NCBI GenBank assembly: GCA_041579295.1
Contig: JBFGGA010000001.1
Coordinates: 2,339-66,338 of the forward strand
Direction: 5' to 3'
DNA length: 64,000 nt
From: Myxococcota bacterium
GTDB taxonomy: Bacteria; Myxococcota_A; UBA9160; SMWR01
Shown here: positions 1 through 64,000 of the stretch, in pieces
Numbering within the stretch: the stretch's first letter is position 1
Layout of the letters: every line of letters starts with the position of its first letter
Program-made: the position numbers and the translations under genes
The notes under the pieces: model-generated
Told to the model about the DNA's origin: nothing
Seen by the model: only the letters and a program-made list of their open reading frames with translations
The model's database searches: none

Positions 1-1
1 T

Positions 2-154
2 GCGTATCTGCTCGAGCCCTGGCTGCCGGCGTCGCTGCTCACCGGACTCGCGATCCTCTACGCCGCTTCGGCGGCGCTGACCTTGGGCGGACTCTACGGG
101 TCGCTCCCGTTGGCCGCCCTCTACGCGCAGCGCAAGCGCCTGGAGGCCCCATGA
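2..154 (+). CDS. C-terminal fragment of a hydrophobic membrane protein (5' end outside window)
   Basis: Frame is open from the window edge: AYLLEPWLPASLLTGLAILYAASAALTLGGLYGSLPLAALYAQRKRLEAP*. Its TGA overlaps the ATG of the next gene (ATGA at 151-154), a typical coupled junction. Confidence 0.4.
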   Translation, partial: AYLLEPWLPASLLTGLAILYAASAALTLGGLYGSLPLAALYAQRKRLEAP

Positions 155-477
155 GCGAGACGAAGCAGTGCCCCTGGTGCGCGGAATCGATCCGCGCGGA
201 GGCGATCAAGTGCCGCTACTGCGGCAGCATGGTGGATCCGGGCGTCGGCCTGCGCGGCCTCACCGAGCAGTGGGTTCGCCCCGATCAGGGCCGATCCCTC
301 GCGGGTGTCTGCATCGGACTCGCCGAGCAGTTCGGGGTCTCGGTCACGATCCTGCGGCTCGCGTTCGTGCTCGGCTTCGTGTTCTCCGGCGGCGTGTTCC
401 TGCTCGTCTACGTGATCCTCTGGATCCTCATGCCCTCCGAGGCGGACCGCCGCGTGGACGCGATCGAGCGCAGGTAG
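151..477 (+). CDS. PspC-domain membrane protein with N-terminal zinc-ribbon
   Basis: 108-aa ORF. CPWCAESIRAEAIKCRYCGS is a CxxC...CxxC ribbon. RSLAGVCIGLAEQFGVSVTILRLAFVLGFVFSGGVFLLVYVILWILMP fits the PspC-domain pattern plus a TM helix. Confidence 0.8.
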   Translation: MSETKQCPWCAESIRAEAIKCRYCGSMVDPGVGLRGLTEQWVRPDQGRSLAGVCIGLAEQFGVSVTILRLAFVLGFVFSGGVFLLVYVILWILMPSEADRRVDAIERR

Positions 478-528
478 CGCGCGGACCACCTCGGACTTCG
501 CGGCCGCACGCGGCCGCGAAGCCGCGCG

Positions 529-1929
529 CTAGTCGCTCGCGGGGGGGCTCGCGGATTCCATCGAATCCCGCAACTGCCTCGCCTGCTCGGCGGACGCGAG
601 CCCGCGCGGCGTCGACGGCCCGTAGAGTCGACTCGAGAGGTCCAGGAGCCGCAGCGCCTCGGCTCGCTCTCCATTCGCGAGCATCAGCGCGGCCACGAAG
701 CGCGCGGCGTCCGCGAGGTGTGCGTCGAGCTCCGTGGCGCGCTGGATGCGGAAGGCGGCCTGGTCCGACGAGAGGTCCGGCGCGTGCATCGCCTCCTCGA
801 GCTCGGCGTCGCGGAGGCTGAGGTTGACGCTCAGCGCGGCGCGGTAGGCGGCCACCGTCGCATCCAGGTCGATCCAGGGCAGCACGTTCTCCTCGATGCC
901 ACCAAAGCCGAACGCGCGGCCCCGCAGCGCGCGCACGATCCGCACGTTGGGAGCGTCGAGCGCGAGGGACACGCCCGTCGGGTTCATCAGCGAATCCACG
1001 TCGTCGAGCACGTGGATCGCGCCGTAGAGGTGCAGGATCTCGTGGGCGAGCACGCGGCTTTCGACGGCCTGCTCCGGGACGCGTGCCGCGAGCCCGCGCC
1101 CGAGGAACTCCGCCACCCCCTTCCGGTGGACCGCGTCGCCGCCCGGTAGCGGGCGCCCCGAAATCAGCGCGAAGATCCCGTCGCTCGGCGGGCGCGTCTG
1201 CGCTAGGAATGCCGCGTGGATCGCATCGAGGTCGTTGGGCAGCTCGCCCGCGTCGAACGAGAGGATCGCGATCGGCACGAAGCGGGTCTCGAGCAGCGAA
1301 TCCAGCATCGCGGACGCCGAGAGCCAGAGCGATCGCAGCTGGAACTGCCAGCCGGGCTGCGAGCGATTCCACTCGTCGGCGTGTAGCTCGACGGGGACGA
1401 TGCGGCGCCGCCTCCACGGCTCGCTCACGCCGCGCAGCCGCTGGATCGCCGTCAGCGCCGCGCGCGGATCGAGGTCGGCGAGCCAGACCGCGCGCTCGAG
1501 ATATTCGATGGCCGGATCGGTGCGCCCCGCGTCCGCGAGCGCCTCTCCGGCGGCCAGCAGGGCCTTCGGGTCGTAGGGGTGCTCGAGCGCGCGCAGCACC
1601 GGGTCGCGGATGCCCGAGACGCCGCGGCTGGGGGCGGGGCCGGTGAGCTCGGCGAGGCGCGCGTGCGCGCGCGGATGCGCGCTGTCGCGTTCGATGACCT
1701 GCGCGAGATACGCGTACTCCGCCTCGCGGTTTCCGGCGCGCCGCTGCGCCTCGGCACCGCGGAGCAGCTCGCCGACGATCTTCGCGTCGCTCCGGGCTTC
1801 CGGATCCGCAGCGCGGTTCTGCGACTGCGCGCTCGCGGGATCCGCGGGCGACGGAGACGCCGCCGAGACGGCGGGTGGCGCATTCCCGGTGCACGCGCAC
1901 GCGAGCGCGCCGCCGAGCAGTGCGAGCAT
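529..1929 (-). CDS. Putative exported zinc metalloprotease-like protein (HExxHxxGxxH motif) with TPR-like helical N-terminal half
   Basis: 466-aa non-repetitive translation with ATG verified at 1929. N-terminus MLALLGGALACACTG looks like a short signal or lipobox. HEILHLYGAIH matches the metzincin-type HExxHxxGxxH zinc site. Confidence 0.65.
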   Translation of the reverse strand: MLALLGGALACACTGNAPPAVSAASPSPADPASAQSQNRAADPEARSDAKIVGELLRGAEAQRRAGNREAEYAYLAQVIERDSAHPRAHARLAELTGPAPSRGVSGIRDPVLRALEHPYDPKALLAAGEALADAGRTDPAIEYLERAVWLADLDPRAALTAIQRLRGVSEPWRRRRIVPVELHADEWNRSQPGWQFQLRSLWLSASAMLDSLLETRFVPIAILSFDAGELPNDLDAIHAAFLAQTRPPSDGIFALISGRPLPGGDAVHRKGVAEFLGRGLAARVPEQAVESRVLAHEILHLYGAIHVLDDVDSLMNPTGVSLALDAPNVRIVRALRGRAFGFGGIEENVLPWIDLDATVAAYRAALSVNLSLRDAELEEAMHAPDLSSDQAAFRIQRATELDAHLADAARFVAALMLANGERAEALRLLDLSSRLYGPSTPRGLASAEQARQLRDSMESASPPASD

Positions 1930-1981
1930 GCGGAATGCGATGGCGGGCGAGGCGATTTCGAAGACCCCCTCCGGGACGCGC

Positions 1982-2311
1982 TCAACCCGGAGCCGGCGCG
2001 AGGATGGCGAGCACCACCAGCCGCTCCGCCGTGTCGTTGCGGATCCCGTGTGCGACGCCCTCCGGCGCGATCAGCATCTGGCCGGTCTCCACCGCGATCT
2101 CGCGGCCCTCGAGCAGGAAGCGTCCGCCGCCCGAGAGCACGTGATACACCTTGTCCATGCCCGCGTGGGCGTGGAGCGCGTGCTCCTGGCCGGGCTCGAA
2201 GCAGTTGAGGCCGACCAGGATCCGCTCGGAGCGGAAGAGGGTCGCCTTGCCCATCTTTTCGGCGGCGAAAACCGCGTGCTGCTCGGGGCGAATCGCGTTC
2301 GGGCCTTCCAT
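1982..2311 (-). CDS. Cupin-domain protein
   Basis: GQEHALHAHAGMDKVYHVLSGGGRFLLEGREIAVETGQMLIAPEGVAHGIRN shows the two cupin motifs. Start set at the internal ATG (MEGPNAIR...) because the longer ORF (to 2437) overlaps the divergent gene. Confidence 0.8.
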   Translation of the reverse strand: MEGPNAIRPEQHAVFAAEKMGKATLFRSERILVGLNCFEPGQEHALHAHAGMDKVYHVLSGGGRFLLEGREIAVETGQMLIAPEGVAHGIRNDTAERLVVLAILAPAPG

Positions 2312-2328
2312 GGACCTCTCCAGTCGGG

Positions 2329-3375
2329 GTGAGCGCCGGTCGAATGATATCCCGCGGCCCCGGCATTCGCCGGATCGGACTCGCGCCGGCCGGCTGGGCA
2401 GCTGGCGCCCGTACATTAGAATCGCAGCCGAGGTCATCGCCGTTGTCCGAAGACACCGCCAGAGAATCGCTGCCCGCCGGCAAGCCGGATGCCGCGGCGC
2501 TGCGCGGCGTCGGGGGTCCGGCGCTGGTCCGGCTGCTGCGGCCCCACCAGTGGTCGAAGAACCTGCTCGTCTTCGCGGCGGCCGTCTTCGCCAATCAGCT
2601 GTTCGTCACGAGCTCCGTGAGTCGCGCCGCGCTCGCGTTCGCGTCCTTCTGCCTGGCCTCCTCGTCGGTCTACATCGTCAACGATTTGATGGATGCGGAG
2701 GTCGACCGCGAGCACCCGGTGAAGCGCTCGCGGCCCATCGCCTCGGGAGAGATCGGCACGCGAGCCGCCCTGCTGCTGGCCGTCGCACTCACGTTGGCGG
2801 CGTTCGGACTGGCCTTTGTGATCAACCTGAAGTTCGCGATCACGATCGCGGTCTACATCGCGCTCGTGCACTTCTACTCGATCGCCGGCAAGCACATCGT
2901 GATCCTCGACACGATGCTGGTCGCGACGGGCTTCGTGCTCCGGGCCGTCGGCGGCGCGCTCGCGATCGAGGTCCCCTCGTCGCACTGGTTCGTGCTCTGC
3001 ACCTTCTTCGCGGCGCTCTTCCTGGCGCTCTCCAAGCGACAGGCGGAGATGATCTCGCAGTACAACGGCGCAACCGGGCATCGGGCGGTGATCGGCGAGT
3101 ACAACGAGGTGGCGCTCACCACCTACACGACCACCGCGATCGCAGCCACCGCGATCACCTACTCGCTGTACGCGATCGACTCCGCCCCGCACTTCCCGCT
3201 GCTCCCGCTGACGGTGCCGTTCGTGCTCTTCGCGCTGTTCCGCTACCACCACCTCGTCGAGACGGCGGGACTCGGCGAGCGGCCCGAGGAGGCCTTCCAA
3301 CGCGATCGCACGCTGCAGGTGTGCGTCGCCGCGTTCATCCTCTCCGCGATGGCCGCCATCTACCTGGATCTCTGA
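2329..3375 (+). CDS. UbiA-family prenyltransferase, decaprenyl-phosphate phosphoribosyltransferase-like
   Basis: LRPHQWSKNLLVFAAAVF and NDLMDAEVDREHPVKRSRPIASGE (NDxxDxxxD plus KxxRPxxSG), followed by multiple TM helices. Start is uncertain: ATG 2329, or TTG 2443 preceded by GAGG. Confidence 0.8.
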   Translation: MSAGRMISRGPGIRRIGLAPAGWAAGARTLESQPRSSPLSEDTARESLPAGKPDAAALRGVGGPALVRLLRPHQWSKNLLVFAAAVFANQLFVTSSVSRAALAFASFCLASSSVYIVNDLMDAEVDREHPVKRSRPIASGEIGTRAALLLAVALTLAAFGLAFVINLKFAITIAVYIALVHFYSIAGKHIVILDTMLVATGFVLRAVGGALAIEVPSSHWFVLCTFFAALFLALSKRQAEMISQYNGATGHRAVIGEYNEVALTTYTTTAIAATAITYSLYAIDSAPHFPLLPLTVPFVLFALFRYHHLVETAGLGERPEEAFQRDRTLQVCVAAFILSAMAAIYLDL

Positions 3376-3379
3376 GCGC

Positions 3380-3769
3380 ATGGCGCGATCGCTCGCAGAT
3401 TTCGTGCGCGAAGCCCTCGAGGCGGTCGACGAGATCTCGCCCGAGGAGGCCGCGCAGATCCTCGAGCAGCCGCAGCGCGCGGGCTGGTTCTTCATCGACG
3501 TGCGCGAGCCCGACGAGTTCGCCGCGGGTCACATTCCGGGCGCCCGCAACTTCCCGCGCGGATTCCTCGAGGTGCGCGCCGATCTGGAGCACTACAAACG
3601 CGACCCGTGGCTCGAGGATCGGGGCCGCAAGCTGATCCTGTACTGCGGCGGCGGCCACCGCAGCGCGCTCGCGGGCAAGACGCTGCAGGAGATGGGATTT
3701 CGGCAGATCCGCTCGCTCGCGGGTGGCTGGACGGCCTGGGCCGAACGGGAACTGCCCGTCGAGCGCTGA
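3380..3769 (+). CDS. Rhodanese-domain sulfurtransferase
   Basis: 129 aa. FIDVREPDEF..GHIPGA and the active-site loop YCGGGHRS (CX4R) are typical of single-domain rhodaneses. Confidence 0.85.
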   Translation: MARSLADFVREALEAVDEISPEEAAQILEQPQRAGWFFIDVREPDEFAAGHIPGARNFPRGFLEVRADLEHYKRDPWLEDRGRKLILYCGGGHRSALAGKTLQEMGFRQIRSLAGGWTAWAERELPVER

Positions 3770-3905
3770 GCGCCGCGCCGCGGAGCCGGCCCGCGCGTCG
3801 CGGCTTCAGCCGCCCCGAGCGCGAGCGCACCGTGGGCGCCCCCCGGACGATCGGTCGCCCGGAACGCGCGCGGCGATGCGGGCCCAGCGCGGGCCGGGCG
3901 TTCGA

Positions 3906-4790
3906 TCAAGCGCGCCCGGCCGCGAACTCCAGGACCGGCGCGACCACGAGGTCCGGGCGCTCCATCGGCGCGAGATGACCCGCGTCGAGATCGCAGACCC
4001 GCGCGTCGGCCATGCGCGACGCGAGCTGCTCGTAGATCGAGCGGGGAAACAGGCCGCGTCGCGCCCACCCGATCAGCGTCGGCGTCCGAACCCGCTCCGC
4101 CACCGACCAGAGATCGGTCGAGCCGGTGGCTTCGAAGACCGCGGCCTCGATCTCGCTCCGGCACTTGAGCTCGACCTGACCGTCGGGGCGGTCCGCCAAC
4201 CCCTCGGCGACGTAGAGATCGAGCGCCGCGGGATCCCAACCCGCGAAGAGCGCCTTCTCCGACCACGCGCGCCGGGCGACCTCTCGACTCGGCCAGACCT
4301 GGCGGCGGCTCCGAGCGCCCTGGGCGAGCAGGTCGCCGCGCGGGTTGGGCGCGGAAGCCGCCCGCCCGCGCGGCGGGGCGAGCAGGACCGGGTCGACGAG
4401 CACGTTGCGCGCGAAGAGATCCGGACGCTCCGCGCAGGCCATCAAAATCGAGCTGCCGCCGAAGGAATGCCCGAGCCCGAGCGCCACGCGACCGTCGGGC
4501 TGCTCGGCGGCGAGCGCCTCGGCGACGGCCAGCACGTCGCGCCCGAACAGCTCCCAGCGGTAGTGGTCCGCGCCATCGGGCTTCGAGGAATCGCCGTGCC
4601 CGCGCGCGTCCATCGCGGTCACGTGGAAGTGCGCGCTCAGACGCTCCGCGACGGGGCCCCACACGCCCGCGCAGAAACCCGTCGCGTGATGGAGCAACGC
4701 CAGCGGCCCCTCGCCCCCCCAGTCGAGCAACGCAATCTCGATCGCGCAGTCCGGGAGTGCGAGCCTGCGTCGGCGGACCTGGCTGAGCAT
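3906..4790 (-). CDS. Alpha/beta-fold hydrolase
   Basis: LLHHATGF (oxyanion region), nucleophile elbow GLGHSFGG and a C-terminal AGHLAPMERPD histidine region. Start set at the internal ATG (MLSQVRRRR...), since upstream of it the ORF is Arg/Ser-rich. Confidence 0.8.
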   Translation of the reverse strand: MLSQVRRRRLALPDCAIEIALLDWGGEGPLALLHHATGFCAGVWGPVAERLSAHFHVTAMDARGHGDSSKPDGADHYRWELFGRDVLAVAEALAAEQPDGRVALGLGHSFGGSSILMACAERPDLFARNVLVDPVLLAPPRGRAASAPNPRGDLLAQGARSRRQVWPSREVARRAWSEKALFAGWDPAALDLYVAEGLADRPDGQVELKCRSEIEAAVFEATGSTDLWSVAERVRTPTLIGWARRGLFPRSIYEQLASRMADARVCDLDAGHLAPMERPDLVVAPVLEFAAGRA

Positions 4791-4876
4791 CGGAGGGGGA
4801 GTTTGACGAGCGCGTGAGATCGACGCCAACCTTCGGCGGCCACGAGACCTCGGCCGCGACGCGGTATGCTCTGGCG

Positions 4877-5509
4877 ATGGGCAACCCTCCGACGAGCCTG
4901 GACGCATCGCTGCGCGAGCGCGTGGAGAGCAATCTGGGCAGCTTCCGCAGGCTCCCCGTCGCGCGCAGCGGTTTGCGGCCCGCGGCCGTGGCGCTGACGC
5001 TGCTCGCCGACGCCGAGGGCGAGGCCTGCTTCGTCCTCACCCTGCGCGCCGCGAAGATGAAGAACCACGCGGGCCAGTACGCGCTGCCCGGCGGAAGGCT
5101 GGATCGCGGCGAGACCGCCCAGCAGGCCGCGCTGCGCGAGCTGTCCGAGGAAGTGGGGCTCGAGCTGCCGTCGTCCTCCGTGCTGGGCGTTCTCGACGAC
5201 TACCCGACCCGCTCGGGCTTCGTGATCACGCCGGTCGTGGTCTGGGCGGGAGCGGACATCGAGCTGAAGCCGAACCCCCGCGAGGTTGCCGAGGTCTATC
5301 GCGTGCGCCTCGAAGAGCTCGGTCGACCCGAGGTGCCGAGGTTGCGCAAGATTCCCGAGAGCCCGCGGCTCGTGATCTCCATCCCGCTGGTGGGAACCCA
5401 CGTGCACGCGCCGACCGCCGCGATCCTCTACCAGCTGCACGAAGTCGCGATCGAAGGGCGGGAGACGCGCGTGTTGGACTACGAGCAGCCCGTCTTCGCC
5501 TGGCGCTGA
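4877..5509 (+). CDS. NUDIX hydrolase, CoA pyrophosphatase type
   Basis: FVLTLRAAKMKNHAGQYALPGGRLDRGETAQQAALRELSEEVGLE carries the Nudix box GX5EX7REUXEEXGU preceded by the LLTxR..H.GQ.A.PGG CoA-pyrophosphatase signature. Start is ATG 4877 (or 4814). Confidence 0.8.
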   Translation: MGNPPTSLDASLRERVESNLGSFRRLPVARSGLRPAAVALTLLADAEGEACFVLTLRAAKMKNHAGQYALPGGRLDRGETAQQAALRELSEEVGLELPSSSVLGVLDDYPTRSGFVITPVVVWAGADIELKPNPREVAEVYRVRLEELGRPEVPRLRKIPESPRLVISIPLVGTHVHAPTAAILYQLHEVAIEGRETRVLDYEQPVFAWR

Positions 5510-5621
5510 TCACCCGGTAGCCCATCACCGCCAACGGAACCGGGCCGATCGCGCCTTCACCAAGACAACCGGGGCCCCGCCAGCGCCAGGTACCGCGCCA
5601 CCACCGGCGGAACTGCGCGGG

Positions 5622-5894
5622 CTAAATGCCCATGTCGCTGAGCGCGTCCGCCAGGCGACCGATGGTCTCCGTGATCTTCGGGTGGGATTTCTCGAATCTC
5701 TCGAGCGTGTCGGTCAGGCGATCGCGCAGCGAGCCCGACAGCTCCCGCTCGTGGTCGGGATCGAGCGCCTCCAGGATCTCCTGCGCCGCGCCGCGCAGCT
5801 CCGCGCGCAGCGCCTCGTCGAGATCGTCCGGGTCCTCGATCGCCTCGCGCAGCTCGTCGAGGATCTCGCTCAGTGACGGTTCGGGATCCGACAT
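5622..5894 (-). CDS. Small acidic helical protein (DUF4404-like)
   Basis: MSDPEPSLSEILDELREAIEDPDDLDEALRAELRGAAQEILEAL...ERFEKSHPKITETIGRLADALSDMGI. The FE.SHP....l..l...Ls..GI ending recalls DUF4404 (from memory). Confidence 0.55.
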   Translation of the reverse strand: MSDPEPSLSEILDELREAIEDPDDLDEALRAELRGAAQEILEALDPDHERELSGSLRDRLTDTLERFEKSHPKITETIGRLADALSDMGI

Positions 5895-5917
5895 CTCTCC
5901 CCTTCTCCCCATTCAGC

Positions 5918-6955
5918 CTAGACGTTGAATCGAAAGTGAACCACGTCGCCGTCTCGGATCAGGTAATCCTTGCCCTCGACGCGCGCGACCCCGGCCTCGC
6001 GGCACTTGGCCTCGCTGCCGTGCGCGATCAGGTCCCTCCAATCGATGACCTCGGCGCGGATGAACCCGCGCTCGATGTCCGAGTGGATCTTACCCGCTGC
6101 GCGCACCGCCCGGGAGCCGCGCGCGACTGGCCAGGCTCGGCACTCGTCGGGCCCGACGGTCAACATCGAGACGAGATCGATCAGCGCGTAGGCCGCGCGA
6201 ATGAAGCGATGGCGCGCCGGCTCTTCGAGGCCGAGCGACCGGACGAACTCGATCTGCTCCTCCGGGGGCATCGAAGCGATGTCCCGCTCGACCTTCGCGG
6301 AGAGCACCACGACCCCGAGCCCCCTTTCGCGCGCACTCGCCTGGATCGCGGGATCGAGATCGGAGCCGATGCTCGCCTCATCGATGTTGACGACCAGGAG
6401 CAGCGGCTTGCGGGTGAGCAGCGCGTAGCCCGCGATCATCCTCGCCTCTTCGTCGCTGAGGTCGAACGATCGCAGCGGCCGCTCCTGTTCGAGGTGCGCC
6501 TGGATGCGCTGCAGGAGATCGAGCTCGCGCGGGTTGCTTCGATCCTTGGTGAGGCGCGCGACGCGGCGCTCCACCAGCTCGAGGTCCGCGAGGATCGTCT
6601 CGGTCTCCAGCTCGGCGATCTCCCGCAGCGGCTCGGGCGCTTCGCCGGCGGCACCCTCGAACGCCCGCACCACCTGACACAGCGCGTCCACCTCGCGCAT
6701 CGCATTGAGGATCTTGCGATCGAGACCCTGCGCACCGCCTCCACCCAGATCCGTGAAGCTGATCTCCGCGTAGGTGACCTTCTTCGGCTCGTAGAGCTCC
6801 GCGAGCGCATCGACGCGCGCGTCGGGCACCTTGACCACCCCGACGTTGGCCTTCTCGCGGCTGGCCGCGTAACCGGTCTCGACGGCGATGCCCGTGAGGG
6901 CGCCGAATACCGTGCTCTTGCCGCTCCCGGGGAGCCCGACGAGTCCGATCTTCAT
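5918..6955 (-). CDS. ychF: Redox-regulated ribosome-binding ATPase YchF
   Basis: [22 protein letters not shown] (P-loop) and the C-terminal TGS-like end [19 protein letters not shown]. Start at the internal ATG (codon 32 of the track ORF). Confidence 0.95.
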
Positions 6956-7066
6956 GGGACGCCGACCGTACAACACGCGGGGACGCCGCGGCCAGCCATC
7001 GCCTGCGAGCGGCCGAGCGCTGCGGATTCGCTCGCGGCGCGCTGCCACCCTGACGGAGTCGCGCGC

Positions 7067-8287
7067 CTAGTTCTCCTTCAACGGTTGCGCGCGGACTCCG
7101 GCCAGCGTCGCGGCGGCGGCGATCCCAAACGCCGAGTTCTCTTGGATGGCAGCCGCCCCCGCCCAGCCGATCGCGATCATCAGGAAACGCAGATCGATGT
7201 AGATTCGAGACCAGCTCGCAAACGTGGCGTCGCCGCGGCGCACCCAGCGAAAGGCGGGTCCCAGCAACAGCAGGTCGAGCGGAAAGAAGATCCACGCGTT
7301 CTGGTTCTCGGTCCAGATCGTCGCGGTCGAGAGCAGCGAGATCGGCAGCAACGCGCAGCCCAGGAGCCCGAAGACGACGGCGACCGGGATCAGCGCGAGC
7401 CCCGCCAATCGCGACAGCCACGCGATCGTTCTGCGCATCCGCCAGGCCGCGAACCCGATCCCGCCGAAGAACAGGCCCAGCGCTGCGCCGATCGCGACGA
7501 GGATCTTGCGGCCGATCCCGACGCCGCCCTGGACCGAGGGGGCTTCGGCCGCTCGAGCCAGAACCACCTCGGAAGCCACCAGTGGAACACCCGCTCCGAG
7601 CGCGGGGTTCTCGGCCGCGGACAGAACGCCGCGCAAGCGCTCGGGTGCGAAGCTCAGCTGCCAGGCGCGCACCTCGTATTCGCCCGCCGGCCCGGTGAAG
7701 AGGTCGTAGGCGATCAGCGCCGGGATCCGCCCCGACCCCGCGGCCAGGATCTCGTCGCGATAGCTGTGGGCGAGCGACGTCTCGTAGGCGGCCCGCTGCA
7801 CGGCGCCACCCGTCACCGCGTTGAGCAGATCCCGCAGGCGCGTCGCATCGTTGTCGAAGACGTCGTCGTACGTGTACTCGGCGTTCGCGGGCAGCAGATT
7901 CGACTCGAGCCGCGTGATCAGATCCGCGAACTGCCCGTCCGTGAGGTTCAAGCGCTGGGATCCGATCTGGCGATCCTCGCGCGCGTAGCGCTGCAGGCGA
8001 GCCGGCGCCGGGTCGCGCCGCAGCGAGAGCCGGGCCCGCCCCATCGCCGCCTCCGCGATGAAAGCCGCCGGCGCGGCTTCGGCGGCCCCGAAGTCGTAGA
8101 TCTCGTCGGCCCCGTCGTCGACGATGCGGAGCAGGCTGTGACCGAGGCGCGCCTCGAGCGAGCAGCCCGGCCCGACCGTCACCACCTCCACGACGGGCTC
8201 CGCGGCGCCCGCGATTGGTGGCGCGAGCGCCGAGAGCAGTGCAACCCAAACCCAGATCGGCCGGGCCCGCCGCGCAACTCCACTCAT
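7067..8287 (-). CDS. Lnb/DUF4105-like periplasmic domain fused to a polytopic membrane domain
   Basis: ATG 8287 gives the signal peptide [58 protein letters not shown] resembles the DUF4105 N-terminus, and the C-terminal third has several TM helices. ATGA overlap with the upstream SCO gene. The rest of the 699-aa ORF is GC-shadow. Confidence 0.7.
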
Positions 8288-9009
8288 CGCGCCTTCCCCG
8301 ATTCGGGCTCCTCGGCAGCTCGCTGCTCGAGCAGGAGGGTCTCGATGTCGCGGAGCAGGATATCGTGGTCGAGGAACCCGCTGCTGTAGATGTTCCGGAT
8401 CGCGAGGTCGGAATCGACGAGGAACACCTTGGCGATGTGGCGAATCACCCCGAGCGACCTTCCGTCTTCGGCCGAGACGAGCCGGAGCGCGTCCTGCCCG
8501 AAGTCGTCCAGCACGGGGCGGATCTCGCGGTCGGACTCCGCGGTCAGGAAGCGCCAGTCTCCCACGGGCGCGAGGTGCTCGCGCAGCGCCGCCAGGCGCT
8601 CCGGCGTGTCGTTGCGCGGATCGAAGGATACCGTCACCACGCGGACGCGGCTCGCGAGATCGCGACGGGACGCGAGCGCCCGGTCCATGCGGCGCAGCGT
8701 CGCCAGCACCAGCGGGCACCCCCCAGAGTCCGGGCAGCTCGCGTACACGAAGGACACCACCGCGCAGCTGCCCGGCTCGATGTCGAACAGCGCGACGCGC
8801 TCGCCCGAAGCGCCCAGCAGCTCGCGCTGCGCGACGCGGTCGATCACGGGCAGCTGGTAGCTGCCGGCTTCGGGGAGCTGGTAGAGCGGCGGCCCGCCCG
8901 CCGATCCGCCGACCCCGGCCAGCGCGGGGACCGGGCCGAGCAAGGCCGCGCACAGCAGGCGCACGGCGAGTCGGCGGTTGGCGGCGGGCGGGTTCGACAC
9001 GGGCACCAT
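8284..9009 (-). CDS. SCO1/SenC-family thioredoxin-like copper chaperone
   Basis: ATG 9009 verified (MVPVSNPPAANRRLAVRLLCAALLGPVPALAG signal). AVVSFVYASCPDSGGCPL is a CxxxC-like site, VTVSFDPRNDTPERL follows, and the overall length is typical of SCO proteins. Confidence 0.85.
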   Translation of the reverse strand: MVPVSNPPAANRRLAVRLLCAALLGPVPALAGVGGSAGGPPLYQLPEAGSYQLPVIDRVAQRELLGASGERVALFDIEPGSCAVVSFVYASCPDSGGCPLVLATLRRMDRALASRRDLASRVRVVTVSFDPRNDTPERLAALREHLAPVGDWRFLTAESDREIRPVLDDFGQDALRLVSAEDGRSLGVIRHIAKVFLVDSDLAIRNIYSSGFLDHDILLRDIETLLLEQRAAEEPESGKAR

Positions 9010-9144
9010 CTCTCCAGCCCCGCGATCGTAACACCTCGGCGCGCGCCGCCACCTCGATTTGCAGCGGCGACGAACCGGGAGCGCTTCGGAAACGGCCGCG
9101 CGGGGCTTTCCACGCGTACGCCGGCAAGGCACACTGGCCGTTTC

Positions 9145-9981
9145 GTGGCGTACCGGATCCTCGCACTCGACATCGACGGAACGATCCTGGACCCCTTCGG
9201 AAAGCTGCCCACAGCGGTCCGCGAGGCCGTCGCGATCGCCCGCCGCCACGGCCTGCAGATCGTGCTGTGCACCGGCCGGCGCTTTCGCACCGCGCTCCCC
9301 TGGGCCCTGGAGCTCGAGCTCGAGGGGAGCATCGTGGTCAACAACGGCGCGCTGGTGAAGGACATCCAATCGGGCGAAACGCTGCGACACAGCTACCTCC
9401 CGATCGAAGAGTACGCCCCGGTCATCTCGTTCGTGCGGCGCCGAGGGTCGCCGCTCGTCTACATCGACACCTATCACGAGCAGATCGATCTGATCACCGA
9501 GCGCTGCTCGCAAAGCCATGCCTTCCAGCGCGAATACCTGAACGACAACACCGAGTTCTTCGAGATCGTCGACGACCTGCACGATCGACCCCGATCCGAC
9601 GTGATCATGGTGAGCACGATGGCCGACGAGTCGACGCTGACCTCGATGCGCGAGGAAGCGATCCGCGAATTCGGCGACCGACTCCGCACCCACACCCTGA
9701 TCAACAAGAACTACCGGGGGCTGATCCTCGAATTCCTCTCGCCGAAGTCGGGCAAATGGCCCGCCCTCGAGGCCGTCGCCACCGAGGCGAAGGTCGCCGC
9801 GGAGGAGATCATCGCCATTGGCGACGACACCAACGACATCGAGATGATCCGTCGCGCGGGCCTGGGAATCGCGATGGGAAACGCCGCCGCGGAGGTCAAG
9901 CGAGCGGCCGATCGCGTCGTGCGCAGCAACGCCGAGGGCGGTGTCGTCGAGGCGATCGAGCAGGCGCTGCTGATCGTCTGA
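9145..9981 (+). CDS. Cof-type HAD-IIB phosphatase
   Basis: GTG 9145 gives VAYRILALDIDGTILDP (DxDGT motif I). CTGR is motif II and IAIGDDTNDIEMIRRAGLGIAMGNA is motif IV. Confidence 0.85.
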   Translation: MAYRILALDIDGTILDPFGKLPTAVREAVAIARRHGLQIVLCTGRRFRTALPWALELELEGSIVVNNGALVKDIQSGETLRHSYLPIEEYAPVISFVRRRGSPLVYIDTYHEQIDLITERCSQSHAFQREYLNDNTEFFEIVDDLHDRPRSDVIMVSTMADESTLTSMREEAIREFGDRLRTHTLINKNYRGLILEFLSPKSGKWPALEAVATEAKVAAEEIIAIGDDTNDIEMIRRAGLGIAMGNAAAEVKRAADRVVRSNAEGGVVEAIEQALLIV

Positions 9982-10035
9982 GCGACCGGGCCAAATCCCG
10001 GAACGCGCGGGAGCGCGAGGGGTCGGGCCTCGCCT

Positions 10036-11037
10036 CTACCCGAGGCGCAGCGGAAAGAGCGCGTCGAGGAACAGGGCGAGGACGAAGAGCAAGCCCGCGA
10101 CGCGCGCCAGCGAGAAGGCGGGCGCCGCGTACCACAGCGGCCAGTGGCGGCAGCCGGCGGGTGCGGATTCCGGGCGCGGCCGCGCGTGGATCCGGAGTGC
10201 CCGCCAGAGCTGGGGCGCAGCCGCGGCGACGAGCAGCGACCAGACGCCGACCCTGCCGACCAGGACGAGGCTGATTGCGAAGACGAAGAACAACACCATC
10301 AGCTGTTGATTCAGGAACAGCGCGCGATCCATGCCCATGCGGACGGGAAGCGTTCGGACCCCGCGTGCGGAGTCGAGCTCGATCTTGTCGATGTTCTTCC
10401 CGATCAGGGCCGCGGCAACGAGCAGCGAGTACGGCAGACTGGCCACCACGATCCAGGGCTCGATGCCCCCCGTCGTCGCGAAGTAGCTGCCGCCGACGAT
10501 CAGTGGACCCCAGACGAACGCCGCAGCGGGCGCGGCGAGGCCGCGATTCTTGAGCGCAACGGGCGGCGCGCCGTAGCCGATGCCGATCGAGAGCCCCAGC
10601 AGCGCAAAGGCGGCCACGGGCCAACCCTGGATCTCGGTGAGGTAGAGAACGATCCCCAGGACGAGCAGGACGGCGAGCGCGATCGCGAGGATCAGGCCGG
10701 TCTTCGAGATCAGTCCCGAGAGGATCGGGTGCGGCGCGTACTGGAAGCGCACGTACTCCTCGGGAGCGACCCCGGATTCGAATTCGACGTAGTCGTTGAT
10801 CATGTTGCTCGCAGCGTGGGCCAGGATCAGCGCGAGCAGTGCGATCGCAAAACACGACCAACGCGCACCGGGATCGCCCGCCGCGAGCAGGCCACCGATG
10901 GCGCCGGAGGTGATCGTCAGCGGAATCAGGCTCGCCCGCGAAATCAGCAGCCAGCGCGATACGGGATCCATCACTCGCCCGGAAGAGAGGTTCTGCGTGC
11001 GCAGAATCTCTCCCCAGTTGCGGAGTTCCGATCGCAT
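10036..11037 (-). CDS. UbiA-family (MenA-like) aromatic prenyltransferase
   Basis: 333 aa, polytopic. ASNMINDYVEFESG is the NxxxDxxxD-type first Asp-rich motif, with about 8 TM helices. ATG 11037 verified; an alternative ATG lies at 10971. Confidence 0.8.
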   Translation of the reverse strand: MRSELRNWGEILRTQNLSSGRVMDPVSRWLLISRASLIPLTITSGAIGGLLAAGDPGARWSCFAIALLALILAHAASNMINDYVEFESGVAPEEYVRFQYAPHPILSGLISKTGLILAIALAVLLVLGIVLYLTEIQGWPVAAFALLGLSIGIGYGAPPVALKNRGLAAPAAAFVWGPLIVGGSYFATTGGIEPWIVVASLPYSLLVAAALIGKNIDKIELDSARGVRTLPVRMGMDRALFLNQQLMVLFFVFAISLVLVGRVGVWSLLVAAAAPQLWRALRIHARPRPESAPAGCRHWPLWYAAPAFSLARVAGLLFVLALFLDALFPLRLG

Positions 11038-11159
11038 CGAACTCCTCTGCCGCGCCTGCCCGATCGGCGCGCCGCACGGTGGGGGGATCGCTTCTCAGGC
11101 TAGCGGAATCGGTCGCCAGGTCTAGGAGCCCGACCCAAGATCGGCGCGACGGCCGGGCG

Positions 11160-12266
11160 CTACTCGAGGAGATGGCGCTCCAGCTTCGCGCGCATTTCCG
11201 AGTCCAATCCGAGCGCCTGCTCGAGATAGGCGTCGACCGAGCCGTAACGGGCCACCATCTCGTCCAGGGCGACTTGCAGATACTGCCGCCTGGCCACGAG
11301 AAGCGGCAACAGATCCTCGGGATCGGTCCGGAAGAACGAGTAGAGCGGGACCCAGCGAAGGACGAAGCGGAAGAAGTTCTGCTCGTAGTAGTTGGTTTTG
11401 AGGTAATCCTCGAAGACGGTTTCCATCGGAACACCCAGTGCGAGCAGCACCAGGGCCGACGCAAAGCCGGTCCGATCCTTGCCAGCCGTGCAGTGCACCA
11501 CCGTGGGTAGATCCTCCTCGCGCGCGATGCGCCGGAACATCGCGGCCCACTCCTGCGCGTAGTCGGTGACGAAGGCCCGGTAGGCCTCCCGCATCGTCTT
11601 CTCGACGCCGAGGGCAACCATGCCGCCCGTGCGGATCTTCCTACGCAGCTCCTCCGGATCGACCCCTTCCTGATCCACCGGCAGGTCGAGCACCTCGGGG
11701 GCATCGTCGATGGTCTGATTCGGGCTCGCTTCGCGCTCGCGATCCGAGCGGAAATCGCACACCAGCTTGACGTCGAACTGGCTCAGGTAGTCGAGGTCCG
11801 AACGGGTCAGCTTCGAGAGATCGCTGGTCCGGTAGAGCCGATTCCAGCGAACCGTGCGGCCGTCGGTCGTCTCGTAGCCGCCGAGATCGCGAAAGTTGTC
11901 GCAGCACGCCAGCGGCAGACGGCGCTCGGCGGTGATCGCCGACGCGCCGCCCGCTGCGGGAACGAGCTCGAAATAGAGTCTCCGGCGACTCCCGATGCCC
12001 GGATCGTCGGTGTCCGTCAACAGGACCGACTGATCGTCCACCACCGCGAGCGGAATCGAACGATCGATGAACGATGGGTCGATCCCGCGATAGACGACCA
12101 CGGAGTCTTCGGAGAAGGACTTCGGCCAGCGGATGCGAATGGAGGATTCGTCGACCCGGTTCACGATCGGCCTCTTGACGGTCTGTTCCGGAATGAAGAA
12201 CGCGGGCGTCGAGCACCCGACGAATGCAATCGCGATGGCCGCAAGAGACGAGAGTCTGGTCGACAT
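11160..12266 (-). CDS. Exported (lipoprotein) tyrosine/dual-specificity phosphatase, Y_phosphatase3-like
   Basis: MSTRLSSLAAIAIAFVGCSTP has a lipobox. NFRDLGGY and the catalytic loop VVHCTAGKDRTG (CX5R) are present. Confidence 0.8.
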   Translation of the reverse strand: MSTRLSSLAAIAIAFVGCSTPAFFIPEQTVKRPIVNRVDESSIRIRWPKSFSEDSVVVYRGIDPSFIDRSIPLAVVDDQSVLLTDTDDPGIGSRRRLYFELVPAAGGASAITAERRLPLACCDNFRDLGGYETTDGRTVRWNRLYRTSDLSKLTRSDLDYLSQFDVKLVCDFRSDREREASPNQTIDDAPEVLDLPVDQEGVDPEELRRKIRTGGMVALGVEKTMREAYRAFVTDYAQEWAAMFRRIAREEDLPTVVHCTAGKDRTGFASALVLLALGVPMETVFEDYLKTNYYEQNFFRFVLRWVPLYSFFRTDPEDLLPLLVARRQYLQVALDEMVARYGSVDAYLEQALGLDSEMRAKLERHLLE

Positions 12267-12460
12267 GGGCTTCTCTGGAACGGAAGAGTCGCGTCGCCAC
12301 TCTAGAGCCGCAAGGCCGTGCCCGGGCGTCACTGCCCGCTAGCGACGAAGCTGGGGATCGACGAGCATTCGGATCGGAGCGCTGGCGCGCCCGATGGGAA
12401 CACCCGGGCGTGAGGGCCGCAGCTCTGGCATGCCCCACGGGTGTTGGTAGGCTGCGGGCC

Positions 12461-13228
12461 ATGTCGGGTGCGAGACCGCGCGCGCGGAGTCGGGCGCGAA
12501 GGCGCCGACTGCTCCGGGCATTTGCGCTGTGTGTCGCACTCGCCCTCTCCGTTGCGGTTGCACTCACCGCGACTGCCGTGCTGCTCTTCGCATCGATCGC
12601 GCCCCCGACGTCGGCCTTCATGCTGATCAGCCGATTCACGGATCCCGCGACAGGTCAGCCCTGCGACGCCGTGGACTACGCATGGCTGGACTTCGAGTCG
12701 ATCGCGCCGGATCTCGCGCTGGCGGTGATCGTCGCCGAAGACCAGCGCTTCTTCGAGCACTCGGGCTTCGATCTCAATGCGATCGGCCGGGCGCTGAACG
12801 AGCAGGCGCAGGGCGTCCGACTGCGCGGAGCGAGCACGATCAGTCAACAGCTGGCGAAGAATCTATTCCTGTGGCCCGGCCGGAGCTTGCTGCGCAAGGG
12901 TCTGGAGGCCTGGTTCACCGCCTGGCTCGAATGGCTCTGGCCGAAACGCCGCATCCTCGAGGTCTATCTGAACGTCGCACAGTTTGGACCGTGCCTTTTC
13001 GGCGCGGGAGCCGCGAGCGATCGATACTTCAACAGCGAAGCCATTGCGCTCCGCCCCCGCGAAGCCGCGCTGCTCGCCGCGGTGCTACCCAATCCGAAGC
13101 GCCTGCGCGTGCACGATCCGGGGCCCTACGCGCGCGAGCGAATCGCCGAGATTCTCGAGTTGATGCGCTCGCACCGAGACGGAGCGATCGGAGTCAACCT
13201 CTCGCGAATCACCGGCCGCGCAAATTGA
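12461..13228 (+). CDS. mtgA: Monofunctional biosynthetic peptidoglycan transglycosylase
   Basis: ATG 12461, then a TM anchor LLRAFALCVALALSVAVALTATAVLLF. GT51 motifs AEDQRFFEHSGFD, GASTISQQLAKNLFL and RKGLEAWFT are present. Confidence 0.9.
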   Translation: MSGARPRARSRARRRRLLRAFALCVALALSVAVALTATAVLLFASIAPPTSAFMLISRFTDPATGQPCDAVDYAWLDFESIAPDLALAVIVAEDQRFFEHSGFDLNAIGRALNEQAQGVRLRGASTISQQLAKNLFLWPGRSLLRKGLEAWFTAWLEWLWPKRRILEVYLNVAQFGPCLFGAGAASDRYFNSEAIALRPREAALLAAVLPNPKRLRVHDPGPYARERIAEILELMRSHRDGAIGVNLSRITGRAN

Positions 13229-13310
13229 AGCGCGAGGCGCTCGGAGGCCGGGTCGGTTTGCGTTACGGTTGCGCCGATCCGCGACACGGGGTGCGAGGGG
13301 TCTGCCGCGA

Positions 13311-14045
13311 ATGAGCTGGATCCGCTTCGTCCAGGGCTTGCTGATCGCCTCGCTCGTGCTGTCGTTGCCCGCTGCCGCGTTGGCGGTATTCGCGTTCGAC
13401 TTCGATCGGGGCGCGACGGGCGACGTGGTGGCGATCGTCTTCCTGGGCGCACTCGTCGGCCTCCTATCGACGCCCTGGTGGCCCGCGGCGCGACAGCGCG
13501 GGCGACCGCGCTTCGAAAACCTGCAGGGCATGGTGATGATCTGGTTCGGAGTCACCTTCACGACCCACCTGACCTGGGAGCTCGGCTGGGTGCTGCTCCG
13601 CGAAGCGATCGTCGCGTCGCCCGACGCGATCTGGTCGTATCCCTGGTGGGTCTACATCGACGGGGGCGACGCGCGCTACGCGAGCGACAGCGCGCAGTTG
13701 ATCACCCTCGAGTGTCTGACGGCTGCCGTGGGAGCAATCGGCTTCTCCGCGCTCTGGATCCGCCACCGCTCCAACGGGCGGAGCCCGACCGCAACGCTGA
13801 TGCTGATGGCGACGGCGGTCGCCCACCTCTACGGCACCGCGATGTATTTCGGAAGCGAGGCGATCGACGGTTTTCCCAACGTCGATACCACGAGCTTCTT
13901 CGATTGCGTGCTGAAGTTCTGGATCCTCAATGGAATCTGGCTCGCGATGCCGTGGGCGGTGATCCACTGGGGCACGCGCACCCTCGCGGCGCAATTCGCG
14001 GATCGACAGCGCCGAGCGGCGAGACCCCGGACGGGACCCGGCTGA
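13311..14045 (+). CDS. Polytopic membrane protein, possibly EXPERA/EBP-like
   Basis: ATG 13311 (MSWIRFVQGLLIASLVLSLPAAALAVFAF). Several Trp-rich TM helices follow (WELGWVLL, WWVYIDGG, FWILNGIWLAMPW). The family assignment is tentative. Confidence 0.55.
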   Translation: MSWIRFVQGLLIASLVLSLPAAALAVFAFDFDRGATGDVVAIVFLGALVGLLSTPWWPAARQRGRPRFENLQGMVMIWFGVTFTTHLTWELGWVLLREAIVASPDAIWSYPWWVYIDGGDARYASDSAQLITLECLTAAVGAIGFSALWIRHRSNGRSPTATLMLMATAVAHLYGTAMYFGSEAIDGFPNVDTTSFFDCVLKFWILNGIWLAMPWAVIHWGTRTLAAQFADRQRRAARPRTGPG

Positions 14046-14084
14046 GAGCGCTCGCGGCCGAGGATCGAATCGGGGCGGCGGAGC

Positions 14085-15185
14085 TCAGCCTTCCGGGGCG
14101 GCCTGCGGGCTGACGTCGCCGACGCCCTGCGAAGCGGGGCCGGCAGGCCCCTCTGGATCGCCGTCCGGAGCGGCCTCGAAGCCGCCTTCCAGCGCACCCT
14201 CTTCGCTGCCCTCCAGCGCGCTCTCCAGGCCGCCCTCCGCGGCGCGCTTGGCGTCGAGCGCGGCCTCCAGGTTGCGCAGGATCTTCAGCGTGTCGTCGCC
14301 CGGGGCCTGGAGGGCCAACTCGTAATGGGCGATCGCGTCGTCCCAGAGCCCGTTCATGTAGTAGACGTAGGCGAGGTTGTTCTCGGCCGCCTGCTCGCTA
14401 CCCGCGGAGCGAAATGCGCTCATCGCCTCCGCGTAGCGGCCCTGTCGACCCAGCGCGATGCCGAGGTTGTTGCGGTAGGCGGGATCTCTCGCCTCCAGGG
14501 AGATCGCCTGGCGAAAAGCCTTCTCCGCGCGCGCCGCATCACCCGCGAGCAGATTGGCGATGCCGTAGTTGTTGACGATCGCGGAGTTCTTCGGCGCCAG
14601 CTCAGCTGCGCGGCCGGCGTGTTCCTGTGCGTCCTGGTAGAGGCGAAGCGCGCCGAGGGCCAGCGCGTAGGCGCCGTGCGCGTCCGCGGATTCCGGATCC
14701 AGCTCGAGCGCCCGCTCGAGATGGCGAGACGCGCCCTCGGGGTCGCCTTGGGCGAGCCGAGCCAGGCCGAGCCCGACGTAGGCCATCGTCGAGGTGGGAT
14801 CGGTCTCGACGATCTTCAGGAAGACCTCTTCCGCCCGCTCGGGCTCGCGAGCGAGCTGCAGGTAGGCGATCCCCGCGTGGGAGCGCGAGTCCGCGGGGTC
14901 CAGCCGGAAGGCCTCGAAGTAGAGCCTCGTCGCCTTTTCGACATCGCCCGCGCGATGCGAGCGCTGTGCGGCGGCGAGGGTCTCGTCGAAGGACGGCGCC
15001 GTCTCCTTTTCGACCTCCGCCACCTCCGCGGCGGCCCGCTCGGCCATGTACTGGCGGTACGCCTCGAGCGAGGTCTCGTTTTCGCTCTGGCCCCAGAGCG
15101 ACGCGCAGCCGGCCAGGCAGAGCCCGATCGCGGTGGCCAGCAGAGAGCGCGCAAGGCGGGCGAGCCGATGAGGTGCAGGTGTCAT
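14085..15185 (-). CDS. tadD: TPR-repeat lipoprotein (TadD-like position and architecture)
   Basis: MTPAPHRLARLARSLLATAIGLCLAGCAS has a lipobox. Multiple TPR units follow (AYVGLGLARLAQGDPEGA..., NNLGIALGRQGRYAEA...). It is the last gene of the Tad locus. Confidence 0.7.
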   Translation of the reverse strand: MTPAPHRLARLARSLLATAIGLCLAGCASLWGQSENETSLEAYRQYMAERAAAEVAEVEKETAPSFDETLAAAQRSHRAGDVEKATRLYFEAFRLDPADSRSHAGIAYLQLAREPERAEEVFLKIVETDPTSTMAYVGLGLARLAQGDPEGASRHLERALELDPESADAHGAYALALGALRLYQDAQEHAGRAAELAPKNSAIVNNYGIANLLAGDAARAEKAFRQAISLEARDPAYRNNLGIALGRQGRYAEAMSAFRSAGSEQAAENNLAYVYYMNGLWDDAIAHYELALQAPGDDTLKILRNLEAALDAKRAAEGGLESALEGSEEGALEGGFEAAPDGDPEGPAGPASQGVGDVSPQAAPEG

Positions 15186-15228
15186 TGCGATCTCATCGGC
15201 AGCCGGTTTTTTGGACTTTACGTCGGCG

Positions 15229-16605
15229 CTATCGGCCGTGGCGCTCGAAGAGATCGGCCGCGAGCGTGAACCCGGAGAGCTTGAGCTTCTCGGCGAACTT
15301 CGGCCGCACGCCGGTCGGCACGATCTCGCCGAGCACGTTCCCCTCCGAGTCGATTCCCCTGCGCTCGAAGGTGAAGATCTCCTGCATCGTGACGATCTCG
15401 CCCTCCATGCCGGTGATCTCCTGCAGGCTCACGAGCTTGCGTCGGCCGTCGCTCAAGCGGGAGAGCTGGACCACCACGTCGATCGCCGACGCGATCTGGC
15501 TGCGCACGGACCGCTGCGGCATGTCGAGTCCCGCCATCGCGACCATCGTCTCCACGCGGCTCAGAGCGTCGCGTGGCGAGTTCGCGTGGACGGTCGTCAG
15601 CGAGCCGTCGTGACCGGTGTTCATCGCCTGCAGCATGTCGAGCGATTCCGCGCCGCGAACCTCGCCGACCACGATGCGGTCTGGTCGCATCCGGAGGCTG
15701 TTGATCACGAGGTCGCGCTGCGCGATGCGCCCGTTGCCCTCGATGTTCGCGGGGCGCGTCTCCAGACGAACGACATGCTCCTGCTTCAGCTGGAGCTCCG
15801 CCGAGTCCTCGATCGTGACGATGCGCTCGCATTCGGGGATGAAGCTCGAGACGACGTTCAGCAGGGTCGTCTTGCCGGCACCCGTTCCACCAGAGATGAG
15901 CACGTTCAAGCGGCACGCGACGACCGCGCGCAGGAGCTCGACGATCTCGAGTGTGAGGGCCCCGTTTTCGACGAGGTCATCGACCGTCAATGGATCGGCG
16001 CCGAAGCGTCGAATCGAAACCGAAGGGCCGTCGAGGGCGAGCGGTGGAATGATCACGTTGACGCGAGATCCGTCGGCAAGTCTCGCATCGACGAGCGGCG
16101 ACGATTCGTCGATCCGCCGCCCCACGGCGGAGACTATCTTGTCGATGATGCGCATCAGATGCGCGTCGTCCCTGAAGCGGGCGACCGTCTTCTCCAGTTT
16201 TCCGCGTCGCTCGATGTAGATGTCGTTGCAGCCATTGACCAGGATGTCCGAGATCGTCGGATCCTGGAGCAGCGGTTCGAGCGGCCCGAGGCCGAACACT
16301 TCGTGCTGGATCTCCTTCACGAAGCGCTCCCGTTCCTCCAGCGTCAGGAGGAATTTCTCCTCTTCGAGAATCTGAACCGTTGCCGTCGCGATGTCCGAGC
16401 AGACCTGCTCTTCGCTGACGGACGAGATCCGGCCGAAGTCGATCACGTCGAACAGCCGATTGTGGACCCGCGACTTCAGATCCTGGTACAGCGCATCGCG
16501 AGCGGGGGGCGCCGAGCTGCGCTTTCCGTTCTTCGGCTGCGCGGCGGGCGCCGTGGACTTGGCGGGTGCGGGGCTGGAGCCCTTGAGTCGATCAAGCAGA
16601 GCCAC
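15229..16605 (-). CDS. tadA: Tad pilus secretion ATPase TadA/CpaF
   Basis: Walker [15 protein letters not shown], a [11 protein letters not shown] Asp box, Walker B/His box [14 protein letters not shown]...[17 protein letters not shown] 16605 sits 7 nt after AGGAGG; the ORF upstream of it overlaps tadZ. Confidence 0.95.
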
Positions 16606-17797
16606 GTGAGGACCTCCTGGAGAACACGCCGCGGAAGCGACGGGCGATGCCGCGAGCCGGCTCGGCCTGCGGAGCATCGACGCCGCACCACGCGTAGACA
16701 TCGAGCGCGAGCTTTCGATAGGCCTCGCAGATTGCGCTGCCACGGGATATCTGCCCGATCGGCCTCCCCTGGTTGACGCTTTCCGCCGTCGTCGCATAGT
16801 CGTTGGGAATGAGCGCATCGGGCTCGCTTCCCAGGACACGCTTGAAGTCGCTGACGGTGATCGCGCCGCCCTTCGAATGGCGATTGCCGACCGTGCGGAC
16901 CCGAGAGCCGTCGAGTGCGAGCCCTTCGAGCAGCTTCTTGTGCTGGCGCGCGTGGTTGAGCGTCGGGACGTCGAAGAGGGTCACCAACAGTATCTGGTCG
17001 GCGATGCTCAATGCCTGGACGCTCGCTTCGTTCCAGCTGCGGGAGACGTCCACCAACACCCAGTCGAAACCGGATCTCAGGATCGGAAGCACGCGCTCGA
17101 CATGGACGCCGTGAATGCCCTCGGCCTCCTCCATCTGCGTGGGCCCCGCGAGGATCTGTACCCCGCTGTCGTGCCCCTTGAGAATCGTTCGGATGTAGGT
17201 CGCGTCGAGCTCCTGCTCGGCGCGGGCGAGATCGGCCAACGTGTAGGTGGGGTCCACGTCGTAGTGAAGCGCGACGTCTCCGAGTGGATAGTTGAGGTCG
17301 ACGATCACGGTGCGGCCGCCGAGTTCCTGAAGCGAGGCGGCGAGCTGGCAGGCCAGGACGGTCGCACCGACACCCCCCTTGGTTCCCATCACCGCCACGA
17401 CTCGGCCCGCCCCCGTAGCGGAAATCGGGGTGGCGCTGCGTACGAGCTCGACGATGACCGAGTGCAGCTCCTCCTCCGCGGGCGCCGTCGGAAAGAAGTG
17501 CTTCACACCCAGGTGCATGGCGCGCAGAATCAGCGAGCTCTCGGTGTGAGGTCCCGATACCACCGTTAGAGGGAGTCCGCTGTGCAACGACTCCAGCAGA
17601 TCCAGCACTACGTGCGGCGCGTGGCCGAGATCAGCGAAGAGGCCATCGGGCTTCTCGGACTTGAGCACGCCGAGAAGCTGATCGGGGTCGCCGACCACCG
17701 TGGCGACGCGCGCCTCCCCGCTGGCCCCGATCTGCCGCTCGATCTCGGCGGCGAATTCGGGCTCTTCCGAGAAGATGACGAACGAAAACATGTTCAA
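16592..17797 (-). CDS. tadZ: TadZ/CpaE: receiver-like N-domain plus MinD/ParA-type ATPase
   Basis: N-terminal pseudo-receiver ([15 protein letters not shown]...), then [24 protein letters not shown] (deviant Walker A) and a ParA-like core. Confidence 0.85.
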
Positions 17798-17875
17798 ACC
17801 CCTGTCCGCTGCCCATCGAAGACGCGGGCCGATGCACGCAAATCTCCGATCCTCGTTCCAGACCCCGGCGGCCGA

Positions 17876-18169
17876 TCAGTTGGCGTCGATCTGGATGATC
17901 GACGGCATCTGCACGGGTGCCGGCTGGCTCTGCTTCTCGAAGTAGCGATCCATCACCACGGCGGCGGTGTCCGGATCGATCGTGGGAGCATCGGCGTTCT
18001 CGTAGACCGCATTCGGATTCTCGGTCTGCGTGACGGTATTCTCGAAAACCGCCTCACCCATGTGCTGGTCCACCCAGGAGGGACCCATCGGAGTCATCGA
18101 TTCACAGCCAATCAGCATGGCGATACCGGCGATGGCGGCAGCCAGGCTTCCCAGTCGCAGCGTTCTCAT
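17876..18169 (-). CDS. Small lipoprotein coupled to the secretin gene (RcpB/CpaD/pilotin position)
   Basis: ATG 18169 overlaps the secretin stop (ATGA). MRTLRLGSLAAAIAGIAMLIGCES has a lipobox. 97 aa with no recognisable family. Confidence 0.6.
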   Translation of the reverse strand: MRTLRLGSLAAAIAGIAMLIGCESMTPMGPSWVDQHMGEAVFENTVTQTENPNAVYENADAPTIDPDTAAVVMDRYFEKQSQPAPVQMPSIIQIDAN

Positions 18170-19650
18170 TGAAGACCTCCCTCGAACGTAGTGGTGACGC
18201 GGTGACCGGTGTCGCCGATCAACCCTTCGGTGTCGAACTGGCCGAGCAATTCGCCCTCCGCGGGCTCGGGCGGCATGCCCTCGAGAGCCCCCCACAGGAA
18301 GAACTCGAGCGCGCTCGGCTCGACGAAGTGATCGGTGGGAAGCGGATGCGGGCCCGGACCCAGCGGCTTGACGAGCGTCGGCGTAACGATGATGACGAGC
18401 TCGGTCTCATCCTTCAGGAACTGAGTGCTGCGGAACAGCGCACCGAGAATCGGAAGGTCGCCCAGCAGCGGATACTTGCCCGCAATCTCGCGGACCTCCT
18501 CGCTCAAGAGGCCGGCGATCATGAAGCTCTGTCCATCCGCGAGCTCGATGCTCGTCGACGCCCGCCGGCTCGCGAAGCCGGGAACCAGCGTTCCGGACAC
18601 CTCGGTTCCAAACGTGAAGTCCGCGCGGCTGACCTCGGGATTGACCACGAGGTGGATTCGATCCGGGCCGAGGACCGTGGGCGTGAACGAGAGACCCACG
18701 CCGAAATCCTTGTACTCGACGGTGATCGAGCCGAACGCGCCACCCTGTGCGACGGGAATCGGCACCTCGCCTCCCACCAGGAAGCTCGCCGACTCGCCGC
18801 TTCTCGCCACGAGCGTGGGCTCGGCGAGGATCTTGCTGAGCCCCTGCTCGTCGAGCAGATCCAGGAAGACCTCGAGCGCCTCGAGCGCGCCGAATCCGGT
18901 GAATGAGCCGAAGATATTGGCCATGCTGTTCGCCAAGCTACCACCGCCCGGAGAGACCAGGGTCCCGACGAAGCTACCGATCCCGACCTGGCCGCTGCCG
19001 GCCGTGATCAGCGCCGCGAAGTTCGTCCCGAACTCCCGATTCAGGGAGCGCGACATTTCCGCAACGATGACCTTGAGCATGACCTGGTGGTTGCCACCGA
19101 CCTCGATCAGATTGACGATTCGCGCAGCGTCGCCCTTCTCTCCGACCATTCCGTGGGCAAGCTTCAGGGCTTGATCGAGCAGCACGCTGCTGGAGACGCT
19201 TCCCCTGAGGATGACCGCGTTTCCGGCTCCCTCCACTGAAATCGTGTCGCTGTTCAGGTAGCGCCGCAGCGACCGCTCGATGTGCGCGTAGGCGGTGCCG
19301 ACGTCGACCTGGATGACGGCCTGCGGCCTGCCCCTGTCGTTCCAGAGCAGCACGTTCGTCACGCCAATGCCCTTGGCGACGAGCTGCAGGTCCTTGGGCC
19401 CGAGCGCCACCACGTCGACGAAGTCGGGATTGCCGATCGAAATCCGTTTCACGGTGTAGGCGGTGTTGAGGCTGATCGACTTGCCTATTTCGATCTGCAG
19501 ATCGTGCACTCGTTCCTGCTCGCTGAGCGGAACCGCAAGGCGGATCGAACCGTGATCGGGACTCAGCGTCGCGGCAGAGCTCGTAGAGACGATTCCGGAC
19601 ATCGAGAGCGTCCAGAGCGCAATGCCTGACCAAATCAGGATCCGCATCAT
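18166..19650 (-). CDS. rcpA: Tad pilus secretin RcpA/CpaC
   Basis: Signal peptide MMRILIWSGIALWTLSMSGIVSTSSAA at the internal ATG 19650. BON-like and secretin-N regions, then the C-terminal secretin core (...PLLGDLPILGALFRS...ELVIIVTPTLV). Confidence 0.9.
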   Translation of the reverse strand: MMRILIWSGIALWTLSMSGIVSTSSAATLSPDHGSIRLAVPLSEQERVHDLQIEIGKSISLNTAYTVKRISIGNPDFVDVVALGPKDLQLVAKGIGVTNVLLWNDRGRPQAVIQVDVGTAYAHIERSLRRYLNSDTISVEGAGNAVILRGSVSSSVLLDQALKLAHGMVGEKGDAARIVNLIEVGGNHQVMLKVIVAEMSRSLNREFGTNFAALITAGSGQVGIGSFVGTLVSPGGGSLANSMANIFGSFTGFGALEALEVFLDLLDEQGLSKILAEPTLVARSGESASFLVGGEVPIPVAQGGAFGSITVEYKDFGVGLSFTPTVLGPDRIHLVVNPEVSRADFTFGTEVSGTLVPGFASRRASTSIELADGQSFMIAGLLSEEVREIAGKYPLLGDLPILGALFRSTQFLKDETELVIIVTPTLVKPLGPGPHPLPTDHFVEPSALEFFLWGALEGMPPEPAEGELLGQFDTEGLIGDTGHRVTTTFEGGLQ

Positions 19651-19813
19651 CCATCCGACGCTCTCGGAGTGCCTACTCGGTGTCGTGTAGAGTATCAACA
19701 TGCCGATCTCCTGATTTGCAGCGTCCATCATGTAATGCCATTGCCTCGTTGCTTCGCTCTTTACCGAGATCACGATGAACCCGGAGCAGCAGTAACGCGG
19801 CGATCGTCCTAAG

Positions 19814-19829
19814 AGCAAGGGGCGTGCCA
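19814..19829 (-). promoter_or_regulatory. Sigma-54 (-24/-12) promoter upstream of the secretin gene
   Basis: Minus strand reads ccTGGCACGCCCCTTGCTct, a full match to TGGCACG-N4-TTGCW with GG and GC at the canonical spacing. It lies 164 nt upstream of ATG 19650. Confidence 0.65.
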
Positions 19830-19972
19830 GGCGGGATTTGCCGATGGCTCGTCGAGGAGAAAAGAGCGGAGTCTCGGCTTGCTTCGCGGGCAACTGCTCG
19901 TAGATGAAGCGCCGAATAACCGCATTCTCGATCGGATCTGATGTAGGCCACTACCCAAGACTCCCCTCCGGG

Positions 19973-20007
19973 ACACAGGCCTGAATTTTCTTGCGGCCCT
20001 CGGGGAA
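19973..20007 (-). promoter_or_regulatory. 35-bp conserved upstream element (candidate enhancer/UAS), copy 2
   Basis: Minus strand TTCCCCGAGGGCCGCAAGAAAATTCAGGCCTGTGT is 31/35 identical to 25646-25680. It lies exactly 143 nt upstream of the sigma-54 promoter, as in the other copy. Confidence 0.55.
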
Positions 20008-20155
20008 TCGACCGCATCGCGAAACCGCAACAACCCATCGATCGGCAGTGACCATAGAGATCGCGCGGCGCCCGACCGGAAGGGGCACACGGTTGCACGG
20101 ACGACGTCCGCTCGCGGGGATGGCGCGATGATCGGCCTCGTGACGCCAGGGCAGC

Positions 20156-21070
20156 CTATTGGTTGCTGAGCGCGCTCAGCATCATGTAGGCGCCGGGTGC
20201 GATGAAGATCACGAGCAGCGCGGTGAAGATCATCGTGCTCGGAAGGATCAGCTTGAGGGTGGCCTTCTGGGCGCGCTCCTCGGCGCGCTGCATGCGGACG
20301 ACGCGCATCGAATCGGCGTGCACGCGGAGGGCATTCGCGAGGCTCGTCCCGAAACGCTCGGTCTGAACCAGAAGCGCCACGAGCGAGCTGATGTCCGAAA
20401 CTCCGGTTCGATCGGCCAGCGCCCGCAAGGCCTCGGTGGTGCTCTTGCCGGCGCGCGTCTCCTCGACCACCAGCGAGAACTCCTTCGCGATGATCGGGCA
20501 CTTGGATGCGAATTCGTCCGAGACCTGCGCGAGGCTCTGATTGATCCCGAAGCCGGCTTCGACGCAGACGACCATCAGATCCAGCGCGTCGGGGAGCGCT
20601 CGAACGAGCTCGCGCTGACGCGATTTGATTCGGCTGTCCAGGGCGATGCTGGGAAAGACGTAGAAGATCGCAGACAACACGATCAGCATCCCTAACTGAA
20701 CCACAGAGGGCAGAGCCCAGAAGCCCGGCAGCAACGCGACGATCGCCGGACCGCCGATCGCGAGCGTGGGCCGGACCCCATAGAAGATCATCGGAGCCGA
20801 GGGTCGCCGGTAGCCCGCGCGAACCAGGCGAGACCGGAGGCGCGAGGCGTCCGCACCCTCTCGCCCGCGTCCGATCCGGGCGAGGAGCCCCGACCAACCC
20901 TTCTCCTGGCCGTGCATGAGGGACCGGCCCGCAAACTCGGTGGGTCGCTGCTTCGGGCCGAGGTGCGCGAGCCGGCGGCCGATGGCGCGGGGCCCGAGCA
21001 TCGCGCGGATCGCGAGCACCAGCATGATGACAGAACCGAAGACGAGCGCAGGAATCGCAAAATCCACCAT
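20156..21070 (-). CDS. tadC: Tad pilus inner-membrane platform protein TadC (T2SS-F family)
   Basis: 304 aa: N-terminal TM, a cytoplasmic helical T2SSF domain (LPDALDLMVVCVEAGFGINQSL), and C-terminal TM helices. Confidence 0.85.
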   Translation of the reverse strand: MVDFAIPALVFGSVIMLVLAIRAMLGPRAIGRRLAHLGPKQRPTEFAGRSLMHGQEKGWSGLLARIGRGREGADASRLRSRLVRAGYRRPSAPMIFYGVRPTLAIGGPAIVALLPGFWALPSVVQLGMLIVLSAIFYVFPSIALDSRIKSRQRELVRALPDALDLMVVCVEAGFGINQSLAQVSDEFASKCPIIAKEFSLVVEETRAGKSTTEALRALADRTGVSDISSLVALLVQTERFGTSLANALRVHADSMRVVRMQRAEERAQKATLKLILPSTMIFTALLVIFIAPGAYMMLSALSNQ

Positions 21071-21079
21071 CTCGACCTC

Positions 21080-22015
21080 TCAGGCTTCCACGTCTGCAAT
21101 ACGCAGCGCCATGAAGTAAGCCAGCCCGTCGAGCGCAAAGGCGCTCGCCAGCGTGAAGTGCCCCCAACGGTGCTCGAAGAGCGGGCCGATGTAATCGGGT
21201 GCGACCATCCAGACGAGACAGATGATGGCCGGCAGCCACAGCGCGAGGAAGGTTGCGGCTCCACGCCCTTGCGCGGTGAGCGCGCGTACGCGCCCCTTGA
21301 ACTGCGAGCGCTCGCGGAGGAGCGTACTGAGCCGATCGAGGAGCTCCGCGAGGTTGCCGCCGGTCTGGCGTTGGATCAGCACCGCGGTGGTCAGATACGG
21401 GAGGTTCTCGTTGTCGATCCGACGCATCAGATTGCCGAGTGCATCGCGCAGCTCCAGGCCGAGCCGCACCTCTTCCGCGACGACGCCGAACTCCGTCGCG
21501 ATCGGATCGGCGAGCTCCTCGCCCACCATCTGGAAACCCGCAACCAACGAGTGTCCGCTGCGCATCGAACGCGTGACGAGCTCCAGCGCGCTCGCGAGCT
21601 GCGCGTCGAAGGCGCGCATGCGCTTTCTCGCGCGCGAGCGGGCCCAGAGCAGTGGGAGAAGGCCCGTGACGACCGCGGGCGCGGCTCGAAACGAATCCTG
21701 CGTCAGCACGAAGACGCCCAGGAAGCCGATCGTCGCAAACGCCGCCGAGACGGCGAGGAAATGGCGGACACCCATCAGGCTGCCTGCCCGGTAGAGCAGC
21801 AACTCGAGCTCGAGCAGCCTGCGGATGTGCGAGCTTCCGCGGCGCCGCAGAATCGACTCGCCATTGCTGATTTCGACGCTCCCGACGCGCGACGCCAGGT
21901 TGCTGAGCCGGCTCTTCACGCGGGCCGGATCCCTGCGCCGGCCGAAGAGCTCGAAGATCCCTTCGAGCGCGAGAAGCGCCCCTACGAAGACGAATACGAA
22001 GACCATGAATTGCAT
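21080..22015 (-). CDS. tadB: Tad pilus inner-membrane platform protein TadB (T2SS-F family)
   Basis: ATG 22015 verified (MQFMVFVFVFVGALLALEG). T2SSF domain (LASALELVTRSMRSGHSLVAGF) and two C-terminal TM helices. Confidence 0.85.
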   Translation of the reverse strand: MQFMVFVFVFVGALLALEGIFELFGRRRDPARVKSRLSNLASRVGSVEISNGESILRRRGSSHIRRLLELELLLYRAGSLMGVRHFLAVSAAFATIGFLGVFVLTQDSFRAAPAVVTGLLPLLWARSRARKRMRAFDAQLASALELVTRSMRSGHSLVAGFQMVGEELADPIATEFGVVAEEVRLGLELRDALGNLMRRIDNENLPYLTTAVLIQRQTGGNLAELLDRLSTLLRERSQFKGRVRALTAQGRGAATFLALWLPAIICLVWMVAPDYIGPLFEHRWGHFTLASAFALDGLAYFMALRIADVEA

Positions 22016-22024
22016 TTGCGATCC

Positions 22025-23173
22025 CTAGTTCACGATGACGGGGTAATCGGCCGAGATGCTGCCGGCGATCGACCCGCCCGGACCAAATCCGGTGGTGTCA
22101 CAGCGCGGATCCGTCGAGCAGATGAAGTTTCCCTTGATGAGCTTGTCCGGCGTGACGATGATCTCGCGGATGTCCATGCACAGGAAGCCCACGATGTACT
22201 GTCGATCGCCGCTTGCGCACTGATCGCCGGGATTCTGGCACTCGATGATCGGGAGCGTGACGACCCAAGAGTCCGCGACGCCGTCGCCGTTCGTGTCGCT
22301 TCCCTCGGCATCGAAGCGGTCCTTGATGTCCTGGACGACCGGGGTCTTGGTTCCGTTGTCGATGTAGATCGGCTCGTCACCGATCGTGCCCGAGTTGCCG
22401 TCCTGGACGATCTGCGTCATGTCCGGCACGCTCACCGAGGGGCTGTCGCTGTCGAAGGCCGTCCAGCAGGCGTTCTGCTCAGGCGTCGAGAAGAACTCGA
22501 GGCAGCTCACCGTCTCGCCCGTGGAAAGCGGACACGGATTCGGAATGCTGTTGTTGACGAACTGGCAGTAGTTCTCCGAGCACGTGGCGCCCGCCCGGTT
22601 TCCCGACACCGCGCAGCAATCGATCGCGATCGGTAGATCAGCAGTGCCGGGGCCGCCGCTTCCCGCGAAGCCCCATTCGGCAACCGCGTCGGTATTCACG
22701 TTGATCGAGCCCACGCCCAGGGCGCGTCCCAGAATCGTGTCGATCGGCCCGTTCGCGGTGGCGTCGCGGCGCGCCACGACGCGAACCGCGCGCACGACGT
22801 TGGGGTCGGTGTTGCCCGGCAGCGCCGTGAAGGCCTGCGCGGCCATGTCCCAGCTCCCGACCTCGACGTCCGCCGCAGCGATCGTGAGATTCATTCCGAG
22901 CGCCTCGTGCTCGGCCCCGTACGTCGCCGCAGCGGTGCGGGCGCTCCCCTCGTCCACCGTCTGGAAGTCGGGCGAGAAGAGATTTCCGACGCCCGCGAGC
23001 GCGGCCGAGTCGGCAGCCGCCTGCAGCTGGCTCTTCGCCTGCCACGCGCGTCCGGTCTCGGTCGACCACGCCGCGAAGCCCACCAGAGCTGCGAGCGCGA
23101 TCGTCACGAAGACCAGGACCGAACCCTTTTCACGCCCGTTCTCGATTGTGCTCGGTCTTCGTCGGTCCTTCAT
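22025..23173 (-). CDS. tadG: TadG-like pseudopilin/pilus-associated protein with Cys-rich C-terminal domain
   Basis: MKDRRRPSTIENGREKGSVLVFVTIALAALVGFAAWSTETGRAWQAKSQLQAAADSAALAG matches the Tad_N/TadG N-terminal pattern. The C-terminal 200 aa contain about 12 Cys. Confidence 0.75.
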   Translation of the reverse strand: MKDRRRPSTIENGREKGSVLVFVTIALAALVGFAAWSTETGRAWQAKSQLQAAADSAALAGVGNLFSPDFQTVDEGSARTAAATYGAEHEALGMNLTIAAADVEVGSWDMAAQAFTALPGNTDPNVVRAVRVVARRDATANGPIDTILGRALGVGSINVNTDAVAEWGFAGSGGPGTADLPIAIDCCAVSGNRAGATCSENYCQFVNNSIPNPCPLSTGETVSCLEFFSTPEQNACWTAFDSDSPSVSVPDMTQIVQDGNSGTIGDEPIYIDNGTKTPVVQDIKDRFDAEGSDTNGDGVADSWVVTLPIIECQNPGDQCASGDRQYIVGFLCMDIREIIVTPDKLIKGNFICSTDPRCDTTGFGPGGSIAGSISADYPVIVN

Positions 23174-23248
23174 CGCGATTCCCAAATGTGATTCGATCCG
23201 CTTGCGGTTCCCATGCGACCGGAGCCGGCGTGAACGCCGGCTCTCCGA

Positions 23249-24070
23249 TCAGAACTTCTTGACCTCCACCTCGGTCCCGCGAATGATCTTCACCCGGTTG
23301 CTGCGGGGAGCCGACGCCACGACCTGCTTCGCGGTCGGCTTCGTGGAGGCGATTCGACCTTCGAGCACGTCCGCGACTCCGATGCTCCGGGTCGCGACTT
23401 CGGCGTCGTCGCCCGGCGAGCGCAGCGCGAGCTGGAGCCGCCCTTCGTGAGCTGCGTAGATCAGGTGCTCGGCCTGCTGGGGGGTCACCTCGAGCGTCAC
23501 GACGTTGACGAGCTCCGGCTCGCCGTTCTTGACCTCTTCGAGCTTTTGGTCGACTGCGAGCACGCGAACGTCCTGCAGAATGACCTTGGAGAACGGAATC
23601 GCGCGCTCCAGATCCACGCGGCGAATGGTTGCCATCACGTCCACGCGAGAGCCGGGTACCACGAAGCCCGCCACGCCGATCACGTTGTCGACCTTGACCG
23701 ACACTGCCCGGAAGTCGTCGCTGATCACGGCGCCGAGCCCGCCGGCCGCGCCGGTCTGGTACAGCGCTGCCTCGAGGACGGCCTCGCCCTGCGCGAGCGG
23801 CCGTCGCGTGATGCGATTCTCTACCTTCTCGATCGAGCGCAGCGCGCCCATCGGAACGTGCTCGCTCGGCCAATCCACCAGCTTGAGCTGCGCGCGCGTG
23901 AGGCTCGACGCGACGGGCACGTCCGACCGCACCACCACCACGGGCGTCGTCTTCACCGCGCTAACGCTGGCCTCGGCCGGCACGGCACCGAACTTCGTCG
24001 TGATCCAGGCCGCACCGAGGCCCATGATCACTGCCAAGCCTAGAAAAATCAGTCCACGTCGATTCTGCAT
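23249..24070 (-). CDS. cpaB: Flp pilus assembly protein CpaB/RcpC
   Basis: MQNRRGLIFLGLAVIMGLGAAWITTKF is an N-terminal anchor. A SAF-like region and an RcpC beta-domain follow (VVTLEVTPQQAEHLIYAAHEGRLQLALR). Confidence 0.85.
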   Translation of the reverse strand: MQNRRGLIFLGLAVIMGLGAAWITTKFGAVPAEASVSAVKTTPVVVVRSDVPVASSLTRAQLKLVDWPSEHVPMGALRSIEKVENRITRRPLAQGEAVLEAALYQTGAAGGLGAVISDDFRAVSVKVDNVIGVAGFVVPGSRVDVMATIRRVDLERAIPFSKVILQDVRVLAVDQKLEEVKNGEPELVNVVTLEVTPQQAEHLIYAAHEGRLQLALRSPGDDAEVATRSIGVADVLEGRIASTKPTAKQVVASAPRSNRVKIIRGTEVEVKKF

Positions 24071-24099
24071 GGGTTTCTCCTTTCGAATCCTTTGGCGAA

Positions 24100-24534
24100 T
24101 TACTCGTTACGCATCACGGAGCGAGCGGTCAGGTTCGTGCTCGGTGCCAGACCGGCGAGGGCAGAGAGCGCCACGTAGTCGTAGGGAACGCTCGCGGTCA
24201 CGACGAGCTGCGTGCCCGTGCCGAGGCAGGCCCCGGTTACGGTCGTGCTGATGTTCGCGGGGTCGATGCCTGAGCTGTCCGCGAAGTCGGAAACCGTGGT
24301 CTCGACCAGCGTGGTCACCGTCGCGGCGTCACACGGCGCGCGGAAGACCACGCCCGTGCGCGCGCCCTCGCGAACGGCGTTGGTCAGGCTGTTCCAGCGC
24401 GTGAACGAAACGCCGAACTCGGCGATCGCGAACACGAGCAGGAGCAGCAGCGGGAGCACGATCGTCGCCTCGACGATGGAAGTGCCGGCTCGAGTTCGGT
24501 GCGCGCGCGCTGCCGGATCGATTCGCTTCACCAC
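24100..24534 (-). CDS. tadE: TadE-like pseudopilin
   Basis: GTSIVEATIVLPLLLLLVFAIAEFG is the TadE N-terminal motif. GTG starts at 24534/24531 overlap the tadV stop (GTGA). The track ORF begins at TTG 24552. Confidence 0.8.
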   Translation of the reverse strand: MVKRIDPAARAHRTRAGTSIVEATIVLPLLLLLVFAIAEFGVSFTRWNSLTNAVREGARTGVVFRAPCDAATVTTLVETTVSDFADSSGIDPANISTTVTGACLGTGTQLVVTASVPYDYVALSALAGLAPSTNLTARSVMRNE

Positions 24535-25172
24535 GGGGAACCCCCATACCAATGCGCGGCGAGGCCGATCGCGATGGCCACCGCGAACGGGATGCCGCCC
24601 GACGCGACCGACCCTTCAGCGGGGCGCTCGTAGCCGACGCGACGGAGGGTCAGCAAGCGCCAGAGCATCCGGCACCAGCGGCGGGCGAAGGGGGCCAGCT
24701 GTCCGCGCAGCGCGAGCAGCGTCAAGCCGAACGCGCCACCCGCGATCACCGCCCAGACGGCGGTGCCGAGCGTCGCTACGGGGCCGAGCCAGGCGCCGAG
24801 CGCCATCAAAGCCTTCACGTCGCCGGCGCCCATGCCCCCGAGCGCGTAGGGCCCCACGAGCAGCGCAAAACCCAACGCCGCACCCGCTGCCGCTTCGAGC
24901 GGCCCGCTCGTCGCGCCGGCCCAGGGCGAGGCGAGCAGCGCGGCCAACAGCGCGGGCAGCGTGAGCCAATTGGGAATCCGGTGGAAGCGCAGATCGCTCG
25001 CCACCGCAAAAACGAGAAAGGCCGCTGCCCATCCGAAGACGGGCAGCGGCGTCGAACCCATGAGCCCGGCGCCGACCAGCAACATCCCAAGACCGAGTGC
25101 GACGCTCCATGCAAGGAATGCAGGGCGTACCTCGGGGAGGGCGCGACTGATCGAAATTGTGTCGGTGCTCAT
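24528..25172 (-). CDS. tadV: A24-family prepilin peptidase TadV/CpaA
   Basis: Polytopic, 214 aa. The first catalytic Asp is in VASDLRFHRIPN and the second in GGMGAGDVKALMALGAWLG. Confidence 0.85.
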   Translation of the reverse strand: MSTDTISISRALPEVRPAFLAWSVALGLGMLLVGAGLMGSTPLPVFGWAAAFLVFAVASDLRFHRIPNWLTLPALLAALLASPWAGATSGPLEAAAGAALGFALLVGPYALGGMGAGDVKALMALGAWLGPVATLGTAVWAVIAGGAFGLTLLALRGQLAPFARRWCRMLWRLLTLRRVGYERPAEGSVASGGIPFAVAIAIGLAAHWYGGSPW

Positions 25173-25199
25173 GATTGCTCCAATATCCCGAGGAGACCT

Positions 25200-25373
25200 T
25201 TACGGGATCTGGGCAGTCTGGGCGCTGAGCGACGTGATGCCGCGCAGCACGTCTCCGCCGATCGTGACGAAGAGCACCGCAGAGCCGGCCACGATGATGC
25301 CGCCGACGATGGCCCACTCGACGGTCTCGAGACCGCTTTCGTCCAGCATGAACTTCTTGATCTGGTTCAGCAT
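25200..25373 (-). CDS. flp: Flp-family type IVc pilin (57 aa; below the ORF-track cut-off)
   Basis: Hand translation of the minus strand gives MLNQIKKFMLDESGLETVEWAIVGGIIVAGSAVLFVTIGGDVLRGITSLSAQTAQIP*. It carries the Flp motif G/xxxxE-aromatic (G-LETVEW) and a hydrophobic core. AGGAG sits 8 nt upstream of the ATG, and the gene lies directly upstream of tadV. Confidence 0.85.
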   Translation of the reverse strand: MLNQIKKFMLDESGLETVEWAIVGGIIVAGSAVLFVTIGGDVLRGITSLSAQTAQIP

Positions 25374-25407
25374 TCTCAACTCCTAACCATCTCTGTTCGA
25401 ACACTCC

Positions 25408-25431
25408 TGCAACCGTGACGTCACGGCTGCA
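25408..25431 (-). promoter_or_regulatory. 24-bp near-perfect palindrome in the predicted flp leader
   Basis: TGCAACCGTGACGTCACGGCTGCA (one mismatch) with a perfect 14-bp core CCGTGACGTCACGG at 25413-25426. It lies 35-58 nt upstream of the flp ATG and downstream of the sigma-54 promoter. Confidence 0.4.
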
Positions 25432-25486
25432 GATGGGCTTCGGGCGGAGCCCTCGGCCCGGCCCCACTCGGGGCGCTGGTCCCAGG

Positions 25487-25502
25487 AGCAAAGCCTGTGC
25501 CA
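25487..25502 (-). promoter_or_regulatory. Sigma-54 (-24/-12) promoter upstream of flp
   Basis: Minus strand reads cgctTGGCACAGGCTTTGCTcc, with GG and GC at the canonical spacing of TGGCACG-N4-TTGCW. It lies 114 nt upstream of the flp ATG. Confidence 0.65.
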
Positions 25503-25645
25503 AGCGCGGGGAACGAGAGCGGCGGCCTGCGAAAACACACACGGGTTCGCGCAGATGCGCGAGCTCGCACACATCGGTGATCGCCGGCGACTCACGTCGA
25601 GGTGCCGCCCGGCGGTAGAGAAGCGGCCAACGAGTCAGGATCAGT

Positions 25646-25680
25646 ACACAGGCCTGCAATTTCTTGCGGCCCCAGGGGAA
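25646..25680 (-). promoter_or_regulatory. 35-bp conserved upstream element (candidate enhancer/UAS), copy 1
   Basis: Minus strand TTCCCCTGGGGCCGCAAGAAATTGCAGGCCTGTGT lies 143 nt upstream of the flp sigma-54 promoter. It is 31/35 identical to 19973-20007. Confidence 0.55.
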
Positions 25681-25808
25681 CACGGGCCGCGGCGAGTTGC
25701 ACCCCCGCGGCGGGCGGGCTGCGCACTCGCGAGCGAGCGAACTGAAAGGCGTTCGATCGTGAAGGGCCTCCAATCTTGGTTGGAGCTCGATCCCGAAGCG
25801 GTTCCAAA

Positions 25809-25842
25809 CGCGAAAGCGCTTCGATCGCGAAAGCGCTTCGAT
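25809..25842. repeat. Perfect 17-bp tandem duplication (CGCGAAAGCGCTTCGAT x2), each copy containing the palindrome AAGCGCTT
   Basis: Read directly: 25809-25825 is identical to 25826-25842. It lies 35 nt downstream of the msrB stop. Confidence 0.85.
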
Positions 25843-25876
25843 CGGAGGGTCCGGCCGGAGGCGAGGAGATCGGCCG

Positions 25877-26269
25877 TCAGGCTCCGCTTGCTTCGTCCAG
25901 GCGGAGCGCGACCGAATTCATGCAGTAGCGCGTGCCGGTGGGAGGCGGGCCGTCCGGAAAGACGTGCCCCAGGTGAGCGTCGCAGCGGGCGCAGGTCACC
26001 TCGACGCGCGGGGTCCCGAGGCTCCGATCCTCGCGCGTGGACACGCTCGCCTGCGCGATCGGCTGCGTGAAGCTCGGCCACCCGGTGCCCGAATCGTACT
26101 TCGATTGCGAGTCGAACAGCGGATTTCCGCAACACACGCAGCGGTAGACGCCCGCGCTCTTGCAGTCGTGGTACGCGCCCGTGAACGGCCGCTCCGTGCC
26201 CTGGCGCCGGCAGACCGCGTACTGCTCGGGGGTCAACGCGGCCCGCCATTCGGCGTCGCTCTTGACCAC
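25877..26269 (-). CDS. msrB: Peptide-methionine (R)-S-oxide reductase MsrB
   Basis: [42 protein letters not shown] and TGTRYCMNS match MsrB, including both CxxC zinc pairs. Start placed at GTG 26269 (VVKSDAEW...). The track ORF extends to 26521 through Gly/Arg low-complexity sequence. Confidence 0.9.
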
Positions 26270-26640
26270 CCGCTCTCCAGCCGGTCGTCCGCCCCCCGCG
26301 CCGCTCCCGCTGGCCGACCTTCCGCCGGCTCGCCCATCGCTCGCGTCGTCCGTCACCCCGCCCTCCGACTTCGCCCCGCGCCCCTCTCGCGATCCGAGGG
26401 ACCCGTCACGCGCTCGACCGCCTGGGCGCGCGCGCCGTCGACCGCGCCGGATCGGAGCATAACACGCGGAAACACCCCCAGGGGGTGGCCCCCGTCGGCG
26501 CCGACGACCCGCGCCGGGCAAATTCGATACGCTCTGTGATGAATTGAATACCGCGCCTCCGCGCGGCGTCCAATTCTCGGAATTGTGCCAACCACTAGGG
26601 GAAGATCAGGAGGAACCAGACGGTCGATGGTCCCACAGCC

Positions 26641-26694
26641 GGGTGATCCCTTCCATCATGGATGGAACGGGTGTGGATGGAACGGGTGATCCCT
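26641..26694 (+). promoter_or_regulatory. Cluster of repeated half-sites upstream of the 26756 gene (candidate operator)
   Basis: TTCCATC-ATG-GATGGAA inverted repeat at 26651-26667. TGGATGGAACGGGTG is repeated in perfect tandem at 26659-26688, and GGGTGATCCCT flanks both sides (26641, 26685). Confidence 0.35.
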
Positions 26695-26755
26695 CGAATA
26701 CCCCTGCATTGGGAGTCCCAGGGTCGGGGGCGCTCTCGCGAAGGAGGCTGAAACG

Positions 26756-28108
26756 ATGCGCATCGCCTTGCGTTCTACGTTGATCGTCGCGATCGCCAGT
26801 GCCGCGGGCGCAGCCCACGCGCTGCAAAGCCCGGACTGGGACGTACTCGAAGAAACCGCCCAGCATTCCCTCGAATACGCCAGAACGGACGAGCCCGCGC
26901 CCTGGGTGAACCCCGACACGGGCGTCGAAGGCACCTTCACGCCGGTCGCGACCCACGAGGGGCCGGAGGGTCAGGTCTGCCGCGAATACGCGGTCGACGC
27001 GATCATCGACGGCCGCGAGGAGGTCGTCTACGGGACCGCGTGCCGCCTACCGGACGGCACCTGGGTCGAGGCGAACGCCGAGTACACCGAAAGCGAACCG
27101 CCGAAAGAAGACTGCGAGGTGCACTCGGGAACGGACTGGCGCTGGATCATCCCGAACTTCACCATTGCGGGCGGATACTGTTCGCGGAGTTTCTGCGTAG
27201 GCGGTAGCTTCGGCTCGTTCTATCCGAGCTGGTACTACCCCTGGCGGATTCGCTTCGCCTATTGGGACTACGGCTACTGGGGCCACCACTACCGTTACTA
27301 TCCGTACTACACCTACTACCCCCGCCACCACAGCTACCACTCGCACACCCACTACCGCCACCATCGCCGCGCCTACCACGACCGGCACTTCAGCCACCAT
27401 CGACACAAGCACCGGAGCCACCATTACAGTGAGCACAAGGATCGGCATCGAGGTGGCCACTCGAAGCGGGTAGACAAGCGCAGCCGCAGGTCCGATCACG
27501 ACCGCCCCACCAGAGAGCGATCGATCCATCGCCCCTCTCAAGGCGAGCGCTACGCGAGCCATCGAACCGATCGACGCCAAGAGCGCGGAGAACGCCGCGC
27601 GAGCGAGCGATCGGACGACCGTCGAGTGGACGCGCTGCGCTACGCGAGCCACCGATCCGATCGACGCCACGAGCGCGGAGAACGCCGCGCAAGCGAGAGA
27701 TCGAGCGACCGCCGCTCGAAAGGCGAGCGCTACGCGAGCCACCGATCCGATCGGCGCCACGAGCGCGGAGAACGCCGCGCGAGCGAGCGAGCGAGCGACC
27801 GCCGCTCGAAAGGCGAGCGCTACGCGAGCCACCGATCCGATCGACGCCACGAGCGCGGAGAACGCCGCGCGAGCGAGCGATCGAGCGACCGCCGCTCGAA
27901 AGGCGAGCGCTACGCGAGCCACCGATCCGATCGACGCCACGAGCGCGGAGAACGCCGCGCGAGCGAGCGATCGCGCGACCGCCGCTCGCATGGCGAGCGC
28001 TACGCGAGCCACCGCTCGGGCGGCGACCGGTCGCACGGTCGACACGCTTCGACGGGCCGCTCCGGACGCGGGGGCAAAGGGGGCAAGCGCTCCGCGTCCC
28101 GGAACTGA
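26756..28108 (+). CDS. Secreted protein: surface-antigen-like N-domain, Tyr/His/Trp-rich core, Arg/Ser/Glu/Asp-rich 30-aa tandem-repeat tail
   Basis: GAAGGAGG sits 7 nt before the ATG. Signal peptide MRIALRSTLIVAIASAAGAAHA. PWVNPDTGVEGTFTP...GQVCREYAVDAII...GTACRLPDGTWV resembles the 17-kDa surface-antigen type-2 domain (from memory). The frame stays open through YYPYYTYYPRHHSYHSHTHYRHH and 5+ copies of GERYASHRSDRRHERGERRASERSSDRRSK. Confidence 0.7.
   Translation: MRIALRSTLIVAIASAAGAAHALQSPDWDVLEETAQHSLEYARTDEPAPWVNPDTGVEGTFTPVATHEGPEGQVCREYAVDAIIDGREEVVYGTACRLPDGTWVEANAEYTESEPPKEDCEVHSGTDWRWIIPNFTIAGGYCSRSFCVGGSFGSFYPSWYYPWRIRFAYWDYGYWGHHYRYYPYYTYYPRHHSYHSHTHYRHHRRAYHDRHFSHHRHKHRSHHYSEHKDRHRGGHSKRVDKRSRRSDHDRPTRERSIHRPSQGERYASHRTDRRQERGERRASERSDDRRVDALRYASHRSDRRHERGERRASERSSDRRSKGERYASHRSDRRHERGERRASERASDRRSKGERYASHRSDRRHERGERRASERSSDRRSKGERYASHRSDRRHERGERRASERSRDRRSHGERYASHRSGGDRSHGRHASTGRSGRGGKGGKRSASRN
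27541..28020 (+). repeat. 90-bp in-frame tandem repeat array (about 5.3 copies)
   Basis: CGCTACGCGAGCC recurs at 27548, 27638, 27728, 27818, 27908 and 27998. The central copies differ by only a few bases. Confidence 0.9.
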
Positions 28109-28221
28109 GCTCGCCATCCGGCCCGCCCGGCGCGTCGGGCAGCGAAACGACGACCCCGCTCGACCCGGGGGCTACAGTCGGAAGACGGTCGCGCGGCTCG
28201 GAGGGCGGCCGCGGAGGGTCG

Positions 28222-30432
28222 ATGCGGGGCACCGGCGGGGAGCGCTCCAGAGGGCCAACGCTGCGCCGCGGCATGGCCGTCGGCATCGCCCTTTGCGCAA
28301 CACTACTGGCCGTCGCGATCGCGTACCGCAGACCGCTCGCGGAATACTTCCTGGTGCAAGCGCTCCGAGCACGCGGCCTCGGAGACGCCAAGCTCGAGGT
28401 TCGCCGCTTCGACCCCGGGCGCATCGAGTTCGCCAGCTTCAGCAGCGGAGACGGCGACGGAATCGACATCGCGCGCATCGAGGTGCGCTTGTCGGTGAGG
28501 GGCCTTCTCGCGAGCCGACTCGACGCGCTGAAGATCTCGGGCGTGCGACTGCGCGGCACGCTCGACGACGACGGGCTTCGCTTCGGCGCCGTCGACCGCC
28601 TGCTGGAAGGTCGCGCCGGGCGAGCGGACGCGAGCGCACCCGCGGCGATTCCCGCGTCGGAGCTCGAGGTGGACGACGCCTTGCTCGAGATCGTCACCGA
28701 GCGCGGCCCGCTGCGCGCCAGTCTGGAGCTGCGGTTAGCCGAGTTCGCGCCCGGACGGCTCGAGGCCGGCGCCGCGTTGCGAGTCGATCACGAGCGCTCG
28801 AGCCTCGACGCCCGTCTGAGTGCGACGGGAAGCGCGAGCACCATGAGCGGCGAATTGACCGTGCAGGCGAGCTCGGGAGGGCGGCTCGGATCGAAGGTTT
28901 CGGCCAAAGCGGTCTCACTGGCCGCAAAGAGCGCCTTCTCGTTCGATGGCGGCAGCATTGCGATCCGGCCGCTCGATTGCGCGGAGATTCACGTCGAAGG
29001 GCTTTCGATCGAGCCGGACTTCTCACTCGCGGCGCCGCTCGCTCTCTGCCTGCGCTCGCGTTCCGAGTCGGGCTTTCGCGTTTCGCAGCGCGGCGCCATC
29101 GAAGCCGATCTCGAGCTGGCGCCCGTGGCCTTCGCGGCCGAGCTTCGACTCGGAGGCGAGCCCCAACGGCTGGCGGGCGAGCTCTCGAGCGTTCGGTTGC
29201 GCACATCCGGGCGGGGCGACGACTTCGAGGCATCCCTCGAAACCGAAGCCGGCCGGCTCGAGCTCGCCGAGCAGGCCGCGAGATTTCGCGACGTCGCATT
29301 GGTGGCGAATGCGCCGCACGCCGCGCAGCCTCCGGCAATCCAGCTGCGAGTGGGCGAAATCTTCGACGATCGAAAGGAGGCGCGCGTTGCGAGCCTCACG
29401 CTCGATGCGAGCGCCGAGCAGCGCGACGAGCGCATCGCGTTTGCGATGGAGCTCGCGACCTCGGATCGCAATCTCTCGATCGAGATCGACGGCGAGCACG
29501 CACCCGACCGGGCAACGGGCCACGCCCACCTACACCTGCGCCCGATCGCATTCCAGCCCGATGGGCTGCAGCCCGCCGCGCTCTTCCCGATCCTCTCGAA
29601 GCTCGTGACCGAAGCGGCCGGCGCGATCGAGATGAAGGGATCCGTCGGCTGGGACGGCGATCGGAGGTGGGGGCGCGCCGAGGTCGCCGTGATCGATTTC
29701 AGCGCCTCGACTGCAGTGGCGAAATTCGAGCGCGTCAACTCGGTCATCGAGCTGGACGAGAGCGGCGCGACACCACCAGATCAGATCCTCTCGATCGGTC
29801 GCCTGGACTTCGGCCTCGAGCTCACGGACGGACTGATCCGATTTCGTCTGGAGCCCGGCGGGGCCGTCGCAGTCGAGACGGCCGCGTGGAAGTTCGCGGG
29901 CGGCGAGCTCGCCACGAGCGGCGCAGTCGATCTGCGGGCGAAGAGCAGAGGCACGTCGCTGCGCGTGACGGGCGTCGATCTGACCCGACTCATCGAACTC
30001 GTGAACCTGGACGGGCTGAGTGGATCGGGTCGGCTGGACGGCGAGATTCCGATCGCGCTGGGCGACGATCTCGAGATCCGCAACGCCGTGCTGCGCTCCT
30101 CGGACGAGGGCGGCATCATCCGCTACCGCCCGAATCGGGGCGCGGCGAACATGGCCGCGGCGGATGATCGATTTGCCACGACGCTCGCGGTGTTGGAGAA
30201 CTTCCACTACGACAAGCTCGAGCTCGGTATCGATGGCCCCGCGCAAGGAGAGGTCGCGATCCAGATCCGTCTGGCCGGATCCAACCCGGACTACCGAAAT
30301 GGACATCCCATCGATTTCAACCTCTCCGTGGAGTCGCGGCTCTCCGACCTCCTGCGGACGGGCATCCGCATCTACAGGATCCCCGCAGAGATCGAGAAGC
30401 GGCTCGCGGCGTTCGCGGAGCGGATGCGATGA
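28222..30432 (+). CDS. ydbH: YdbH-like AsmA-family intermembrane lipid-transport protein
   Basis: GGAGGG precedes ATG 28222. N-terminal TM anchor MAVGIALCATLLAVAIAYRRPL, a long beta-rich body, and a C-terminal YDKLELGIDGPAQGEVAIQIRLAGSNPDYRNGHPIDFNLSVE typical of YdbH. It is followed by ynbE and ydbL. Confidence 0.8.
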   Translation: MRGTGGERSRGPTLRRGMAVGIALCATLLAVAIAYRRPLAEYFLVQALRARGLGDAKLEVRRFDPGRIEFASFSSGDGDGIDIARIEVRLSVRGLLASRLDALKISGVRLRGTLDDDGLRFGAVDRLLEGRAGRADASAPAAIPASELEVDDALLEIVTERGPLRASLELRLAEFAPGRLEAGAALRVDHERSSLDARLSATGSASTMSGELTVQASSGGRLGSKVSAKAVSLAAKSAFSFDGGSIAIRPLDCAEIHVEGLSIEPDFSLAAPLALCLRSRSESGFRVSQRGAIEADLELAPVAFAAELRLGGEPQRLAGELSSVRLRTSGRGDDFEASLETEAGRLELAEQAARFRDVALVANAPHAAQPPAIQLRVGEIFDDRKEARVASLTLDASAEQRDERIAFAMELATSDRNLSIEIDGEHAPDRATGHAHLHLRPIAFQPDGLQPAALFPILSKLVTEAAGAIEMKGSVGWDGDRRWGRAEVAVIDFSASTAVAKFERVNSVIELDESGATPPDQILSIGRLDFGLELTDGLIRFRLEPGGAVAVETAAWKFAGGELATSGAVDLRAKSRGTSLRVTGVDLTRLIELVNLDGLSGSGRLDGEIPIALGDDLEIRNAVLRSSDEGGIIRYRPNRGAANMAAADDRFATTLAVLENFHYDKLELGIDGPAQGEVAIQIRLAGSNPDYRNGHPIDFNLSVESRLSDLLRTGIRIYRIPAEIEKRLAAFAERMR

Positions 30433-30556
30433 ATATCCGCGCGAGCGTCCGCGTCCATCCTTGGGAAGCGGCGAGAGCGCCCGATGCCCGCAGCTGGACG
30501 CGAATCGGGCGGCCCGTTAGGCTCGCGCGGTAGTGGAGATTTCGAGGGGGTCGACG

Positions 30557-30754
30557 ATGACGGCTCGATTGCATCCTGCGCTCTTGGCTGCCTGGTGGGT
30601 CGCGAGCCTCGCGGCCTGCACGCCCAAGGTCCAAGTCGAACCGCCCAAAGAGCCGATTACGATCAACCTCAACGTCAAGATCGAACACGAGATCAGGGTG
30701 AAGGTCGACCAGGATCTCGAGAATCTCTTCGAAGAGGACGACCAGCTCTTCTAG
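30557..30754 (+). CDS. ynbE: YnbE-family lipoprotein
   Basis: MTARLHPALLAAWWVASLAACTPKVQVEPPKEPITINLNVKIEHEIRVKVDQDLENLFEEDDQLF closely parallels E. coli YnbE (CTP...PKEPITINMNVKIEHEI). GAGGGGG precedes the ATG. Confidence 0.85.
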   Translation: MTARLHPALLAAWWVASLAACTPKVQVEPPKEPITINLNVKIEHEIRVKVDQDLENLFEEDDQLF

Positions 30755-30777
30755 GCGACGATGAAGGGGACAAGACC

Positions 30778-31137
30778 ATGGCAAGACACGCCCTTTGTGC
30801 AAAGCGGATCGGATCGTCCATGCGCTGGCTGGCCACCCTCGTCCTGTTCGGTGCGCTGGCCGCGAACGCGGACATCCTCGACGACGCCAAGGCGGCCGGC
30901 CAGATCGGCGAGTGTGTGGACGGCTACGTGCATCTGGTAGATCCGAACGCGCCCGACGCCGTGAAGGCCCTCGTCAAAGACGTGAACGACAAGCGCAGGG
31001 AGAAGTACGCGAGCATCGCGAAGACGCGCGGGACCTCGCTCGAGAACGTGGCTGCGCTCGCGGGCGCCAAGCTCGTGGAGCGCGCACCGGCGGGACAGTA
31101 CGTGAAGGACAGCACCGGCAAGTGGCGCAGGAAGTGA
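30778..31137 (+). CDS. ydbL: YdbL-like periplasmic protein (DUF1318)
   Basis: Signal peptide, then LDDAKAAGQIGECVDGYV...VNDKRREKYASIAKTRGTSLENVAALAGAKLVERAPAGQYVKDSTGKWRRK, the DUF1318 pattern. It is the third gene of the ydbH operon. Confidence 0.8.
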   Translation: MARHALCAKRIGSSMRWLATLVLFGALAANADILDDAKAAGQIGECVDGYVHLVDPNAPDAVKALVKDVNDKRREKYASIAKTRGTSLENVAALAGAKLVERAPAGQYVKDSTGKWRRK

Positions 31138-31155
31138 CGAGGGAAGAGCGCTGAC

Positions 31156-31566
31156 TCACCCTGCGACGGAAGCCACCGGCTCCACGACGATGGTCAGACC
31201 GCGCACTGCGACGACGCGCACCGACGCGCCCGTCGGGAGCGAGGCGTCGCGGTCCTCCAACTCCGCCTTCCAGAGCTCCGATCCGAGCCTCACGTAGCCC
31301 GACGGAGCGAGCGGCTGGGTGACGACTCCGAGCGCGCCGCGGATCCCGTCCACCCCGCTCGAGCTGCCGGACTCGTAGGCGACCCGCACCAGCGGATACA
31401 TCGCGATGTCCTTCGCGATCCAGAACGCCACCAGCGCGTAGGCGACGGGGACGGGGAGGTTCCACCAGCGTACGGCAGCTGCGAGACCGAGGCCGAGCAG
31501 GATCAGGTCGGGAATCTGAAACAGCGTGTAGCGGACGAGCGTCCGCCGCCGGGGGCGAAGGCTCAC
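31156..31566 (-). CDS. NfeD-family membrane protein
   Basis: GTG 31566 overlaps the upstream stop (GTGA). Two TM helices (LILLGLGLAAAV, VAYALVAFWIAKDIAMY), then an OB-fold tail GVVTQPLAPSGYVRLGSELWKAELED...GASVRVVAVRGLTIVVEP. Confidence 0.75.
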   Translation of the reverse strand: MSLRPRRRTLVRYTLFQIPDLILLGLGLAAAVRWWNLPVPVAYALVAFWIAKDIAMYPLVRVAYESGSSSGVDGIRGALGVVTQPLAPSGYVRLGSELWKAELEDRDASLPTGASVRVVAVRGLTIVVEPVASVAG

Positions 31567-32732
31567 GCGATGACCTTCGAGGCGCGCAGGCGAGCGATCT
31601 CTCCGGCGGCGATCCCCCAATCCGCGAGCGCCTCGTCGGTGTGCTGGCCGGCGCGGGGAGGGGGGCTGGAAATCCGGCAAGGCGTGCGACTGAAGCGCGG
31701 CGCTGGGGCCGGTTGCAACGCGCCCGCCACCTCCACGAAGGTCCCGCGCTGCTCGAGGTGCGGGTGTTCGGCGGCCTCGTCGATCGAGAGCACCGGTGCG
31801 AAGCAGGCGTCCGTTCCCTCCAGCAGCTCGCACCACTCGTCGCGCGTCCGCGTCTTGATCAGCTCGGCGAAGCGCTGCTTCTGCTCGCTCCAGCGCGAGC
31901 GGTCCATCGGATCGCCCAGATCCTCGGGCGCGAGCCCGAGCCTCTCGATCAACTCCGCGTAGAACTTCGACTCGATCGCGCCGACGGATATGTATCTTCC
32001 GTCGGCAGTCTCGTAGGTGTCGTAGAACGGAGCTCCGCCATCGAGCAGGTTGGTTCCCCGCTCGGGTTTCCACCAGCCGCTCTGTCGCGCGGCGTGGAAA
32101 AGTGTCATCAGGACGGCGGCCCCGTCGACCATCGCCGCGTCGACCACCTGCCCCTTGCCGGAGGCCGCGCGCTCGAAAAGCGCGCACGCGATGCCGTACG
32201 CGAGAAACATCCCACCGCCGCCGAAATCGCCGACCAGATTCAACGGAGGAACCGGCTTCTCTCCCGCGCGACCGATCGGTTCCAGTGCGCCGGCCAGCGC
32301 GATGTAGTTGATGTCGTGACCCGCCGCGTGGGCGAGTGGGCCCTGCTGGCCCCAGCCGGTCATGCGCCCGAAGATGATCCGCGGATTGCGGGCCAGACAG
32401 GCCTCCGGACCGACGCCGAGCCGCTCCATCACGCCCGGTCGAAACCCCTCGATCAGGACATCGGCCGCCTCCACGAGCTTCAGCAACAGCTCGACGCCTT
32501 CCGCGCGCTTCAGATCGAGGGCGACGCTGCGCCGACCTCGCGCGAGGAAATCGAGCGGCGGAGCGCTCTCGCCCCCATCGCCCCCGACGCGATCGAAGCG
32601 CAGCAGTCCGGCCCGATCGGTGCGATCGACCCGCAGCACCTCGGCTCCCATGTCGGCGAGCATCATCGTCGCGAAGGGCGCCGGGCCCAGGGCCGCGATC
32701 TCCAGAATCTTCACACCGCTGAGCGGTCCCAT
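31563..32732 (-). CDS. Family III CoA-transferase (CaiB/BaiF; alpha-methylacyl-CoA racemase-like)
   Basis: MGPLSGVKILEIAALGPAPFATMMLADMGAEVLRVDR, GRRSVALDLK, and GHDINYIALAGAL containing the catalytic Asp region. Confidence 0.9.
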   Translation of the reverse strand: MGPLSGVKILEIAALGPAPFATMMLADMGAEVLRVDRTDRAGLLRFDRVGGDGGESAPPLDFLARGRRSVALDLKRAEGVELLLKLVEAADVLIEGFRPGVMERLGVGPEACLARNPRIIFGRMTGWGQQGPLAHAAGHDINYIALAGALEPIGRAGEKPVPPLNLVGDFGGGGMFLAYGIACALFERAASGKGQVVDAAMVDGAAVLMTLFHAARQSGWWKPERGTNLLDGGAPFYDTYETADGRYISVGAIESKFYAELIERLGLAPEDLGDPMDRSRWSEQKQRFAELIKTRTRDEWCELLEGTDACFAPVLSIDEAAEHPHLEQRGTFVEVAGALQPAPAPRFSRTPCRISSPPPRAGQHTDEALADWGIAAGEIARLRASKVIA

Positions 32733-32754
32733 CGCGCTCTCCGTGCGATCGACG

Positions 32755-34197
32755 TCAAGCCACGTCTGCGAGCGCGGCTTCGAGCAGGCGCGCCTTGTCC
32801 ATGCTCTCCTGCCACTCGTCTGCGGGGTTCGAATCGGCGACGATGCCGCCGCCGGTGTGCAGGTAGGCGCGACCGTCGACCAACAGGATGGTCCGGATGA
32901 CGACGCAGAGGTCCGCCCCTCCCCGGACGTCGAAGTAACCGAGCGCCCCCGAGTAGATGCCCCTCCTCACGGGCTCGAGCTCGTCGAGGATGCGCATCGC
33001 GGCGATCTTCGGGGCGCCCGTCATCGAGCCGGGTGGAAACGTCGCGCGCACCAGATCGAAGACGTCGCATTCCTCGCGGAGCTTGCCGCAAACCGTCGAC
33101 ACCATCTGGTAGACGGACGCGTAGCCCTCGATCGCCATGAGCTCCGGAACCTCCACGCTCCCGATCTCGCAGACGCGCCCGAGATCGTTGCGCACCAGGT
33201 CGACGATCATCAGGTTCTCGGCCCGATCCTTCGCGGAAGCTTCCAGCGCGGCCCGGATCGCGAGATCCGTCGCTTCGTCGCGACCGCGCGGTCGCGTGCC
33301 CTTGATCGGCCGGCTCTCGACCCGCCGGTCGCCAGACACGCGGAGGAAGCGCTCCGGGGAGCTACCGATGATCGCCACCTCGGGAAGCTCGAGGTAGCTA
33401 GCGAAGGGCGCGGGGTTCAGCTCGCGCAGCCGCCGATAGAGCGCCCACGGGTCCGCCGAGAAGTCGCGCTCCCTGCGATGCGTGAGGCACACCTGATAGA
33501 CCTCGCCCGCCTCGATCTCCTCTTTCGCGGCATCGACCGCCTTCGCGTAGGTATCCGCGTCGAAGAACGAGAACGGAGCCGCCGCGCGCGCCGCACGGGC
33601 GGGCGGCGTAGCCGGCCGCTCGACCTCGAGCTGCGCGCAGAGCTCGGCGACCGCCCGCTGCGCGCACTCCGCCGCTTCGTCGGGTTCGTCCGCAAAACCG
33701 AGCGCGCACGCGTACAGCCGGCCGTCGCGCGAATCGTGCGCGAAGAACCGATCGACGAAGAGCAGGTAGAGATCCGGCAGCTGCAGGTCGTCGAGACCGC
33801 GGAACCGATGCACGTCGAACTGGTTTGCCAGCTCGTAGCCGAGGTAGCCCACCGCACCGCCGATGAAGGGAAGATCGGCGGGCGGCGAGTCCACCGGCGG
33901 CTCCGGGAACAGCGCGCGCACGAGCGCCAACAGGTCGCCCGTCGCCTCGCGACGCCCGACGGCGAGGCCCGGCCGCGCAGCGCGCCGGCACTCCACCTCG
34001 ATCTCCGACCCGCGCCCGCGCACGACCAGGTACGGATCCGCTCCCGCGAAGGAGAACCTGCCGCGCTCCGAGGCCAGTGCGCTGTGGAGCAGCCACGGGT
34101 AGGGGCTCGCGCGCAACTTCTCGAGCACCTCAGGCGCTCCGCGTGCGGGCTGGATCTCGCGCACCGAGTGGACGGTCTTTCCAGAGAGCGGATACAC
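32755..34197 (-). CDS. pabB: Aminodeoxychorismate synthase component I (chorismate-binding enzyme)
   Basis: SPERFLRV, PPGSMTGAPKIAAMRILDELEPVRRGIYSGALGYF and IRTILL..GGGIVADS. Start set at in-frame GTG 34197, since the longer ORF to 34356 overlaps the divergent gene. PabB versus TrpE cannot be settled by eye. Confidence 0.8.
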   Translation of the reverse strand: MYPLSGKTVHSVREIQPARGAPEVLEKLRASPYPWLLHSALASERGRFSFAGADPYLVVRGRGSEIEVECRRAARPGLAVGRREATGDLLALVRALFPEPPVDSPPADLPFIGGAVGYLGYELANQFDVHRFRGLDDLQLPDLYLLFVDRFFAHDSRDGRLYACALGFADEPDEAAECAQRAVAELCAQLEVERPATPPARAARAAAPFSFFDADTYAKAVDAAKEEIEAGEVYQVCLTHRRERDFSADPWALYRRLRELNPAPFASYLELPEVAIIGSSPERFLRVSGDRRVESRPIKGTRPRGRDEATDLAIRAALEASAKDRAENLMIVDLVRNDLGRVCEIGSVEVPELMAIEGYASVYQMVSTVCGKLREECDVFDLVRATFPPGSMTGAPKIAAMRILDELEPVRRGIYSGALGYFDVRGGADLCVVIRTILLVDGRAYLHTGGGIVADSNPADEWQESMDKARLLEAALADVA

Positions 34198-34248
34198 GGA
34201 GGCCTCCGGGCGCGAGGCTACCCCATGGTGCTGGGCTAGGCTGGCGCC

Positions 34249-35100
34249 ATGAATCGAAATTTGATCTTCCACGCGGGCTGCCCGGACGGCTTCGGGGCGG
34301 CTTGGGCAACGCACCGGGCCTGGGGGGACGACGCGCGATACATCCCGAGAAGTCACGACGACGATTTCGACCCCGAGCGATTCGAAGACGAACTCGTCGT
34401 CTTCGCCGATATCTCGCTACCCAACCCCCTGCTGCGGCAGTTGGGAGAGGTCGCGGCAGAGGTGGTCGTCCTCGACCACCACCTGACCGCACGCGACCAT
34501 TTCGCCGCGGATCCAGCCCTCGAGAACGCGCTCACCGCGAGGGGCCATCGGGTGCACTTCGACCTCGAGCGATCGGGCGCCATGCTCGCCTGGAACCACT
34601 TCCACCCCGGCGAAGCCGCGCCCGACATCCTGCGCTACGTCCAGGACCAGGACCTCTGGGCCTGGGAGCTGCCGGATTCCGAAGAGGTCAACGCCGCGAT
34701 CGGCTCGATGCCGCGGCGCTTCGACGAGTGGAACGAGCTCGCAGCGCGGCCGATCGAGAGCCTGGCCGCGGAGGGCCGTCCGATCGTGCGAGCCAACCGC
34801 ATCGAGGTCGAGCGCAGCGTGGCGCTCGCACACCCGGTCGCAATCGGAAACGTGAGGATCGAGGCGGTCAACGCGCGCCAGCTGCGCGCCGCGATCGGCC
34901 ACGAGCTCGCGAAGCGCGCGCGATACGGTCGGCCCTGGGGAATCGTCTACCGGCTGACGGGCAGCCGAGTCGACTGCTCGATCTACTCGCTCGGAGATTG
35001 CGATGCCTCCGAGCTCGCGAAGAAGTTCGGCGGCGGCGGCCACCGCAACGCCTCGGGCTTCAGCGTATCGCTGCGCTCGTGGCTCGAGGACTTCGTCTAG
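34249..35100 (+). CDS. DHH/DHHA1-family phosphoesterase
   Basis: MNRNLIFHAGCPDGFGAAW (motif I-like), VVVLDHH (DHH motif) and a C-terminal FGGGGHRNASGF (DHHA1 GGGH). Confidence 0.75.
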   Translation: MNRNLIFHAGCPDGFGAAWATHRAWGDDARYIPRSHDDDFDPERFEDELVVFADISLPNPLLRQLGEVAAEVVVLDHHLTARDHFAADPALENALTARGHRVHFDLERSGAMLAWNHFHPGEAAPDILRYVQDQDLWAWELPDSEEVNAAIGSMPRRFDEWNELAARPIESLAAEGRPIVRANRIEVERSVALAHPVAIGNVRIEAVNARQLRAAIGHELAKRARYGRPWGIVYRLTGSRVDCSIYSLGDCDASELAKKFGGGGHRNASGFSVSLRSWLEDFV

Positions 35101-35206
35101 CCCTCCGCCAACGCGAGCAACGGCCCCGACCTGCAGGCCATCCAGCGCGAGGCCACCCCCGGAGCCCGATTCGCCGGCCGTCTACTTCGACGGAGGCGAT
35201 CGCCCG

Positions 35207-35497
35207 CTATCCGCCGGCCGTCCACTCCGACGGGGTGAGCGTCCTCATCGAGAGGGCGTGAATCTCGCCCCCCATCGCGCGCCCGAGCGCGTCGTAGACG
35301 AGGCGCTGCCGCTCTACGGGAGTCTTGCCCTCGAATTGCAGCGAGACGACGACGGCCCTGAAATGCCCACCCCCGTCGCGGGCACCCGCGTGCCCCGCGT
35401 GAAGGTGGCTTTCGTCGATCACCTCGACGTGAACGGCGGCGAGGCGCTCGCGCAGCGCGGTCTCGATGCGCACGCGCCGATCGGCCGGGTCAGACAC
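35207..35497 (-). CDS. bolA: BolA-family protein
   Basis: VEVIDESHLHAGHAGA...GHFRAVVVSLQFEGKTPVERQRLVYDAL...IHALSMRTLTPSEW is the canonical BolA pattern. Confidence 0.9.
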   Translation of the reverse strand: MSDPADRRVRIETALRERLAAVHVEVIDESHLHAGHAGARDGGGHFRAVVVSLQFEGKTPVERQRLVYDALGRAMGGEIHALSMRTLTPSEWTAGG

Positions 35498-35527
35498 GGA
35501 GCGCTGTCATCCGCTGGCCGACGCCAG

Positions 35528-35995
35528 TCACGAGCCCGTCACGGGGATCGTGCGGGCCGGCTCCTGCTCGGGCTTCGGGAGGACCAGCTCGAGCACGCCG
35601 TTCTTGTACACGGCCTTCACGCTGTCGGGGTCGATCTCCCAGGTGACCCGGAAGCTGCGCTCGAAGCGGCCGCTAGACCGCTCGGTCCGCCTGCGGTCGT
35701 TTTCGTCGGACGTGATTTCGATCTTCTTCTCACCCTTGATGGTCAGGAGATCGCCGTCGGTGGTGACCTCGAAATCATCTTTCTCGAGCCCGGGCAGCTC
35801 GGCGCTGAGCCTCAGCTCGTCGTGCGTCTCTTCGACGCTCACCGCGGGCGCGAACGCGAACTCGGGAGCCGCACAGGCGGCGGGCTCGACGAGCGGAAGA
35901 TCGCCGAAGAATCGATCGAGCTTCCACAGCGAGCCGAAGAGGGCGGGCGCGCTCAGGCGCGGCGCCCGTCGCGGTACGATCCAATGCGCGGTCAT
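35528..35995 (-). CDS. Hsp20/alpha-crystallin small heat-shock protein
   Basis: PAVSVEETHDELRLSAELPGLEKDDFEVTTDGDLLTIKGEKK...GRFERSFRV...DSVKAVYKNGVLELVLPK. Confidence 0.9.
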   Translation of the reverse strand: MTAHWIVPRRAPRLSAPALFGSLWKLDRFFGDLPLVEPAACAAPEFAFAPAVSVEETHDELRLSAELPGLEKDDFEVTTDGDLLTIKGEKKIEITSDENDRRRTERSSGRFERSFRVTWEIDPDSVKAVYKNGVLELVLPKPEQEPARTIPVTGS

Positions 35996-36103
35996 GGCTC
36001 ACCTCCTCCTCCATCCGGAGAAACTCCTGGCACGCCGCACAAACTGATCACTGATCCTCGAGCGTCAACCCCGCCTGGAGGGGCCCCAAGCGCGTCGCCG
36101 CAC

Positions 36104-36922
36104 TCAGGCCCGATCCGAGGCGCCCTCCCCGCGCGCGGCGGGATCCGGTTCCAGATAGCCGGCCGCCAAGCGCTCGAGCACCGCGTCGCCGAGCCCGATT
36201 TCGCTCGCGTAGCCGCGGAAGGAGCCGTAGCGACCGCGCAGCAATTCGATCAGCGAGAACATCGTCTCGGGCGCGGCGCTGAGCGTGTCCGCGGGAATCG
36301 CGTCGATCACGTCGCGGTAGCTCACCGACTGCGCGAGGCGGCCCATGATCGCGTCGAAGTTCTCCTGGGTCGCCGCGTAGTCGGCGACGATGAGCTCGTC
36401 GGGCACACCGAGCAGGCCGAGCACGATCGCGGAGATCACACCGGTGCGGTCCTTGCCGGCCGTGCAGTGGTAGACGACCGGTGTGGAGCAATCCGCGAGC
36501 GCGCCCACGACGCGGGCGACCCCGACCTGGGCGCGTTCGGCCATCAGGAAGTAGCGCTCCGCGAGCGTGAGCCGTTCCATCAGATCGGGATCGAGGGTCA
36601 ACGGGCCCTCGAAGAGGGGCAGGTGGTGGTAGACCGGGATCCGAGCGCGGAGGGCTCCGCGACCGTCGGCGGCGACCTCGCCCGTCGAGCGAAGGTCGAC
36701 GATCGCGCCGATCCCGAGCTCGCCGGTGATGCGGTCGACACCCTCCTCGGTCAGGCCGTTGAGCGAGTCGCTGCGAAACAGTCGGCGCCAGCGCAGCCGC
36801 GCCCCCCCGCGGGCGGGGTACCCGCCGAGGTCTCGGAAGTTCGCGCAGCCGGGCAGATCGATCCTTCGCTCCACGGCCGGCAGTCTACACGGGCCGCCCG
36901 GAAATGCCGGGGCGCGGCGCAA
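36104..36922 (-). CDS. Cytoplasmic tyrosine/dual-specificity phosphatase (Y_phosphatase3-like), paralog of 11160-12266
   Basis: ANFRDLGGY and VVYHCTAGKDRTG (CX5R). No signal peptide. Start is TTG 36922 or GTG 36874. Confidence 0.8.
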   Translation of the reverse strand: MRRAPAFPGGPCRLPAVERRIDLPGCANFRDLGGYPARGGARLRWRRLFRSDSLNGLTEEGVDRITGELGIGAIVDLRSTGEVAADGRGALRARIPVYHHLPLFEGPLTLDPDLMERLTLAERYFLMAERAQVGVARVVGALADCSTPVVYHCTAGKDRTGVISAIVLGLLGVPDELIVADYAATQENFDAIMGRLAQSVSYRDVIDAIPADTLSAAPETMFSLIELLRGRYGSFRGYASEIGLGDAVLERLAAGYLEPDPAARGEGASDRA

Positions 36923-36989
36923 GAATTCGCCGCTCGCAGCGCGCCGCGCTCGCCTGCGCGAGCGATCGCAGCTGGGCTATCCATTGTGC

Positions 36990-37355
36990 ATGTCGCGGAC
37001 TCGCCCCCCGGATGCGGGCAGACGACCGAAACCCGCATCCGGACAGAAGATCGACACGCCGGTGCTGATCGTCTCGGCGCTGACCGCATTCTTCGCGACC
37101 CTGTTCGCGACGCTGCTCGTGCTGCGGCCCGAGCCGAGCGGCCCGGCGCAGGCGATGCCCGCGGATGCCCCCTCCGAGCCGATCCCGGTACGCGCGAGTG
37201 CGCCGCGGGTCGATCAGCCGCGGGTCGACGCGCCGCCGCCCGAATCCGCGCCGAAAGCGGCGCACCCCGCGCCGAAGCGCGATGCTACGCTGCGCGCCCA
37301 GCTGGAAGAGCTGGGCATCGAGTGTGCCGAAGGCATCGAGTGCTATCCCGATTGA
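36990..37355 (+). CDS. Hypothetical single-pass membrane protein with Pro-rich ectodomain
   Basis: ATG 36990. MSRTRPPDAGRRPKPASGQKIDTPVLIVSALTAFFATLFATLLVL (TM), then a Pro/Ala-rich segment ending CAEGIECYPD. No family recognised. Confidence 0.45.
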   Translation: MSRTRPPDAGRRPKPASGQKIDTPVLIVSALTAFFATLFATLLVLRPEPSGPAQAMPADAPSEPIPVRASAPRVDQPRVDAPPPESAPKAAHPAPKRDATLRAQLEELGIECAEGIECYPD

Positions 37356-37658
37356 ACCCCAGCGTCTTCGCCGTCTTGGTGTCTGGCGGGCTCGCCGCGG
37401 CGCTCTTCCGGCAGGCATCGGCCGGAGGGAAATAAGCGCGCCAGCCGACCACGAGTGCCAGCCCCGCTGGTATCGCGCCTTCGAATCGAAGACCGCTGCC
37501 CTTCGGCCGCGAACCTGGGGCGCCCGATGACGACCGCCATTCGGCGCCGAGTCGATGTTCCTCACTCATCTGTGTCACGATCTGCGGCCAGACGCCGCCG
37601 CGAGCGGTCAGTCGAATCGTTCGCGTCGGCAAGGCAGCCGGGCACCGAGTAGCCGACG

Positions 37659-38039
37659 ATGCCTGTTCGCTGGAAGATCGACGTCGAAAACGAGCTGATC
37701 CGGGCAACGGTATCGGGCGAAGTCTCGCTCAGCGACATCCTCGATGCGATCACGGATTCCGCGAGCGATCCCGAGTTCCGTCGCGGATTCGACGTCTATT
37801 CCGATCACACGGCGATCCGCAAGGCGATCACCAGCGCTCAGATGCATTCCATCGTCGCGCGTCTGGAGTCACTTTCTCCGAGCATGCGCGGAGCGCGCTG
37901 GGCGATCGTCACCTCTCAACCCGCTTCCTACGGCATGATGCGAATGCTAGCCGTCTATTCCGAGCGCATTCCGATCGAGTTGCGGGTCTTTGGTTGCGCG
38001 AGTGAGGCGGAAAGCTGGCTTTCCTCGCCGAAACCCTAG
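37659..38039 (+). CDS. Hypothetical protein, possibly STAS/SpoIIAA-like
   Basis: 126-aa ORF with diverse composition and visibly more A/T-ending codons than its neighbours. The pattern (...ATVSGEVSLSDI...RWAIV...AESWL) loosely resembles SpoIIAA-like modules. Confidence 0.5.
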   Translation: MPVRWKIDVENELIRATVSGEVSLSDILDAITDSASDPEFRRGFDVYSDHTAIRKAITSAQMHSIVARLESLSPSMRGARWAIVTSQPASYGMMRMLAVYSERIPIELRVFGCASEAESWLSSPKP

Positions 38040-38170
38040 TGCGCGACCTTTTTTTGGGGCCTGACGCGCAGCTGGCTTGCGACTCGCCAGCCTTCCGGAC
38101 CATCGGGCCCGGCCGGTAACGCCGCTTGCATGGCCGATCCTCTCATACTCCCCACTCCATCTCGCGCGGC

Positions 38171-38917
38171 CTAGTAGAGCACGGCTCCCGCGAGCTTCTC
38201 GAGCTCGACCGGGTCGACGATCACCACGTAACCGTCGTCGATCCGCAGGATCCCGGCGTCGGTCCACTTGCGCACCTGCTTGTTGACGCTCTCCCGTGTC
38301 GTCCCCACGAGATCGCCCCACTCCTCCTGGGACAGCTTCAGGTCGATTCGGATCCCATCGGCCACCCTCTCGCCGTATACGCGACTCAGCGACGACAGCT
38401 TCTTGGCGAGCCTCATCGGTAGATTCAAGAAGAGCGTGTCCTCGACCAGCTCGCTGATGCGTTTCAGGCGCGTTGCCAGAACGGACAGCAGCTTCACCGA
38501 GACGTCGGGATTGGTCTTGAGGAACGACATGAACTCGCGGCGGTCGATGACCAGGAGCCGGCACTCCTCGATCGCCGAGACGGTCGCGGTCCGCGGCGTC
38601 GCTCCTAGCAGCGCCACCTCCCCGAAGACCTCTCCAGCGCCCAGGATGCTGAATACGACGTCGTCGCCGCTGGTCGACGTCGTGAGCACCTTGAGCTTGC
38701 CCTCGGCGACGACGTAGACCTCCCCGCCGCGATCGCCCTTGTGAAACAGCTCCTCGCGGCGCCCCAGGGTCTTGATGCGCGCGACGGCGGCGAGCGCCTC
38801 GAGTTGCGTGTCGGAGAAGCCCGAGAACAGCTCGACGTTCGCGAGCAGCCTCCGCTTCTCCGAAGGTGTGATGGGGGACACATCGACAGCATACCCCGAA
38901 GGGCGAACGCGGGGCAC
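38171..38917 (-). CDS. Crp/Fnr-family transcription regulator (cNMP-binding domain plus HTH)
   Basis: LFSGFSDTQLEALAA..., GDRGGEVYVVAEGKLKV, FGEVALLG..PRTATVSA (cNMP pocket) and the C-terminal HTH TRESVNKQVRKWTDAGIL. Start is GTG 38917 or GTG 38881. Confidence 0.85.
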   Translation of the reverse strand: MPRVRPSGYAVDVSPITPSEKRRLLANVELFSGFSDTQLEALAAVARIKTLGRREELFHKGDRGGEVYVVAEGKLKVLTTSTSGDDVVFSILGAGEVFGEVALLGATPRTATVSAIEECRLLVIDRREFMSFLKTNPDVSVKLLSVLATRLKRISELVEDTLFLNLPMRLAKKLSSLSRVYGERVADGIRIDLKLSQEEWGDLVGTTRESVNKQVRKWTDAGILRIDDGYVVIVDPVELEKLAGAVLY

Positions 38918-38968
38918 GGCTCTCGAACCGTCTCAAATTCCGATCTCGGCCTGCCGAAGAGTGCGAAC

Positions 38969-39619
38969 GTGGGGAAGCCGAGCACCCGATACCAGCGGCG
39001 GATCGCCTCCTACGTGCCGCCACAGGCCTACGCGCCGCGCGTGCGAGCCGCGCTCGAGGGGCTGGGCTATCGGATCATCCCGGTCGCCACGCGCGCGCGC
39101 TTCGAGGACGACTCCTGGAACCCCGACCTGAGGATCGTCGACGAGCGCCACCTCGACCGGATCCCCGCGGAGGACTACCTGCCGAGAACCCCGGTGGTGG
39201 TGCTCACGGGCGAGGCGCCGACCACCTGCCGGGACCGCCGCGTGGTCGGAAGCGTGCCGCGGCCCGCGACGCTGAAGGACCTCTACCCGATCCTGCAGCA
39301 GACCCTCGAAGAGACGCCGCGCGTCGCGGCGCGCGCGCCCACCGAGCTCCCCGGGCGCTGCACCCAGAGCGACCGGCGCTGGATGGGCGCGGTGGTTTCG
39401 CTGTCGGAGAAGGGCTGCCTGTTCCGGACGGGCCAACCGCTCGCGGCCGACCAGCGGCTCAAGCTGCTGTTTCCGCTGACCGTCGGCCAGATGGTCACCG
39501 CGCTCGCTCGCGTCGTCGGGCAACACGGCCTCTCCGTCGGGCTGGTCTTCGACGAGATGGCCCCGGCCGTGCGCGAAGCCGTGGCCGATTACGTCGAAAA
39601 CCGGCTCGCCACCCTCTAG
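38969..39619 (+). CDS. Receiver-like N-domain plus PilZ-like C-domain protein
   Basis: GTG 38969. The C-terminus RRWMGAVVSLSEKGCLFRTGQPL...LKLLFPL has a PilZ-like xxSxxG beta-barrel pattern, but the RxxxR motif is incomplete. The N-half has a flavodoxin-like alternation without an obvious phospho-Asp. Confidence 0.55.
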   Translation: MGKPSTRYQRRIASYVPPQAYAPRVRAALEGLGYRIIPVATRARFEDDSWNPDLRIVDERHLDRIPAEDYLPRTPVVVLTGEAPTTCRDRRVVGSVPRPATLKDLYPILQQTLEETPRVAARAPTELPGRCTQSDRRWMGAVVSLSEKGCLFRTGQPLAADQRLKLLFPLTVGQMVTALARVVGQHGLSVGLVFDEMAPAVREAVADYVENRLATL

Positions 39620-39878
39620 CGACCCCTCGGGCGACTCGCCGCCCCGCGGGCGGCCCGCCGCCTTCGAACGCCCCGAAGCCCGCCAGCGAGCGTTCCACCG
39701 CCCGCCAGCCGCCCGTCGCTCGAGGACCGCCCGGCCCGCGCGACCTCGCGAGCATCGAAACCCCGTTTGAGATTGGCCTTTTCGCGCGGGCGGCGCCGCG
39801 AGCCCGCAGCGCGGGGAAACGCGTCGGCTCGCGGAACGTCGGGACCGACGGGAAATTGATCTATCATGACGCGCCCCG

Positions 39879-42779
<2,901 letters not shown>

Positions 42780-42831
42780 CGCCGCCCCGATCGGGGCCGC
42801 TCGGCAACGGTGCGGGAGGTGCGGGGCCGGC

Positions 42832-43455
42832 TCAGCGCCTGCGGTTGCGCAGCGCGAGGATCGCGAGCCCGGAGGCGAGCAGCAGCCCGGTTTCGGGCTC
42901 CGGAATCGCAGAGATGGGCGCCTCGCCCGTGCCCTGCGGGTCGTCGAAGCGCAGTCCGTCGCCGAACGGGCGGGGATCGCCGATCGGCAGCAGCGCCGGG
43001 TTGGGGCGCGGATACGCGGTTCGCGCGCCGACCATCACGGGATCCTCGAAGATCACGTCCTTGATCTCGCGATCGACGTCGTCCATCACGATGACGTCGC
43101 CGTGGGCGCGCGGAAAGCCCAGCAGCCTGGCGTACTGCCGCGGCATCGGATCCTCGATTTCACCCGGCGTGTTGAAGAGGTTCTGGAGGTCCAGCAGCTC
43201 GGGAACGAAGCCCGCGTCGTAGTCGCGCGGGAGCAGCAGCGGCGGTTTCCCCGGAAACGGACGGCTGAAGTCGAGGACGGCCGGCGCCGCGGCCTGGTTC
43301 TCCGCGCCCTCGCTCGCGCCATCGGCGATGAGACTGATGACCTGGGGCGCGAGCACGCCACCGGTGACCAACAGAGGGAAGAAGATCCCGGCGAGCACGA
43401 CGATTCTCGCGGGCCAGCGGGAACTCCGGGTGTTGTTTCCCCTTGCCGTCGCCAT
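42832..43455 (-). CDS. PEP-CTERM sorting-domain protein
   Basis: The C-terminus IPEPETGLLLASGLAILALRNRRR shows PEP motif, TM helix and Arg cluster. The N-terminal anchor/signal is WPARIVVLAGIFFPLLVTGGVLA, starting at ATG 43455. Confidence 0.8.
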   Translation of the reverse strand: MATARGNNTRSSRWPARIVVLAGIFFPLLVTGGVLAPQVISLIADGASEGAENQAAAPAVLDFSRPFPGKPPLLLPRDYDAGFVPELLDLQNLFNTPGEIEDPMPRQYARLLGFPRAHGDVIVMDDVDREIKDVIFEDPVMVGARTAYPRPNPALLPIGDPRPFGDGLRFDDPQGTGEAPISAIPEPETGLLLASGLAILALRNRRR

Positions 43456-43856
43456 TCGACTTCTCCTCGAGAGCCGGGCCTCGCAGACCCGAGCTCCTCT
43501 TCGGAGGCTCACCCTTCCCGGAGCCACGCTCGCAGCACCGAGGGCGCATTCGACCCTCGGATTTCGTTATCGGACCGCGGGGATGCGGGCTTTACCCGAA
43601 GTGCGGGGGAATTCCGCCGGAAGACCCGAATATCTTCGGCAACTTGGGGGGAGCCGGCCCGCCGGCCTGCGGCGCGCCGTGACGCGCGCCGCGCGGTGGC
43701 GGGAGGCGCCGCGAGCGCTGCGCAGCGGCCGGGTGCGCGCGACGCGCAATTCGCGTGCAGCAACCCCGCCAACACCGCGCCATCGGGGGATGAGCGGCCA
43801 GGCGCACGCGCCGGCCGTCGCGCGCCATCCCGCGGCAGCGGCTCCCGGGGCGCCGC

Positions 43857-44786
43857 TCAGAGGTAGGCGAGGTAGCGCTCGAAGTCGGGATCCCGCCCGG
43901 CCACGACGTCGAAGTAGGCCTCCTGGAGCCGCTTGGTGAGCGGCCCGCGGCTCCCGTTGCCGATCGCGCGGTGGTCGACCTCCCGAATCGGGGTGACCTC
44001 GGCAGCGGTTCCGGTGAGGAAGATCTCGTCGGCGATGTAGAGGTCGTCGCGCGTGACCGCGCGCTCCTCGACGGGGATGTCGCGGCGTCGGGCCAGCTCG
44101 CAGACCGTCGATCGCGTGATGCCGTCGAGCACGGAGTGCAGCGGCGGCGTCGCGAGCACACCGTCGCGCACGACGAAGACGTTCTCGCCGCTCGCCTCGG
44201 AGACCAGGCCGTGCACGTCGAGCATGATCGCCTCGTCGTAGCCATCGAGGAGCGCCTCGCGCTTGGCGAGGATCGAGTTCACGTAATCGCCGCAGGTCTT
44301 GCCCTTGGTCATCTTCGCGTTGACGTGATGTCGGCTGAAGGTGGAGACCTTGGCTCGGATGCCGCGCTCGATGCCCTCTTCTCCGAGATACTTGCCCCAG
44401 GGCCAGGCGATCACCGCGACGTGGATCGGATTGGTGCCCGGGTTGAGGCCCATCGCGCCTTCGCCGACGAACGCGATCGGCCGCACGTAGCCCTCGTCGA
44501 GCTCGTTGCGACGCAGGGTCTCGAGGGACGCCTCCTCGATCTCCTTCTGCCGAAACGGGATCTCGATGAGGTTGATCCGCGCGGAGTCGAAGAGCCGGCG
44601 GACGTGATCCGCGAGCCGAAAGACCGCGGACCGGCCGTCCGCGGTCTGGTAGCAGCGGATGCCCTCGAAGACGCCGAGCCCGTAGTGCAGCGTGTGGGTG
44701 AGGATGTGAACCCGGGCGTCGGGCCAGTCGACGAACCGGCCGTCGAACCAGATCTGCTTGCCGGTGATGCGCGGAGTCTCGCTCAT
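43857..44786 (-). CDS. ilvE: Branched-chain amino-acid aminotransferase
   Basis: HTLHYGLGVFEGIRCY, ...NAKMTKGKTCGDYVNS (PLP Lys region) and LDGITR, EIFLTGTAAEVTPI. Confidence 0.95.
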   Translation of the reverse strand: MSETPRITGKQIWFDGRFVDWPDARVHILTHTLHYGLGVFEGIRCYQTADGRSAVFRLADHVRRLFDSARINLIEIPFRQKEIEEASLETLRRNELDEGYVRPIAFVGEGAMGLNPGTNPIHVAVIAWPWGKYLGEEGIERGIRAKVSTFSRHHVNAKMTKGKTCGDYVNSILAKREALLDGYDEAIMLDVHGLVSEASGENVFVVRDGVLATPPLHSVLDGITRSTVCELARRRDIPVEERAVTRDDLYIADEIFLTGTAAEVTPIREVDHRAIGNGSRGPLTKRLQEAYFDVVAGRDPDFERYLAYL

Positions 44787-44808
44787 CGGGCCCCTGTCGC
44801 GCCGAGAC

Positions 44809-46788
44809 TCAGCGGCGCAGTAGGCGTCCGATGAGCCCCTTCGATTTCTTCCGCCTGAGATTGATCAGGCGAAGCTCGCGCAGCGCCTCCACGCAACCCG
44901 GCTCGAGTTGCACGGCCCGCGCAAACATCTTTTCCGCCAGCTCGACCCGTCCGATGGCCTTGCATAGGCGACCCATGTAGAGGTAGGACGTCTCGCGTTG
45001 CCCCGCCAGCTTGATCCCGCGGCGGACGTGCTCGATCGCCTCGGACGCGATGTCGGGCTGATCGGGGTGGCAGAGGTGGAGCGTCCAGCCGTAGTGGGAG
45101 TGGTACTCCCCGGCTTCCGGATAGAGTTCCAGGGCGCGTCCGAAGGCCTGGAGCGCGCGCTCGTAGGCGCGCTGCGCCAACAGCCGCTGGCCCTCCTGGA
45201 ACTGCACCTCGGCCTCCAGCGCCTTTTCGCTCTCCCGGCGGCGCTCCGCGTCGCGCTCGCCCTTGCGCTGGTTGAGCACGTACTCGCTGCGCCGGCGCGG
45301 ATCGGCGAGCGTCTGGTAGGCGGTGTTGAGCTGCGCGAACACTTCGGTGGCCAGGTGGGCGACCGCATCGCCGGTCTTCCGGTAGCGGTCGGGATGCAGG
45401 ATCGCGGCGCGCTTCTCGAATGCGGCCCGGAGCTCCTGCTCCGTCGTCGATTCGTCGACGCCGAGAATCTCGAAGTAGTTCTGCTTGCGCATGCGGTCCG
45501 CGAGGGCGGTCAATCGGGCGCGCACCTCCTCGCCCTTGGCCGTGGGCTGCGTTCGCGCATCGCGGGCAGGCCGCGGTGCGGCGGCCGCGCGCTTGCGACC
45601 TCCCTCGAGCTCGAGCAGGCCGAAGGCCAGGATCGCGTAGAGCGTGCGCTTGAGATCCTCGTCGGCTTTCAGGAACTCGGCCAGTCGCTGGGTCCCGTCG
45701 ACGCTCGCGAGAAGCTCTTCGTGCTTGGGATCCAGATCGACCTCTTGAAACTGGTAGAAGGGGCTCTCCGCGGGCGTCAGATAGCAGTCCGCGTGCGAGC
45801 CGATGTACTTGTCGATCATCTCGATCGGAGCGTACTCGCGCACGCCCCGTAGGATCAGGTTGGCGGGGCTTCGCTCCACGCCGAGGCTGTTGCCGCGTTC
45901 GAGGCCGGCGCCGCGCTCGAAGCGATACTTTCCGGTTCGCCAACGGAACGCCTCGAAGAGCTTTTCGTCGGCCTGCGCGCGCAGCGCGTCCGCGATCTCC
46001 TCCTCGGAGACGATCTCCATCGCCACGAGGATCTCGCCCTGCAAGCGCCCGGGCTTGACCCGGCGGCGCGACTCGGCGAAGGCCGCCTGGCTGATCTTGC
46101 CGCGGCGCACGAGGAGGTTGCCCAGACACTCGTTGAGGAGGTTGGAACGAACCGCGGTCGGGTAGCCGTCCCGAAGCGCAATCCACTTGCGCTTCTTCCC
46201 GTTCGAGAGGTGCAACACGCCCGTCGCGCGAAGCCCGTGAAGGTGGTGGAGCAGCGCGGGAAGCGGCAGCTCGTCGAGCGAGCCCGACAAACCCGCGGGT
46301 CGGGGCTCGACAAGACGGGGCGGCGGCTCGCTGTGGCGAACGTCCTCGGTCTTGCGCTCGCCCGCGTAGCGCGCGACCACGTCCAGCAGCTCGTCGAGCG
46401 GCACGGGTTTGGTGAGCAGCTCCACCACGCCGAGCGCCTTCGCGCGCTCGCGATTCTGCGGGGTCGGCGAGCAGCCGGTGATCAGCACGACCGGCGTGTC
46501 GCGCGAAGCAGAGTCCATCGCGCGCAGCGCCTCGAGGACCGCGAATCCATCCCTTCGCGGCAGGATCAGGTCGAGCAGCGCGATGTCGGGGGGGTGCTCG
46601 CTCAGCTCGACGAGCGCTTGATCGCCGTCGAAGGCGGTGCGCACCGCGTACCCCTCCTCGCCGAGGGTCTCGGAGAGGATCCGGCAGAAGTCGCGATCGT
46701 CATCGACGCAGAGGACGGAGCTCGGACTGTCCCTCACAGGGGGAATATCGGATGGCGCGAAATCGGCCTTGAGGGGAATTCCACTCAT
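44809..46788 (-). CDS. Response-regulator receiver - DUF4388 - J-domain - TPR multidomain protein
   Basis: Receiver: VLCVDDDRDF...IALLDLILPRRDG...LTKP. DUF4388-like: LPLPALLHHLHGLRATGVLHLSNGKKRKWIALRDGYP. J-domain: QNYFEILGVDESTTEQELRAAFEKRAAILHPDRY. C-terminal TPRs. Start is ATG 46788 (MSGIPLK...). Confidence 0.8.
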   Translation of the reverse strand: MSGIPLKADFAPSDIPPVRDSPSSVLCVDDDRDFCRILSETLGEEGYAVRTAFDGDQALVELSEHPPDIALLDLILPRRDGFAVLEALRAMDSASRDTPVVLITGCSPTPQNRERAKALGVVELLTKPVPLDELLDVVARYAGERKTEDVRHSEPPPRLVEPRPAGLSGSLDELPLPALLHHLHGLRATGVLHLSNGKKRKWIALRDGYPTAVRSNLLNECLGNLLVRRGKISQAAFAESRRRVKPGRLQGEILVAMEIVSEEEIADALRAQADEKLFEAFRWRTGKYRFERGAGLERGNSLGVERSPANLILRGVREYAPIEMIDKYIGSHADCYLTPAESPFYQFQEVDLDPKHEELLASVDGTQRLAEFLKADEDLKRTLYAILAFGLLELEGGRKRAAAAPRPARDARTQPTAKGEEVRARLTALADRMRKQNYFEILGVDESTTEQELRAAFEKRAAILHPDRYRKTGDAVAHLATEVFAQLNTAYQTLADPRRRSEYVLNQRKGERDAERRRESEKALEAEVQFQEGQRLLAQRAYERALQAFGRALELYPEAGEYHSHYGWTLHLCHPDQPDIASEAIEHVRRGIKLAGQRETSYLYMGRLCKAIGRVELAEKMFARAVQLEPGCVEALRELRLINLRRKKSKGLIGRLLRR

Positions 46789-46999
46789 CTGCGCACTGCT
46801 GAACCCTCGTGCCTCTCTCCGCTCCATCCTGCTGGGGTGCGGTGGGGGGAGGAGGGTCCGCGCCCGGGCAGACCCTGGTCGGTGGCGCCCGCATTTCACC
46901 AGCCGGGGCCCAGTTGGCCGGGTCGCGCTCGATTGGAGCGAGCGGCCCTCCCCCTCCCCCCGGCTCCCCCAGGCTCCGCGTCGTATCTGGAGGCCCGGC

Positions 47000-48469
47000 C
47001 TACTTGCGGAGTTCGCGGGCGAGGATCTCGCGGACGGCGCTGGGGTTGGCCTTGCCCTGGGTCTTGCGCATCACCTGGCCCATCAGGAAGTTCAGGACCT
47101 TCTCCTCTCCAGCGCGGTAGAGCTCGACGTTCTCGGGGTGCTCGGCGAGCACCTCGGCGACGGCGCGCTCGATCACGCCCGCGTCCGACACGGCGGCGAG
47201 CCCGCGCTCGGCGACGAGCGCCTCGGGATCCCCACCCGACTCGACGAGCTCCGGCACCAGGCTGCGCGCGCTCTTCACCGTGGTCCGGTTCTCGTCGACC
47301 ATCCCGATCAGACGCGCGAGCGCTTCGGGCGACAGCGGCGAGGCGTCGATCGAAAGCTCCCGCTCATTGAGCGCCTGCATGACGTCCCGCAGGATCCAGT
47401 TCGCGACCACCTTCGCGGCGCCGTGCCGCCGCGCGGCCACCTCGAAGAAGTCCGCGAGCGCGGGCGATGCGGTCAGCTGGGCGGCGTCGTACTCGGAGAG
47501 CCCGTATTCGCTCCCGAAGCGGTCCGCCCGCTGCTCGGCGAGCTCGGGCACCTCCGCGCGCAAGCGCTCGATCTGGTCGGCCGAGAGCTGCAGCGGGATG
47601 AGATCGGGATCCGGAAAATAGCGGTAGTCGTCCGCGTCCTCCTTGACCCGCAAGACCGACGTGCGCGCGGTCCCGGGATCGTAGGCGAGCGTGCACTGCT
47701 GCACGCGGCCTCCGCCGCGCAGCACTTCCGTCTGGCGCGCGACCTCGGCGCTCACCGCATCCTCGACGAAGCGAAAGGAGTTGAGGTTCTTGAGCTCGGT
47801 GCGCGTGCCGTACTCCTTCGAGCCCCGCGGGCGAAGCGATACGTTGACGTCGCAGCGCATGTGCCCCTTCTCCATGTCTGCATCGGAGACGTCGGTGAAG
47901 CGCAGGATCGAGCGAACGGCGCGCAGATAGGCGCCGGCCTCCTCGGCGGATCGGAGATCGGGCTCCGAGACGATCTCGATCATCGGCACGCCGGCGCGGT
48001 TCAAGTCCACGAGCGTCGCGTCGGCACCCGCGATCGCAGCGTCGTGGATCGACTTGCCGGCGTCCTCCTCCATGTGGATGCGCGTGAGCCGAATGCGCCT
48101 CTTCTGCGCCGAGTCCCCCTCCCCCTCCGCGGCGATGTCGACCCACCCGCCCGTGGCGAGCGGCTCTTCGTACTGCGAGATCTGATAGCCCTTCGGGAGA
48201 TCCGGATAGAAGTAGTTCTTGCGCGCGAAGATGGACCGCGGATGGACCTCGCAGTTCATCGCGAGACACGCGCGAACGGCGAGCTCGACGGCGCGCTCGT
48301 TCAACACCGGCAGCACGCCGGGCAGCGCGAGGCAGATCGGATGCACGCTCTGGTTCGGCGCGCCGCCATACAGAATCGGCGCCGGGCTGAAGAGCTTCGA
48401 GTGCGTGCGCAGGTGCGCGTGGACCTCGAGACCGATGACGACTTCGAACTGCTGCGCAAGACCGCTCAT
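47000..48469 (-). CDS. gatB: Asp/Glu-tRNA amidotransferase subunit B
   Basis: MSGLAQQFEVVIGLEVHAHL...NRAGVPMIEIVSEPD... and a C-terminal YqeY-like tail ANPSAVREIL. ATG 48469 overlaps the gatA stop (ATGA). Confidence 0.95.
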   Translation of the reverse strand: MSGLAQQFEVVIGLEVHAHLRTHSKLFSPAPILYGGAPNQSVHPICLALPGVLPVLNERAVELAVRACLAMNCEVHPRSIFARKNYFYPDLPKGYQISQYEEPLATGGWVDIAAEGEGDSAQKRRIRLTRIHMEEDAGKSIHDAAIAGADATLVDLNRAGVPMIEIVSEPDLRSAEEAGAYLRAVRSILRFTDVSDADMEKGHMRCDVNVSLRPRGSKEYGTRTELKNLNSFRFVEDAVSAEVARQTEVLRGGGRVQQCTLAYDPGTARTSVLRVKEDADDYRYFPDPDLIPLQLSADQIERLRAEVPELAEQRADRFGSEYGLSEYDAAQLTASPALADFFEVAARRHGAAKVVANWILRDVMQALNERELSIDASPLSPEALARLIGMVDENRTTVKSARSLVPELVESGGDPEALVAERGLAAVSDAGVIERAVAEVLAEHPENVELYRAGEEKVLNFLMGQVMRKTQGKANPSAVREILARELRK

Positions 48470-49932
48470 GCGAACGCCCCGGGGCAAGCTTCGTGGTGAT
48501 CGGTGAGGCGCTGGAAGCCGTCGGCAATCCTCAGAGGGGTGGCCTCGTCGAGGGCGGGCCCGATGATCTGGAGGCCGACCGGCAGCCCGTCGACGAAGCC
48601 GCAGGGCGTCGACAGCGCGGGAATGCCGGCCAGGTTCGCGGACACCGTGTAGACGTCCGACAGGTACATGGTCAGCGGATCCGCCGTCTTCTCGCCCAGG
48701 CGGAACGCGACTTCGGGCGAAGTGGGCGTGACCAGCGCGTCGCAAGACTCGAGGGCGCGCTCGAAGTCGCCGCGCAGCAGCGTCCGGACCTGCTGGGCCT
48801 TGCGGTAGTAGGCGTCGTAGTAGCCGGCGGAGAGGAAGTAGGTTCCGAGCAGGATCCGTCGCTTCACCTCCTCGCCGAATCCCTCCGCGCGGGTTCGGCG
48901 GTACATCTCCGTCAGGCCCTTCGCGCCCGCGGCCCGATGCCCGTAGCGAACGCCATCGAAGCGGGCGAGATTGCTCGAAGCCTCGGCGTTGGCGATCGAG
49001 TAGTAGGTGGCGATCGCGTAGCGCGCGTGCGGGAGGCCGACCTCCACGGTCTTCGCCCCCGCGCGCTCGAGCTCGCTCACCGCCTCGCGCACGAGCTTCA
49101 CGACGGCCGCGTTCGCGCCTTCCGCGGCGAAGTACTCCCTGGGCAAGCCGAGCCGCAGTCCGGAGAGGTCGCCGTCGAGCGCGCCCGAGTACGCGGGTGT
49201 GGGCTCCGGGATCGAGGTCGAATCGCGGTCGTCGTAGCCCGCGATGGCCTCGAGCACCCACGCGCAGTCCGCCGCGGTGCGCGCGAAGGCGCCGATCTGG
49301 TCGAGCGAGGACGCGAACGCGACCAGCCCCCAGCGCGAGACGCGACCGTAGGTGGGCTTGATGCCAACGACGCCGCAAAACGAGGCCGGCTGGCGGATCG
49401 AGCCGCCGGTGTCGCTCCCGAGCGCGGCGGGCACGATGCGCGCGGCGACCGCGGCCGCCGAGCCGCCCGACGAGCCGCCGGGCGCGCGATCGAGATCCCA
49501 GGGATTTCGGGTCGGACCCGCGACGGAGTGCTCGGTGGAGGAACCCATCGCGAATTCGTCCATGTTGGTCCGGCCGATGACGATCGCCCCCGACCTCTCG
49601 AGGCCTTCGACCGCGGTCGACGTGTAGGGCGACACGAAGCCCTCGAGGATGCGCGAAGCGCAGTGGGTGAGCTCACCGCTCTGCACCAGGTTGTCCTTGA
49701 TGGCAAGCGGCAGACCGTCGAGGGGCGAGCGGACCTCGCCGCGCCGGCGGCGCGCGTCGGACGCCTCGGCCTCGCGCAGCGCCGCCTCCGCGCGCAGACC
49801 GACGAAGGCGTTCAAGACGGGTTGGCAAGCCTCCGCGCGCTGCAGGCAACGGCTCACGATCTCGACCGAGGAAGTCTCGCCCGCATCGAGCGCCGCGCGA
49901 AGCTCGCGGAGGGTTCCGATCCCTTCGGCCAT
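48466..49932 (-). CDS. gatA: Asp/Glu-tRNA amidotransferase subunit A
   Basis: Amidase signature GGSSGGSAAAVAA...GSDTGGSIRQPA, and PLAIKDN. Confidence 0.95.
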   Translation of the reverse strand: MAEGIGTLRELRAALDAGETSSVEIVSRCLQRAEACQPVLNAFVGLRAEAALREAEASDARRRRGEVRSPLDGLPLAIKDNLVQSGELTHCASRILEGFVSPYTSTAVEGLERSGAIVIGRTNMDEFAMGSSTEHSVAGPTRNPWDLDRAPGGSSGGSAAAVAARIVPAALGSDTGGSIRQPASFCGVVGIKPTYGRVSRWGLVAFASSLDQIGAFARTAADCAWVLEAIAGYDDRDSTSIPEPTPAYSGALDGDLSGLRLGLPREYFAAEGANAAVVKLVREAVSELERAGAKTVEVGLPHARYAIATYYSIANAEASSNLARFDGVRYGHRAAGAKGLTEMYRRTRAEGFGEEVKRRILLGTYFLSAGYYDAYYRKAQQVRTLLRGDFERALESCDALVTPTSPEVAFRLGEKTADPLTMYLSDVYTVSANLAGIPALSTPCGFVDGLPVGLQIIGPALDEATPLRIADGFQRLTDHHEACPGAFA

Positions 49933-50238
49933 TCAGCCCTCGGCCTCGGTGTCGATCACCTTGGGCACGACGAACGCGGACTCGGCGGCCTCCGGCGCGT
50001 TGGCGACGACGAGCTCGACGTTCATCGCCGCGGCCGGTCGATCGGGGCGCGTCGGCGTCGGGAGCGAGAGCGGGTGCGCGGTCGGCGCGACCCCCTCGGT
50101 ATCGATTTCCTGAAGCGTGTCGATGTAGTCGAGAAAGGAGTCGAACTCCCGCACGAGTCGATCCGACTCCTCGTCCGTGAGTGAGATGCGAGCGAGCAGC
50201 GCGACGCGCTCGACCTCTGCGCGACTGATGCGTGCCAT
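49933..50238 (-). CDS. gatC: Asp/Glu-tRNA amidotransferase subunit C
   Basis: MARISRAEVERVALLARISLTDEESDRLVREFDSFLDYIDTLQEIDTEGVAPTAHP. It lies directly upstream of gatA (TGA then ATG). Confidence 0.9.
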   Translation of the reverse strand: MARISRAEVERVALLARISLTDEESDRLVREFDSFLDYIDTLQEIDTEGVAPTAHPLSLPTPTRPDRPAAAMNVELVVANAPEAAESAFVVPKVIDTEAEG

Positions 50239-50292
50239 CGAGTCAGCCTAGCACGGGCCCGGGGGGGCAAATCGTGATAGGCTCGGCCGCGC

Positions 50293-51747
50293 ATGACAGA
50301 CCCGTCCGACATTTTCTCGAGCCAGCCGGAAGCCGTCCGGAAAGGCATTCGCGACATCGGTTGGACCGAGCCGACGCCGGTTCAGGTGAGGGTGCTTCCC
50401 CCGATGGCCGAAGGCCGAGACCTGATCGTGCAGGCGCAGACGGGCAGCGGCAAGACCGGTGCGTTCGGAATTCCGATCGTCGCGCGGCTGGACACCTCGA
50501 TCGCGGCCTGCCAGGCCCTCGTGATGAACCCCACCCGCGAGCTCGCCAATCAGGTCGCGCTCGAGATCCGAGCCCTCGGGAAGCACATCGGCGCGAACTG
50601 CGTGCCGATCTACGGCGGCGTGGGATACGCCCAGCAGATCGAGGGCATCGATGCGGGCGCGCACGTCGTGGTGGGCACACCGGGAAGGATTCTCGACCAC
50701 CTCGGCTCGGGAAAGCTCAAGCTCGATCACGTTGGGGTCCTGGTGCTCGACGAGGCCGACGAGCTGCTCTCGCTGGGCTTCTGGCCCGACATGCGCGAGA
50801 TCCAGAAATACCTCCCCAAGCAGAGACAGTCCTGCCTGTTCTCGGCGACGATCCCCGAGCGCGTGCGCTCGCTGTCTCGCGTGTTCCTCAAGGATCCCCT
50901 GTTCGTATCGCTCTCCGACGAGCAGCTCTCCCCGCAGCAGATCGAGCACTACTACGTGGTGACCACCGCGCAAGCCAAAGAGGCGAACCTCGCCCGGATC
51001 ATCGAAGACGAAGACCCGGAGAGCGCCATCATCTTCTGCAACACGAAGGACGACGTGCGCTTCGTGACCTCCTACCTGAAGCGCCGCGGCTTCGACGCGG
51101 ACCAGATCTCGGGCGATCTCTCCCAGGTCGCGCGCGAAGACGCGATGCGGCGGATGAAGAGCGGCGCGCTGCGCCTGCTCGTCGCCACCGACGTGGCGGC
51201 GCGCGGAATCGACATCAGCGACCTCACGCACGTGATCAGCTACTCGGCTCCGCAGTCTCCCGAGGTCTACGTCCACCGCACGGGGCGCACGGGCCGCGCG
51301 GGCAAGGCGGGCGTCGCGATCTCGCTGGTCTCGGGGCTCGACATCGGAAACTTCCGCTATCTGCAGAACGTCACCCAGATCCGGATCGTCGAGCGCAAGC
51401 TGCCGACGGAGATCGACATCCTCGCGCGCTTGCGCAAGCGGCTCGCCGTGAAGGTCGAGCACGAGATTCGCTCGCTGCCCGAGCAGGAGCGGCGCGCGAA
51501 GATCGATCGCTTCATCCCGATGGTGGAGGATCTGGTGTCGACCCCGGACGGCAAGCGCGACCTCGCGGCGATCTGCGCTTTCTATCTGCAGGAGCACAGG
51601 CCCGAGACGACGGTCACCGTCGACGGCGAAGCGCCGGAGCGCGCACCCGATGCTCCAGCGCGCAAGCGCCGCCGCTCGCCCGACTCGAGATCCGGCGGCA
51701 AGCGATCGGGCGGCTCCCGGGGCAAGGGCCGCTCGCGCAAGCGCTGA
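50293..51747 (+). CDS. DEAD-box ATP-dependent RNA helicase with Arg/Gly/Ser-rich tail
   Basis: Q-motif GWTEPTPVQ, AQTGSGKT, PTRELA, VLDEADELL (a DEAD-box variant in the LDEAD context), SAT, HRTGRTGRAG, and a C-terminal RKRRRSPDSRSGGKRSGGSRGKGRSRKR. Confidence 0.93.
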   Translation: MTDPSDIFSSQPEAVRKGIRDIGWTEPTPVQVRVLPPMAEGRDLIVQAQTGSGKTGAFGIPIVARLDTSIAACQALVMNPTRELANQVALEIRALGKHIGANCVPIYGGVGYAQQIEGIDAGAHVVVGTPGRILDHLGSGKLKLDHVGVLVLDEADELLSLGFWPDMREIQKYLPKQRQSCLFSATIPERVRSLSRVFLKDPLFVSLSDEQLSPQQIEHYYVVTTAQAKEANLARIIEDEDPESAIIFCNTKDDVRFVTSYLKRRGFDADQISGDLSQVAREDAMRRMKSGALRLLVATDVAARGIDISDLTHVISYSAPQSPEVYVHRTGRTGRAGKAGVAISLVSGLDIGNFRYLQNVTQIRIVERKLPTEIDILARLRKRLAVKVEHEIRSLPEQERRAKIDRFIPMVEDLVSTPDGKRDLAAICAFYLQEHRPETTVTVDGEAPERAPDAPARKRRRSPDSRSGGKRSGGSRGKGRSRKR

Positions 51748-51783
51748 TGCGAAGCGCCGCTGGGATTTCCGCGGCGCTCCCCT

Positions 51784-52680
51784 TCAGGCCTCGAACCAAT
51801 GGTCCGCGCCCCGCGCGGAGCGCGCGCCCAGCCATCCGATCCGCCGGCGACCCGACTCGACCACCGCGAGCGGCACGTCGAGGCAGCGCCCGAGATCGGA
51901 CCCCGACCGAGGCGACGCCTCGCGCAGCGCCTTCTCGAGCTCCACCCGCGCTGCGCAGTCGGCCGCGCGAACGATCGGGCCGTCGACGGGGCGCACGACC
52001 GTCCGTCCGTCGCCGTCGACGGCGACGCAGGCGATCTCGCCGCTGGGGTCGGCCAACGCGATCGCCGATCTCCCGCCGCCGGGTCGGACCGACAGCCAGT
52101 CGACCGCCCCCTCCAGGCGGTCGAAGCGGCGCAGGCAATCGAGCGCGAGCAGCGCTGCGGGCACGACGTGGCGAGCGCGCGCGACGCCCCCCGGCTGCGC
52201 GGCGCACGCGACCGCGAGCCCCGCCTCGTTCACCCCCGCGAGCGGCGCAAACCCCCAGGGCTGGACCAGCTCGACGGACCGGAAGCCGTTCTCGGGCCGG
52301 CGGCGTCGCACGATCGCGTCGGCGGGCAGCGGGCGCGCGAGCAGCCCACCGCGGCCGGGGGCTCCGTTGGCAGCGGCGAGCGCGAAGGCGTCGGCCGGCG
52401 GCGAGGCGCCTTCGCCGTCGGCGAGCATCGCGCGGAGCCACGCGGCCGGGACGCGCGCGGCGCGCGCCATCGCCTCGAGCATCTCGGCCTGCTGCGGGTA
52501 GAAGCGCCGGAGCTCGAGCCGCAGTCGCCGGCGCGCAGCGGATTCCGCGAGCAGGCGGAGCTGCGCGCGCCGCCAGCGCGCTTGGCCGCGATAGCGGGCG
52601 CGCAGCGCGGCGCGGCAGTGGGTCCCCTGATCGGTGCCGAGATCGCGAGGCGCTCCCTCGCACGCGACGACTTCGACCAC
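51784..52680 (-). CDS. Putative C45-family (acyl-CoA:6-APA acyltransferase-like) Ntn hydrolase
   Basis: This is the only non-low-complexity frame in the interval. GTG 52680 shares one base with the larE-like stop (TAGTG). The N-terminal EGAPRDLGTDQG and central LAGVNEAGLAVA are reminiscent of C45 proteins. The assignment is tentative. Confidence 0.5.
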   Translation of the reverse strand: MVEVVACEGAPRDLGTDQGTHCRAALRARYRGQARWRRAQLRLLAESAARRRLRLELRRFYPQQAEMLEAMARAARVPAAWLRAMLADGEGASPPADAFALAAANGAPGRGGLLARPLPADAIVRRRRPENGFRSVELVQPWGFAPLAGVNEAGLAVACAAQPGGVARARHVVPAALLALDCLRRFDRLEGAVDWLSVRPGGGRSAIALADPSGEIACVAVDGDGRTVVRPVDGPIVRAADCAARVELEKALREASPRSGSDLGRCLDVPLAVVESGRRRIGWLGARSARGADHWFEA

Positions 52681-53522
52681 TAGAGCGCCCGAAGCGCGCT
52701 CGAAATGCCGAGTACCTCGTTGAGGGAGCCGCTGCGGTAGCCCTCGAGGTCGAGGGCAATCCAGCGAAAGCCGAGCGGCTTGATGGCCGCGACGATTGCG
52801 CGGGCCATTTCGGGTTCGAGCGCGCGGGCGAGCTCGTCGGCGGCGATCTCGATCCGCGCCACCTCGCCGTGATGCCGCAGTCGAACCTGTCGGAAGCCCA
52901 GCGCGCGCAGGTTCTCCTCGCCGCGCTCCACCTGCTGCAGGCGCTCCTCGGTCACTTCCGTTCCGTAAGGGAGTCGCGAGGAGAGGCACGCGGACGCGGG
53001 CAGCTCCGCGGTGGGAAGACCCGCTTCGCGCGACAGCTCACGGATCTCGGCCTTGGCGAGATTCGCCTCGAGAAACGGCGACATCACCCCGCGCTCGCGC
53101 GCCGCCCGATGCCCCGGCCGGAAATCCCCGGTGTCGTCCACGTTCACCCCGTAGGCGACCGCGTCGAAACCCAGCTCGTCGCGCAGCGCCCCGAGCACGC
53201 CGAAGAGCTCGCTCTTGCAGTGATAACAGCGGTCCGGCGCGTTCGCCCGGTAGCTCGGGTTCGCAAACTCCCGCGTGGTCACGAAGCGGTGGGGGATCTG
53301 GAACTCGCGGGCGACCCGCTCCGCCATCGCGCGGTGGCTCGCGGGATACGAGGGGGACTCTGCGGTGACCGCGAGCGCATCCCCGCCGAGCGCCCGATGC
53401 GCCGCATAGGCGAGGTAGCTCGAGTCGACGCCGCCGGAGAACGCGATCAGCACGCGCCCCGCGGTTCGGATCGCATCGTCGAGGGCGGCGCGCTTGGCGG
53501 CGAGATCGGGAGGGGTTTCCAC
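52680..53522 (-). CDS. larE: LarE-like PP-loop ATP pyrophosphatase (sacrificial sulfur transferase family, TIGR00268-like)
   Basis: VLIAFSGGVDSSYLA (SGGxDS PP-loop) and ...APDRCYHCKSELF... Start set at GTG 53522 (VETPPDLAAKRAALDD). Confidence 0.8.
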   Translation of the reverse strand: METPPDLAAKRAALDDAIRTAGRVLIAFSGGVDSSYLAYAAHRALGGDALAVTAESPSYPASHRAMAERVAREFQIPHRFVTTREFANPSYRANAPDRCYHCKSELFGVLGALRDELGFDAVAYGVNVDDTGDFRPGHRAARERGVMSPFLEANLAKAEIRELSREAGLPTAELPASACLSSRLPYGTEVTEERLQQVERGEENLRALGFRQVRLRHHGEVARIEIAADELARALEPEMARAIVAAIKPLGFRWIALDLEGYRSGSLNEVLGISSALRAL

Positions 53523-53622
53523 GTCCTCAAGGTACGAGGGGGCCGTCGGCTGGTCAACACCGGATCGAGGTGGAGACCGACGCCTCAAGCACTATGCTTG
53601 GCGCACGAAGAGGGGGGGGACA

Positions 53623-54729
53623 ATGGCCAAGCTACGCGTCGGATTGCTCTTCGGTGGGCGCTCGGTCGAACACGAGGTCTCCCTCGTCTCCGCGACGTCG
53701 ATCCTCGGCGCGCTGGACCCATCGCGCTACGACGTGACGCTCGTGGCCGTCGACGCCGAGGGCCGCTGGCACCTCGGAGACCCCGACCTGCCGCCGACCC
53801 TCGAGGGGCTTCAGGCCGCGGAGCGCGGAGCCGAGGTCGATCTCCCCGTCGCACCGGGGAGCAATACACTGACCCCGGTCGGCCCGGCCGCCGGAGGGCG
53901 CGGCGTGACACTCGACGTGATCTTTCCGGTCATTCACGGCCGCGGCGGTGAGGACGGCTCGCTTCAGGGGCTGCTGGAGCTCGCGGGCATCCCGTACGTG
54001 GGCTCGGGCGTGCTGGGCTCCGCGATCCAGATGGACAAGGACATCGCCAAGCGCCTGCTGCGCGCGGCGGGGCTGCCGGTCACGCCCGGCGTCTGCGTGC
54101 GGACCCGACAGCTCCGCGAGGGCGCTAGCGTCGCAGATGCGCTGATCGACGAGCTCGGTCCCTCGCTGTTCGTGAAGCCGGCCAACCAGGGCTCTTCGGT
54201 TGGCATCTCGAAGGTCGAGCGCCGCGAACGGCTGCTGCCCGCACTGCGCGAAGCCGCGCGCTACGACACGAAGATCCTCGTCGAGCGCGCGATCGACGCG
54301 AGGGAGATCGAGGTCGCGCTGCTCGGCAACGACCCCATCGAGGCTTCGGTTCCCGGAGAGATCCGCACGCGGCACGCGTTCTACGACTACGACGCGAAGT
54401 ACATCGACGACGAGACGGAGCTGCTGGTTCCTGCGCCGATCGACGAAGGCCTGGCCGAGGAGGTGCGCCACCTCGCCATCGAGGCGGTCGTCGCGCTCGA
54501 AGGTGCCGGCCTGGCCCGCGTCGACTTCCTGGTCGACCGCCACTCGGGAGAAGCCTTCATCAACGAGGTCAACAGCATCCCGGGATTCACCGAGGTGTCG
54601 ATGTACCCGCTGCTCTGGCAGGCCTCGGGCATCCCGTATCCGGCCCTGCTCGATCGGCTGATCGAGCTCGCACTCGAGCGCCACCGGATCTGCGCGGCGC
54701 TCGAGACCCGTTACGAGCCCACGCGGTAG
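53623..54729 (+). CDS. ddl: D-alanine--D-alanine ligase
   Basis: MAKLRVGLLFGGRSVEHEVSLVSA, HGRGGEDGSLQGLLELAGIPYVGSGV, FVKPANQGSSVGISKV and INEVNSIPGFT. Confidence 0.95.
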   Translation: MAKLRVGLLFGGRSVEHEVSLVSATSILGALDPSRYDVTLVAVDAEGRWHLGDPDLPPTLEGLQAAERGAEVDLPVAPGSNTLTPVGPAAGGRGVTLDVIFPVIHGRGGEDGSLQGLLELAGIPYVGSGVLGSAIQMDKDIAKRLLRAAGLPVTPGVCVRTRQLREGASVADALIDELGPSLFVKPANQGSSVGISKVERRERLLPALREAARYDTKILVERAIDAREIEVALLGNDPIEASVPGEIRTRHAFYDYDAKYIDDETELLVPAPIDEGLAEEVRHLAIEAVVALEGAGLARVDFLVDRHSGEAFINEVNSIPGFTEVSMYPLLWQASGIPYPALLDRLIELALERHRICAALETRYEPTR

Positions 54730-56120
54730 CCGAGCGCCCTGAGCTGGTTGAGCCGCAACTCGTCGACCTCGACGGTGGGGCTGTCGACGCGCCACGGCGG
54801 CTCCGACTCGACCAGGTAGCGATCGATGCGCTCGGCCATCGGCTCGAGCGCGGGGGGGTCGTCGCCAGCGCGATCTTCCAGCTCCCGCGGATCCGCGCGG
54901 GAGTCGTAGAACTCGAACGCATTCGGCGGGTCGCCCGACCAGATCAGCCGCGCGTCGCGGTCCGTGAGCGACACCAGTTCGCGCGGTCCGGCGCGCCCGC
55001 CCCAGTTCTGGTCGATGTGGGAGAAGACCGGCCGCCTGAGCTCTGCGGGGGCGCGCCCCGCAGGCGCGCCGCCGGCAGCGAGCACCAGGGGCAACATCGA
55101 CCGACCGTCCACGCCCTCGAGCGGTGGCAGCCCGACGAGATCGAGCAGCGTCGGCCAGATGTCGACGTTCGCGATCGTCTCCGCGACGCGGATGCCGCGG
55201 TCGAGGATCAGCGGGGGGATGATGACGAACGGAACCTCCACGACCTCCCGATAGAGATCGTACGCGTGTCCCTCCCGGCCGTGTTCGAGGAAGGCCTCCC
55301 CGTGATCCGACGCGATCGCGATCAGCGTCCGCGGCAGGACGCCGGCCGCGTCCAACGCTTCGACGATCGCGCCGATCAAACGATCCGTCCAATCGATCGC
55401 TCTGTCGTAGGCGTCCGAATAACTGGGGCCGAATGCGTCGGCGTCGTCGTCGAAGACGTATTGGTGCAGATCCATCAGGTGCAGGTAGAGCAGGAATTTC
55501 TCCTGCCCGAAGTGATCCAGGAAGTCCCGCGCGGCCGTGAGCACGTCCTCGTCCGTGCCGCCGATGACGGAGGCGCCCGGCGAATGGCGCTGCAACCGGT
55601 CGGCGGCGCCGGCCTTCGGCGTGTGGTAGACGTCGAACCCCTGAGCGAAGCCGAAGTTCGGCGCCACCCAGCCGTTGCGCCAGATCCCGACCGTGCGGTA
55701 GCCCGCCGCTTGGAAGATCTCGGCCGGCATCACGGCCGCTTCCGGAATCGCGTTGTCGAAGCGCAGAACCCCGTGGGCGGCCGGATAGGTTGCCGTCCAG
55801 AGCGAGGCCATCGACGTCTTCGTCCAGCTCGACTGCGCGATCACGCGCTCGAAGACGATCCCGGATCTCGCGAGCCCGTCGATCACCGGGCTGGTCGGGC
55901 GCCCGTACCCGTATACGCCCAACCGGTCCGCGCGCAGCGTGTCGACGAGGATGAACACCACGTTCAGATCGGCTCGGGCCCGCAGCTCCGCGAGGTCTCG
56001 GGCCGTTCCGTTGGGACGGGACGGGGAGCGCAGCTCGAATTGCAGCGCGACGATCACCAGCGACAGAATCGCCGCTCCGGCAAAGTAAGCCGAAGGGGAA
56101 TCGGTCAGTCGCCGGAGCAT
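54711..56120 (-). CDS. Sulfatase-family (alkaline-phosphatase superfamily) membrane-anchored hydrolase
   Basis: N-terminal TM AYFAGAAILSLVIVALQF. NVVFILVDTLRADRLGVYGY is a metal-binding/sulfatase-like N-motif without the C/S-x-P-x-R FGly site, and ASDHGEAF follows. ATG 56120 verified, 4 nt after the upstream stop. Confidence 0.8.
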   Translation of the reverse strand: MLRRLTDSPSAYFAGAAILSLVIVALQFELRSPSRPNGTARDLAELRARADLNVVFILVDTLRADRLGVYGYGRPTSPVIDGLARSGIVFERVIAQSSWTKTSMASLWTATYPAAHGVLRFDNAIPEAAVMPAEIFQAAGYRTVGIWRNGWVAPNFGFAQGFDVYHTPKAGAADRLQRHSPGASVIGGTDEDVLTAARDFLDHFGQEKFLLYLHLMDLHQYVFDDDADAFGPSYSDAYDRAIDWTDRLIGAIVEALDAAGVLPRTLIAIASDHGEAFLEHGREGHAYDLYREVVEVPFVIIPPLILDRGIRVAETIANVDIWPTLLDLVGLPPLEGVDGRSMLPLVLAAGGAPAGRAPAELRRPVFSHIDQNWGGRAGPRELVSLTDRDARLIWSGDPPNAFEFYDSRADPRELEDRAGDDPPALEPMAERIDRYLVESEPPWRVDSPTVEVDELRLNQLRALGYRVGS

Positions 56121-56123
56121 CGC

Positions 56124-57029
56124 CTAGCTGCGCATGCGTCTGTAACCCAGCAGAGCGAGGCCCGCCGCGCCGGGCCCGAGCAGCAACAGCGATCCGGGCT
56201 CGGGCACGAAGTGCAGTGTCATGCGGGTGAACAGCGCCTGGGTGTCGCTCTTGCCGCCCGGAACGCCTTGCGTGTAGACCTGCGACGGGGCGATCAGCTG
56301 GATGGTTCCGCCCACCTTCGCGGCCGTCGAGGTGTTGGACAGCGGCCCGCGCACGTAACCGGTCGCCATCACGGTGGCGAGGCCGCTCGCGGTGGACTGC
56401 AGCAGCGTGGCGGGAGCGAGCTGCCAGGGCTGGTGGTGGAAGGTGAGCGTGAGGGGAGTCGGGGTAATGGGTGTGCTGGCGATGATCGTTCCCCCGATTC
56501 CGATACCGCGCGTTGCATTCTCGGTGAGGTTCACCTCGAGCGTGAAGTCGCTGAGGCAGCCCGAAAAGAACAGGCAGATGCGCGCGATGCCCGCGATTGG
56601 AAGCGTGTTCTGGGTCAGCTTCGCGGGGCTCGTCGTGGCGTGGGAGAGGTCGAAGAAGAAGCCGCCCTGGCCGCTCACGTCGCGCAGATCGTAGGACTTG
56701 ACCAACGCGGTGACGGAGGGAGTCGTGAACGGAACCGGATCGCTGTCGCCGAAAAAGATGCGCCCGACCTGGAGGCTGACGAGCTGCTCGCCGCCCACCA
56801 CGGGGTTGACGACCGCGACACCCACGGCGTTGAGGTCGACCGGATCGGTCAGCCCGTACTCCACGGTGAGGGTCGCGTCGACGGACAGCGCGGTCGCCTC
56901 GCCCTCCCCGGGCGCGCCCGCGATCAGCGCGGCGATCGCGCCGCCGATCAGCGCGCGGCGCGCGCCGCCGATGCCGTGGACGGCGCGGCGTCCGCGCCGC
57001 GCCCCTGCCGCTCGCGAACCTGCCATCAT
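56124..57029 (-). CDS. PEP-CTERM sorting-domain protein
   Basis: The C-terminus FVPEPGSLLLLGPGAAGLALLGYRRMRS. N-terminal signal ALIGGAIAALIAGAPGEG, starting at ATG 57029. Beta-rich Thr/Gly/Val body. Confidence 0.8.
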   Translation of the reverse strand: MMAGSRAAGARRGRRAVHGIGGARRALIGGAIAALIAGAPGEGEATALSVDATLTVEYGLTDPVDLNAVGVAVVNPVVGGEQLVSLQVGRIFFGDSDPVPFTTPSVTALVKSYDLRDVSGQGGFFFDLSHATTSPAKLTQNTLPIAGIARICLFFSGCLSDFTLEVNLTENATRGIGIGGTIIASTPITPTPLTLTFHHQPWQLAPATLLQSTASGLATVMATGYVRGPLSNTSTAAKVGGTIQLIAPSQVYTQGVPGGKSDTQALFTRMTLHFVPEPGSLLLLGPGAAGLALLGYRRMRS

Positions 57030-57241
57030 GCCATCACTCCGGCGCCCTCCCGCAATCGAAATCGCGCAAAAACCGCCGCTCGACACCGCACAGTCTAACA
57101 GCTGCAAACTCTCAAGGGCTCGCTTTTTTGATCGAATTCACTGTCCGATGCGGCCGTTGCGGGCGCGGGAGCGCGGTCGACGCGCGCGGCGCCGACCCTA
57201 TACTCGGCGCTTCTCGAAGGCCCCGGAGTTCGAGCGACGGC

Positions 57242-59668
57242 ATGCGCGGTTGTGAACCCACACGCAGCGCGATTTCCGCGACGCTCGGGCCGCTCGAGAT
57301 CGCGGCCGCGTGCGCGTTGCTCGCGCTCGCCGCGACACAGAGCGGTTGCCGCCCCACCGACGATCGCATGGCCGAGATCCGCGCGCTCCAGGAAGCGGGC
57401 CGGTTCGAGCAGAGCATCGCTGCGCTGCGCGACGTCCTCGCCGAAACGCCCGAGGTCGGCGAAGCCAACTACCGCCTCGGCATCGCATTCTCGCGCACCG
57501 GCAATCCGAGTCGGGCGGTGTGGGCGCTCGAGAAGGCGAGCGAGTCGAGCGACTTTTCGATCCCGGCCGATCTCGAGCTCGCATCGATTCAGCTCGGACT
57601 CGAGAACTTCGAGGAGTCGATTCGCGCGAGCGATCGAGTCCTCGCCCGCGATCCGAACCACCGCGAGGCCCTCGGCCTGAGCGCGCGGGCCCACGTCGGC
57701 GCGCGACAGCTCGAAGCGGCGCTGCTCGACACGAGCCGTTTGCTCGAGCTCGAGCCCGACGACTACGCGACCCTCGTCGTGCACGCGACCGCGCTCGCCG
57801 AGCTCGGGCGGCTTCGAGAGGCCGAGGCCGCCCACGAGCGCATCAAGCGAATCAGCGCAGCCGGTGGCGACCGCGAGCGCGCGGGCCGCGGCTGTCTGGC
57901 TCCCGCGCTGTTCGCGCGGCAGAACCTCGGGGACTTGGAGCGAGCCGAACGGCTCTACGAGGACTGCGCTTCGAAGTACCCGGCGAGCCGCTCCGCGATC
58001 GGACACATCGCCAACTTCTTCGACGAGATCGGAAGACCGCAGCGCGGGATCGAATTGCTCGAGCGCGCCGTGGAGCAGGCGCCGGACGATCTCGCGCTGC
58101 GCTTCGCGCTCGCCTCGAGGCTCGCGCGGCTCGGTCGCGCGGCCGATGCGCAGTCCGTGCTCGAAGCAGCGGTGGACCGCTTCGGCGTGGTCGCGGCCGG
58201 AGAGCCGCTCGCGCGCCACTACCGGCAACAGAGAGACCCCCAACGCGCGCTCGCGCTGATCGAAGCGATCCTGCGGGAGAGCGGCGGTGAACGAGAGCCG
58301 CTCCAGTTCATCCGCGCGGACCTGCTCGTCGACCTGGACGAGCTCGAGCGCGCCGAAGCGCTCGCGGCCCGATTCGAGGAGCCGAGCTACGCGAGCATGA
58401 TTCGCGGGCGCATCCTGCTCGCGCGCGGCAACGCCGAGGCCGCGTTGGCGGCCTTCGACGAGGGCATCGAGAGCTGGCCGGGCAATGCCGGCGCGCGCTA
58501 CCTCGCGGGCATCGCCGCGCTAGAGCTGGGGGACTTCGAGCGGGCGACCGTCGAGCTGCGGGAATCGGTACGCGTCGACGAGTCCGCGACGCAGGCCGCG
58601 CGCATGCTCGCGCGGCTCTACTTCGACCAGCGCCGATACGACCAGGCGATCGCGGCCTCGGCGATCGCGCTTCGCCACGGCGCGCCCGGCCAGCGCGCCG
58701 CAGACCTCGTGCTCGACGCGCGCGCACACGCCGCACTCGGCGAATTCGATGGGGCACGCGCCGCGATCCGCGAGCTCGCCGAGCTGCCGGGACGGCGGGG
58801 AGAGGCGGCCGCCGAGCTCGCCGCGATCGAGCGCAGCGCGGACGGCCCCGCCGCGGCGGTCGACGCCGTCGAGCGCTTCGAACTCGACCTGCGGGCACGC
58901 GCCAACGAGCCCGCGCTGGGCTCGCTCGCGAGCGACCTCGCCAGTTTGGGGCACGCGGATCGCGCGATCGCGCTGATCGACGACGCGCTGCGGGCGCGGC
59001 CCGGCGACGCTTCGCTCCACGCGCTGCGGGGAGCTGCGCTCGCGCGCGCCGGCCGCCCGACCGCTGCGCGAAGCGCCTTCGAGCGGGCGCTCGCGATCGA
59101 CGCCGATTGCGCGGAGGCGCTGGCCGGCCTCGCCGAGCTCGAGATCGCAGCGGGCGAAATCGAGCGCGCGGTCGACCTCTTCGATCGCGCCGCCGCCGCC
59201 GATCCCGCGAGCGGCGCGCACGCCTACGCGGCGGCGCGGATCCTGTTGGCCGCCGGGGATCGGAGCGCCGCGGAGGCGAGGCTCCGCGCGATCGTCGCGC
59301 GGTCGGCCGGCCAGCCCGAAGCTCGAAACGATCTGGCCTGGCTGCTCGCGAGCGAGCGAAGGGATCTCGATCTCGCGCTCTCGCTCGCCCGAGAGGCCAG
59401 CCGCATGCGGCCCGAGGCCGCCACGCTCGACACGCTGGGGCTCGTGCACCTCGAGCGCGGCGAGATCGGGGCAGCCATCGACAGCCTGGAGCGCGCGGTC
59501 GCGGATCCCGAGAGCTCGCCGACCGCCCACTATCACCTCGCGATCGCGCTGCGCCGATCCGGTGACCCGACGAGCGCGAGCGAAATGTTGAAGCGCGCAC
59601 TGGCAGTGGGCGACTTTCCGGAAGCCGACACCGCCAGGCGTCAGCTCGCCGAGCTCGAGCGTCGCTGA
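57242..59668 (+). CDS. Large TPR-repeat protein (about 800 aa; PrsT-like architecture)
   Basis: ATG 57242. Signal peptide ending ALAATQSGC, then more than 15 TPR-like units (ANYRLGIAFSRTGNPSRA..., AHYHLAIALRRSGDPTSA...). It is divergent from the PEP-CTERM/sulfatase operon. Confidence 0.8.
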   Translation: MRGCEPTRSAISATLGPLEIAAACALLALAATQSGCRPTDDRMAEIRALQEAGRFEQSIAALRDVLAETPEVGEANYRLGIAFSRTGNPSRAVWALEKASESSDFSIPADLELASIQLGLENFEESIRASDRVLARDPNHREALGLSARAHVGARQLEAALLDTSRLLELEPDDYATLVVHATALAELGRLREAEAAHERIKRISAAGGDRERAGRGCLAPALFARQNLGDLERAERLYEDCASKYPASRSAIGHIANFFDEIGRPQRGIELLERAVEQAPDDLALRFALASRLARLGRAADAQSVLEAAVDRFGVVAAGEPLARHYRQQRDPQRALALIEAILRESGGEREPLQFIRADLLVDLDELERAEALAARFEEPSYASMIRGRILLARGNAEAALAAFDEGIESWPGNAGARYLAGIAALELGDFERATVELRESVRVDESATQAARMLARLYFDQRRYDQAIAASAIALRHGAPGQRAADLVLDARAHAALGEFDGARAAIRELAELPGRRGEAAAELAAIERSADGPAAAVDAVERFELDLRARANEPALGSLASDLASLGHADRAIALIDDALRARPGDASLHALRGAALARAGRPTAARSAFERALAIDADCAEALAGLAELEIAAGEIERAVDLFDRAAAADPASGAHAYAAARILLAAGDRSAAEARLRAIVARSAGQPEARNDLAWLLASERRDLDLALSLAREASRMRPEAATLDTLGLVHLERGEIGAAIDSLERAVADPESSPTAHYHLAIALRRSGDPTSASEMLKRALAVGDFPEADTARRQLAELERR

Positions 59669-59727
59669 AGGATTTCGACCGCGGGTCGCCGGCGCAGACG
59701 AGTTGGCGATTCACCGGGGCAAAAGAG

Positions 59728-60753
59728 TCAGCGGTTCGCGACGACGTGAACGGTGGCGCCGCTTCGCAGCGCGGTGCAGGCGAGCGTCGCCGCGAGTGCG
59801 CAGGGCGCGCCCGCGATCAGCCAGAACCACAGCCACGCGCGGGTACGCGGGTCGAAGGGGGGCGGGGCATCGGGCGGGCGGCGGTGCAAGAGCGCGTAGA
59901 GGCCGTTGCGAGGCAGCGACTCGAAGCGGTTCATCACGCTCTGGATCCATCCGAACGGATTCTGACGCAACGAGAAGTGGTGGACCGAATGCGCGCGGAA
60001 GCCCGCGCGCTCGAGCAGCGTGCGGAGCGCGGGCAGCGGGAAGTGGTAGAGGTGGCGCGGGAGGTCCAGGTGGAACCAGGCCGCGCCGCTGCAGCGCGCC
60101 TGGAGGCTCGAGAAATTCGGGACCGCGACGATCAGGCGCCCGCCGGGCTTCAAGATCCGATGGGCCTCGCGCAGCGTTGCGGCGGGGTCGTTCAAGTGTT
60201 CGAGCACGTGCCAGATGATGACCTGATCGAAGCTCGCCTCTCGGTACTCGGCCTCCCTCACGTCGCCTGCGATCCGGATCTCGGCCCGGGGATCGACTCC
60301 CCTCGCAGCCTCCGCGCTGATCTCCAGGCCGTGCACCTCGAAGCCCTGCTCGGCGAGCGCCGCGAGGACCACGCCGCGCCCGCAACCCACGTCGAGGATG
60401 CGGGCGCCCGCAGGAAGCCCGCGCGAGAGAAACGAGGTGTGACGCTCGCCGACCGCGCGCACCAGCCACTCGATCGCCGACTGGAACTTCCAGCCGGGCT
60501 CGCCGTAGTACTCCGAGGGGTAGAGGGCGCGCAGCCGATCGGAATCGGGCATCGGGTGGAACCGGCCGAGGCCGCAGCTCGTGCAGACCACCACGCGCTC
60601 CTCCATCGCCTCCACCTCGAAGCGCGGCACGGCCGTTTCCGCGGAGCAGATCGGACAAGGCGAGACGCGTTGCGCAACGCGCGGCGCCGCGACGTCGCGA
60701 ACGCGATGTCGATAGAGCGCGGCTGCGCCGTGATCGGAGCTTCGCGTGTTCAT
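59728..60753 (-). CDS. Class I SAM-dependent methyltransferase with N-terminal zinc-ribbon
   Basis: CPICSAE...CTSCG ribbon. ARILDVGCGRGVVLAALAEQGFEVHGLEIS is motif I, and LKPGGRLIVAVPN follows. Start is ATG 60753 (the track ORF starts at GTG 60762). Confidence 0.85.
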   Translation of the reverse strand: MNTRSSDHGAAALYRHRVRDVAAPRVAQRVSPCPICSAETAVPRFEVEAMEERVVVCTSCGLGRFHPMPDSDRLRALYPSEYYGEPGWKFQSAIEWLVRAVGERHTSFLSRGLPAGARILDVGCGRGVVLAALAEQGFEVHGLEISAEAARGVDPRAEIRIAGDVREAEYREASFDQVIIWHVLEHLNDPAATLREAHRILKPGGRLIVAVPNFSSLQARCSGAAWFHLDLPRHLYHFPLPALRTLLERAGFRAHSVHHFSLRQNPFGWIQSVMNRFESLPRNGLYALLHRRPPDAPPPFDPRTRAWLWFWLIAGAPCALAATLACTALRSGATVHVVANR

Positions 60754-60864
60754 CGGGCGCACGGAGCGTGCTGCGCGAATCGACCGGGGTCAATGGACGC
60801 CGCGTAGCAACACGCGGGGCGCCACGAGAGAGTGGAGCGAAGGCCGAGCAGGTGGCGCCCGGCG

Positions 60865-61893
60865 CTAATCCCGCGGCGCACGGGCCCACAGGTAGCGCGC
60901 GGCGCCGCCGGGAAGGAACGCGACCTCCGCGACGGTTTCGAAACCCGCCGCGAGCAGGCCCGCGCGAAGCTCGCCGAGATCGGGAAGTCCGTAGAGGTTG
61001 TCGTGCGCGCGGAGATAGAGATCGAAGACCGCGGCCTGCGAGGAGAGGCCCAGCCAACGGGACGCCATCCGATCCGAGACGACGGCGGTCTGGATCGCGA
61101 GCAGCCCGCCCGGGTCGAGTCGCGAGCGGATCCGCTCGAAGAGTGCGCCATGGAGGTTGGGTGCGATGTAGTGGAGGTTGTTGTTGAGCAGGATCAGATC
61201 GTGGGAGCCCGCGGCGAGGTTCATCGTCATGAAGTCGCCGATCCGGATCTCGCTGCGCCGCGAGAGGTCCGCCGCCTCCAGATTGCGCGCCGCGATCTCC
61301 GCGACTTCCGCATCCCGCTCGATCCCGACACCGTGAGCGTCGCGGTAACGCCGCAAGAATCGGACGAGGTAGCCCCCGTAGCCGCAGCCGATGTCGAGCA
61401 GCCGCCGCGCGCCGCGCACGCCGGGGATGCGACGGAGCGCGGCGATCGCCTGCCGCTCGACCCGCTGCGCGACCTCGGCGGCGCGCCGATTCTCCGTCGA
61501 CGAGCCGAAGTCCGGCCGCTCGCCGTCCCGCATCAGGTCCGGCATGCGTTCGAAGAGCGGTCCGTAGCCCGCGATCGTCTCCTCGAGCAGCGCGAGCAGC
61601 GACTCCGAATCGGAAGCCTCGATCAGCCACTTCGCGAGGCCGTCCACCTGGTAGGCGCGGTCCCGCTCGCGGACCACGCGGACGAGGCCGTGAGAGGCCG
61701 CGGCGCGCAGCCAGGCCTGGAGCAGATCGGGCGCGAGTGGCAGGGTCTGCGCGAGCTGCTTGGCGGTCTTCGGCTGCGCGAGTGCCTCGAACAGACCCGT
61801 GCGGGCCCCGATCCCCAGCAGCTGGACGCGCGAAAAAGAGGCCAGCGTCCCCAAGAACGCCCGCTCCCGCCACTGCGAGGTCCATCGCGTCAT
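60865..61893 (-). CDS. SAM-dependent methyltransferase with N-terminal winged-helix dimerisation-like domain (O-methyltransferase family 2-like)
   Basis: RRLLDIGCGYGGYLVRFL is motif I, and LDPGGLLAIQ follows. The N-terminus GARTGLFEALAQPKTAKQLAQTL is wHTH-like. ATG 61893 overlaps the uvrD stop (ATGA). Confidence 0.8.
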   Translation of the reverse strand: MTRWTSQWRERAFLGTLASFSRVQLLGIGARTGLFEALAQPKTAKQLAQTLPLAPDLLQAWLRAAASHGLVRVVRERDRAYQVDGLAKWLIEASDSESLLALLEETIAGYGPLFERMPDLMRDGERPDFGSSTENRRAAEVAQRVERQAIAALRRIPGVRGARRLLDIGCGYGGYLVRFLRRYRDAHGVGIERDAEVAEIAARNLEAADLSRRSEIRIGDFMTMNLAAGSHDLILLNNNLHYIAPNLHGALFERIRSRLDPGGLLAIQTAVVSDRMASRWLGLSSQAAVFDLYLRAHDNLYGLPDLGELRAGLLAAGFETVAEVAFLPGGAARYLWARAPRD

Positions 61894-64000
61894 TCGAGCT
61901 CTAGATTGGCGTAGCGCACCATCACCGTCTTCAGGCCCGCGCGGTCGAACTGGATCCGGAGCTTCTGACCCGGCCCGGAGCCGATGACGCCGGCCACCGT
62001 CCCACTGCCGAACACCGGATGTCGCACGCGCAGCCCGACCGCGATCGACGGCCCGTCTTCGGGCGCGCTCTGGTCGTACGAGTAGTCGCGCTCGGGATCG
62101 GCGCGGAAGCTCGCGCGCGCGCCGTCGCTGAGCGCGGCGTTCGGGATCTCACCCAGGAAGCGCGAGGGCGGCGACGAGGTGCTCGAACCGAATCGGCGGC
62201 GCTCTGCCGCGCAGGTCAGGGTGAGCTCCTCCATCGCCCGGGTCATCCCCACGTAACACAGGCGGCGCTCCTCCTCGACTCCGCTCGGGTCGCGCGACGA
62301 GGCCGCGTGCGGGAACATGCCCTCTTCCATTCCCACCATGAATACGACCGGAAATTCCAGACCCTTCGCGGAATGCGCCGTCATCAGGGACACGCAGTCG
62401 TCCCGCTCGTGATAGCTGTCCAGATCGGAGACCAGGGCCACCTGGTCGAGGAAGCGCTCGAGCGCGGAGCGATCGTCGTCGACCGCAGACGCGTCGACGC
62501 GTTCGAAGTCGTCGGCAGCCGTGAGCAGCTCCCGCAGATTCTCGAGGCGCGCGTCGGCCTCGGGCGTGCCTTCCTTCTCGAGGTGAGCGCCGTAGCCGGT
62601 CTCGTCGAGCACGCGCGCCAGCGCGTCGGCCGGAGACGAGGCCGCAACCTCCTCGCGCAGGGAGCGGATCAGGTCGAGAAACGCGCGGAGCTTGGGCGGA
62701 ACGCGACCCCCTCCCTGTCCTTCGGCGATCGACGCAAACGCGTCGAACAGCGCGACGCGCCGCTCGGCGGAGAGGGACTCCGCTCGCTCGATCGTGGTCT
62801 TGCCGATCCCGCGGGCGGGCTTGTTGACGATGCGCCGGAGCGACGCGGCATCGGCCGGATTGACCAGCAGCCGGAGGTAGGCGAGCGCGTCCTTGACCTC
62901 CGCGCGGTCGTAGAAGCGAACGCCCCCGACCACGACGTACGGAACCTCGTACTTCAGCAATTCTTCTTCGAACAGACGCGATTGATGATTCGTGCGATAG
63001 AAGATCGCGAACTCGCCGCCGCGTCGGCTTCCGTCCCGGACCGCCGCGAGAATTCGACGCACCACGAAGTCGGCTTCGTCCCGATCGTTGCGGGCATGGT
63101 GAACCTGGATCAGCTCGCCGCCTTCCCGCTGGGTGACGAGGTCCTTGTGCCTGCGATCGAGGTTGTTCGCGACCACGCCGTTCGCGCCGTCGAGAATCGA
63201 CTGGGTGGAGCGGTAGTTGATCTCCAGCTTCAGGGTCTCGGCATCGGGGTAGTCCCGCTCGAACTCCATGATGTTTCGAATGTCGGCGCCGCGCCACGCG
63301 TAGATCGACTGATCGGGGTCGCCGACGACACAGAGATTCCGATGCTGGCGGGAGATCTGCTGGATGAATTCGTACTGGATGCGATTGGTATCCTGATACT
63401 CGTCGACCAGCACGTATTGCCAGCGGCGCTGGTAGTGGGCGAGGACCTCGGGAAAGCGCTCGAACAGCTCGGTGGTGCGGAGGAGCAGATCGCCGAAGTC
63501 GAGGGCGTTGCTGTCCACCAGCAGCCGCTGGTAGGTGGCGTAGATTTCGGCCGCGGTCTCCGAATCGAGGTCTTGGGCCGCTCGCGCCGCCGCAGCCGGA
63601 TCGAGCCCGTCGTTCTTCCAGCGATCGATCCTCCACTGAAAGCGCTTGGCCTCCGAAACCGAGGCGTCGAGCCCGTGACGTTTGAGGGCGTCGCGGATCG
63701 CGCTGCGAGTATCGGCTTCGTCGTAGATCACGAAGCCGCGCGAGTAACCCAGGTGGGCGATTTCGCGCCGCAGGATCCGCACGCAGGCCGAGTGAAAGGT
63801 GCTGATCCAGAGATCGGCCGTCGACATGCCGAGAATCTTCTCGACGCGTTCGCGCATTTCGCCCGCAGCCTTGTTGGTGAAGGTCACCGCGAGGACGTTC
63901 TCGGGCGGGATGCCGCACGCGCCGACGAGATAGGCGATGCGGTGGGTCAGCACCCGCGTCTTGCCGCTACCGGCTCCGGCCAGCACGAGCACCGGGCCCT
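61890..64000 (-). CDS. uvrD: UvrD/PcrA-type SF1 DNA helicase (N-terminus outside window)
   Basis: VLAGAGSGKTRVLTHRIAYL (Walker A), TFTNKAA, VDEYQDTN, GDPDQSIYAWRGA, YRS, VTLMTAHSAKGLEF and YVGMTRA. The frame is open to the window end. Confidence 0.93.
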   Translation of the reverse strand, partial: GPVLVLAGAGSGKTRVLTHRIAYLVGACGIPPENVLAVTFTNKAAGEMRERVEKILGMSTADLWISTFHSACVRILRREIAHLGYSRGFVIYDEADTRSAIRDALKRHGLDASVSEAKRFQWRIDRWKNDGLDPAAAARAAQDLDSETAAEIYATYQRLLVDSNALDFGDLLLRTTELFERFPEVLAHYQRRWQYVLVDEYQDTNRIQYEFIQQISRQHRNLCVVGDPDQSIYAWRGADIRNIMEFERDYPDAETLKLEINYRSTQSILDGANGVVANNLDRRHKDLVTQREGGELIQVHHARNDRDEADFVVRRILAAVRDGSRRGGEFAIFYRTNHQSRLFEEELLKYEVPYVVVGGVRFYDRAEVKDALAYLRLLVNPADAASLRRIVNKPARGIGKTTIERAESLSAERRVALFDAFASIAEGQGGGRVPPKLRAFLDLIRSLREEVAASSPADALARVLDETGYGAHLEKEGTPEADARLENLRELLTAADDFERVDASAVDDDRSALERFLDQVALVSDLDSYHERDDCVSLMTAHSAKGLEFPVVFMVGMEEGMFPHAASSRDPSGVEEERRLCYVGMTRAMEELTLTCAAERRRFGSSTSSPPSRFLGEIPNAALSDGARASFRADPERDYSYDQSAPEDGPSIAVGLRVRHPVFGSGTVAGVIGSGPGQKLRIQFDRAGLKTVMVRYANLELE

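Follow-up and report, generated by a model that had tools for sequence, protein, structure and literature searches.

A composite sigma-54-type enhancer-promoter cassette, present in two paralogous copies, probably drives the Tad locus of a Myxococcota bacterium

In Pseudomonas aeruginosa, Myxococcus xanthus and Geobacter sulfurreducens, type IVa pilin genes are driven by PilS/PilR and sigma-54. The PilR sites are tandem repeats near the promoter, and the pilin gene is the only classical target. The looped sigma-54 promoters of nifH, glnHp2 and Pu of the TOL plasmid have an architectural protein between the enhancer and the promoter. Tad-like pili include the contact-killing Kil apparatus of Myxococcus. 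PprB is reportedly a dedicated regulator of several transcription units in a Tad locus and is said not to be a sigma-54 activator. For Myxococcota, the literature searched contained no account of Tad or Kil systems under sigma-54 control.

The locus described here resembles the PilS/PilR systems in that a pilin gene is preceded by a -24/-12 promoter that would be activated from upstream sites. It differs from them in the pilus, which is of the Tad (type IVc) and not the type IVa kind, and in having a single distal dyad 143 nt away. As in nifH, glnHp2 and Pu, the putative enhancer lies about 100-200 bp upstream, conserved sites intervene, and sensitivity to spacing and phase is to be expected. 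Unlike in those promoters, there is no IHF-consensus sequence in the flp and secretin classes of the cassette, and the spacing varies by only ±1 nt over 37 copies in three gene contexts, a tighter limit than helical phasing alone would impose. PprB-driven Tad promoters, unlike the present cassette, are not known to be of the -24/-12 type. In Desulfovibrio vulgaris, both the Flp-type pilin genes and a tadE/tadG operon are reported as targets of the sigma-54 response regulator DVU2114 (PMC3333781). The likeness to that system is that one sigma-54 activator is predicted for two Tad/Flp units through a shared upstream motif. There the DVU2114 gene adjoins its pilin targets and the second target is distant, whereas here no linked activator gene was found and both targets lie within one rearranged locus. 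Neither the present motif nor a fixed spacing of 142-144 nt was found in that account (PMC3333781).

The window, a 64-kb stretch of DNA, contains a Tad/Flp (type IVc) locus (Table 1). The A24 prepilin peptidase, the TadE/TadG pseudopilins, CpaB/RcpC, the secretin, TadZ, TadA, the TadB/TadC platform proteins and TadD all gave Pfam or NCBIfam matches above the family cut-offs, and the 57-aa flp pilin did not. The pilin was recognised by its position, size and conservation, and a PDB sequence search with it returned no match. The organism is known from MAGs only, and a protein identical to the 511-aa secretin (P0001) is called on NCBI MAG contigs. The gene content of both proposed units was as the initial annotation had given it, according to Pfam, NCBIfam and the gene calls. 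The gap between the tadC and secretin genes is 454 nt long. Elsewhere in the window, five to seven tandem 90-nt (30-codon) repeats occupy 27500-28107 (+) within the ORF 26756-28108, the N-terminus of which matches a 17-kDa surface-antigen domain.

Table 1. Positions of the Tad genes and of the parts of the two cassettes in the window.
Feature	Position	Strand	Unit, sequence or basis
Proposed unit 1	20156..25373	(-)	Pfam; synteny in relatives
flp pilin	25373-25200	(-)	unit 1
Prepilin peptidase TadV (A24)	25172-24528	(-)	unit 1
TadE	24552-24100	(-)	unit 1
CpaB/RcpC	24070-23249	(-)	unit 1
TadG	23185-22025	(-)	unit 1
TadB	22015-21080	(-)	unit 1
TadC	21070-20156	(-)	unit 1
Proposed unit 2	14085..19701	(-)	Pfam, NCBIfam; gene calls on identical MAG contig
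Secretin RcpA/CpaC (N-terminal pilus domain)	19701-18166	(-)	unit 2
97-aa lipoprotein	18169-17876	(-)	unit 2
TadZ-like ParA ATPase	17791-16592	(-)	unit 2
TadA ATPase	16605-15229	(-)	unit 2
TPR lipoprotein TadD	15185-14085	(-)	unit 2
Distal element (block A), flp copy	25646..25680	(-)	TTCCCCTGGGGCCGCAAGAAATTGCAGGCCTGTGT; core CCGCAA-N4-TTGCAG
Sigma-54 type -24/-12 promoter of flp	25487..25502	(-)	TGGCACAGGCTTTGCT
Distal element (block A), secretin copy	19973..20007	(-)	TTCCCCGAGGGCCGCAAGAAAATTCAGGCCTGTGT
Blocks B and C, secretin copy	19940..19966	(-)	GGGGAGTCTTGGGTAGnnnnCTACAnC
Block D, secretin copy	19895..19907	(-)	class consensus TCAtCGATGnGCA; window copy TCATCTACGAGCA degenerate
Block E, G..TTTT run	19860..19867	(-)	about 31-38 nt upstream of TGGCAC
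Sigma-54 type -24/-12 promoter, secretin copy	19814..19829	(-)	TGGCACGCCCCTTGCT

A 35-bp distal element and a sigma-54 type -24/-12 box were found upstream of both the flp and the secretin gene. The two elements are identical at 31 of 35 positions, and the spacers (25645..25503 and 19972..19830) are both 143 nt long, as the initial annotation had counted. Its coordinates and sequences for the secretin-side promoter (19829..19814) and element (20007..19973) were exact, and its remark that this gap is less GC-rich than its surroundings agreed with our values (GC 0.55-0.60 over 19600-20100 vs 0.62-0.68 in the flanks). In both promoters the GG and GC doublets are exactly 10 nt apart, as sigma-54 -24/-12 boxes require. 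Perfect matches to TGGCACNNNNNTTGCW (TGGCAC-N5-TTGCW) occur exactly twice in the 64-kb window, both intergenic and on the coding strand, compared with 0.00 expected from 100 shuffles of 64 kb. The 26-nt core of the element, with up to 3 mismatches allowed, was found at just these two sites of the window (0.00 expected). Moreover, a PWM built from 33 related elements gave these sites 57.7 and 52.9 bits, with no score above 8 bits in the rest of the window. The reverse strand of the element was considered as a divergent sigma-54 promoter and rejected, as its doublets are arranged as GG-N13-GC instead of the required GG-N10-GC.

Transcription is predicted to start near 25476 for flp and near 19803 for the secretin gene. 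The secretin-copy element is centred at about -184 relative to this predicted start, and block D lies at about -105 to -92. The secretin gene starts at the ATG at 19701, which gene callers also choose and which, with its AGGAG Shine-Dalgarno sequence, is conserved in relatives, and the -12 box of the internal promoter ends 113 nt before this codon; the box had earlier been placed 164 nt before an ATG at 19650. The segment 19701-19650 (-) encodes a conserved 17-residue extension (MLILYTTPSRHSESVGW) ahead of the hydrophobic signal sequence. On the flp side, three conserved hairpins were observed in the 5' leader (25478-25374, -), notably at 25432-25407. The long hairpin, CTGCAGCCGTGAC/GTCACGGTTGCAG, includes a palindrome, TGACGTCA, that resembles a CRE. 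In ten relatives the pairing of this hairpin is kept by compensatory changes, which affect five pairs. The hairpin may bind a protein, or it may act in the RNA as a regulatory or stabilising element.

Many secretin homologues with 55-90% identity were found in metagenomes and in MAGs labelled Myxococcota or Deltaproteobacteria. In each of four GTDB MAGs (L001, L002, L003 and L006; secretins 72-81% identical) both modules, that is, element plus sigma-54 promoter, were present, with a spacing of 143 nt in seven of the eight and 144 nt in the other. Metagenomic contigs were then scanned with the element only, blind to the promoter. This gave 46 matches, 27 of which had a sigma-54 box 142-144 nt downstream (26 perfect, one with a single mismatch). 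Two were cut by the contig end, and 17 had neither the flanking CCCC..GGG nor a promoter and look like chance matches. Altogether, related Myxococcota MAGs and metagenomes yielded 37 modules. The spacing was 143 nt in nine and 144 nt in two copies of the flp class; 142, 143 and 144 nt in two, 13 and four copies of the secretin class; and 142 nt in all seven copies of a third class. None of the 37 fell outside 142-144 nt. The sigma-54 box was conserved in 37/37, always before flp, the secretin gene or the gene of an 113-aa protein, and TGGCA(C/T)-N5-TTGCT was present in 19/19 secretin-class modules. Element, spacing and box were likewise kept in all 19 tadC-secretin intergenic regions recovered, which was the comparison that the initial annotation had proposed. 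All 19 secretin-class copies with a recovered upstream flank lie between tadC and the secretin gene, and all 11 flp-class copies between msrB and flp.

The mean pairwise identity was 83-85% for the element (83% in the 13 secretin-class modules with 143-nt spacing), 86-94% for the promoter and 61% for the spacer, while the 80 nt upstream of the element showed 33%, which is the random level. Conservation starts abruptly at the 5' edge of the element, and the cassette tolerates single-base indels only, at two or three positions. The sharp edge and the randomised DNA upstream of it indicate that the cassette is under purifying selection throughout. The feature is real and conserved, and very probably functional. 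The distance from promoter to start codon is looser than that from enhancer to promoter, at 129-136 nt for flp and 122-132 nt for the secretin gene. Two more distant relatives, L004 and L131, have a sigma-54-like box before flp, but their AT-centred dyads are different ones and lie about 125 nt (L004) and about 77 nt (L131) away; as both putative element and distance differ, the 143-nt rule is specific to this clade. The promoter regions of L004, L130 and L131 could not be confidently aligned and were left out of the module count.

The third class was found at seven loci (L085, L094, L112, L116, L117, L124 and L126; e.g., L112:2854-3414 +). Here the element is followed after 142 nt by TGGCACAGrGCTTGCT, with the same internal blocks as in the flp and secretin classes. 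The target is a monocistronic gene whose 113-118-aa product has a signal peptide (MRILICTVLTAVTLLAAPAAMA|ERDDGP...) and no Pfam match. Its neighbours are unrelated, e.g., an ABC transporter or hydrolases, and its leader is wholly different and short, with about 52 nt from TGG to the start codon. These modules often came from the same metagenomes as the tad modules, and the gene was not found in the 64-kb window. One cassette architecture in three gene contexts suggests that the blocks are sites of trans-acting factors and that the enhancer-promoter distance is itself constrained.

The two spacers of the window are 34% identical in register and 20-32% in shifted registers, and the initial annotation had taken them to be unrelated. 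Their relatedness is invisible when just two sequences are compared. Spacer profiles of the flp type (11 flp and seven third-class copies) and of the secretin class gave a mean dot product of 0.346 in register, against 0.262 ± 0.019 over 80 shifted registers (maximum 0.296; z = 4.4). The matching columns form short blocks, namely GGAGTC at 8-9 nt past the element, CT.C, TCAnCGAT..GC about 79 nt before TGGCAC, and G..TTT about 31-38 nt before TGGCAC. GGAGTC and CT.C, which make up blocks B and C, are common to the secretin, flp and third classes, and block E is one of the few columns kept in all three. The first ~20 nt after the -12 box (CGCCCCG) are also shared between classes (z = 2.9), and the flank upstream of the element gave no in-register signal (z = -1.9). 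The view of the spacer as unrelated sequence thus does not hold, the same blocks being present in the third class as well. Nor does the spacer drift freely, since its within-class identity is 61% compared with 33% in the upstream flank. The equal spacing had been read as selection on geometry rather than duplication. The in-register blocks favour duplication of the whole cassette together with several constrained internal sites, which is a better account of the equal length than pure geometry. By sequence comparison, the two regions of the window are paralogous copies of one composite enhancer-promoter cassette.

The presence of the internal copy coincides with a rearrangement of the locus that puts tadG-tadB-tadC before the secretin gene. 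The order flp-tadV-tadE-cpaB-tadG-tadB-tadC followed by secretin-lipoprotein-tadZ-tadA-tadD was seen in the window, in L001-3, L006 and L121, and in all metagenomic contigs that were long enough. Relatives with secretins of 46-60% identity (L004, L005, L007 and L131) have, as far as their contigs reach, the canonical order flp-tadV-tadE-cpaB-secretin-lipoprotein-tadG-tadZ-tadA-tadB-tadC-tadD, in which the internal gap is absent. Given the in-register homology of the two copies, the internal cassette is most likely a duplicate of the flp regulatory region made during the move of tadG-tadB-tadC. In L121, a foreign gene (3551-4342 +) for a 263-aa membrane protein, which by its sequence may be of the isoprenylcysteine-carboxyl-methyltransferase type, separates the cassette from tadC but not from the secretin gene, which the cassette still adjoins. 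In L130 (2801-14185; secretin 59% identical), the Tad locus consists of two divergent units that share a 720-bp intergenic region. These are flp-tadV-tadE-cpaB-tadG-tadZ-tadB-tadC and, on the opposite strand, secretin-lipoprotein-tadA-tadD, with tadZ in the flp unit. An element-like GCGGCCCGAAAAATTCGCAG was observed in this 720-bp region, with no clear sigma-54 box.

We therefore consider it probable that one composite sigma-54 enhancer-promoter cassette, present as two paralogous copies, drives the Tad locus, and the module probably defines a two-operon sigma-54 regulon. Each cassette would span about -205 to about +25. One would fire flp-tadV-tadE-cpaB-tadG-tadB-tadC and the other secretin-lipoprotein-tadZ-tadA-tadD. 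The distal AT-centred dyad-like element would bind a bacterial enhancer-binding protein (bEBP) encoded by an unlinked gene. The internal blocks GGAGTC, CT.C, TCAnCGAT..GC and GTTT would fix the loop as additional sites for an activator or for DNA-bending proteins, and the cassette would be completed by a consensus -24/-12 promoter, which lies 142-144 nt away from the element. We infer sigma-54 use, activator binding, looping and separate transcription from these features of the DNA. With a paralogous cassette on each half of the Tad machine, both halves would answer to the same activator. No rpoN gene was found in the 64-kb window, as judged by the RpoN box, or linked to tad in the related loci. 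A six-frame search for the GAFTGA/ESELFG activator motif found none in the window and none linked to tad among 52 related loci (L001-L006 and L081-L126), so the activator must be encoded elsewhere. An ESELFG match in L101 was dismissed as a linked activator because it sits in a chance-match locus.

The separation into two units has to be weighed against transcription of the whole locus as one operon from the flp promoter, with the internal cassette being just a booster or a condition-specific start. No intrinsic terminator was detected between tadC and the internal promoter in 19400-20400, and neither a sigma-70 promoter nor a terminator was found after tadC; a weak hairpin-plus-T-run upstream of flp overlaps block E and is within chance expectation. 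The secretin unit may therefore also be read through from the flp promoter. The canonical-order relatives without the internal gap, which presumably use one upstream promoter, also fit a single operon. On the other hand, conservation of the internal cassette (19 sequences) equals that of the flp cassette, an unrelated gene is tolerated between tadC and the cassette in L121, and the secretin unit of L130 lies on the strand opposite to the flp unit. We regard a single operon as quite improbable. The same comparative evidence, i.e., the conserved module, L121 and L130, speaks for the two co-regulated sigma-54 units of the initial annotation. Its statement that the internal promoter splits the locus is unproven, there being no terminator after tadC, and the operon boundary at that point is placed by the conserved promoter and comparative gene order only.

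Under the two-cassette interpretation, the distal element is the putative binding site of the bEBP activator. In the secretin class it reads tCCCCnnGGGCCGCAAkAAAnTkCnnnCCTGTGk and would be an imperfect, AT-centred dyad. The dyad is a perfect inverted repeat, CCGCAA-N4-TTGCGG, in the flp copies of L002 and L006, a near-perfect palindrome, CGCAAT-N2-ATTGCG, in the third class, and degenerate in the secretin copies. There is one clear dyad per module, whereas many activators typically have at least two sites. Block D is a candidate second activator site or architectural-protein site, and the assignment of individual blocks to an activator or to an architectural protein is a guess. Between element and promoter, no position in the flp and secretin classes agreed consistently with the E. 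coli IHF consensus WATCAANNNNTTR at 7/9. Block D agrees with this consensus at 3-5 of 9 positions in these two classes and at 7-8 of 9 in the third. The T-rich stretch of block E, which the initial annotation had suggested as an IHF-like site, is indeed conserved as a block (GTTT), but it is not IHF-like in sequence, reaching 7/9 in just 2 of the 19 secretin copies.

Alternatively, the 35-bp element might bind a repressor, a global regulator or an IHF/HU-like bending protein, with the activator at the internal blocks, e.g., TCAnCGATGnGCA at about -100. The degenerate dyad of the secretin copies is in line with this, as are the AT-rich centre, which could attract an IHF/HU-like protein, and the cores of the flp and third classes (CAATAAATTGCGT), which match the reverse IHF consensus YAANNNNTTGATW at 7/9. 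Furthermore, about -100 is a more usual enhancer distance, and block D is palindromic in the secretin class (CATCGATG) and conserved in all three classes. Against this, the DNA upstream of the element is not conserved, so that DNA bent at this point would bring no partner site closer. No part of the cassette other than the promoter is better conserved than the element, and the perfect inverted-repeat half-sites in several copies are what a dimeric HTH activator would be expected to need. We regard this assignment as unlikely. A further reading is that the cassette is a rigid, enhanceosome-like unit, in which one activator and at least one architectural protein occupy four or five fixed sites; we put this forward as a tentative and somewhat doubtful model. 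If it is true, the distal site must sit 142-144 nt from the -24 box with no helical-turn variants, and the rigid unit has served as a portable promoter cassette of which at least three unrelated genes received a copy, namely flp, the secretin gene and the unlinked gene of a small exported protein.

It is extremely improbable that the resemblance between the copies is a decaying relic of duplication or chance, or that the region encodes a small protein or a structured RNA. A 141-codon ORF does span the gap in the window, and RNAalifold finds some pairing of the element with the promoter regions. A relic is at odds with the adjacent neutral DNA, which is fully randomised at the same divergence (33% identity). 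No frame is open across all members, and the ±1-nt indels break any frame. The RNAalifold structure across the spacer pairs only the invariant GCAA with TTGC blocks, across the predicted transcription start, and was not accepted as a structured RNA. Rfam gave no match in the cassette region, and an sX9 match inside tadC was sub-threshold and was judged to be chance.

Sigma-54 control of pilin genes is itself classical, and the cassette leaves the understanding of the sigma-54 mechanism unchanged. It is a regulon signature specific to this clade, and its multi-block architecture is unusually rigid. The locus provides an example of an internal promoter gained by duplication of a whole regulatory region during a reshuffle of gene order, and the modules provide 37 natural variants in which the enhancer-promoter distance is held to ±1 nt. 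If the rigid-unit model is true, they are a natural test case for how strict sigma-54 enhancer geometry can be, and the cassette gives a handle on the regulator of Tad (Kil-like) pili in Myxococcota. With the cis-signature of element, ~143 nt and -24/-12 box, one can look for the activator and for the remaining members of the regulon, which already takes in one unlinked exported protein.

Follow-up and report, generated by a model that had tools for sequence, protein, structure and literature searches.

A conserved dyad element at fixed distance from sigma-54 promoter sequences precedes both Tad/Flp pilus operons of an uncultured Myxococcota bacterium

The two operons that encode a Tad/Flp pilus in an uncultured Myxococcota bacterium are each preceded by a perfect sigma-54 promoter consensus and, 143 nt further upstream, by a copy of a 35-bp element that contains an imperfect 22-bp dyad. 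In the reading that we consider probable, an unlinked AAA+ enhancer-binding protein (bEBP) would act at the dyad to activate both Tad operons from these sigma-54 promoters. The first-pass annotation had taken the element to be the UAS of an unlinked bEBP, and this proposal is supported by the present data, in that the element forms an island of conservation, includes a dyad, is held at a rigid distance from the promoter and recurs at several unlinked sigma-54 promoters.

GC3-guided calling of open reading frames, combined with Pfam searches, placed the Tad/Flp pilus genes of the window (the whole 64-kb stretch of DNA that was analysed) in two operons on the minus strand. The first starts with flp (25200..25373, ATG at 25373), which encodes a 57-aa Flp-type prepilin with a DESG/LETVEW motif, and its remainder (20156..25172, assigned from Pfam and synteny) comprises the genes for the prepilin peptidase CpaA/TadV (24528-25172, Pfam Peptidase_A24), TadE (24100-24552, TadE), CpaB/RcpC (23249-24070, RcpC), a TadG-like protein (22025-23185, Tad), TadB (21080-22015, T2SSF) and TadC (20156-21070, T2SSF). 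The second operon, cpaC-orf97-tadZ-cpaF-tadD (14085..19701, also from Pfam and synteny), encodes the 511-aa secretin CpaC/RcpA (18166-19701, ATG at 19701; Secretin and T2SS-T3SS_pil_N), a 97-aa ORF (17876-18169), TadZ/CpaE (16592-17797; CBP_BcsQ/AAA_31), the ATPase CpaF/TadA (15229-16839; T2SSE) and a TPR protein resembling TadD (14085-15185; TPR). An AGGAG Shine-Dalgarno sequence is present at both flp and cpaC, and the gene upstream of flp, on the same strand, is msrB (SelR). Despite its classical DESG/xExxEW processing motif, the flp product has no matching Pfam or NCBIfam family, even at permissive thresholds; the gene was called from the prepilin motif, as read from the sequence, and from its position directly before the prepilin peptidase gene.

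Perfect matches to TGGCAC-N5-TTGCW occur twice in the 64-kb window, compared with no occurrence in 100 dinucleotide-preserving shuffles. P_flp, at 25502..25487 on the minus strand (TGGCAC-AGGCT-TTGCT; TGGCACAGGCTTTGCT), has its GG at 25501-25500 and its GC at 25489-25488 and ends 114 nt before the ATG of flp; every coordinate given for it in the first-pass annotation was correct. The second consensus promoter reported there, with the same element 143 nt upstream, was likewise confirmed, and its target, a point absent from that annotation, is cpaC. This promoter, P_cpaC (19829..19814, minus strand; TGGCAC-GCCCC-TTGCT; TGGCACGCCCCTTGCT), is kept in relatives and ends 113 nt before the ATG. The predicted transcription start sites lie at about 25476-25477 for P_flp and about 19803 for P_cpaC. 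A 16-mer identical to that of P_flp precedes flp in four orthologous loci (L092, L094, L100 and L110), and across 20 copies of the module the 16-nt consensus is perfect, with an extended -12 region, TTGCTCnTAGGAC. These data support the two sites as genuine sigma-54 promoters, from which we infer that transcription depends upon RpoN. The rpoN gene itself is absent from the window, and was met only in the locus of a distant relative (L099).

Copy 1 of the upstream element, the proposed UAS of P_flp, occupies 25680..25646 on the minus strand, and copy 2, the proposed UAS of P_cpaC, occupies 20007..19973 on the same strand. The two are identical at 31 of 35 positions and are separated from their promoters by gaps of equal length (25645..25503 and 19972..19830), with the result that the spacing from element to element equals that from promoter to promoter, at 5673 nt. 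The element at P_flp and its near-identical copy at cpaC are therefore as first described, and lie far beyond chance expectation. A search that allowed up to three mismatches to the conserved core revealed no third copy in the window, with none in 100 shuffles either.

Within copy 1, the imperfect 22-bp dyad (GGGCCGCAAGAAATTGCAGGCC, 25672..25651) has the core CCGCAA-N4-TTGCAG at 25669..25654 and is conserved in orthologs, with seven of nine arm pairs kept. The corresponding frame in copy 2 (19999..19978) keeps five of nine and has a degenerate right arm, ATTCAG. The dyad centre is situated approximately 186 bp upstream of the predicted start site in both copies, at the far end of the 80-200 bp range that is usual for bEBP sites, and approximately 167.5 bp from the -24/-12 centre, which by coordinate arithmetic, with 10.5 bp to the helical turn, comes to about 16.0 turns. 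The element thus shows the attributes of a UAS with respect to location 80-200 bp upstream, dyad symmetry and occurrence as a site common to several sigma-54 promoters. Many bEBPs use two or more sites; here there is one clear dyad per promoter.

Syntenic loci were gathered by a metagenome scan, by look-ups of exact proteins and by a pattern scan of a genome collection. Contigs from several near-identical MAGs at NCBI carry a gene for exactly the same Flp protein, and the secretin has homologs of 55-89% identity from metagenomes, the few named sources of which are Myxococcota or Deltaproteobacteria. More distant homolog loci (L020-L090, 30-40% identity), most of them without the module, were left out of further comparison. 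About ten related MAG lineages (Myxococcota/"Deltaproteobacteria"), with secretins 65-80% identical to that of the window, have the module at flp and cpaC. Promoter and element together precede cpaC in L017, L018, L019, L091, L092, L094, L100, L103 and L106, and flp in L092, L094, L100, L110 and L096. Two pairs of these Tad-locus contigs, L103/L110 and L096/L108, are labelled 'uncultured Spirochaetales' and 'uncultured Opitutales', respectively, despite synteny of the Myxococcota type, which suggests mis-binning or mislabelling.

Comparison of flp-type with cpaC-type copies in the 20-copy alignment gave identities of 0.79 for the element and 0.73 for the promoter, as against 0.38 for the spacer and 0.23 for the 60 nt that precede the element. 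All 20 copies have CGCAA and TGGCAC 164-168 nt apart, most of them at 166 nt, a rigidity of spacer length that fits face-of-helix constraints. The distance of the module from the preceding gene is variable, with extremes of about 60 and 200 nt. In two loci of one lineage a gene for isoprenylcysteine carboxyl methyltransferase (ICMT) is inserted between tadC and the cpaC module (L094, 7808..8431; L095, 8982..9605); since the module has stayed beside cpaC in both, it evidently keeps with the promoter rather than with the upstream gene.

The scan of the genome collection, which demanded element and promoter together, returned 17 stretches, about eight of which look like chance matches (unrelated taxa, no tad context); the remainder belong to this clade. 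Among the latter, the module was found before an unlinked gene for a 117-aa exported protein in L113, another contig of the MAG that contains L092, and in L116, which comes from a further MAG. The gene lies at 5644..5997 on the minus strand of L113, downstream of an ABC permease gene, and the module match in L116 lies at 737..915, also on the minus strand. This protein has no Pfam or NCBIfam family, and no homolog in the window. Additionally, L110 has a second flp paralog (VRNQIKKFMQDESGLETVEW...) with a complete module of its own at 1066..1247; the paralog starts about 140 nt past this module, which is located about 3 kb upstream of the main flp module. The spread of the module to flp, cpaC, an flp paralog and the unlinked 117-aa gene is regulon-like behaviour.

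Alignment of the relatives refines the motif. The dyad consensus is a 22-bp GGnCCGCAA-N4-TTGCGGnCC, of which the full archetype is near-perfect in L100, L110 and L096; the inner CCGCAA-N4-TTGCGG is perfect in L100, L110 and the first flp copy of L096 (the second reads TCGCAAA-TT-TTTGCGA), and the right arm is degenerate at all cpaC copies. The bases that are invariant across 18 copies can be written CGCAA-AAA-T-C---CCTGT, and since the most invariant of the bases (CGCAAnAAA ... CCTGT) are asymmetric, recognition may not be purely dyadic. The sub-blocks singled out in the first-pass annotation fared unequally. The palindrome CAGGCCTG was not upheld, as relatives have CAGACCTG, CGGACCTG, CATGCCTG or CGCGCCTG in its place and the invariant part is CCTGT(G). 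The TTCCCC block is kept at the tad promoters but is absent at the third target, the 117-aa gene, which retains CGCAAnAAAnTTC...CCTGTGTACC of the element. Larger symmetries, namely TCCCC...GGGGA and CACAG...CTGTG, were considered and rejected: they occur in many cpaC-type copies only, and since they are missing from flp-type and third-type copies they are not part of a shared code.

Conservation extends beyond the 35 bp, as further blocks are found in the spacer. In the 143-nt spacer of P_flp (25645..25503, minus strand) the 20-copy alignment identifies GACTC at 25636..25632, which reads GGAGTC in most copies, GATCACCGATGTG at 25582..25570 and GTGTGTTTTC at 25540..25531. Expressed as consensus, these are GGAGTC, which follows CCTGTG at a distance of about 10 nt, and yTCAnCGATGnGCA and GTGTTTT, which precede TGGCAC by about 80 and about 40 nt, respectively. 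All three are kept across flp, cpaC and third-target copies; they are weaker than the element, and partly type-specific. Such blocks may bind the same protein as the element or additional ones. No convincing IHF site was found, the best matches to the consensus WATCAANNNNTTR scoring 5-8 of 9 and lying at inconsistent positions.

Downstream of P_flp, the 5' leader of flp (about 103 nt, 25476..25374, minus strand) has three predicted hairpins that are conserved (25473..25462, 25459..25435 and 25433..25406), beyond which lies the Shine-Dalgarno AGGAG at 25384..25380. Alignment of six flp-type leaders gives 25 consensus pairs in these hairpins, six of them with compensatory double changes. The third hairpin, with a 12-bp stem around GTGACGTCAC, stands about 25 nt upstream of the Shine-Dalgarno sequence. 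The hairpins may serve as an mRNA stabiliser, or as a translational control element for the pilin.

The spacer blocks bear on the question of what binds where. It could feasibly be that the promoters are sigma-54 promoters but that the 35-bp element binds another type of protein (a repressor, a co-activator, a nucleoid-associated or bending protein, or a c-di-GMP-responsive factor), with the true bEBP site at another place, such as the conserved blocks at about -80 or -130 from TGGCAC. The presence of GGAGTC, yTCAnCGATGnGCA and GTGTTTT as several additional conserved blocks, the occurrence of a single dyad only, with asymmetric invariant bases, and a second dyad, CCTG-N7-CAGG, that adjoins the element in cpaC-type copies would all accord with such an arrangement. 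We nevertheless regard it as unlikely, given that the element is the best-conserved block by far across all three target types, and that a UAS would be expected to have just such a position, dyad symmetry and phase-locked spacing.

A dispersed REP-like or mobile repeat, or the relic of a duplicated promoter cassette, would have no regulatory role, and the two copies in the window with their promoters do resemble a duplicated cassette, being spaced equally at 5673 nt. However, the element is 79% identical between paralogous sites where the flanks are 23-38% identical, its spacing has been kept in about ten lineages, and it has no hairpin potential of the kind typical of REPs. Moreover, a profile HMM of the element, run without filters on the window and all loci collected (about 0.9 Mb), recovered no additional copy in the window even at E<=10, and only promoter-linked copies in the window plus about 200 kb of clade DNA. 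The possibility of a REP-like repeat, raised in the first-pass annotation as a refuting outcome, is therefore disposed of for the window and this clade DNA; beyond these the genome-wide scan covered only copies adjoining promoters, where the repeat reading is less firmly countered. Overall, an origin as an inert repeat or relic is thought very improbable.

It is more doubtful still that the element is a transcribed RNA feature, whether the 3' end or terminator of msrB or tadC or a small RNA. Both copies do follow a gene on the same strand, 197 nt after msrB and 149 nt after tadC, and there is a weak terminator-like match at 25553..25538. The alifold consensus of 18 copies, however, amounts to only -1.0 kcal/mol, with a compensatory change at one of seven pairs and in a single sequence, the element matches no Rfam family, and it keeps with its promoter when the upstream gene differs (ICMT in L094, another gene in L096, an ABC permease gene in L113). 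The terminator candidate at 25553..25538 was rejected, as it overlaps the conserved T-run but its hairpin is not conserved. The Rfam scan of 19000-26800 returned only a sub-threshold match to the Xanthomonas sRNA sX9 (20270..20334, minus strand; 30.4 bits against a gathering threshold of 44), which lies inside the tadC coding region and is most likely due to chance. Equally hard to credit is that the -24/-12 matches go unused while transcription starts at another promoter, of sigma-70 or ECF type, that escaped recognition. A scan confined to the E. coli-type sigma-70 consensus, which would miss other Myxococcota types, found no such promoter in either intergenic region; the perfect 16-nt consensus in 20 copies, the extended -12 region TTGCTCnTAGGAC and the null result in 100 shuffles speak against this reading.

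The first-pass annotation also held that the window encodes no bEBP, and a scan for GAFTGA and Walker-A motifs agreed on this with a tblastn search in which the query was a full NtrC-type bEBP from the chance locus L114. No sigma-54-activator domain was detected by either approach in the window or in the loci of relatives, with flanks of up to 10 kb per side. The only match in cis was a receiver domain at 46716..46354, which was discounted, being part of a REC-DnaJ protein and not of an activator. This 696-aa protein (44809..46899, minus strand) has an N-terminal receiver domain and a DnaJ J-domain, an unusual architecture for a response regulator. Since a bEBP gene is lacking both from the window and from these flanks, the activator is at present hypothetical.

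The closed complex of the sigma-54 holoenzyme cannot open unaided; it requires an AAA+ bEBP bound upstream, together with DNA looping. Applied to the present case, each Tad operon would be driven by its own sigma-54 (RpoN) promoter, and a dimer-based AAA+ bEBP encoded elsewhere in the genome would bind the dyad GGnCCGCAA-N4-TTGCGGnCC within the 35-bp element. The bound protein would then oligomerise and touch the promoter-bound holoenzyme via a DNA loop over the fixed 143-bp spacer, and hydrolysis of ATP by the bEBP would open the promoter. Since the same site stands at the same distance in both operons, the two would be switched jointly, such that one signal would turn on pilin, peptidase, platform, secretin and ATPase together; in relatives, the extra flp paralog and the small exported protein would join the same co-induction.

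Tad loci of more distant relatives have -24/-12-like promoters approximately 100 nt before flp (L098, 7680; L099, 7728; the second locus of L096, 7652), with upstream dyads that differ from the one described here, being GGGTGCCG-N8-CGGCACCC in L099 and a tandem TCCCCTGCnGCAAG in L098. The combination of such promoters with other upstream dyads suggests that flp came under sigma-54 control before the enhancer described here arose; such control may be widespread in the group, with the enhancers diverging.

Control of pili by sigma-54 and bEBPs is already established, including that of Flp/Tad pili in Desulfovibrio, and the general picture is unchanged by the present analysis. In Desulfovibrio vulgaris Hildenborough, Flp-type pilin and Tad genes are controlled by DVU2114, a two-component response regulator that is sigma-54 dependent, whose own gene adjoins its pilin targets and whose binding was shown by DAP-chip (PMC3333781; PMC4641369). 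The two cases are alike in that sigma-54 promoters with an upstream EBP site, here a proposed one, stand before Flp-type pilin and Tad genes, in that more than one operon is concerned, and in that the motif is confined to a narrow group of relatives. They differ in that no EBP gene is found here in the 64-kb window, or within up to 10 kb per side in relatives, and in that the present case is a prediction from sequence; moreover, current taxonomy places the two organisms in different phyla. PilS/PilR and sigma-54 control type IVa pilin genes in Pseudomonas aeruginosa, Myxococcus xanthus (pilA) and Geobacter, according to the work cited in PMC3333781, and these systems share with the present one a pilin gene with a -24/-12 promoter and an NtrC-family bEBP upstream, the latter being a proposed one here. 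In the PilS/PilR systems, however, the pili are type IVa, the regulator genes usually lie beside pilA and the pilin gene alone is sigma-54 dependent, whereas here the pilus is of the Tad type (type IVc), and both the pilin operon and the secretin/ATPase operon have the same module.

With respect to the enhancer, Escherichia coli AtoC, an NtrC-family bEBP, binds upstream of atoDAEB at a pair of inverted 20-bp sites that together span 40 bp (PMC3118216). Both cases comprise a dyad site above a sigma-54 promoter, and the layout of the published AtoC motifs, with GC-rich arms and an A+T-rich centre, is loosely reminiscent of the present one, but the similarity in sequence is superficial and the analogy is one of architecture as opposed to relatedness. 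The ftr enhancer of Caulobacter FlbD, CCCGGCA-N5-TGCCGGG, is common to many sigma-54 flagellar promoters, as summarised in PMC3333781, and is similarly a palindromic enhancer found across the sigma-54 promoters of one surface-appendage regulon; the motif and the appendage are different, and the regulator of the FlbD system is known. Myxococcota are rich in EBPs (PMC12316311). Our literature search found no work on sigma-54 control of Kil/Tad in Myxococcus, and no published description of the present dyad motif. What appears to be new in comparison with these systems, then, is that the predicted activator is unlinked, that the pilin and secretin/ATPase operons have the same module, and that the motif is apparently undescribed. 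Taken as a whole, the result is a well-founded cis-regulatory prediction, solid but fairly ordinary.

A wider reading, to which we would give an even chance, is that a self-contained cassette of about 300 bp, consisting of the 22-bp dyad enhancer, the length-locked 143-bp spacer with its conserved putative protein-binding blocks and the sigma-54 promoter, with the three-hairpin leader in addition at flp, has been copied to at least three or four unlinked operons in an uncultivated Myxococcota clade, and marks out the genes under an orphan bEBP whose recognition motif is undescribed. If so, the whole Tad machine and a small secreted protein would constitute a single on/off unit gated by one signal. 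The Kil pili of Myxococcus are Tad-like and are tied to surface or prey contact, and the gating might possibly be tied to such contact here also. For uncultured Myxococcota, the analysis provides a concrete regulatory model of Tad pilus expression, with two promoters, a 22-bp operator, predicted transcription starts and a minimal regulon, and a motif that can be used as bait for the cognate activator. It would also indicate that sigma-54 control reaches beyond the pilin gene, to the structural and the secretin/ATPase operons of the Tad system.

What the first reader, a model, noticed from the sequence alone, without database searches (positions are those of the whole stretch)
26756..28108. Secreted protein with a Tyr/His/Trp-rich core and an Arg/Ser/Glu/Asp-rich 30-aa tandem-repeat tail
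A strong RBS (GAAGGAGG) and a clean signal peptide lead into a small Cys-containing domain that resembles bacterial surface-antigen domains. The frame then runs without a stop through about 90 residues of almost pure Y/H/W/R/P (YYPWRIRFAYWDYGYWGHHYRYYPYYTYYPRHHSYHSHTHYRHHRRAYHDRHFSHHRHKHRSHHY). After that come 5+ copies of GERYASHRSDRRHERGERRASERSSDRRSK and a Gly/Lys/Arg end. I do not recognise an exported bacterial protein combining a His/Tyr-rich block with an RS/RD/RE-type charged repeat, a composition more reminiscent of eukaryotic SR-like or histidine-rich proteins. Possible roles, all speculative, are metal (Ni/Zn/Cu) sequestration, binding of polyanions such as eDNA, polyphosphate, LPS or EPS, or matrix scaffolding.
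Basis: partly seen in the sequence, partly recalled or inferred. Interest (0 to 1): 0.6.

Follow-up and report, generated by a model that had tools for sequence, protein, structure and literature searches.

The report
Exported surface-antigen protein with sticky basic tail
This is a real, exported bacterial envelope protein whose small, already-named "17 kDa surface antigen" domain carries a long, fast-evolving tail rich in tyrosine, histidine, arginine and serine. Tailed versions turn out to be common in some sediment bacteria, but nobody has studied them.

Summary
ORF 26756..28108 (+, 450 aa) has a conserved RBS and start, a Sec-type signal peptide and a Pfam 17kDa_Anti_2 domain. After the domain come a Gly/Cys/aromatic motif, a block that is 33% His, and 5.6 copies of a 90-bp repeat. 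About 29 homologues from Myxococcota MAGs keep the frame open to a conserved C-terminal end, so the whole frame is translated.

Among 183 family proteins from the two searches seeded with the window's own family, 87 had the same plan and 66 had the canonical plan. The tailed plan is a signal peptide, an N-terminal domain, a Tyr/Trp/Pro-rich segment and a basic Arg-rich tail with lineage-specific repeats. Carriers include cultured Geoalkalibacter, where the protein is annotated only as "surface antigen". Canonical members are ~155-aa lipoproteins with a glycine zipper and no tail. Tail and zipper are almost mutually exclusive, and tailed proteins have markedly more acidic heads.

Best reading (inferred): the disordered aromatic and polycationic tail replaces the lipid/zipper anchor. 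It would hold the domain on anionic envelope material and possibly drive self-association. Metal binding by the His block is a live rival. The AF2 long helix is not supported by the charge pattern or the orthologues.

Verdict: a new variant of a known kind, of moderate interest.

The parts
26740..26747 (+). Ribosome-binding site GAAGGAGG, 8 nt upstream of the ATG
   Evidence: Read from the sequence. The GGAGG core and the ATG are invariant in the alignment with L083, L002, L003 and L001.
26756..26821 (+). Sec-type (SPase I) signal peptide, aa 1-22, predicted cleavage AHA|LQ. There is no lipobox Cys.
   Evidence: It is the only segment with KD hydropathy above 1.0. The AHAL(E/Q) site is conserved across the family. 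No twin-arginine motif is present (read from the sequence).
26822..27070 (+). Globular 17kDa_Anti_2 domain (aa 23-105): one helix plus a 5-stranded antiparallel sheet, with an invariant Cys75/Cys96 pair. It is strongly acidic.
   Evidence: Pfam PF16998, 41.1 bits. Domain-only AF2 model has pLDDT 87 and pTM 0.72. No solved-structure neighbour was found. Net charge of aa 23-125 is -19.
27131..27280 (+). Subfamily-specific Gly/Cys/aromatic motif (aa 126-175): DWxWIIPxxxIxGGYCSxSFCVGGxFGSxYPSWYYPWxIxFxYWDYG, with a conserved Cys142/Cys147 pair
   Evidence: Nearly invariant columns in A1. KD maximum is 0.83, too low for a TM helix. AF2 pLDDT is about 30. Only the YYP-W-YYP-x-I-x-F-S core aligns with distant tailed proteins (hhalign probability 63%, 15 columns).
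27281..27460 (+). His/Tyr/Arg-rich block (aa 176-235): 33% His, 18% Tyr, 17% Arg
   Evidence: Composition. The block is predicted disordered. His content in relatives varies between 2% and 16%.
27461..27514 (+). Conserved basic pre-repeat segment (..HSKRxxSRSRRSDxDRPT..)
   Evidence: It aligns across the close family.
27515..28014 (+). Tandem repeat array: 90-bp (30-aa) period, 5.6 copies, built from a 15-aa unit x-E-R-x-A-S-x-R-S-x-x-R-R-S-x. It is Arg/Ser/Glu/Asp-rich and net positive.
   Evidence: TRF score 809, plus a 45-bp sub-period. Units are in frame and differ by 2-17 nt. The motif has strict 15/30 spacing in 17 homologues. A 99.86%-identical genome has 3 units fewer.
28015..28108 (+). 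Gly/Lys/Arg-rich C-terminal end and stop codon. The family consensus is ..RSGRGRSGGKxGARSSNRH*.
   Evidence: The C-terminus is conserved after repeats of variable length in more than 20 homologues. This shows the frame is read through to the end.
27047..28117 (-). Antisense 356-aa Ala/Val-rich ORF, judged a non-coding shadow of the sense gene
   Evidence: GC3 is 0.66 against 0.80 for the sense frame. The antisense frame is open in all relatives simply because the sense codons are GC-rich, and it never spans the whole gene. No domain and no conserved ends were found.

Best explanation
The gene encodes a Sec-exported cell-envelope protein of the 17kDa_Anti_2 (RT0821/Lpp0805 'surface antigen') family. 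It belongs to a widespread but undescribed 'tailed' subclass.

Canonical family members are ~155-aa outer-membrane lipoproteins: lipobox, then glycine zipper, then domain, ending 3-7 residues after the domain. In the tailed subclass that N-terminal anchor is missing. Instead the domain is followed by a disordered extension made of an aromatic Tyr/Trp/Pro(/Gly/Cys) segment, a His/Tyr-rich block and a polycationic Arg/Ser-rich repeat array.

Proposed mechanism (inferred): the tail is a lipid-free anchoring and cohesion module. Arg (and protonated His) would bind anionic envelope polymers or surfaces, such as LPS or phospholipid head groups, peptidoglycan, exopolysaccharide, eDNA or mineral surfaces. 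Tyr and Trp would add interfacial and cation-pi contacts. The unusually acidic head would either shield the tail in cis or bind tails of neighbouring molecules, giving head-to-tail self-association.

The repeat array grows and shrinks by slippage or unequal recombination. Selection keeps its charge, its composition and a 15-aa ER-x-AS-x-RS-xx-RR-S motif.

Shown: the gene is real, it carries export signals, it is a family member, the architecture splits into two types, the tail is predicted disordered, the repeats behave dynamically, and head and tail charges co-vary.
Inferred: localisation, ligands and physiological role.
For: Real, fully translated gene:
- GC3 is 0.75-0.85 in all segments.
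- RBS and ATG are conserved.
- 29 homologues keep the frame through repeats of variable length to a conserved C-terminus.

Exported:
- The signal peptide is the only hydrophobic segment, and there is no TM-grade stretch.
- Two conserved Cys pairs are present.
- In L031 a His/Arg/Asp-rich block sits directly after a signal peptide.

Family membership: PF16998 scores above the gathering cut-off.

Two architectures:
- Of 80 species-level genomes holding the domain, about 70 encode proteins that end 3-7 aa after it. Eight, all Desulfuromonadales, Deferrisomatales or 'delta' lineages, carry 123-345 extra residues.
- Among the 183 proteins from the window-seeded searches, 87 are tailed and 66 canonical.
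- A profile of distant tailed proteins returns a top 120 that is entirely 230-440 aa long.

Anchor swap: a glycine zipper is present in 5 of 90 tailed proteins and 53 of 72 untailed ones.

Head-tail charge co-variation:
- Domain net charge has median -1 in canonical members, -7 in tailed ones and -13 in the window's close family (Mann-Whitney p about 1e-24).
- Within tailed proteins, domain charge anticorrelates with tail charge (rho -0.40, p 6e-9).

Tail properties:
- Net charge is +37 over aa 236-450, with 31% Arg and 17% Ser.
- Composition and positive charge are conserved while the sequences diverge.
- AF2 pLDDT is about 30 for aa 108-278.
- The 15-aa motif shows strict spacing.

Repeat dynamics: units differ by 2-17 nt, and a 99.86%-identical genome has exactly 3 units fewer.

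No operon partners: neighbourhoods differ in every lineage examined.
Against: - No experiment bears on localisation or ligand.
- The literature search found nothing on the domain's function.
- The domain has no solved structural neighbour.
- The anchor/tail exclusivity and the charge statistics are not corrected for phylogeny. One ancestral swap could explain much of the pattern, and a few hybrids carry both zipper and tail (P0181, P0079, P0130).
- The sample of proteins is biased towards relatives of the query profile.
- Exporting a tail of net charge about +37 through Sec is energetically awkward.
- AF2 predicts the window's repeats as one long helix with pLDDT 80-90, which sits uneasily with a fully disordered tail.
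- The very high His content of this member suggests metal chemistry that the anchor model does not need.
Confidence: 0.42

Rival explanations
1. Periplasmic metal-binding or metal-buffering protein. The His/Tyr block (20 His in 60 residues, many HH/HxH pairs) chelates Ni, Zn, Cu or Co. The Arg-rich repeats serve only as a solubilising or spacer region.
For: - aa 176-235 are 33% His.
- Relatives also have His-rich stretches: GHGG/HSGGHH in P0029 and P0045, HHHHH in P0054, and a His/Arg/Asp block in L031.
- The carriers are sediment or metal-reducing lineages such as Geoalkalibacter, Desulfuromonas and Deferrisomatales.
- His-rich periplasmic metal proteins are an established class, for example CopI (PMC13308877, seen).
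Against: - His is the least conserved feature. It ranges from 2% to 16% across relatives, while Arg (18-30%) and aromatics (19-35%) are constant.
- Pooled tails are 14.5% Arg, 11.8% Ser, 11.4% Gly, 8.9% Tyr and only 7.1% His.
- No metal-homeostasis genes are linked in any neighbourhood.
- The model explains neither the zipper/tail exclusivity nor the acidic heads.
Confidence: 0.2
2. Self-assembling adhesive or matrix material. The protein leaves the cell or coats it. Tyr/Trp 'stickers' plus Arg, together with the acidic head, drive coacervation or cross-linking into a cement. This would be analogous to mussel foot proteins, plant extensins or the Bacillus spore-coat protein CotG.
For: - The tails have sticker-spacer composition: Tyr-rich then Arg-rich, and some relatives are RGG/FG-like (P0050, P0054).
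- The protein has a block-polyampholyte design: acidic head, basic tail, with co-varying charges.
- Each repeat contains RRAS/RxxS sites resembling basophilic kinase sites. CotG is a basic tandem-repeat protein that is polyphosphorylated by CotH (PMC7821199).
- In the close family a Tad (tight-adherence) pilus operon lies about 3-4 kb upstream.
Against: - No secretion signal beyond Sec and no linked secretion system, kinase or oxidase. The Tad operon is on the other strand, separated by msrB, and is absent near distant relatives.
- All resemblances are compositional, not homologous.
- Phase separation and cross-linking are untested.
Confidence: 0.15
3. Type I membrane protein. After signal-peptide cleavage the domain faces the periplasm, the Gly/Cys/aromatic segment (aa ~130-157) spans the inner membrane, and the basic tail stays in the cytoplasm (positive-inside rule), where it could bind nucleic acid or polyphosphate.
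For: - The C-terminal part has net charge +37, following the only other mildly hydrophobic stretch (KD 0.68-0.83).
- SR-like and RGG-like tails are nucleic-acid binders in eukaryotes (background knowledge).
Against: - KD of 0.83 is far below TM-helix values. The segment holds Arg, Ser, Asn, Pro and a conserved CxxxxC pair.
- Distant tailed relatives lack this segment entirely yet keep the tail.
- In L031 a His/Arg/Asp-rich block follows the signal peptide directly.
- AF2 predicts no helix there.
Confidence: 0.06
4. Rigid spacer. The repeat array forms a ~110-residue single alpha-helix (about 17 nm) that sets a distance within the periplasm, like ER/K single alpha-helices or TolA domain II.
For: AF2 models aa 275-386 as one continuous helix with pLDDT 80-90. 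The unit length of 15 residues is close to four helical turns.
Against: - The MSA is essentially empty over the repeats, so the prediction is in effect single-sequence.
- Same-sign i,i+4 pairs (26) outnumber opposite-sign pairs (14), and net charge per residue is +0.14. This is unlike ER/K helices.
- The segment is 17% Ser and 6% Gly.
- Orthologous repeats carry Pro every 15 residues (P0007, P0008, P0014).
- Distant tails are Gly/Pro/Gln-rich.
Confidence: 0.07
5. Artefact. Translation ends after the N-domain because of a frameshift, or the Ala/Val-rich antisense ORF 27047..28117 is the true gene.
For: - Several long ORFs overlap in this 69%-GC region.
- The antisense frame is open for 258-372 codons in all relatives.
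- Some database homologues are frameshifted in the tail (P0005, P0022, P0028).
Against: - The sense frame is open end to end in window, L001, L002, L003 and L083, with GC3 of 0.67-0.81.
- The C-terminal motif is conserved after repeats of variable length.
- The 15-aa motif is in phase.
- Head and tail charges co-vary.
- The antisense ORF has lower GC3 (0.66) and no conserved termini.
Confidence: 0.02

Closest known systems
Canonical 17kDa_Anti_2 / RT0821-Lpp0805 family 'surface antigen' lipoproteins (Pfam PF16998; COG4520-type)
   Same: Homologous globular domain with the invariant W..NPD..G, CRE(Y/F) and ACRxPDGxW motifs and the Cys pair. Both are exported envelope proteins.
   Different: Canonical members have a lipobox Cys plus a GxxxG glycine zipper N-terminal to the domain and stop 3-7 residues after it. 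The window protein has a plain SPase-I signal, no zipper, a far more acidic domain (about -13 against -1) and a 345-residue low-complexity extension.
Tailed 17kDa_Anti_2 proteins of Desulfuromonadales and Deferrisomatales (e.g. Geoalkalibacter ferrihydriticus P0194, G. halelectricus P0190, Desulfuromonas sp. CSMB_57 L005, Pelobacter UBA6093 L009)
   Same: Same overall plan: signal peptide, N-terminal domain, Tyr/Trp/Pro-rich segment with a shared YYP..YYP..I.FSF core, His-rich stretch, Arg-rich tail with its own tandem repeats, and a basic C-terminus.
   Different: They lack the IAISGGYCSSSFCVGG Cys motif. Their tails are Gly/Gln/Pro/Asp-Arg types (RGG/FG-like, QR-rich) rather than the ER-AS-RS-RR-S 15-mer. 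Identity is only about 40% and is confined to the domain.
SlyB/YfgH-type glycine-zipper outer-membrane lipoproteins
   Same: The canonical relatives of this protein carry the same kind of lipobox plus GxxxG zipper that SlyB and YfgH use to sit in the outer membrane and stabilise it under stress (bioRxiv 10.64898/2025.12.22.696046). This is a plausible functional neighbourhood of envelope stabilisation.
   Different: The window protein has no zipper, no lipobox and no Pfam hit to glycine-zipper families. SlyB and YfgH were not shown here to contain the 17kDa_Anti_2 domain.
Eukaryotic arginine-enriched mixed-charge domains / SR-like regions
   Same: Arg alternates with Asp, Glu or Ser at i+1 and i+2. 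The fraction of charged residues is high (0.57) with net positive charge. Such domains drive cohesion and condensation (bioRxiv 10.1101/771592).
   Different: There is no homology. This protein is bacterial and exported rather than nuclear. It has a strict 15-aa motif and no RRM or other RNA-binding domain.
Bacillus subtilis spore-coat protein CotG
   Same: A basic protein built of short tandem repeats rich in Ser, Arg/Lys, His and Tyr, acting as structural or permeability-controlling surface-layer material (PMC7821199, PMC9765600).
   Different: CotG is Lys-rich, has no signal peptide and no 17kDa_Anti_2 domain. It works with the adjacent kinase CotH. No cotH-like gene is near this gene.

Membership tests
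Pfam PF16998 17kDa_Anti_2 (17 kDa outer membrane surface antigen) | HMM score above the curated gathering threshold | tested here: met
   41.1 bits against a 26.6 cut-off, E 1.8e-10, aa 33-103 matching profile positions 39-108 of 116. All 29 close homologues carry the precomputed PF16998 annotation.
Pfam PF16998 17kDa_Anti_2 (17 kDa outer membrane surface antigen) | Conserved sequence signature W-x-NPD..G...P, G-x-x-CRE(Y/F) and ACRxPDGxW, with the Cys pair | tested here: met
   W28, C53, R54, G71, A73, C74 and G79 (domain numbering) are invariant in a 93-sequence alignment spanning canonical and tailed members.
Pfam PF16998 17kDa_Anti_2 (17 kDa outer membrane surface antigen) | Typical (not defining) architecture: lipobox, then glycine zipper, then a C-terminal domain, about 155 aa in total | tested here: not met
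   The window protein has an AHA|LQ signal with no Cys and no GxxxGxxxG. The domain is N-terminal and 345 residues follow it.
NCBIfam 'RT0821/Lpp0805 family surface protein' | Hit to an NCBIfam model above its cut-off | tested here: inconclusive
   The NCBIfam release 20 scan returned no relevant model, only a spurious SclB match at E 8. Even so, NCBI names homologues P0023, P0190, P0270 and P0285 with this family name, so that name presumably derives from a rule not in the library searched.
Glycine-zipper OM lipoproteins (SlyB/PCP, Pfam Rick_17kDa_Anti / Gly-zipper families) | Lipobox Cys and GxxxG-repeat 2TM zipper, with a Pfam hit | tested here: not met
   No such Pfam hit even at E <= 10. 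No lipobox or zipper regex match. The Gly-rich aa 138-153 segment has KD <= 0.83.
ER/K charged single alpha-helix (SAH) domains | Dense i to i+4 opposite-charge pairs, near-neutral net charge, few Gly/Ser/Pro | tested here: not met
   i,i+4 pairs: 14 opposite against 26 same-sign. Net charge per residue is +0.14, with 17% Ser and 6% Gly. Orthologous repeats contain Pro. Only the AF2 helix speaks for it.
Eukaryotic SR / Arg-rich mixed-charge domain proteins | Homology or an RRM partner domain with nuclear function. As a compositional class: RS/RD/RE alternation. | tested here: inconclusive
   The compositional criterion is met. There is no homologous domain, and the protein carries a bacterial signal peptide. 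This is convergence in composition, not membership.
CotG-like spore-coat repeat proteins | Linked cotH kinase, spore-former host, no signal peptide | tested here: not met
   No CotH-type gene in the neighbourhoods. A signal peptide is present. The hosts are Myxococcota and Desulfuromonadales MAGs.
Histidine-rich metal-binding proteins (Hpn/HypB-tail/CopI-like; a functional class, not a homologous family) | Demonstrated metal binding by the His cluster | not testable with these tools
   Only composition is known: 33% His over 60 aa, and it is variable in relatives.

The most novel reading that the evidence does not exclude
Tailed 17kDa_Anti_2 proteins are exported 'block polyampholytes': an acidic folded head joined to an aromatic and Arg-rich sticker-spacer tail. 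They would self-associate head-to-tail and, together with envelope polyanions, form a condensate-like or cement-like layer in the periplasm or on the cell surface. That would make them a bacterial envelope counterpart of FUS/RGG-type phase-separating domains, mussel adhesives or extensins. Rapid repeat-number change would tune the properties of the material, and Ser phosphorylation or Tyr cross-linking might tune it further.
Probability: 0.15. Interest if true: 0.8.

Novelty: new variant of a known kind. Interest (0 to 1): 0.5.

Why it matters
If the tail is a lipid-free, polycationic and aromatic anchoring or cohesion module, it would be a previously unrecognised way for Gram-negative bacteria to attach a periplasmic or surface domain to the envelope. 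It would sit alongside lipidation, glycine zippers, OmpA-like domains and LysM domains.

It would also extend 'sticker-and-spacer' low-complexity protein chemistry to the bacterial extracytoplasmic space, where it is barely documented.

The class is abundant in metal-reducing and sediment Desulfuromonadales and in uncultured Myxococcota, so it may bear on cell-mineral or cell-cell adhesion.

In practical terms, the work flags hundreds of database entries labelled only 'surface antigen' as a distinct architecture. It also identifies cultured carriers (Geoalkalibacter spp., Desulfuromonas sp.) in which the idea can be tested.

If the role turns out to be ordinary, such as a metal buffer or a dispensable envelope protein, the finding remains a tidy example of a fast-evolving, composition-constrained tandem repeat.

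Tried and rejected
1. TM-helix / positive-inside topology: hydropathy of aa 130-157 is too low, and the segment is absent from distant tailed relatives.
2. Single alpha-helix reading of the AF2 model: the charge pattern and Pro-containing orthologous repeats argue against it.
4. Operon or neighbour inference: msrB upstream and ydbH-ynbE-ydbL downstream are conserved only among close relatives (ydbH is missing in L001). Distant tailed genes have unrelated neighbours.
5. A PRMT-like methyltransferase 0.9 kb downstream of the Desulfuromonas homologue looked tempting for an Arg-rich protein, but it does not recur.
6. RNA elements and transcription signals: Rfam gave no credible hit in 26300-28400. 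No sigma-70-like promoter or intrinsic terminator was found.
7. Literature: no paper on PF16998, RT0821, Lpp0805 or COG4520 function, and no description of exported bacterial Tyr/His/Arg-rich tails.
8. Within-array codon-position analysis of repeat differences: too few substitutions, spread evenly over codon positions, so it is uninformative about selection.
9. Antisense-ORF conservation as a discriminator: the antisense frame is open in all relatives for compositional reasons, so openness alone does not discriminate.
Full report
**1. Observation**

The ORF 26756..28108 (+, 450 aa) is present exactly as described.
- GAAGGAGG lies at 26740..26747, 8 nt before the ATG.
- The GGAGG core, the ATG and two further 5'-leader blocks are conserved in four relatives.
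- The N-terminal 22 residues are the only strongly hydrophobic stretch (KD 1.0-1.45) and end in AHA|LQ. There is no lipobox Cys and no twin-arginine motif.
- Residues 33-103 match Pfam PF16998, 17kDa_Anti_2, above the gathering threshold (41.1 against 26.6 bits).
- aa 126-175 are Tyr/Trp/Gly/Phe-rich. aa 176-235 are 33% His, 18% Tyr and 17% Arg. aa 236-450 are 31% Arg and 17% Ser with net charge +37.
- TRF reports a 90-bp repeat over 27515..28014 (5.6 copies, 90% matches, score 809) and a 45-bp sub-period. All units are in phase with the ORF.

**2. Is the whole frame translated?**

GC3 is 0.75-0.85 in every segment of the plus frame. The long antisense ORF 27047..28117 has GC3 of 0.66.

A search of 5.8 billion proteins found 29 homologues, all carrying PF16998. 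Their sequences and alignment show the same order of parts:
- signal peptide;
- domain;
- a nearly invariant DWxWIIPxIAISGGYCSSSFCVGGxFGSYYPSWYYPWGISFSYWDYG motif;
- a Tyr/His block;
- Arg/Ser-rich repeats that differ in sequence and number;
- a conserved end, ..SGGKxGARSSNRH.

A conserved C-terminus after a repeat array of variable length can only be kept if the frame is read through. The antisense frame is open in all relatives, but only because the sense codons are GC-rich. It never spans the gene and has no conserved ends. A few database entries (P0005, P0022, P0028) are frameshifted in the tail, most likely through assembly errors in repeats.

**3. Repeat anatomy and dynamics**

The 30-aa unit is a pair of 15-aa units. 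Across 17 close homologues a motif x-E-R-x-A-S-x-R-S-x-x-R-R-S-x recurs with strict 15- or 30-residue spacing. There are 3-9 hits per protein against fewer than 0.1 in composition-preserving shuffles. Positions E2, R3, A5, S6, R8, S9, R12 and R13 are 59-94% conserved. The motif was derived from these data, so the spacing regularity is the independent part of the evidence.

The window's central units differ by only 2-9 nt. A contig that is 99.86% identical over 5.8 kb (L083, encoding P0001) carries exactly three units (270 bp) fewer. This is either real strain-level copy-number change or short-read collapse.

In the close family the tails stay 18-30% Arg and 13-27% Ser, with net charge up to +41 (window), while their sequences diverge.

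**4. Structure**

With the 27-sequence alignment, AF2 gives:
- a moderately confident N-domain;
- pLDDT of about 30 for aa 108-278;
- one long helix for aa 275-386 at pLDDT 80-90.

I do not trust the helix, for four reasons:
- The alignment is nearly empty over the repeats.
- Same-sign i,i+4 pairs (26) outnumber opposite-sign pairs (14).
- The segment has net +0.14 charge per residue, with 17% Ser and 6% Gly.
- Orthologous repeats carry Pro every 15 residues.

Transient or ligand-induced short helices capped by Gly remain possible.

**5. The wider family: the main new result**

A scan of one genome per species found the domain in hundreds of genomes. Only one of them (L003, a 'Deltaproteobacteria' MAG) matched the window protein full length.

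Extracting complete ORFs showed two architectures:
- Type A, about 70 of 80 loci, spread across Alpha-, Beta- and Gammaproteobacteria, Binatia, Myxococcota and others. It consists of a lipobox, a GxxxG glycine zipper and the domain, ending 3-7 residues later.
- Type B, 8 loci, all Desulfuromonadales, Deferrisomatales or 'delta' lineages. It has a plain signal peptide, an N-terminal domain and 123-345 further residues. Those residues form a Tyr/Pro-rich segment followed by an Arg-rich tail that often has its own tandem repeats. Examples are a 27-aa unit repeated 5 times in L004 and a 24-25-aa unit in L009.

An exhaustive profile search of 1.84 billion representatives found 4964 domain-bearing clusters. 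Among the 183 proteins in hand at that point, 87 were tailed and 66 canonical. The sequences show a recurrent plan and basic C-termini such as ..GRR..GGHR and ..NRH. Some tails are RGG/FG-like (P0050, P0054).

A profile of distant tailed proteins retrieved 2303 hits at E <= 1e-20, and the top 120 were all 230-440 aa long. They include proteins from the cultured species Geoalkalibacter ferrihydriticus and G. halelectricus, annotated merely 'Surface antigen' or 'RT0821/Lpp0805 family surface protein'.

Beyond the domain, only a short core (YYP-W-YYP-x-I-x-F-S) aligns between the window's family and distant type-B proteins (hhalign probability 63%, 15 columns). The Cys-containing Gly motif is specific to the window's subfamily. 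That subfamily comes from Myxococcota/Myxococcales MAGs.

**6. Two comparative tests bearing on mechanism**

(a) Anchor swap. A glycine zipper is present in 5 of 90 tailed proteins and in 53 of 72 untailed ones. Many of the 19 untailed proteins that lack one are short fragments.

(b) Head-tail charge co-variation. The 84-residue domain has median net charge -1 in type A, -7 in type B and -13 in the window's family (Mann-Whitney p about 1e-24). Within type B, a more acidic head goes with a more basic tail (Spearman rho -0.40, p 6e-9).

Neither test is phylogeny-corrected, and the sample is biased towards the query. A few hybrids carry both zipper and tail (P0181, P0079, P0130).

**7. Genomic context**

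In the window the gene is flanked as follows:
- upstream, by a divergent msrB (SelR) gene, with a Tad pilus operon beyond it;
- downstream, by ydbH-ynbE-ydbL (AsmA-like phospholipid transport), followed by nfeD and a CoA-transferase on the other strand.

Close relatives share this arrangement, but L001 lacks the ydbH operon. Distant tailed genes sit in unrelated neighbourhoods and look monocistronic. In L085 and L046 a canonical short paralogue is adjacent. No promoter, terminator or Rfam element was detected. Context therefore gives no functional partner.

**8. Interpretation**

Shown:
- a real, full-length gene with export signals;
- membership of the PF16998 family;
- a tailed architecture that is common in some lineages;
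- a tail predicted to be disordered;
- constraint on both composition and motif, alongside rapid repeat turnover;
- loss of the zipper anchor and acidification of the head accompanying the tail.

Inferred: the tail substitutes for the lipid/zipper anchor by binding anionic envelope material through Arg/His electrostatics and Tyr/Trp interfacial or cation-pi contacts. The acidic head either shields the tail or links molecules head-to-tail.

Rivals:
- Metal binding by the His block is plausible for this His-rich member, but His is the least conserved feature.
- A secreted adhesive or matrix material is the most novel reading.
- A cytoplasmic tail after a non-canonical TM segment is unlikely.
- A rigid helical spacer is unlikely.
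- An artefact is very unlikely.

**9. Comparison with what is known, and novelty**

The protein is a member of Pfam 17kDa_Anti_2. It departs from the canonical lipoprotein architecture of that family.

It resembles the following in composition only:
- eukaryotic Arg-rich mixed-charge and SR-like domains (bioRxiv 10.1101/771592);
- B. subtilis CotG (PMC7821199, PMC9765600);
- adhesive Tyr/Arg/His-rich proteins (my own background knowledge, not tested).

Glycine-zipper lipoproteins such as SlyB and YfgH (bioRxiv 10.64898/2025.12.22.696046) are the functional neighbourhood of its canonical relatives, but the window protein lacks their defining zipper.

I found no literature on the domain's function or on the tails.

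Verdict: a new variant of a known kind. It is one member of a sizeable, unstudied subclass with a testable mechanism. Interest 0.5.

Noticed in passing
window 26659..26688: A perfect 15-bp direct repeat (TGGATGGAACGGGTG, two copies) lies 68 bp upstream of the start codon. It is present in the 99.9%-identical L083 but not in L001, L002 or L003. Flanking leader blocks (TGAATACC.., GGTGATCCC.., TTGGGAGTCCCAGGTCGGGGGC.CTCTCGCG) are conserved in all of them. It may be a regulatory site or a recent duplication.
   Followed up: partly
window 28222..31137: A complete ydbH-ynbE-ydbL operon (YdbH-like AsmA-family protein, YnbE-like lipoprotein, DUF1318/YdbL) lies immediately downstream on the same strand, 113 bp after the stop codon with no terminator detected. 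It is present in L002 but absent at the same position in L001.
   Followed up: partly
window ~20900..24070 (and L001, L002, L083): A Tad/Flp pilus assembly cluster (TadG-like, RcpC/CpaB, TadE, prepilin peptidase A24, T2SSF) lies on the minus strand a few kb upstream. Its position is conserved in all close relatives.
   Followed up: no
L031 (Azospirillaceae MAG), ORF 5659..6288: A canonical zipper-plus-domain protein carries an about 80-residue His/Arg/Asp-rich block (DRDDHRGRGHHHGHWRDRDDDDRRHRHRHHH..) directly after its signal peptide. The block is N-terminal rather than C-terminal. This looks like an independent acquisition of a similar low-complexity module by the same domain family.
   Followed up: no
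P0043 (391 aa) and P0046 (583 aa): Multi-copy architectures of the domain. P0043 has three tandem 17kDa_Anti_2 domains. P0046 has two C-terminal copies behind a region that looks like a trypsin-like peptidase, judged by eye only and not scanned.
   Followed up: no
L005 8069..9085 (Desulfuromonas sp. CSMB_57): A protein arginine methyltransferase-like gene (PRMT_C oligomerisation subdomain, E 1.6e-8) lies 0.9 kb downstream of the Arg-rich tailed homologue. It was not seen near other homologues, so it is probably coincidence.
   Followed up: partly
L085 4296..4835 and L046 5818..6330: A canonical short (170-179 aa) 17kDa_Anti_2 paralogue sits next to, or in the same locus as, a tailed paralogue. 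This suggests origin by local duplication and possibly joint function.
   Followed up: partly
window 25877..26521 (-): The msrB (SelR) ORF as listed is 214 aa with an Arg/Gly-rich N-terminal extension. Orthologues are called at 130-143 aa. The real start is therefore probably internal, which would make the divergent intergenic region about 450 bp.
   Followed up: no
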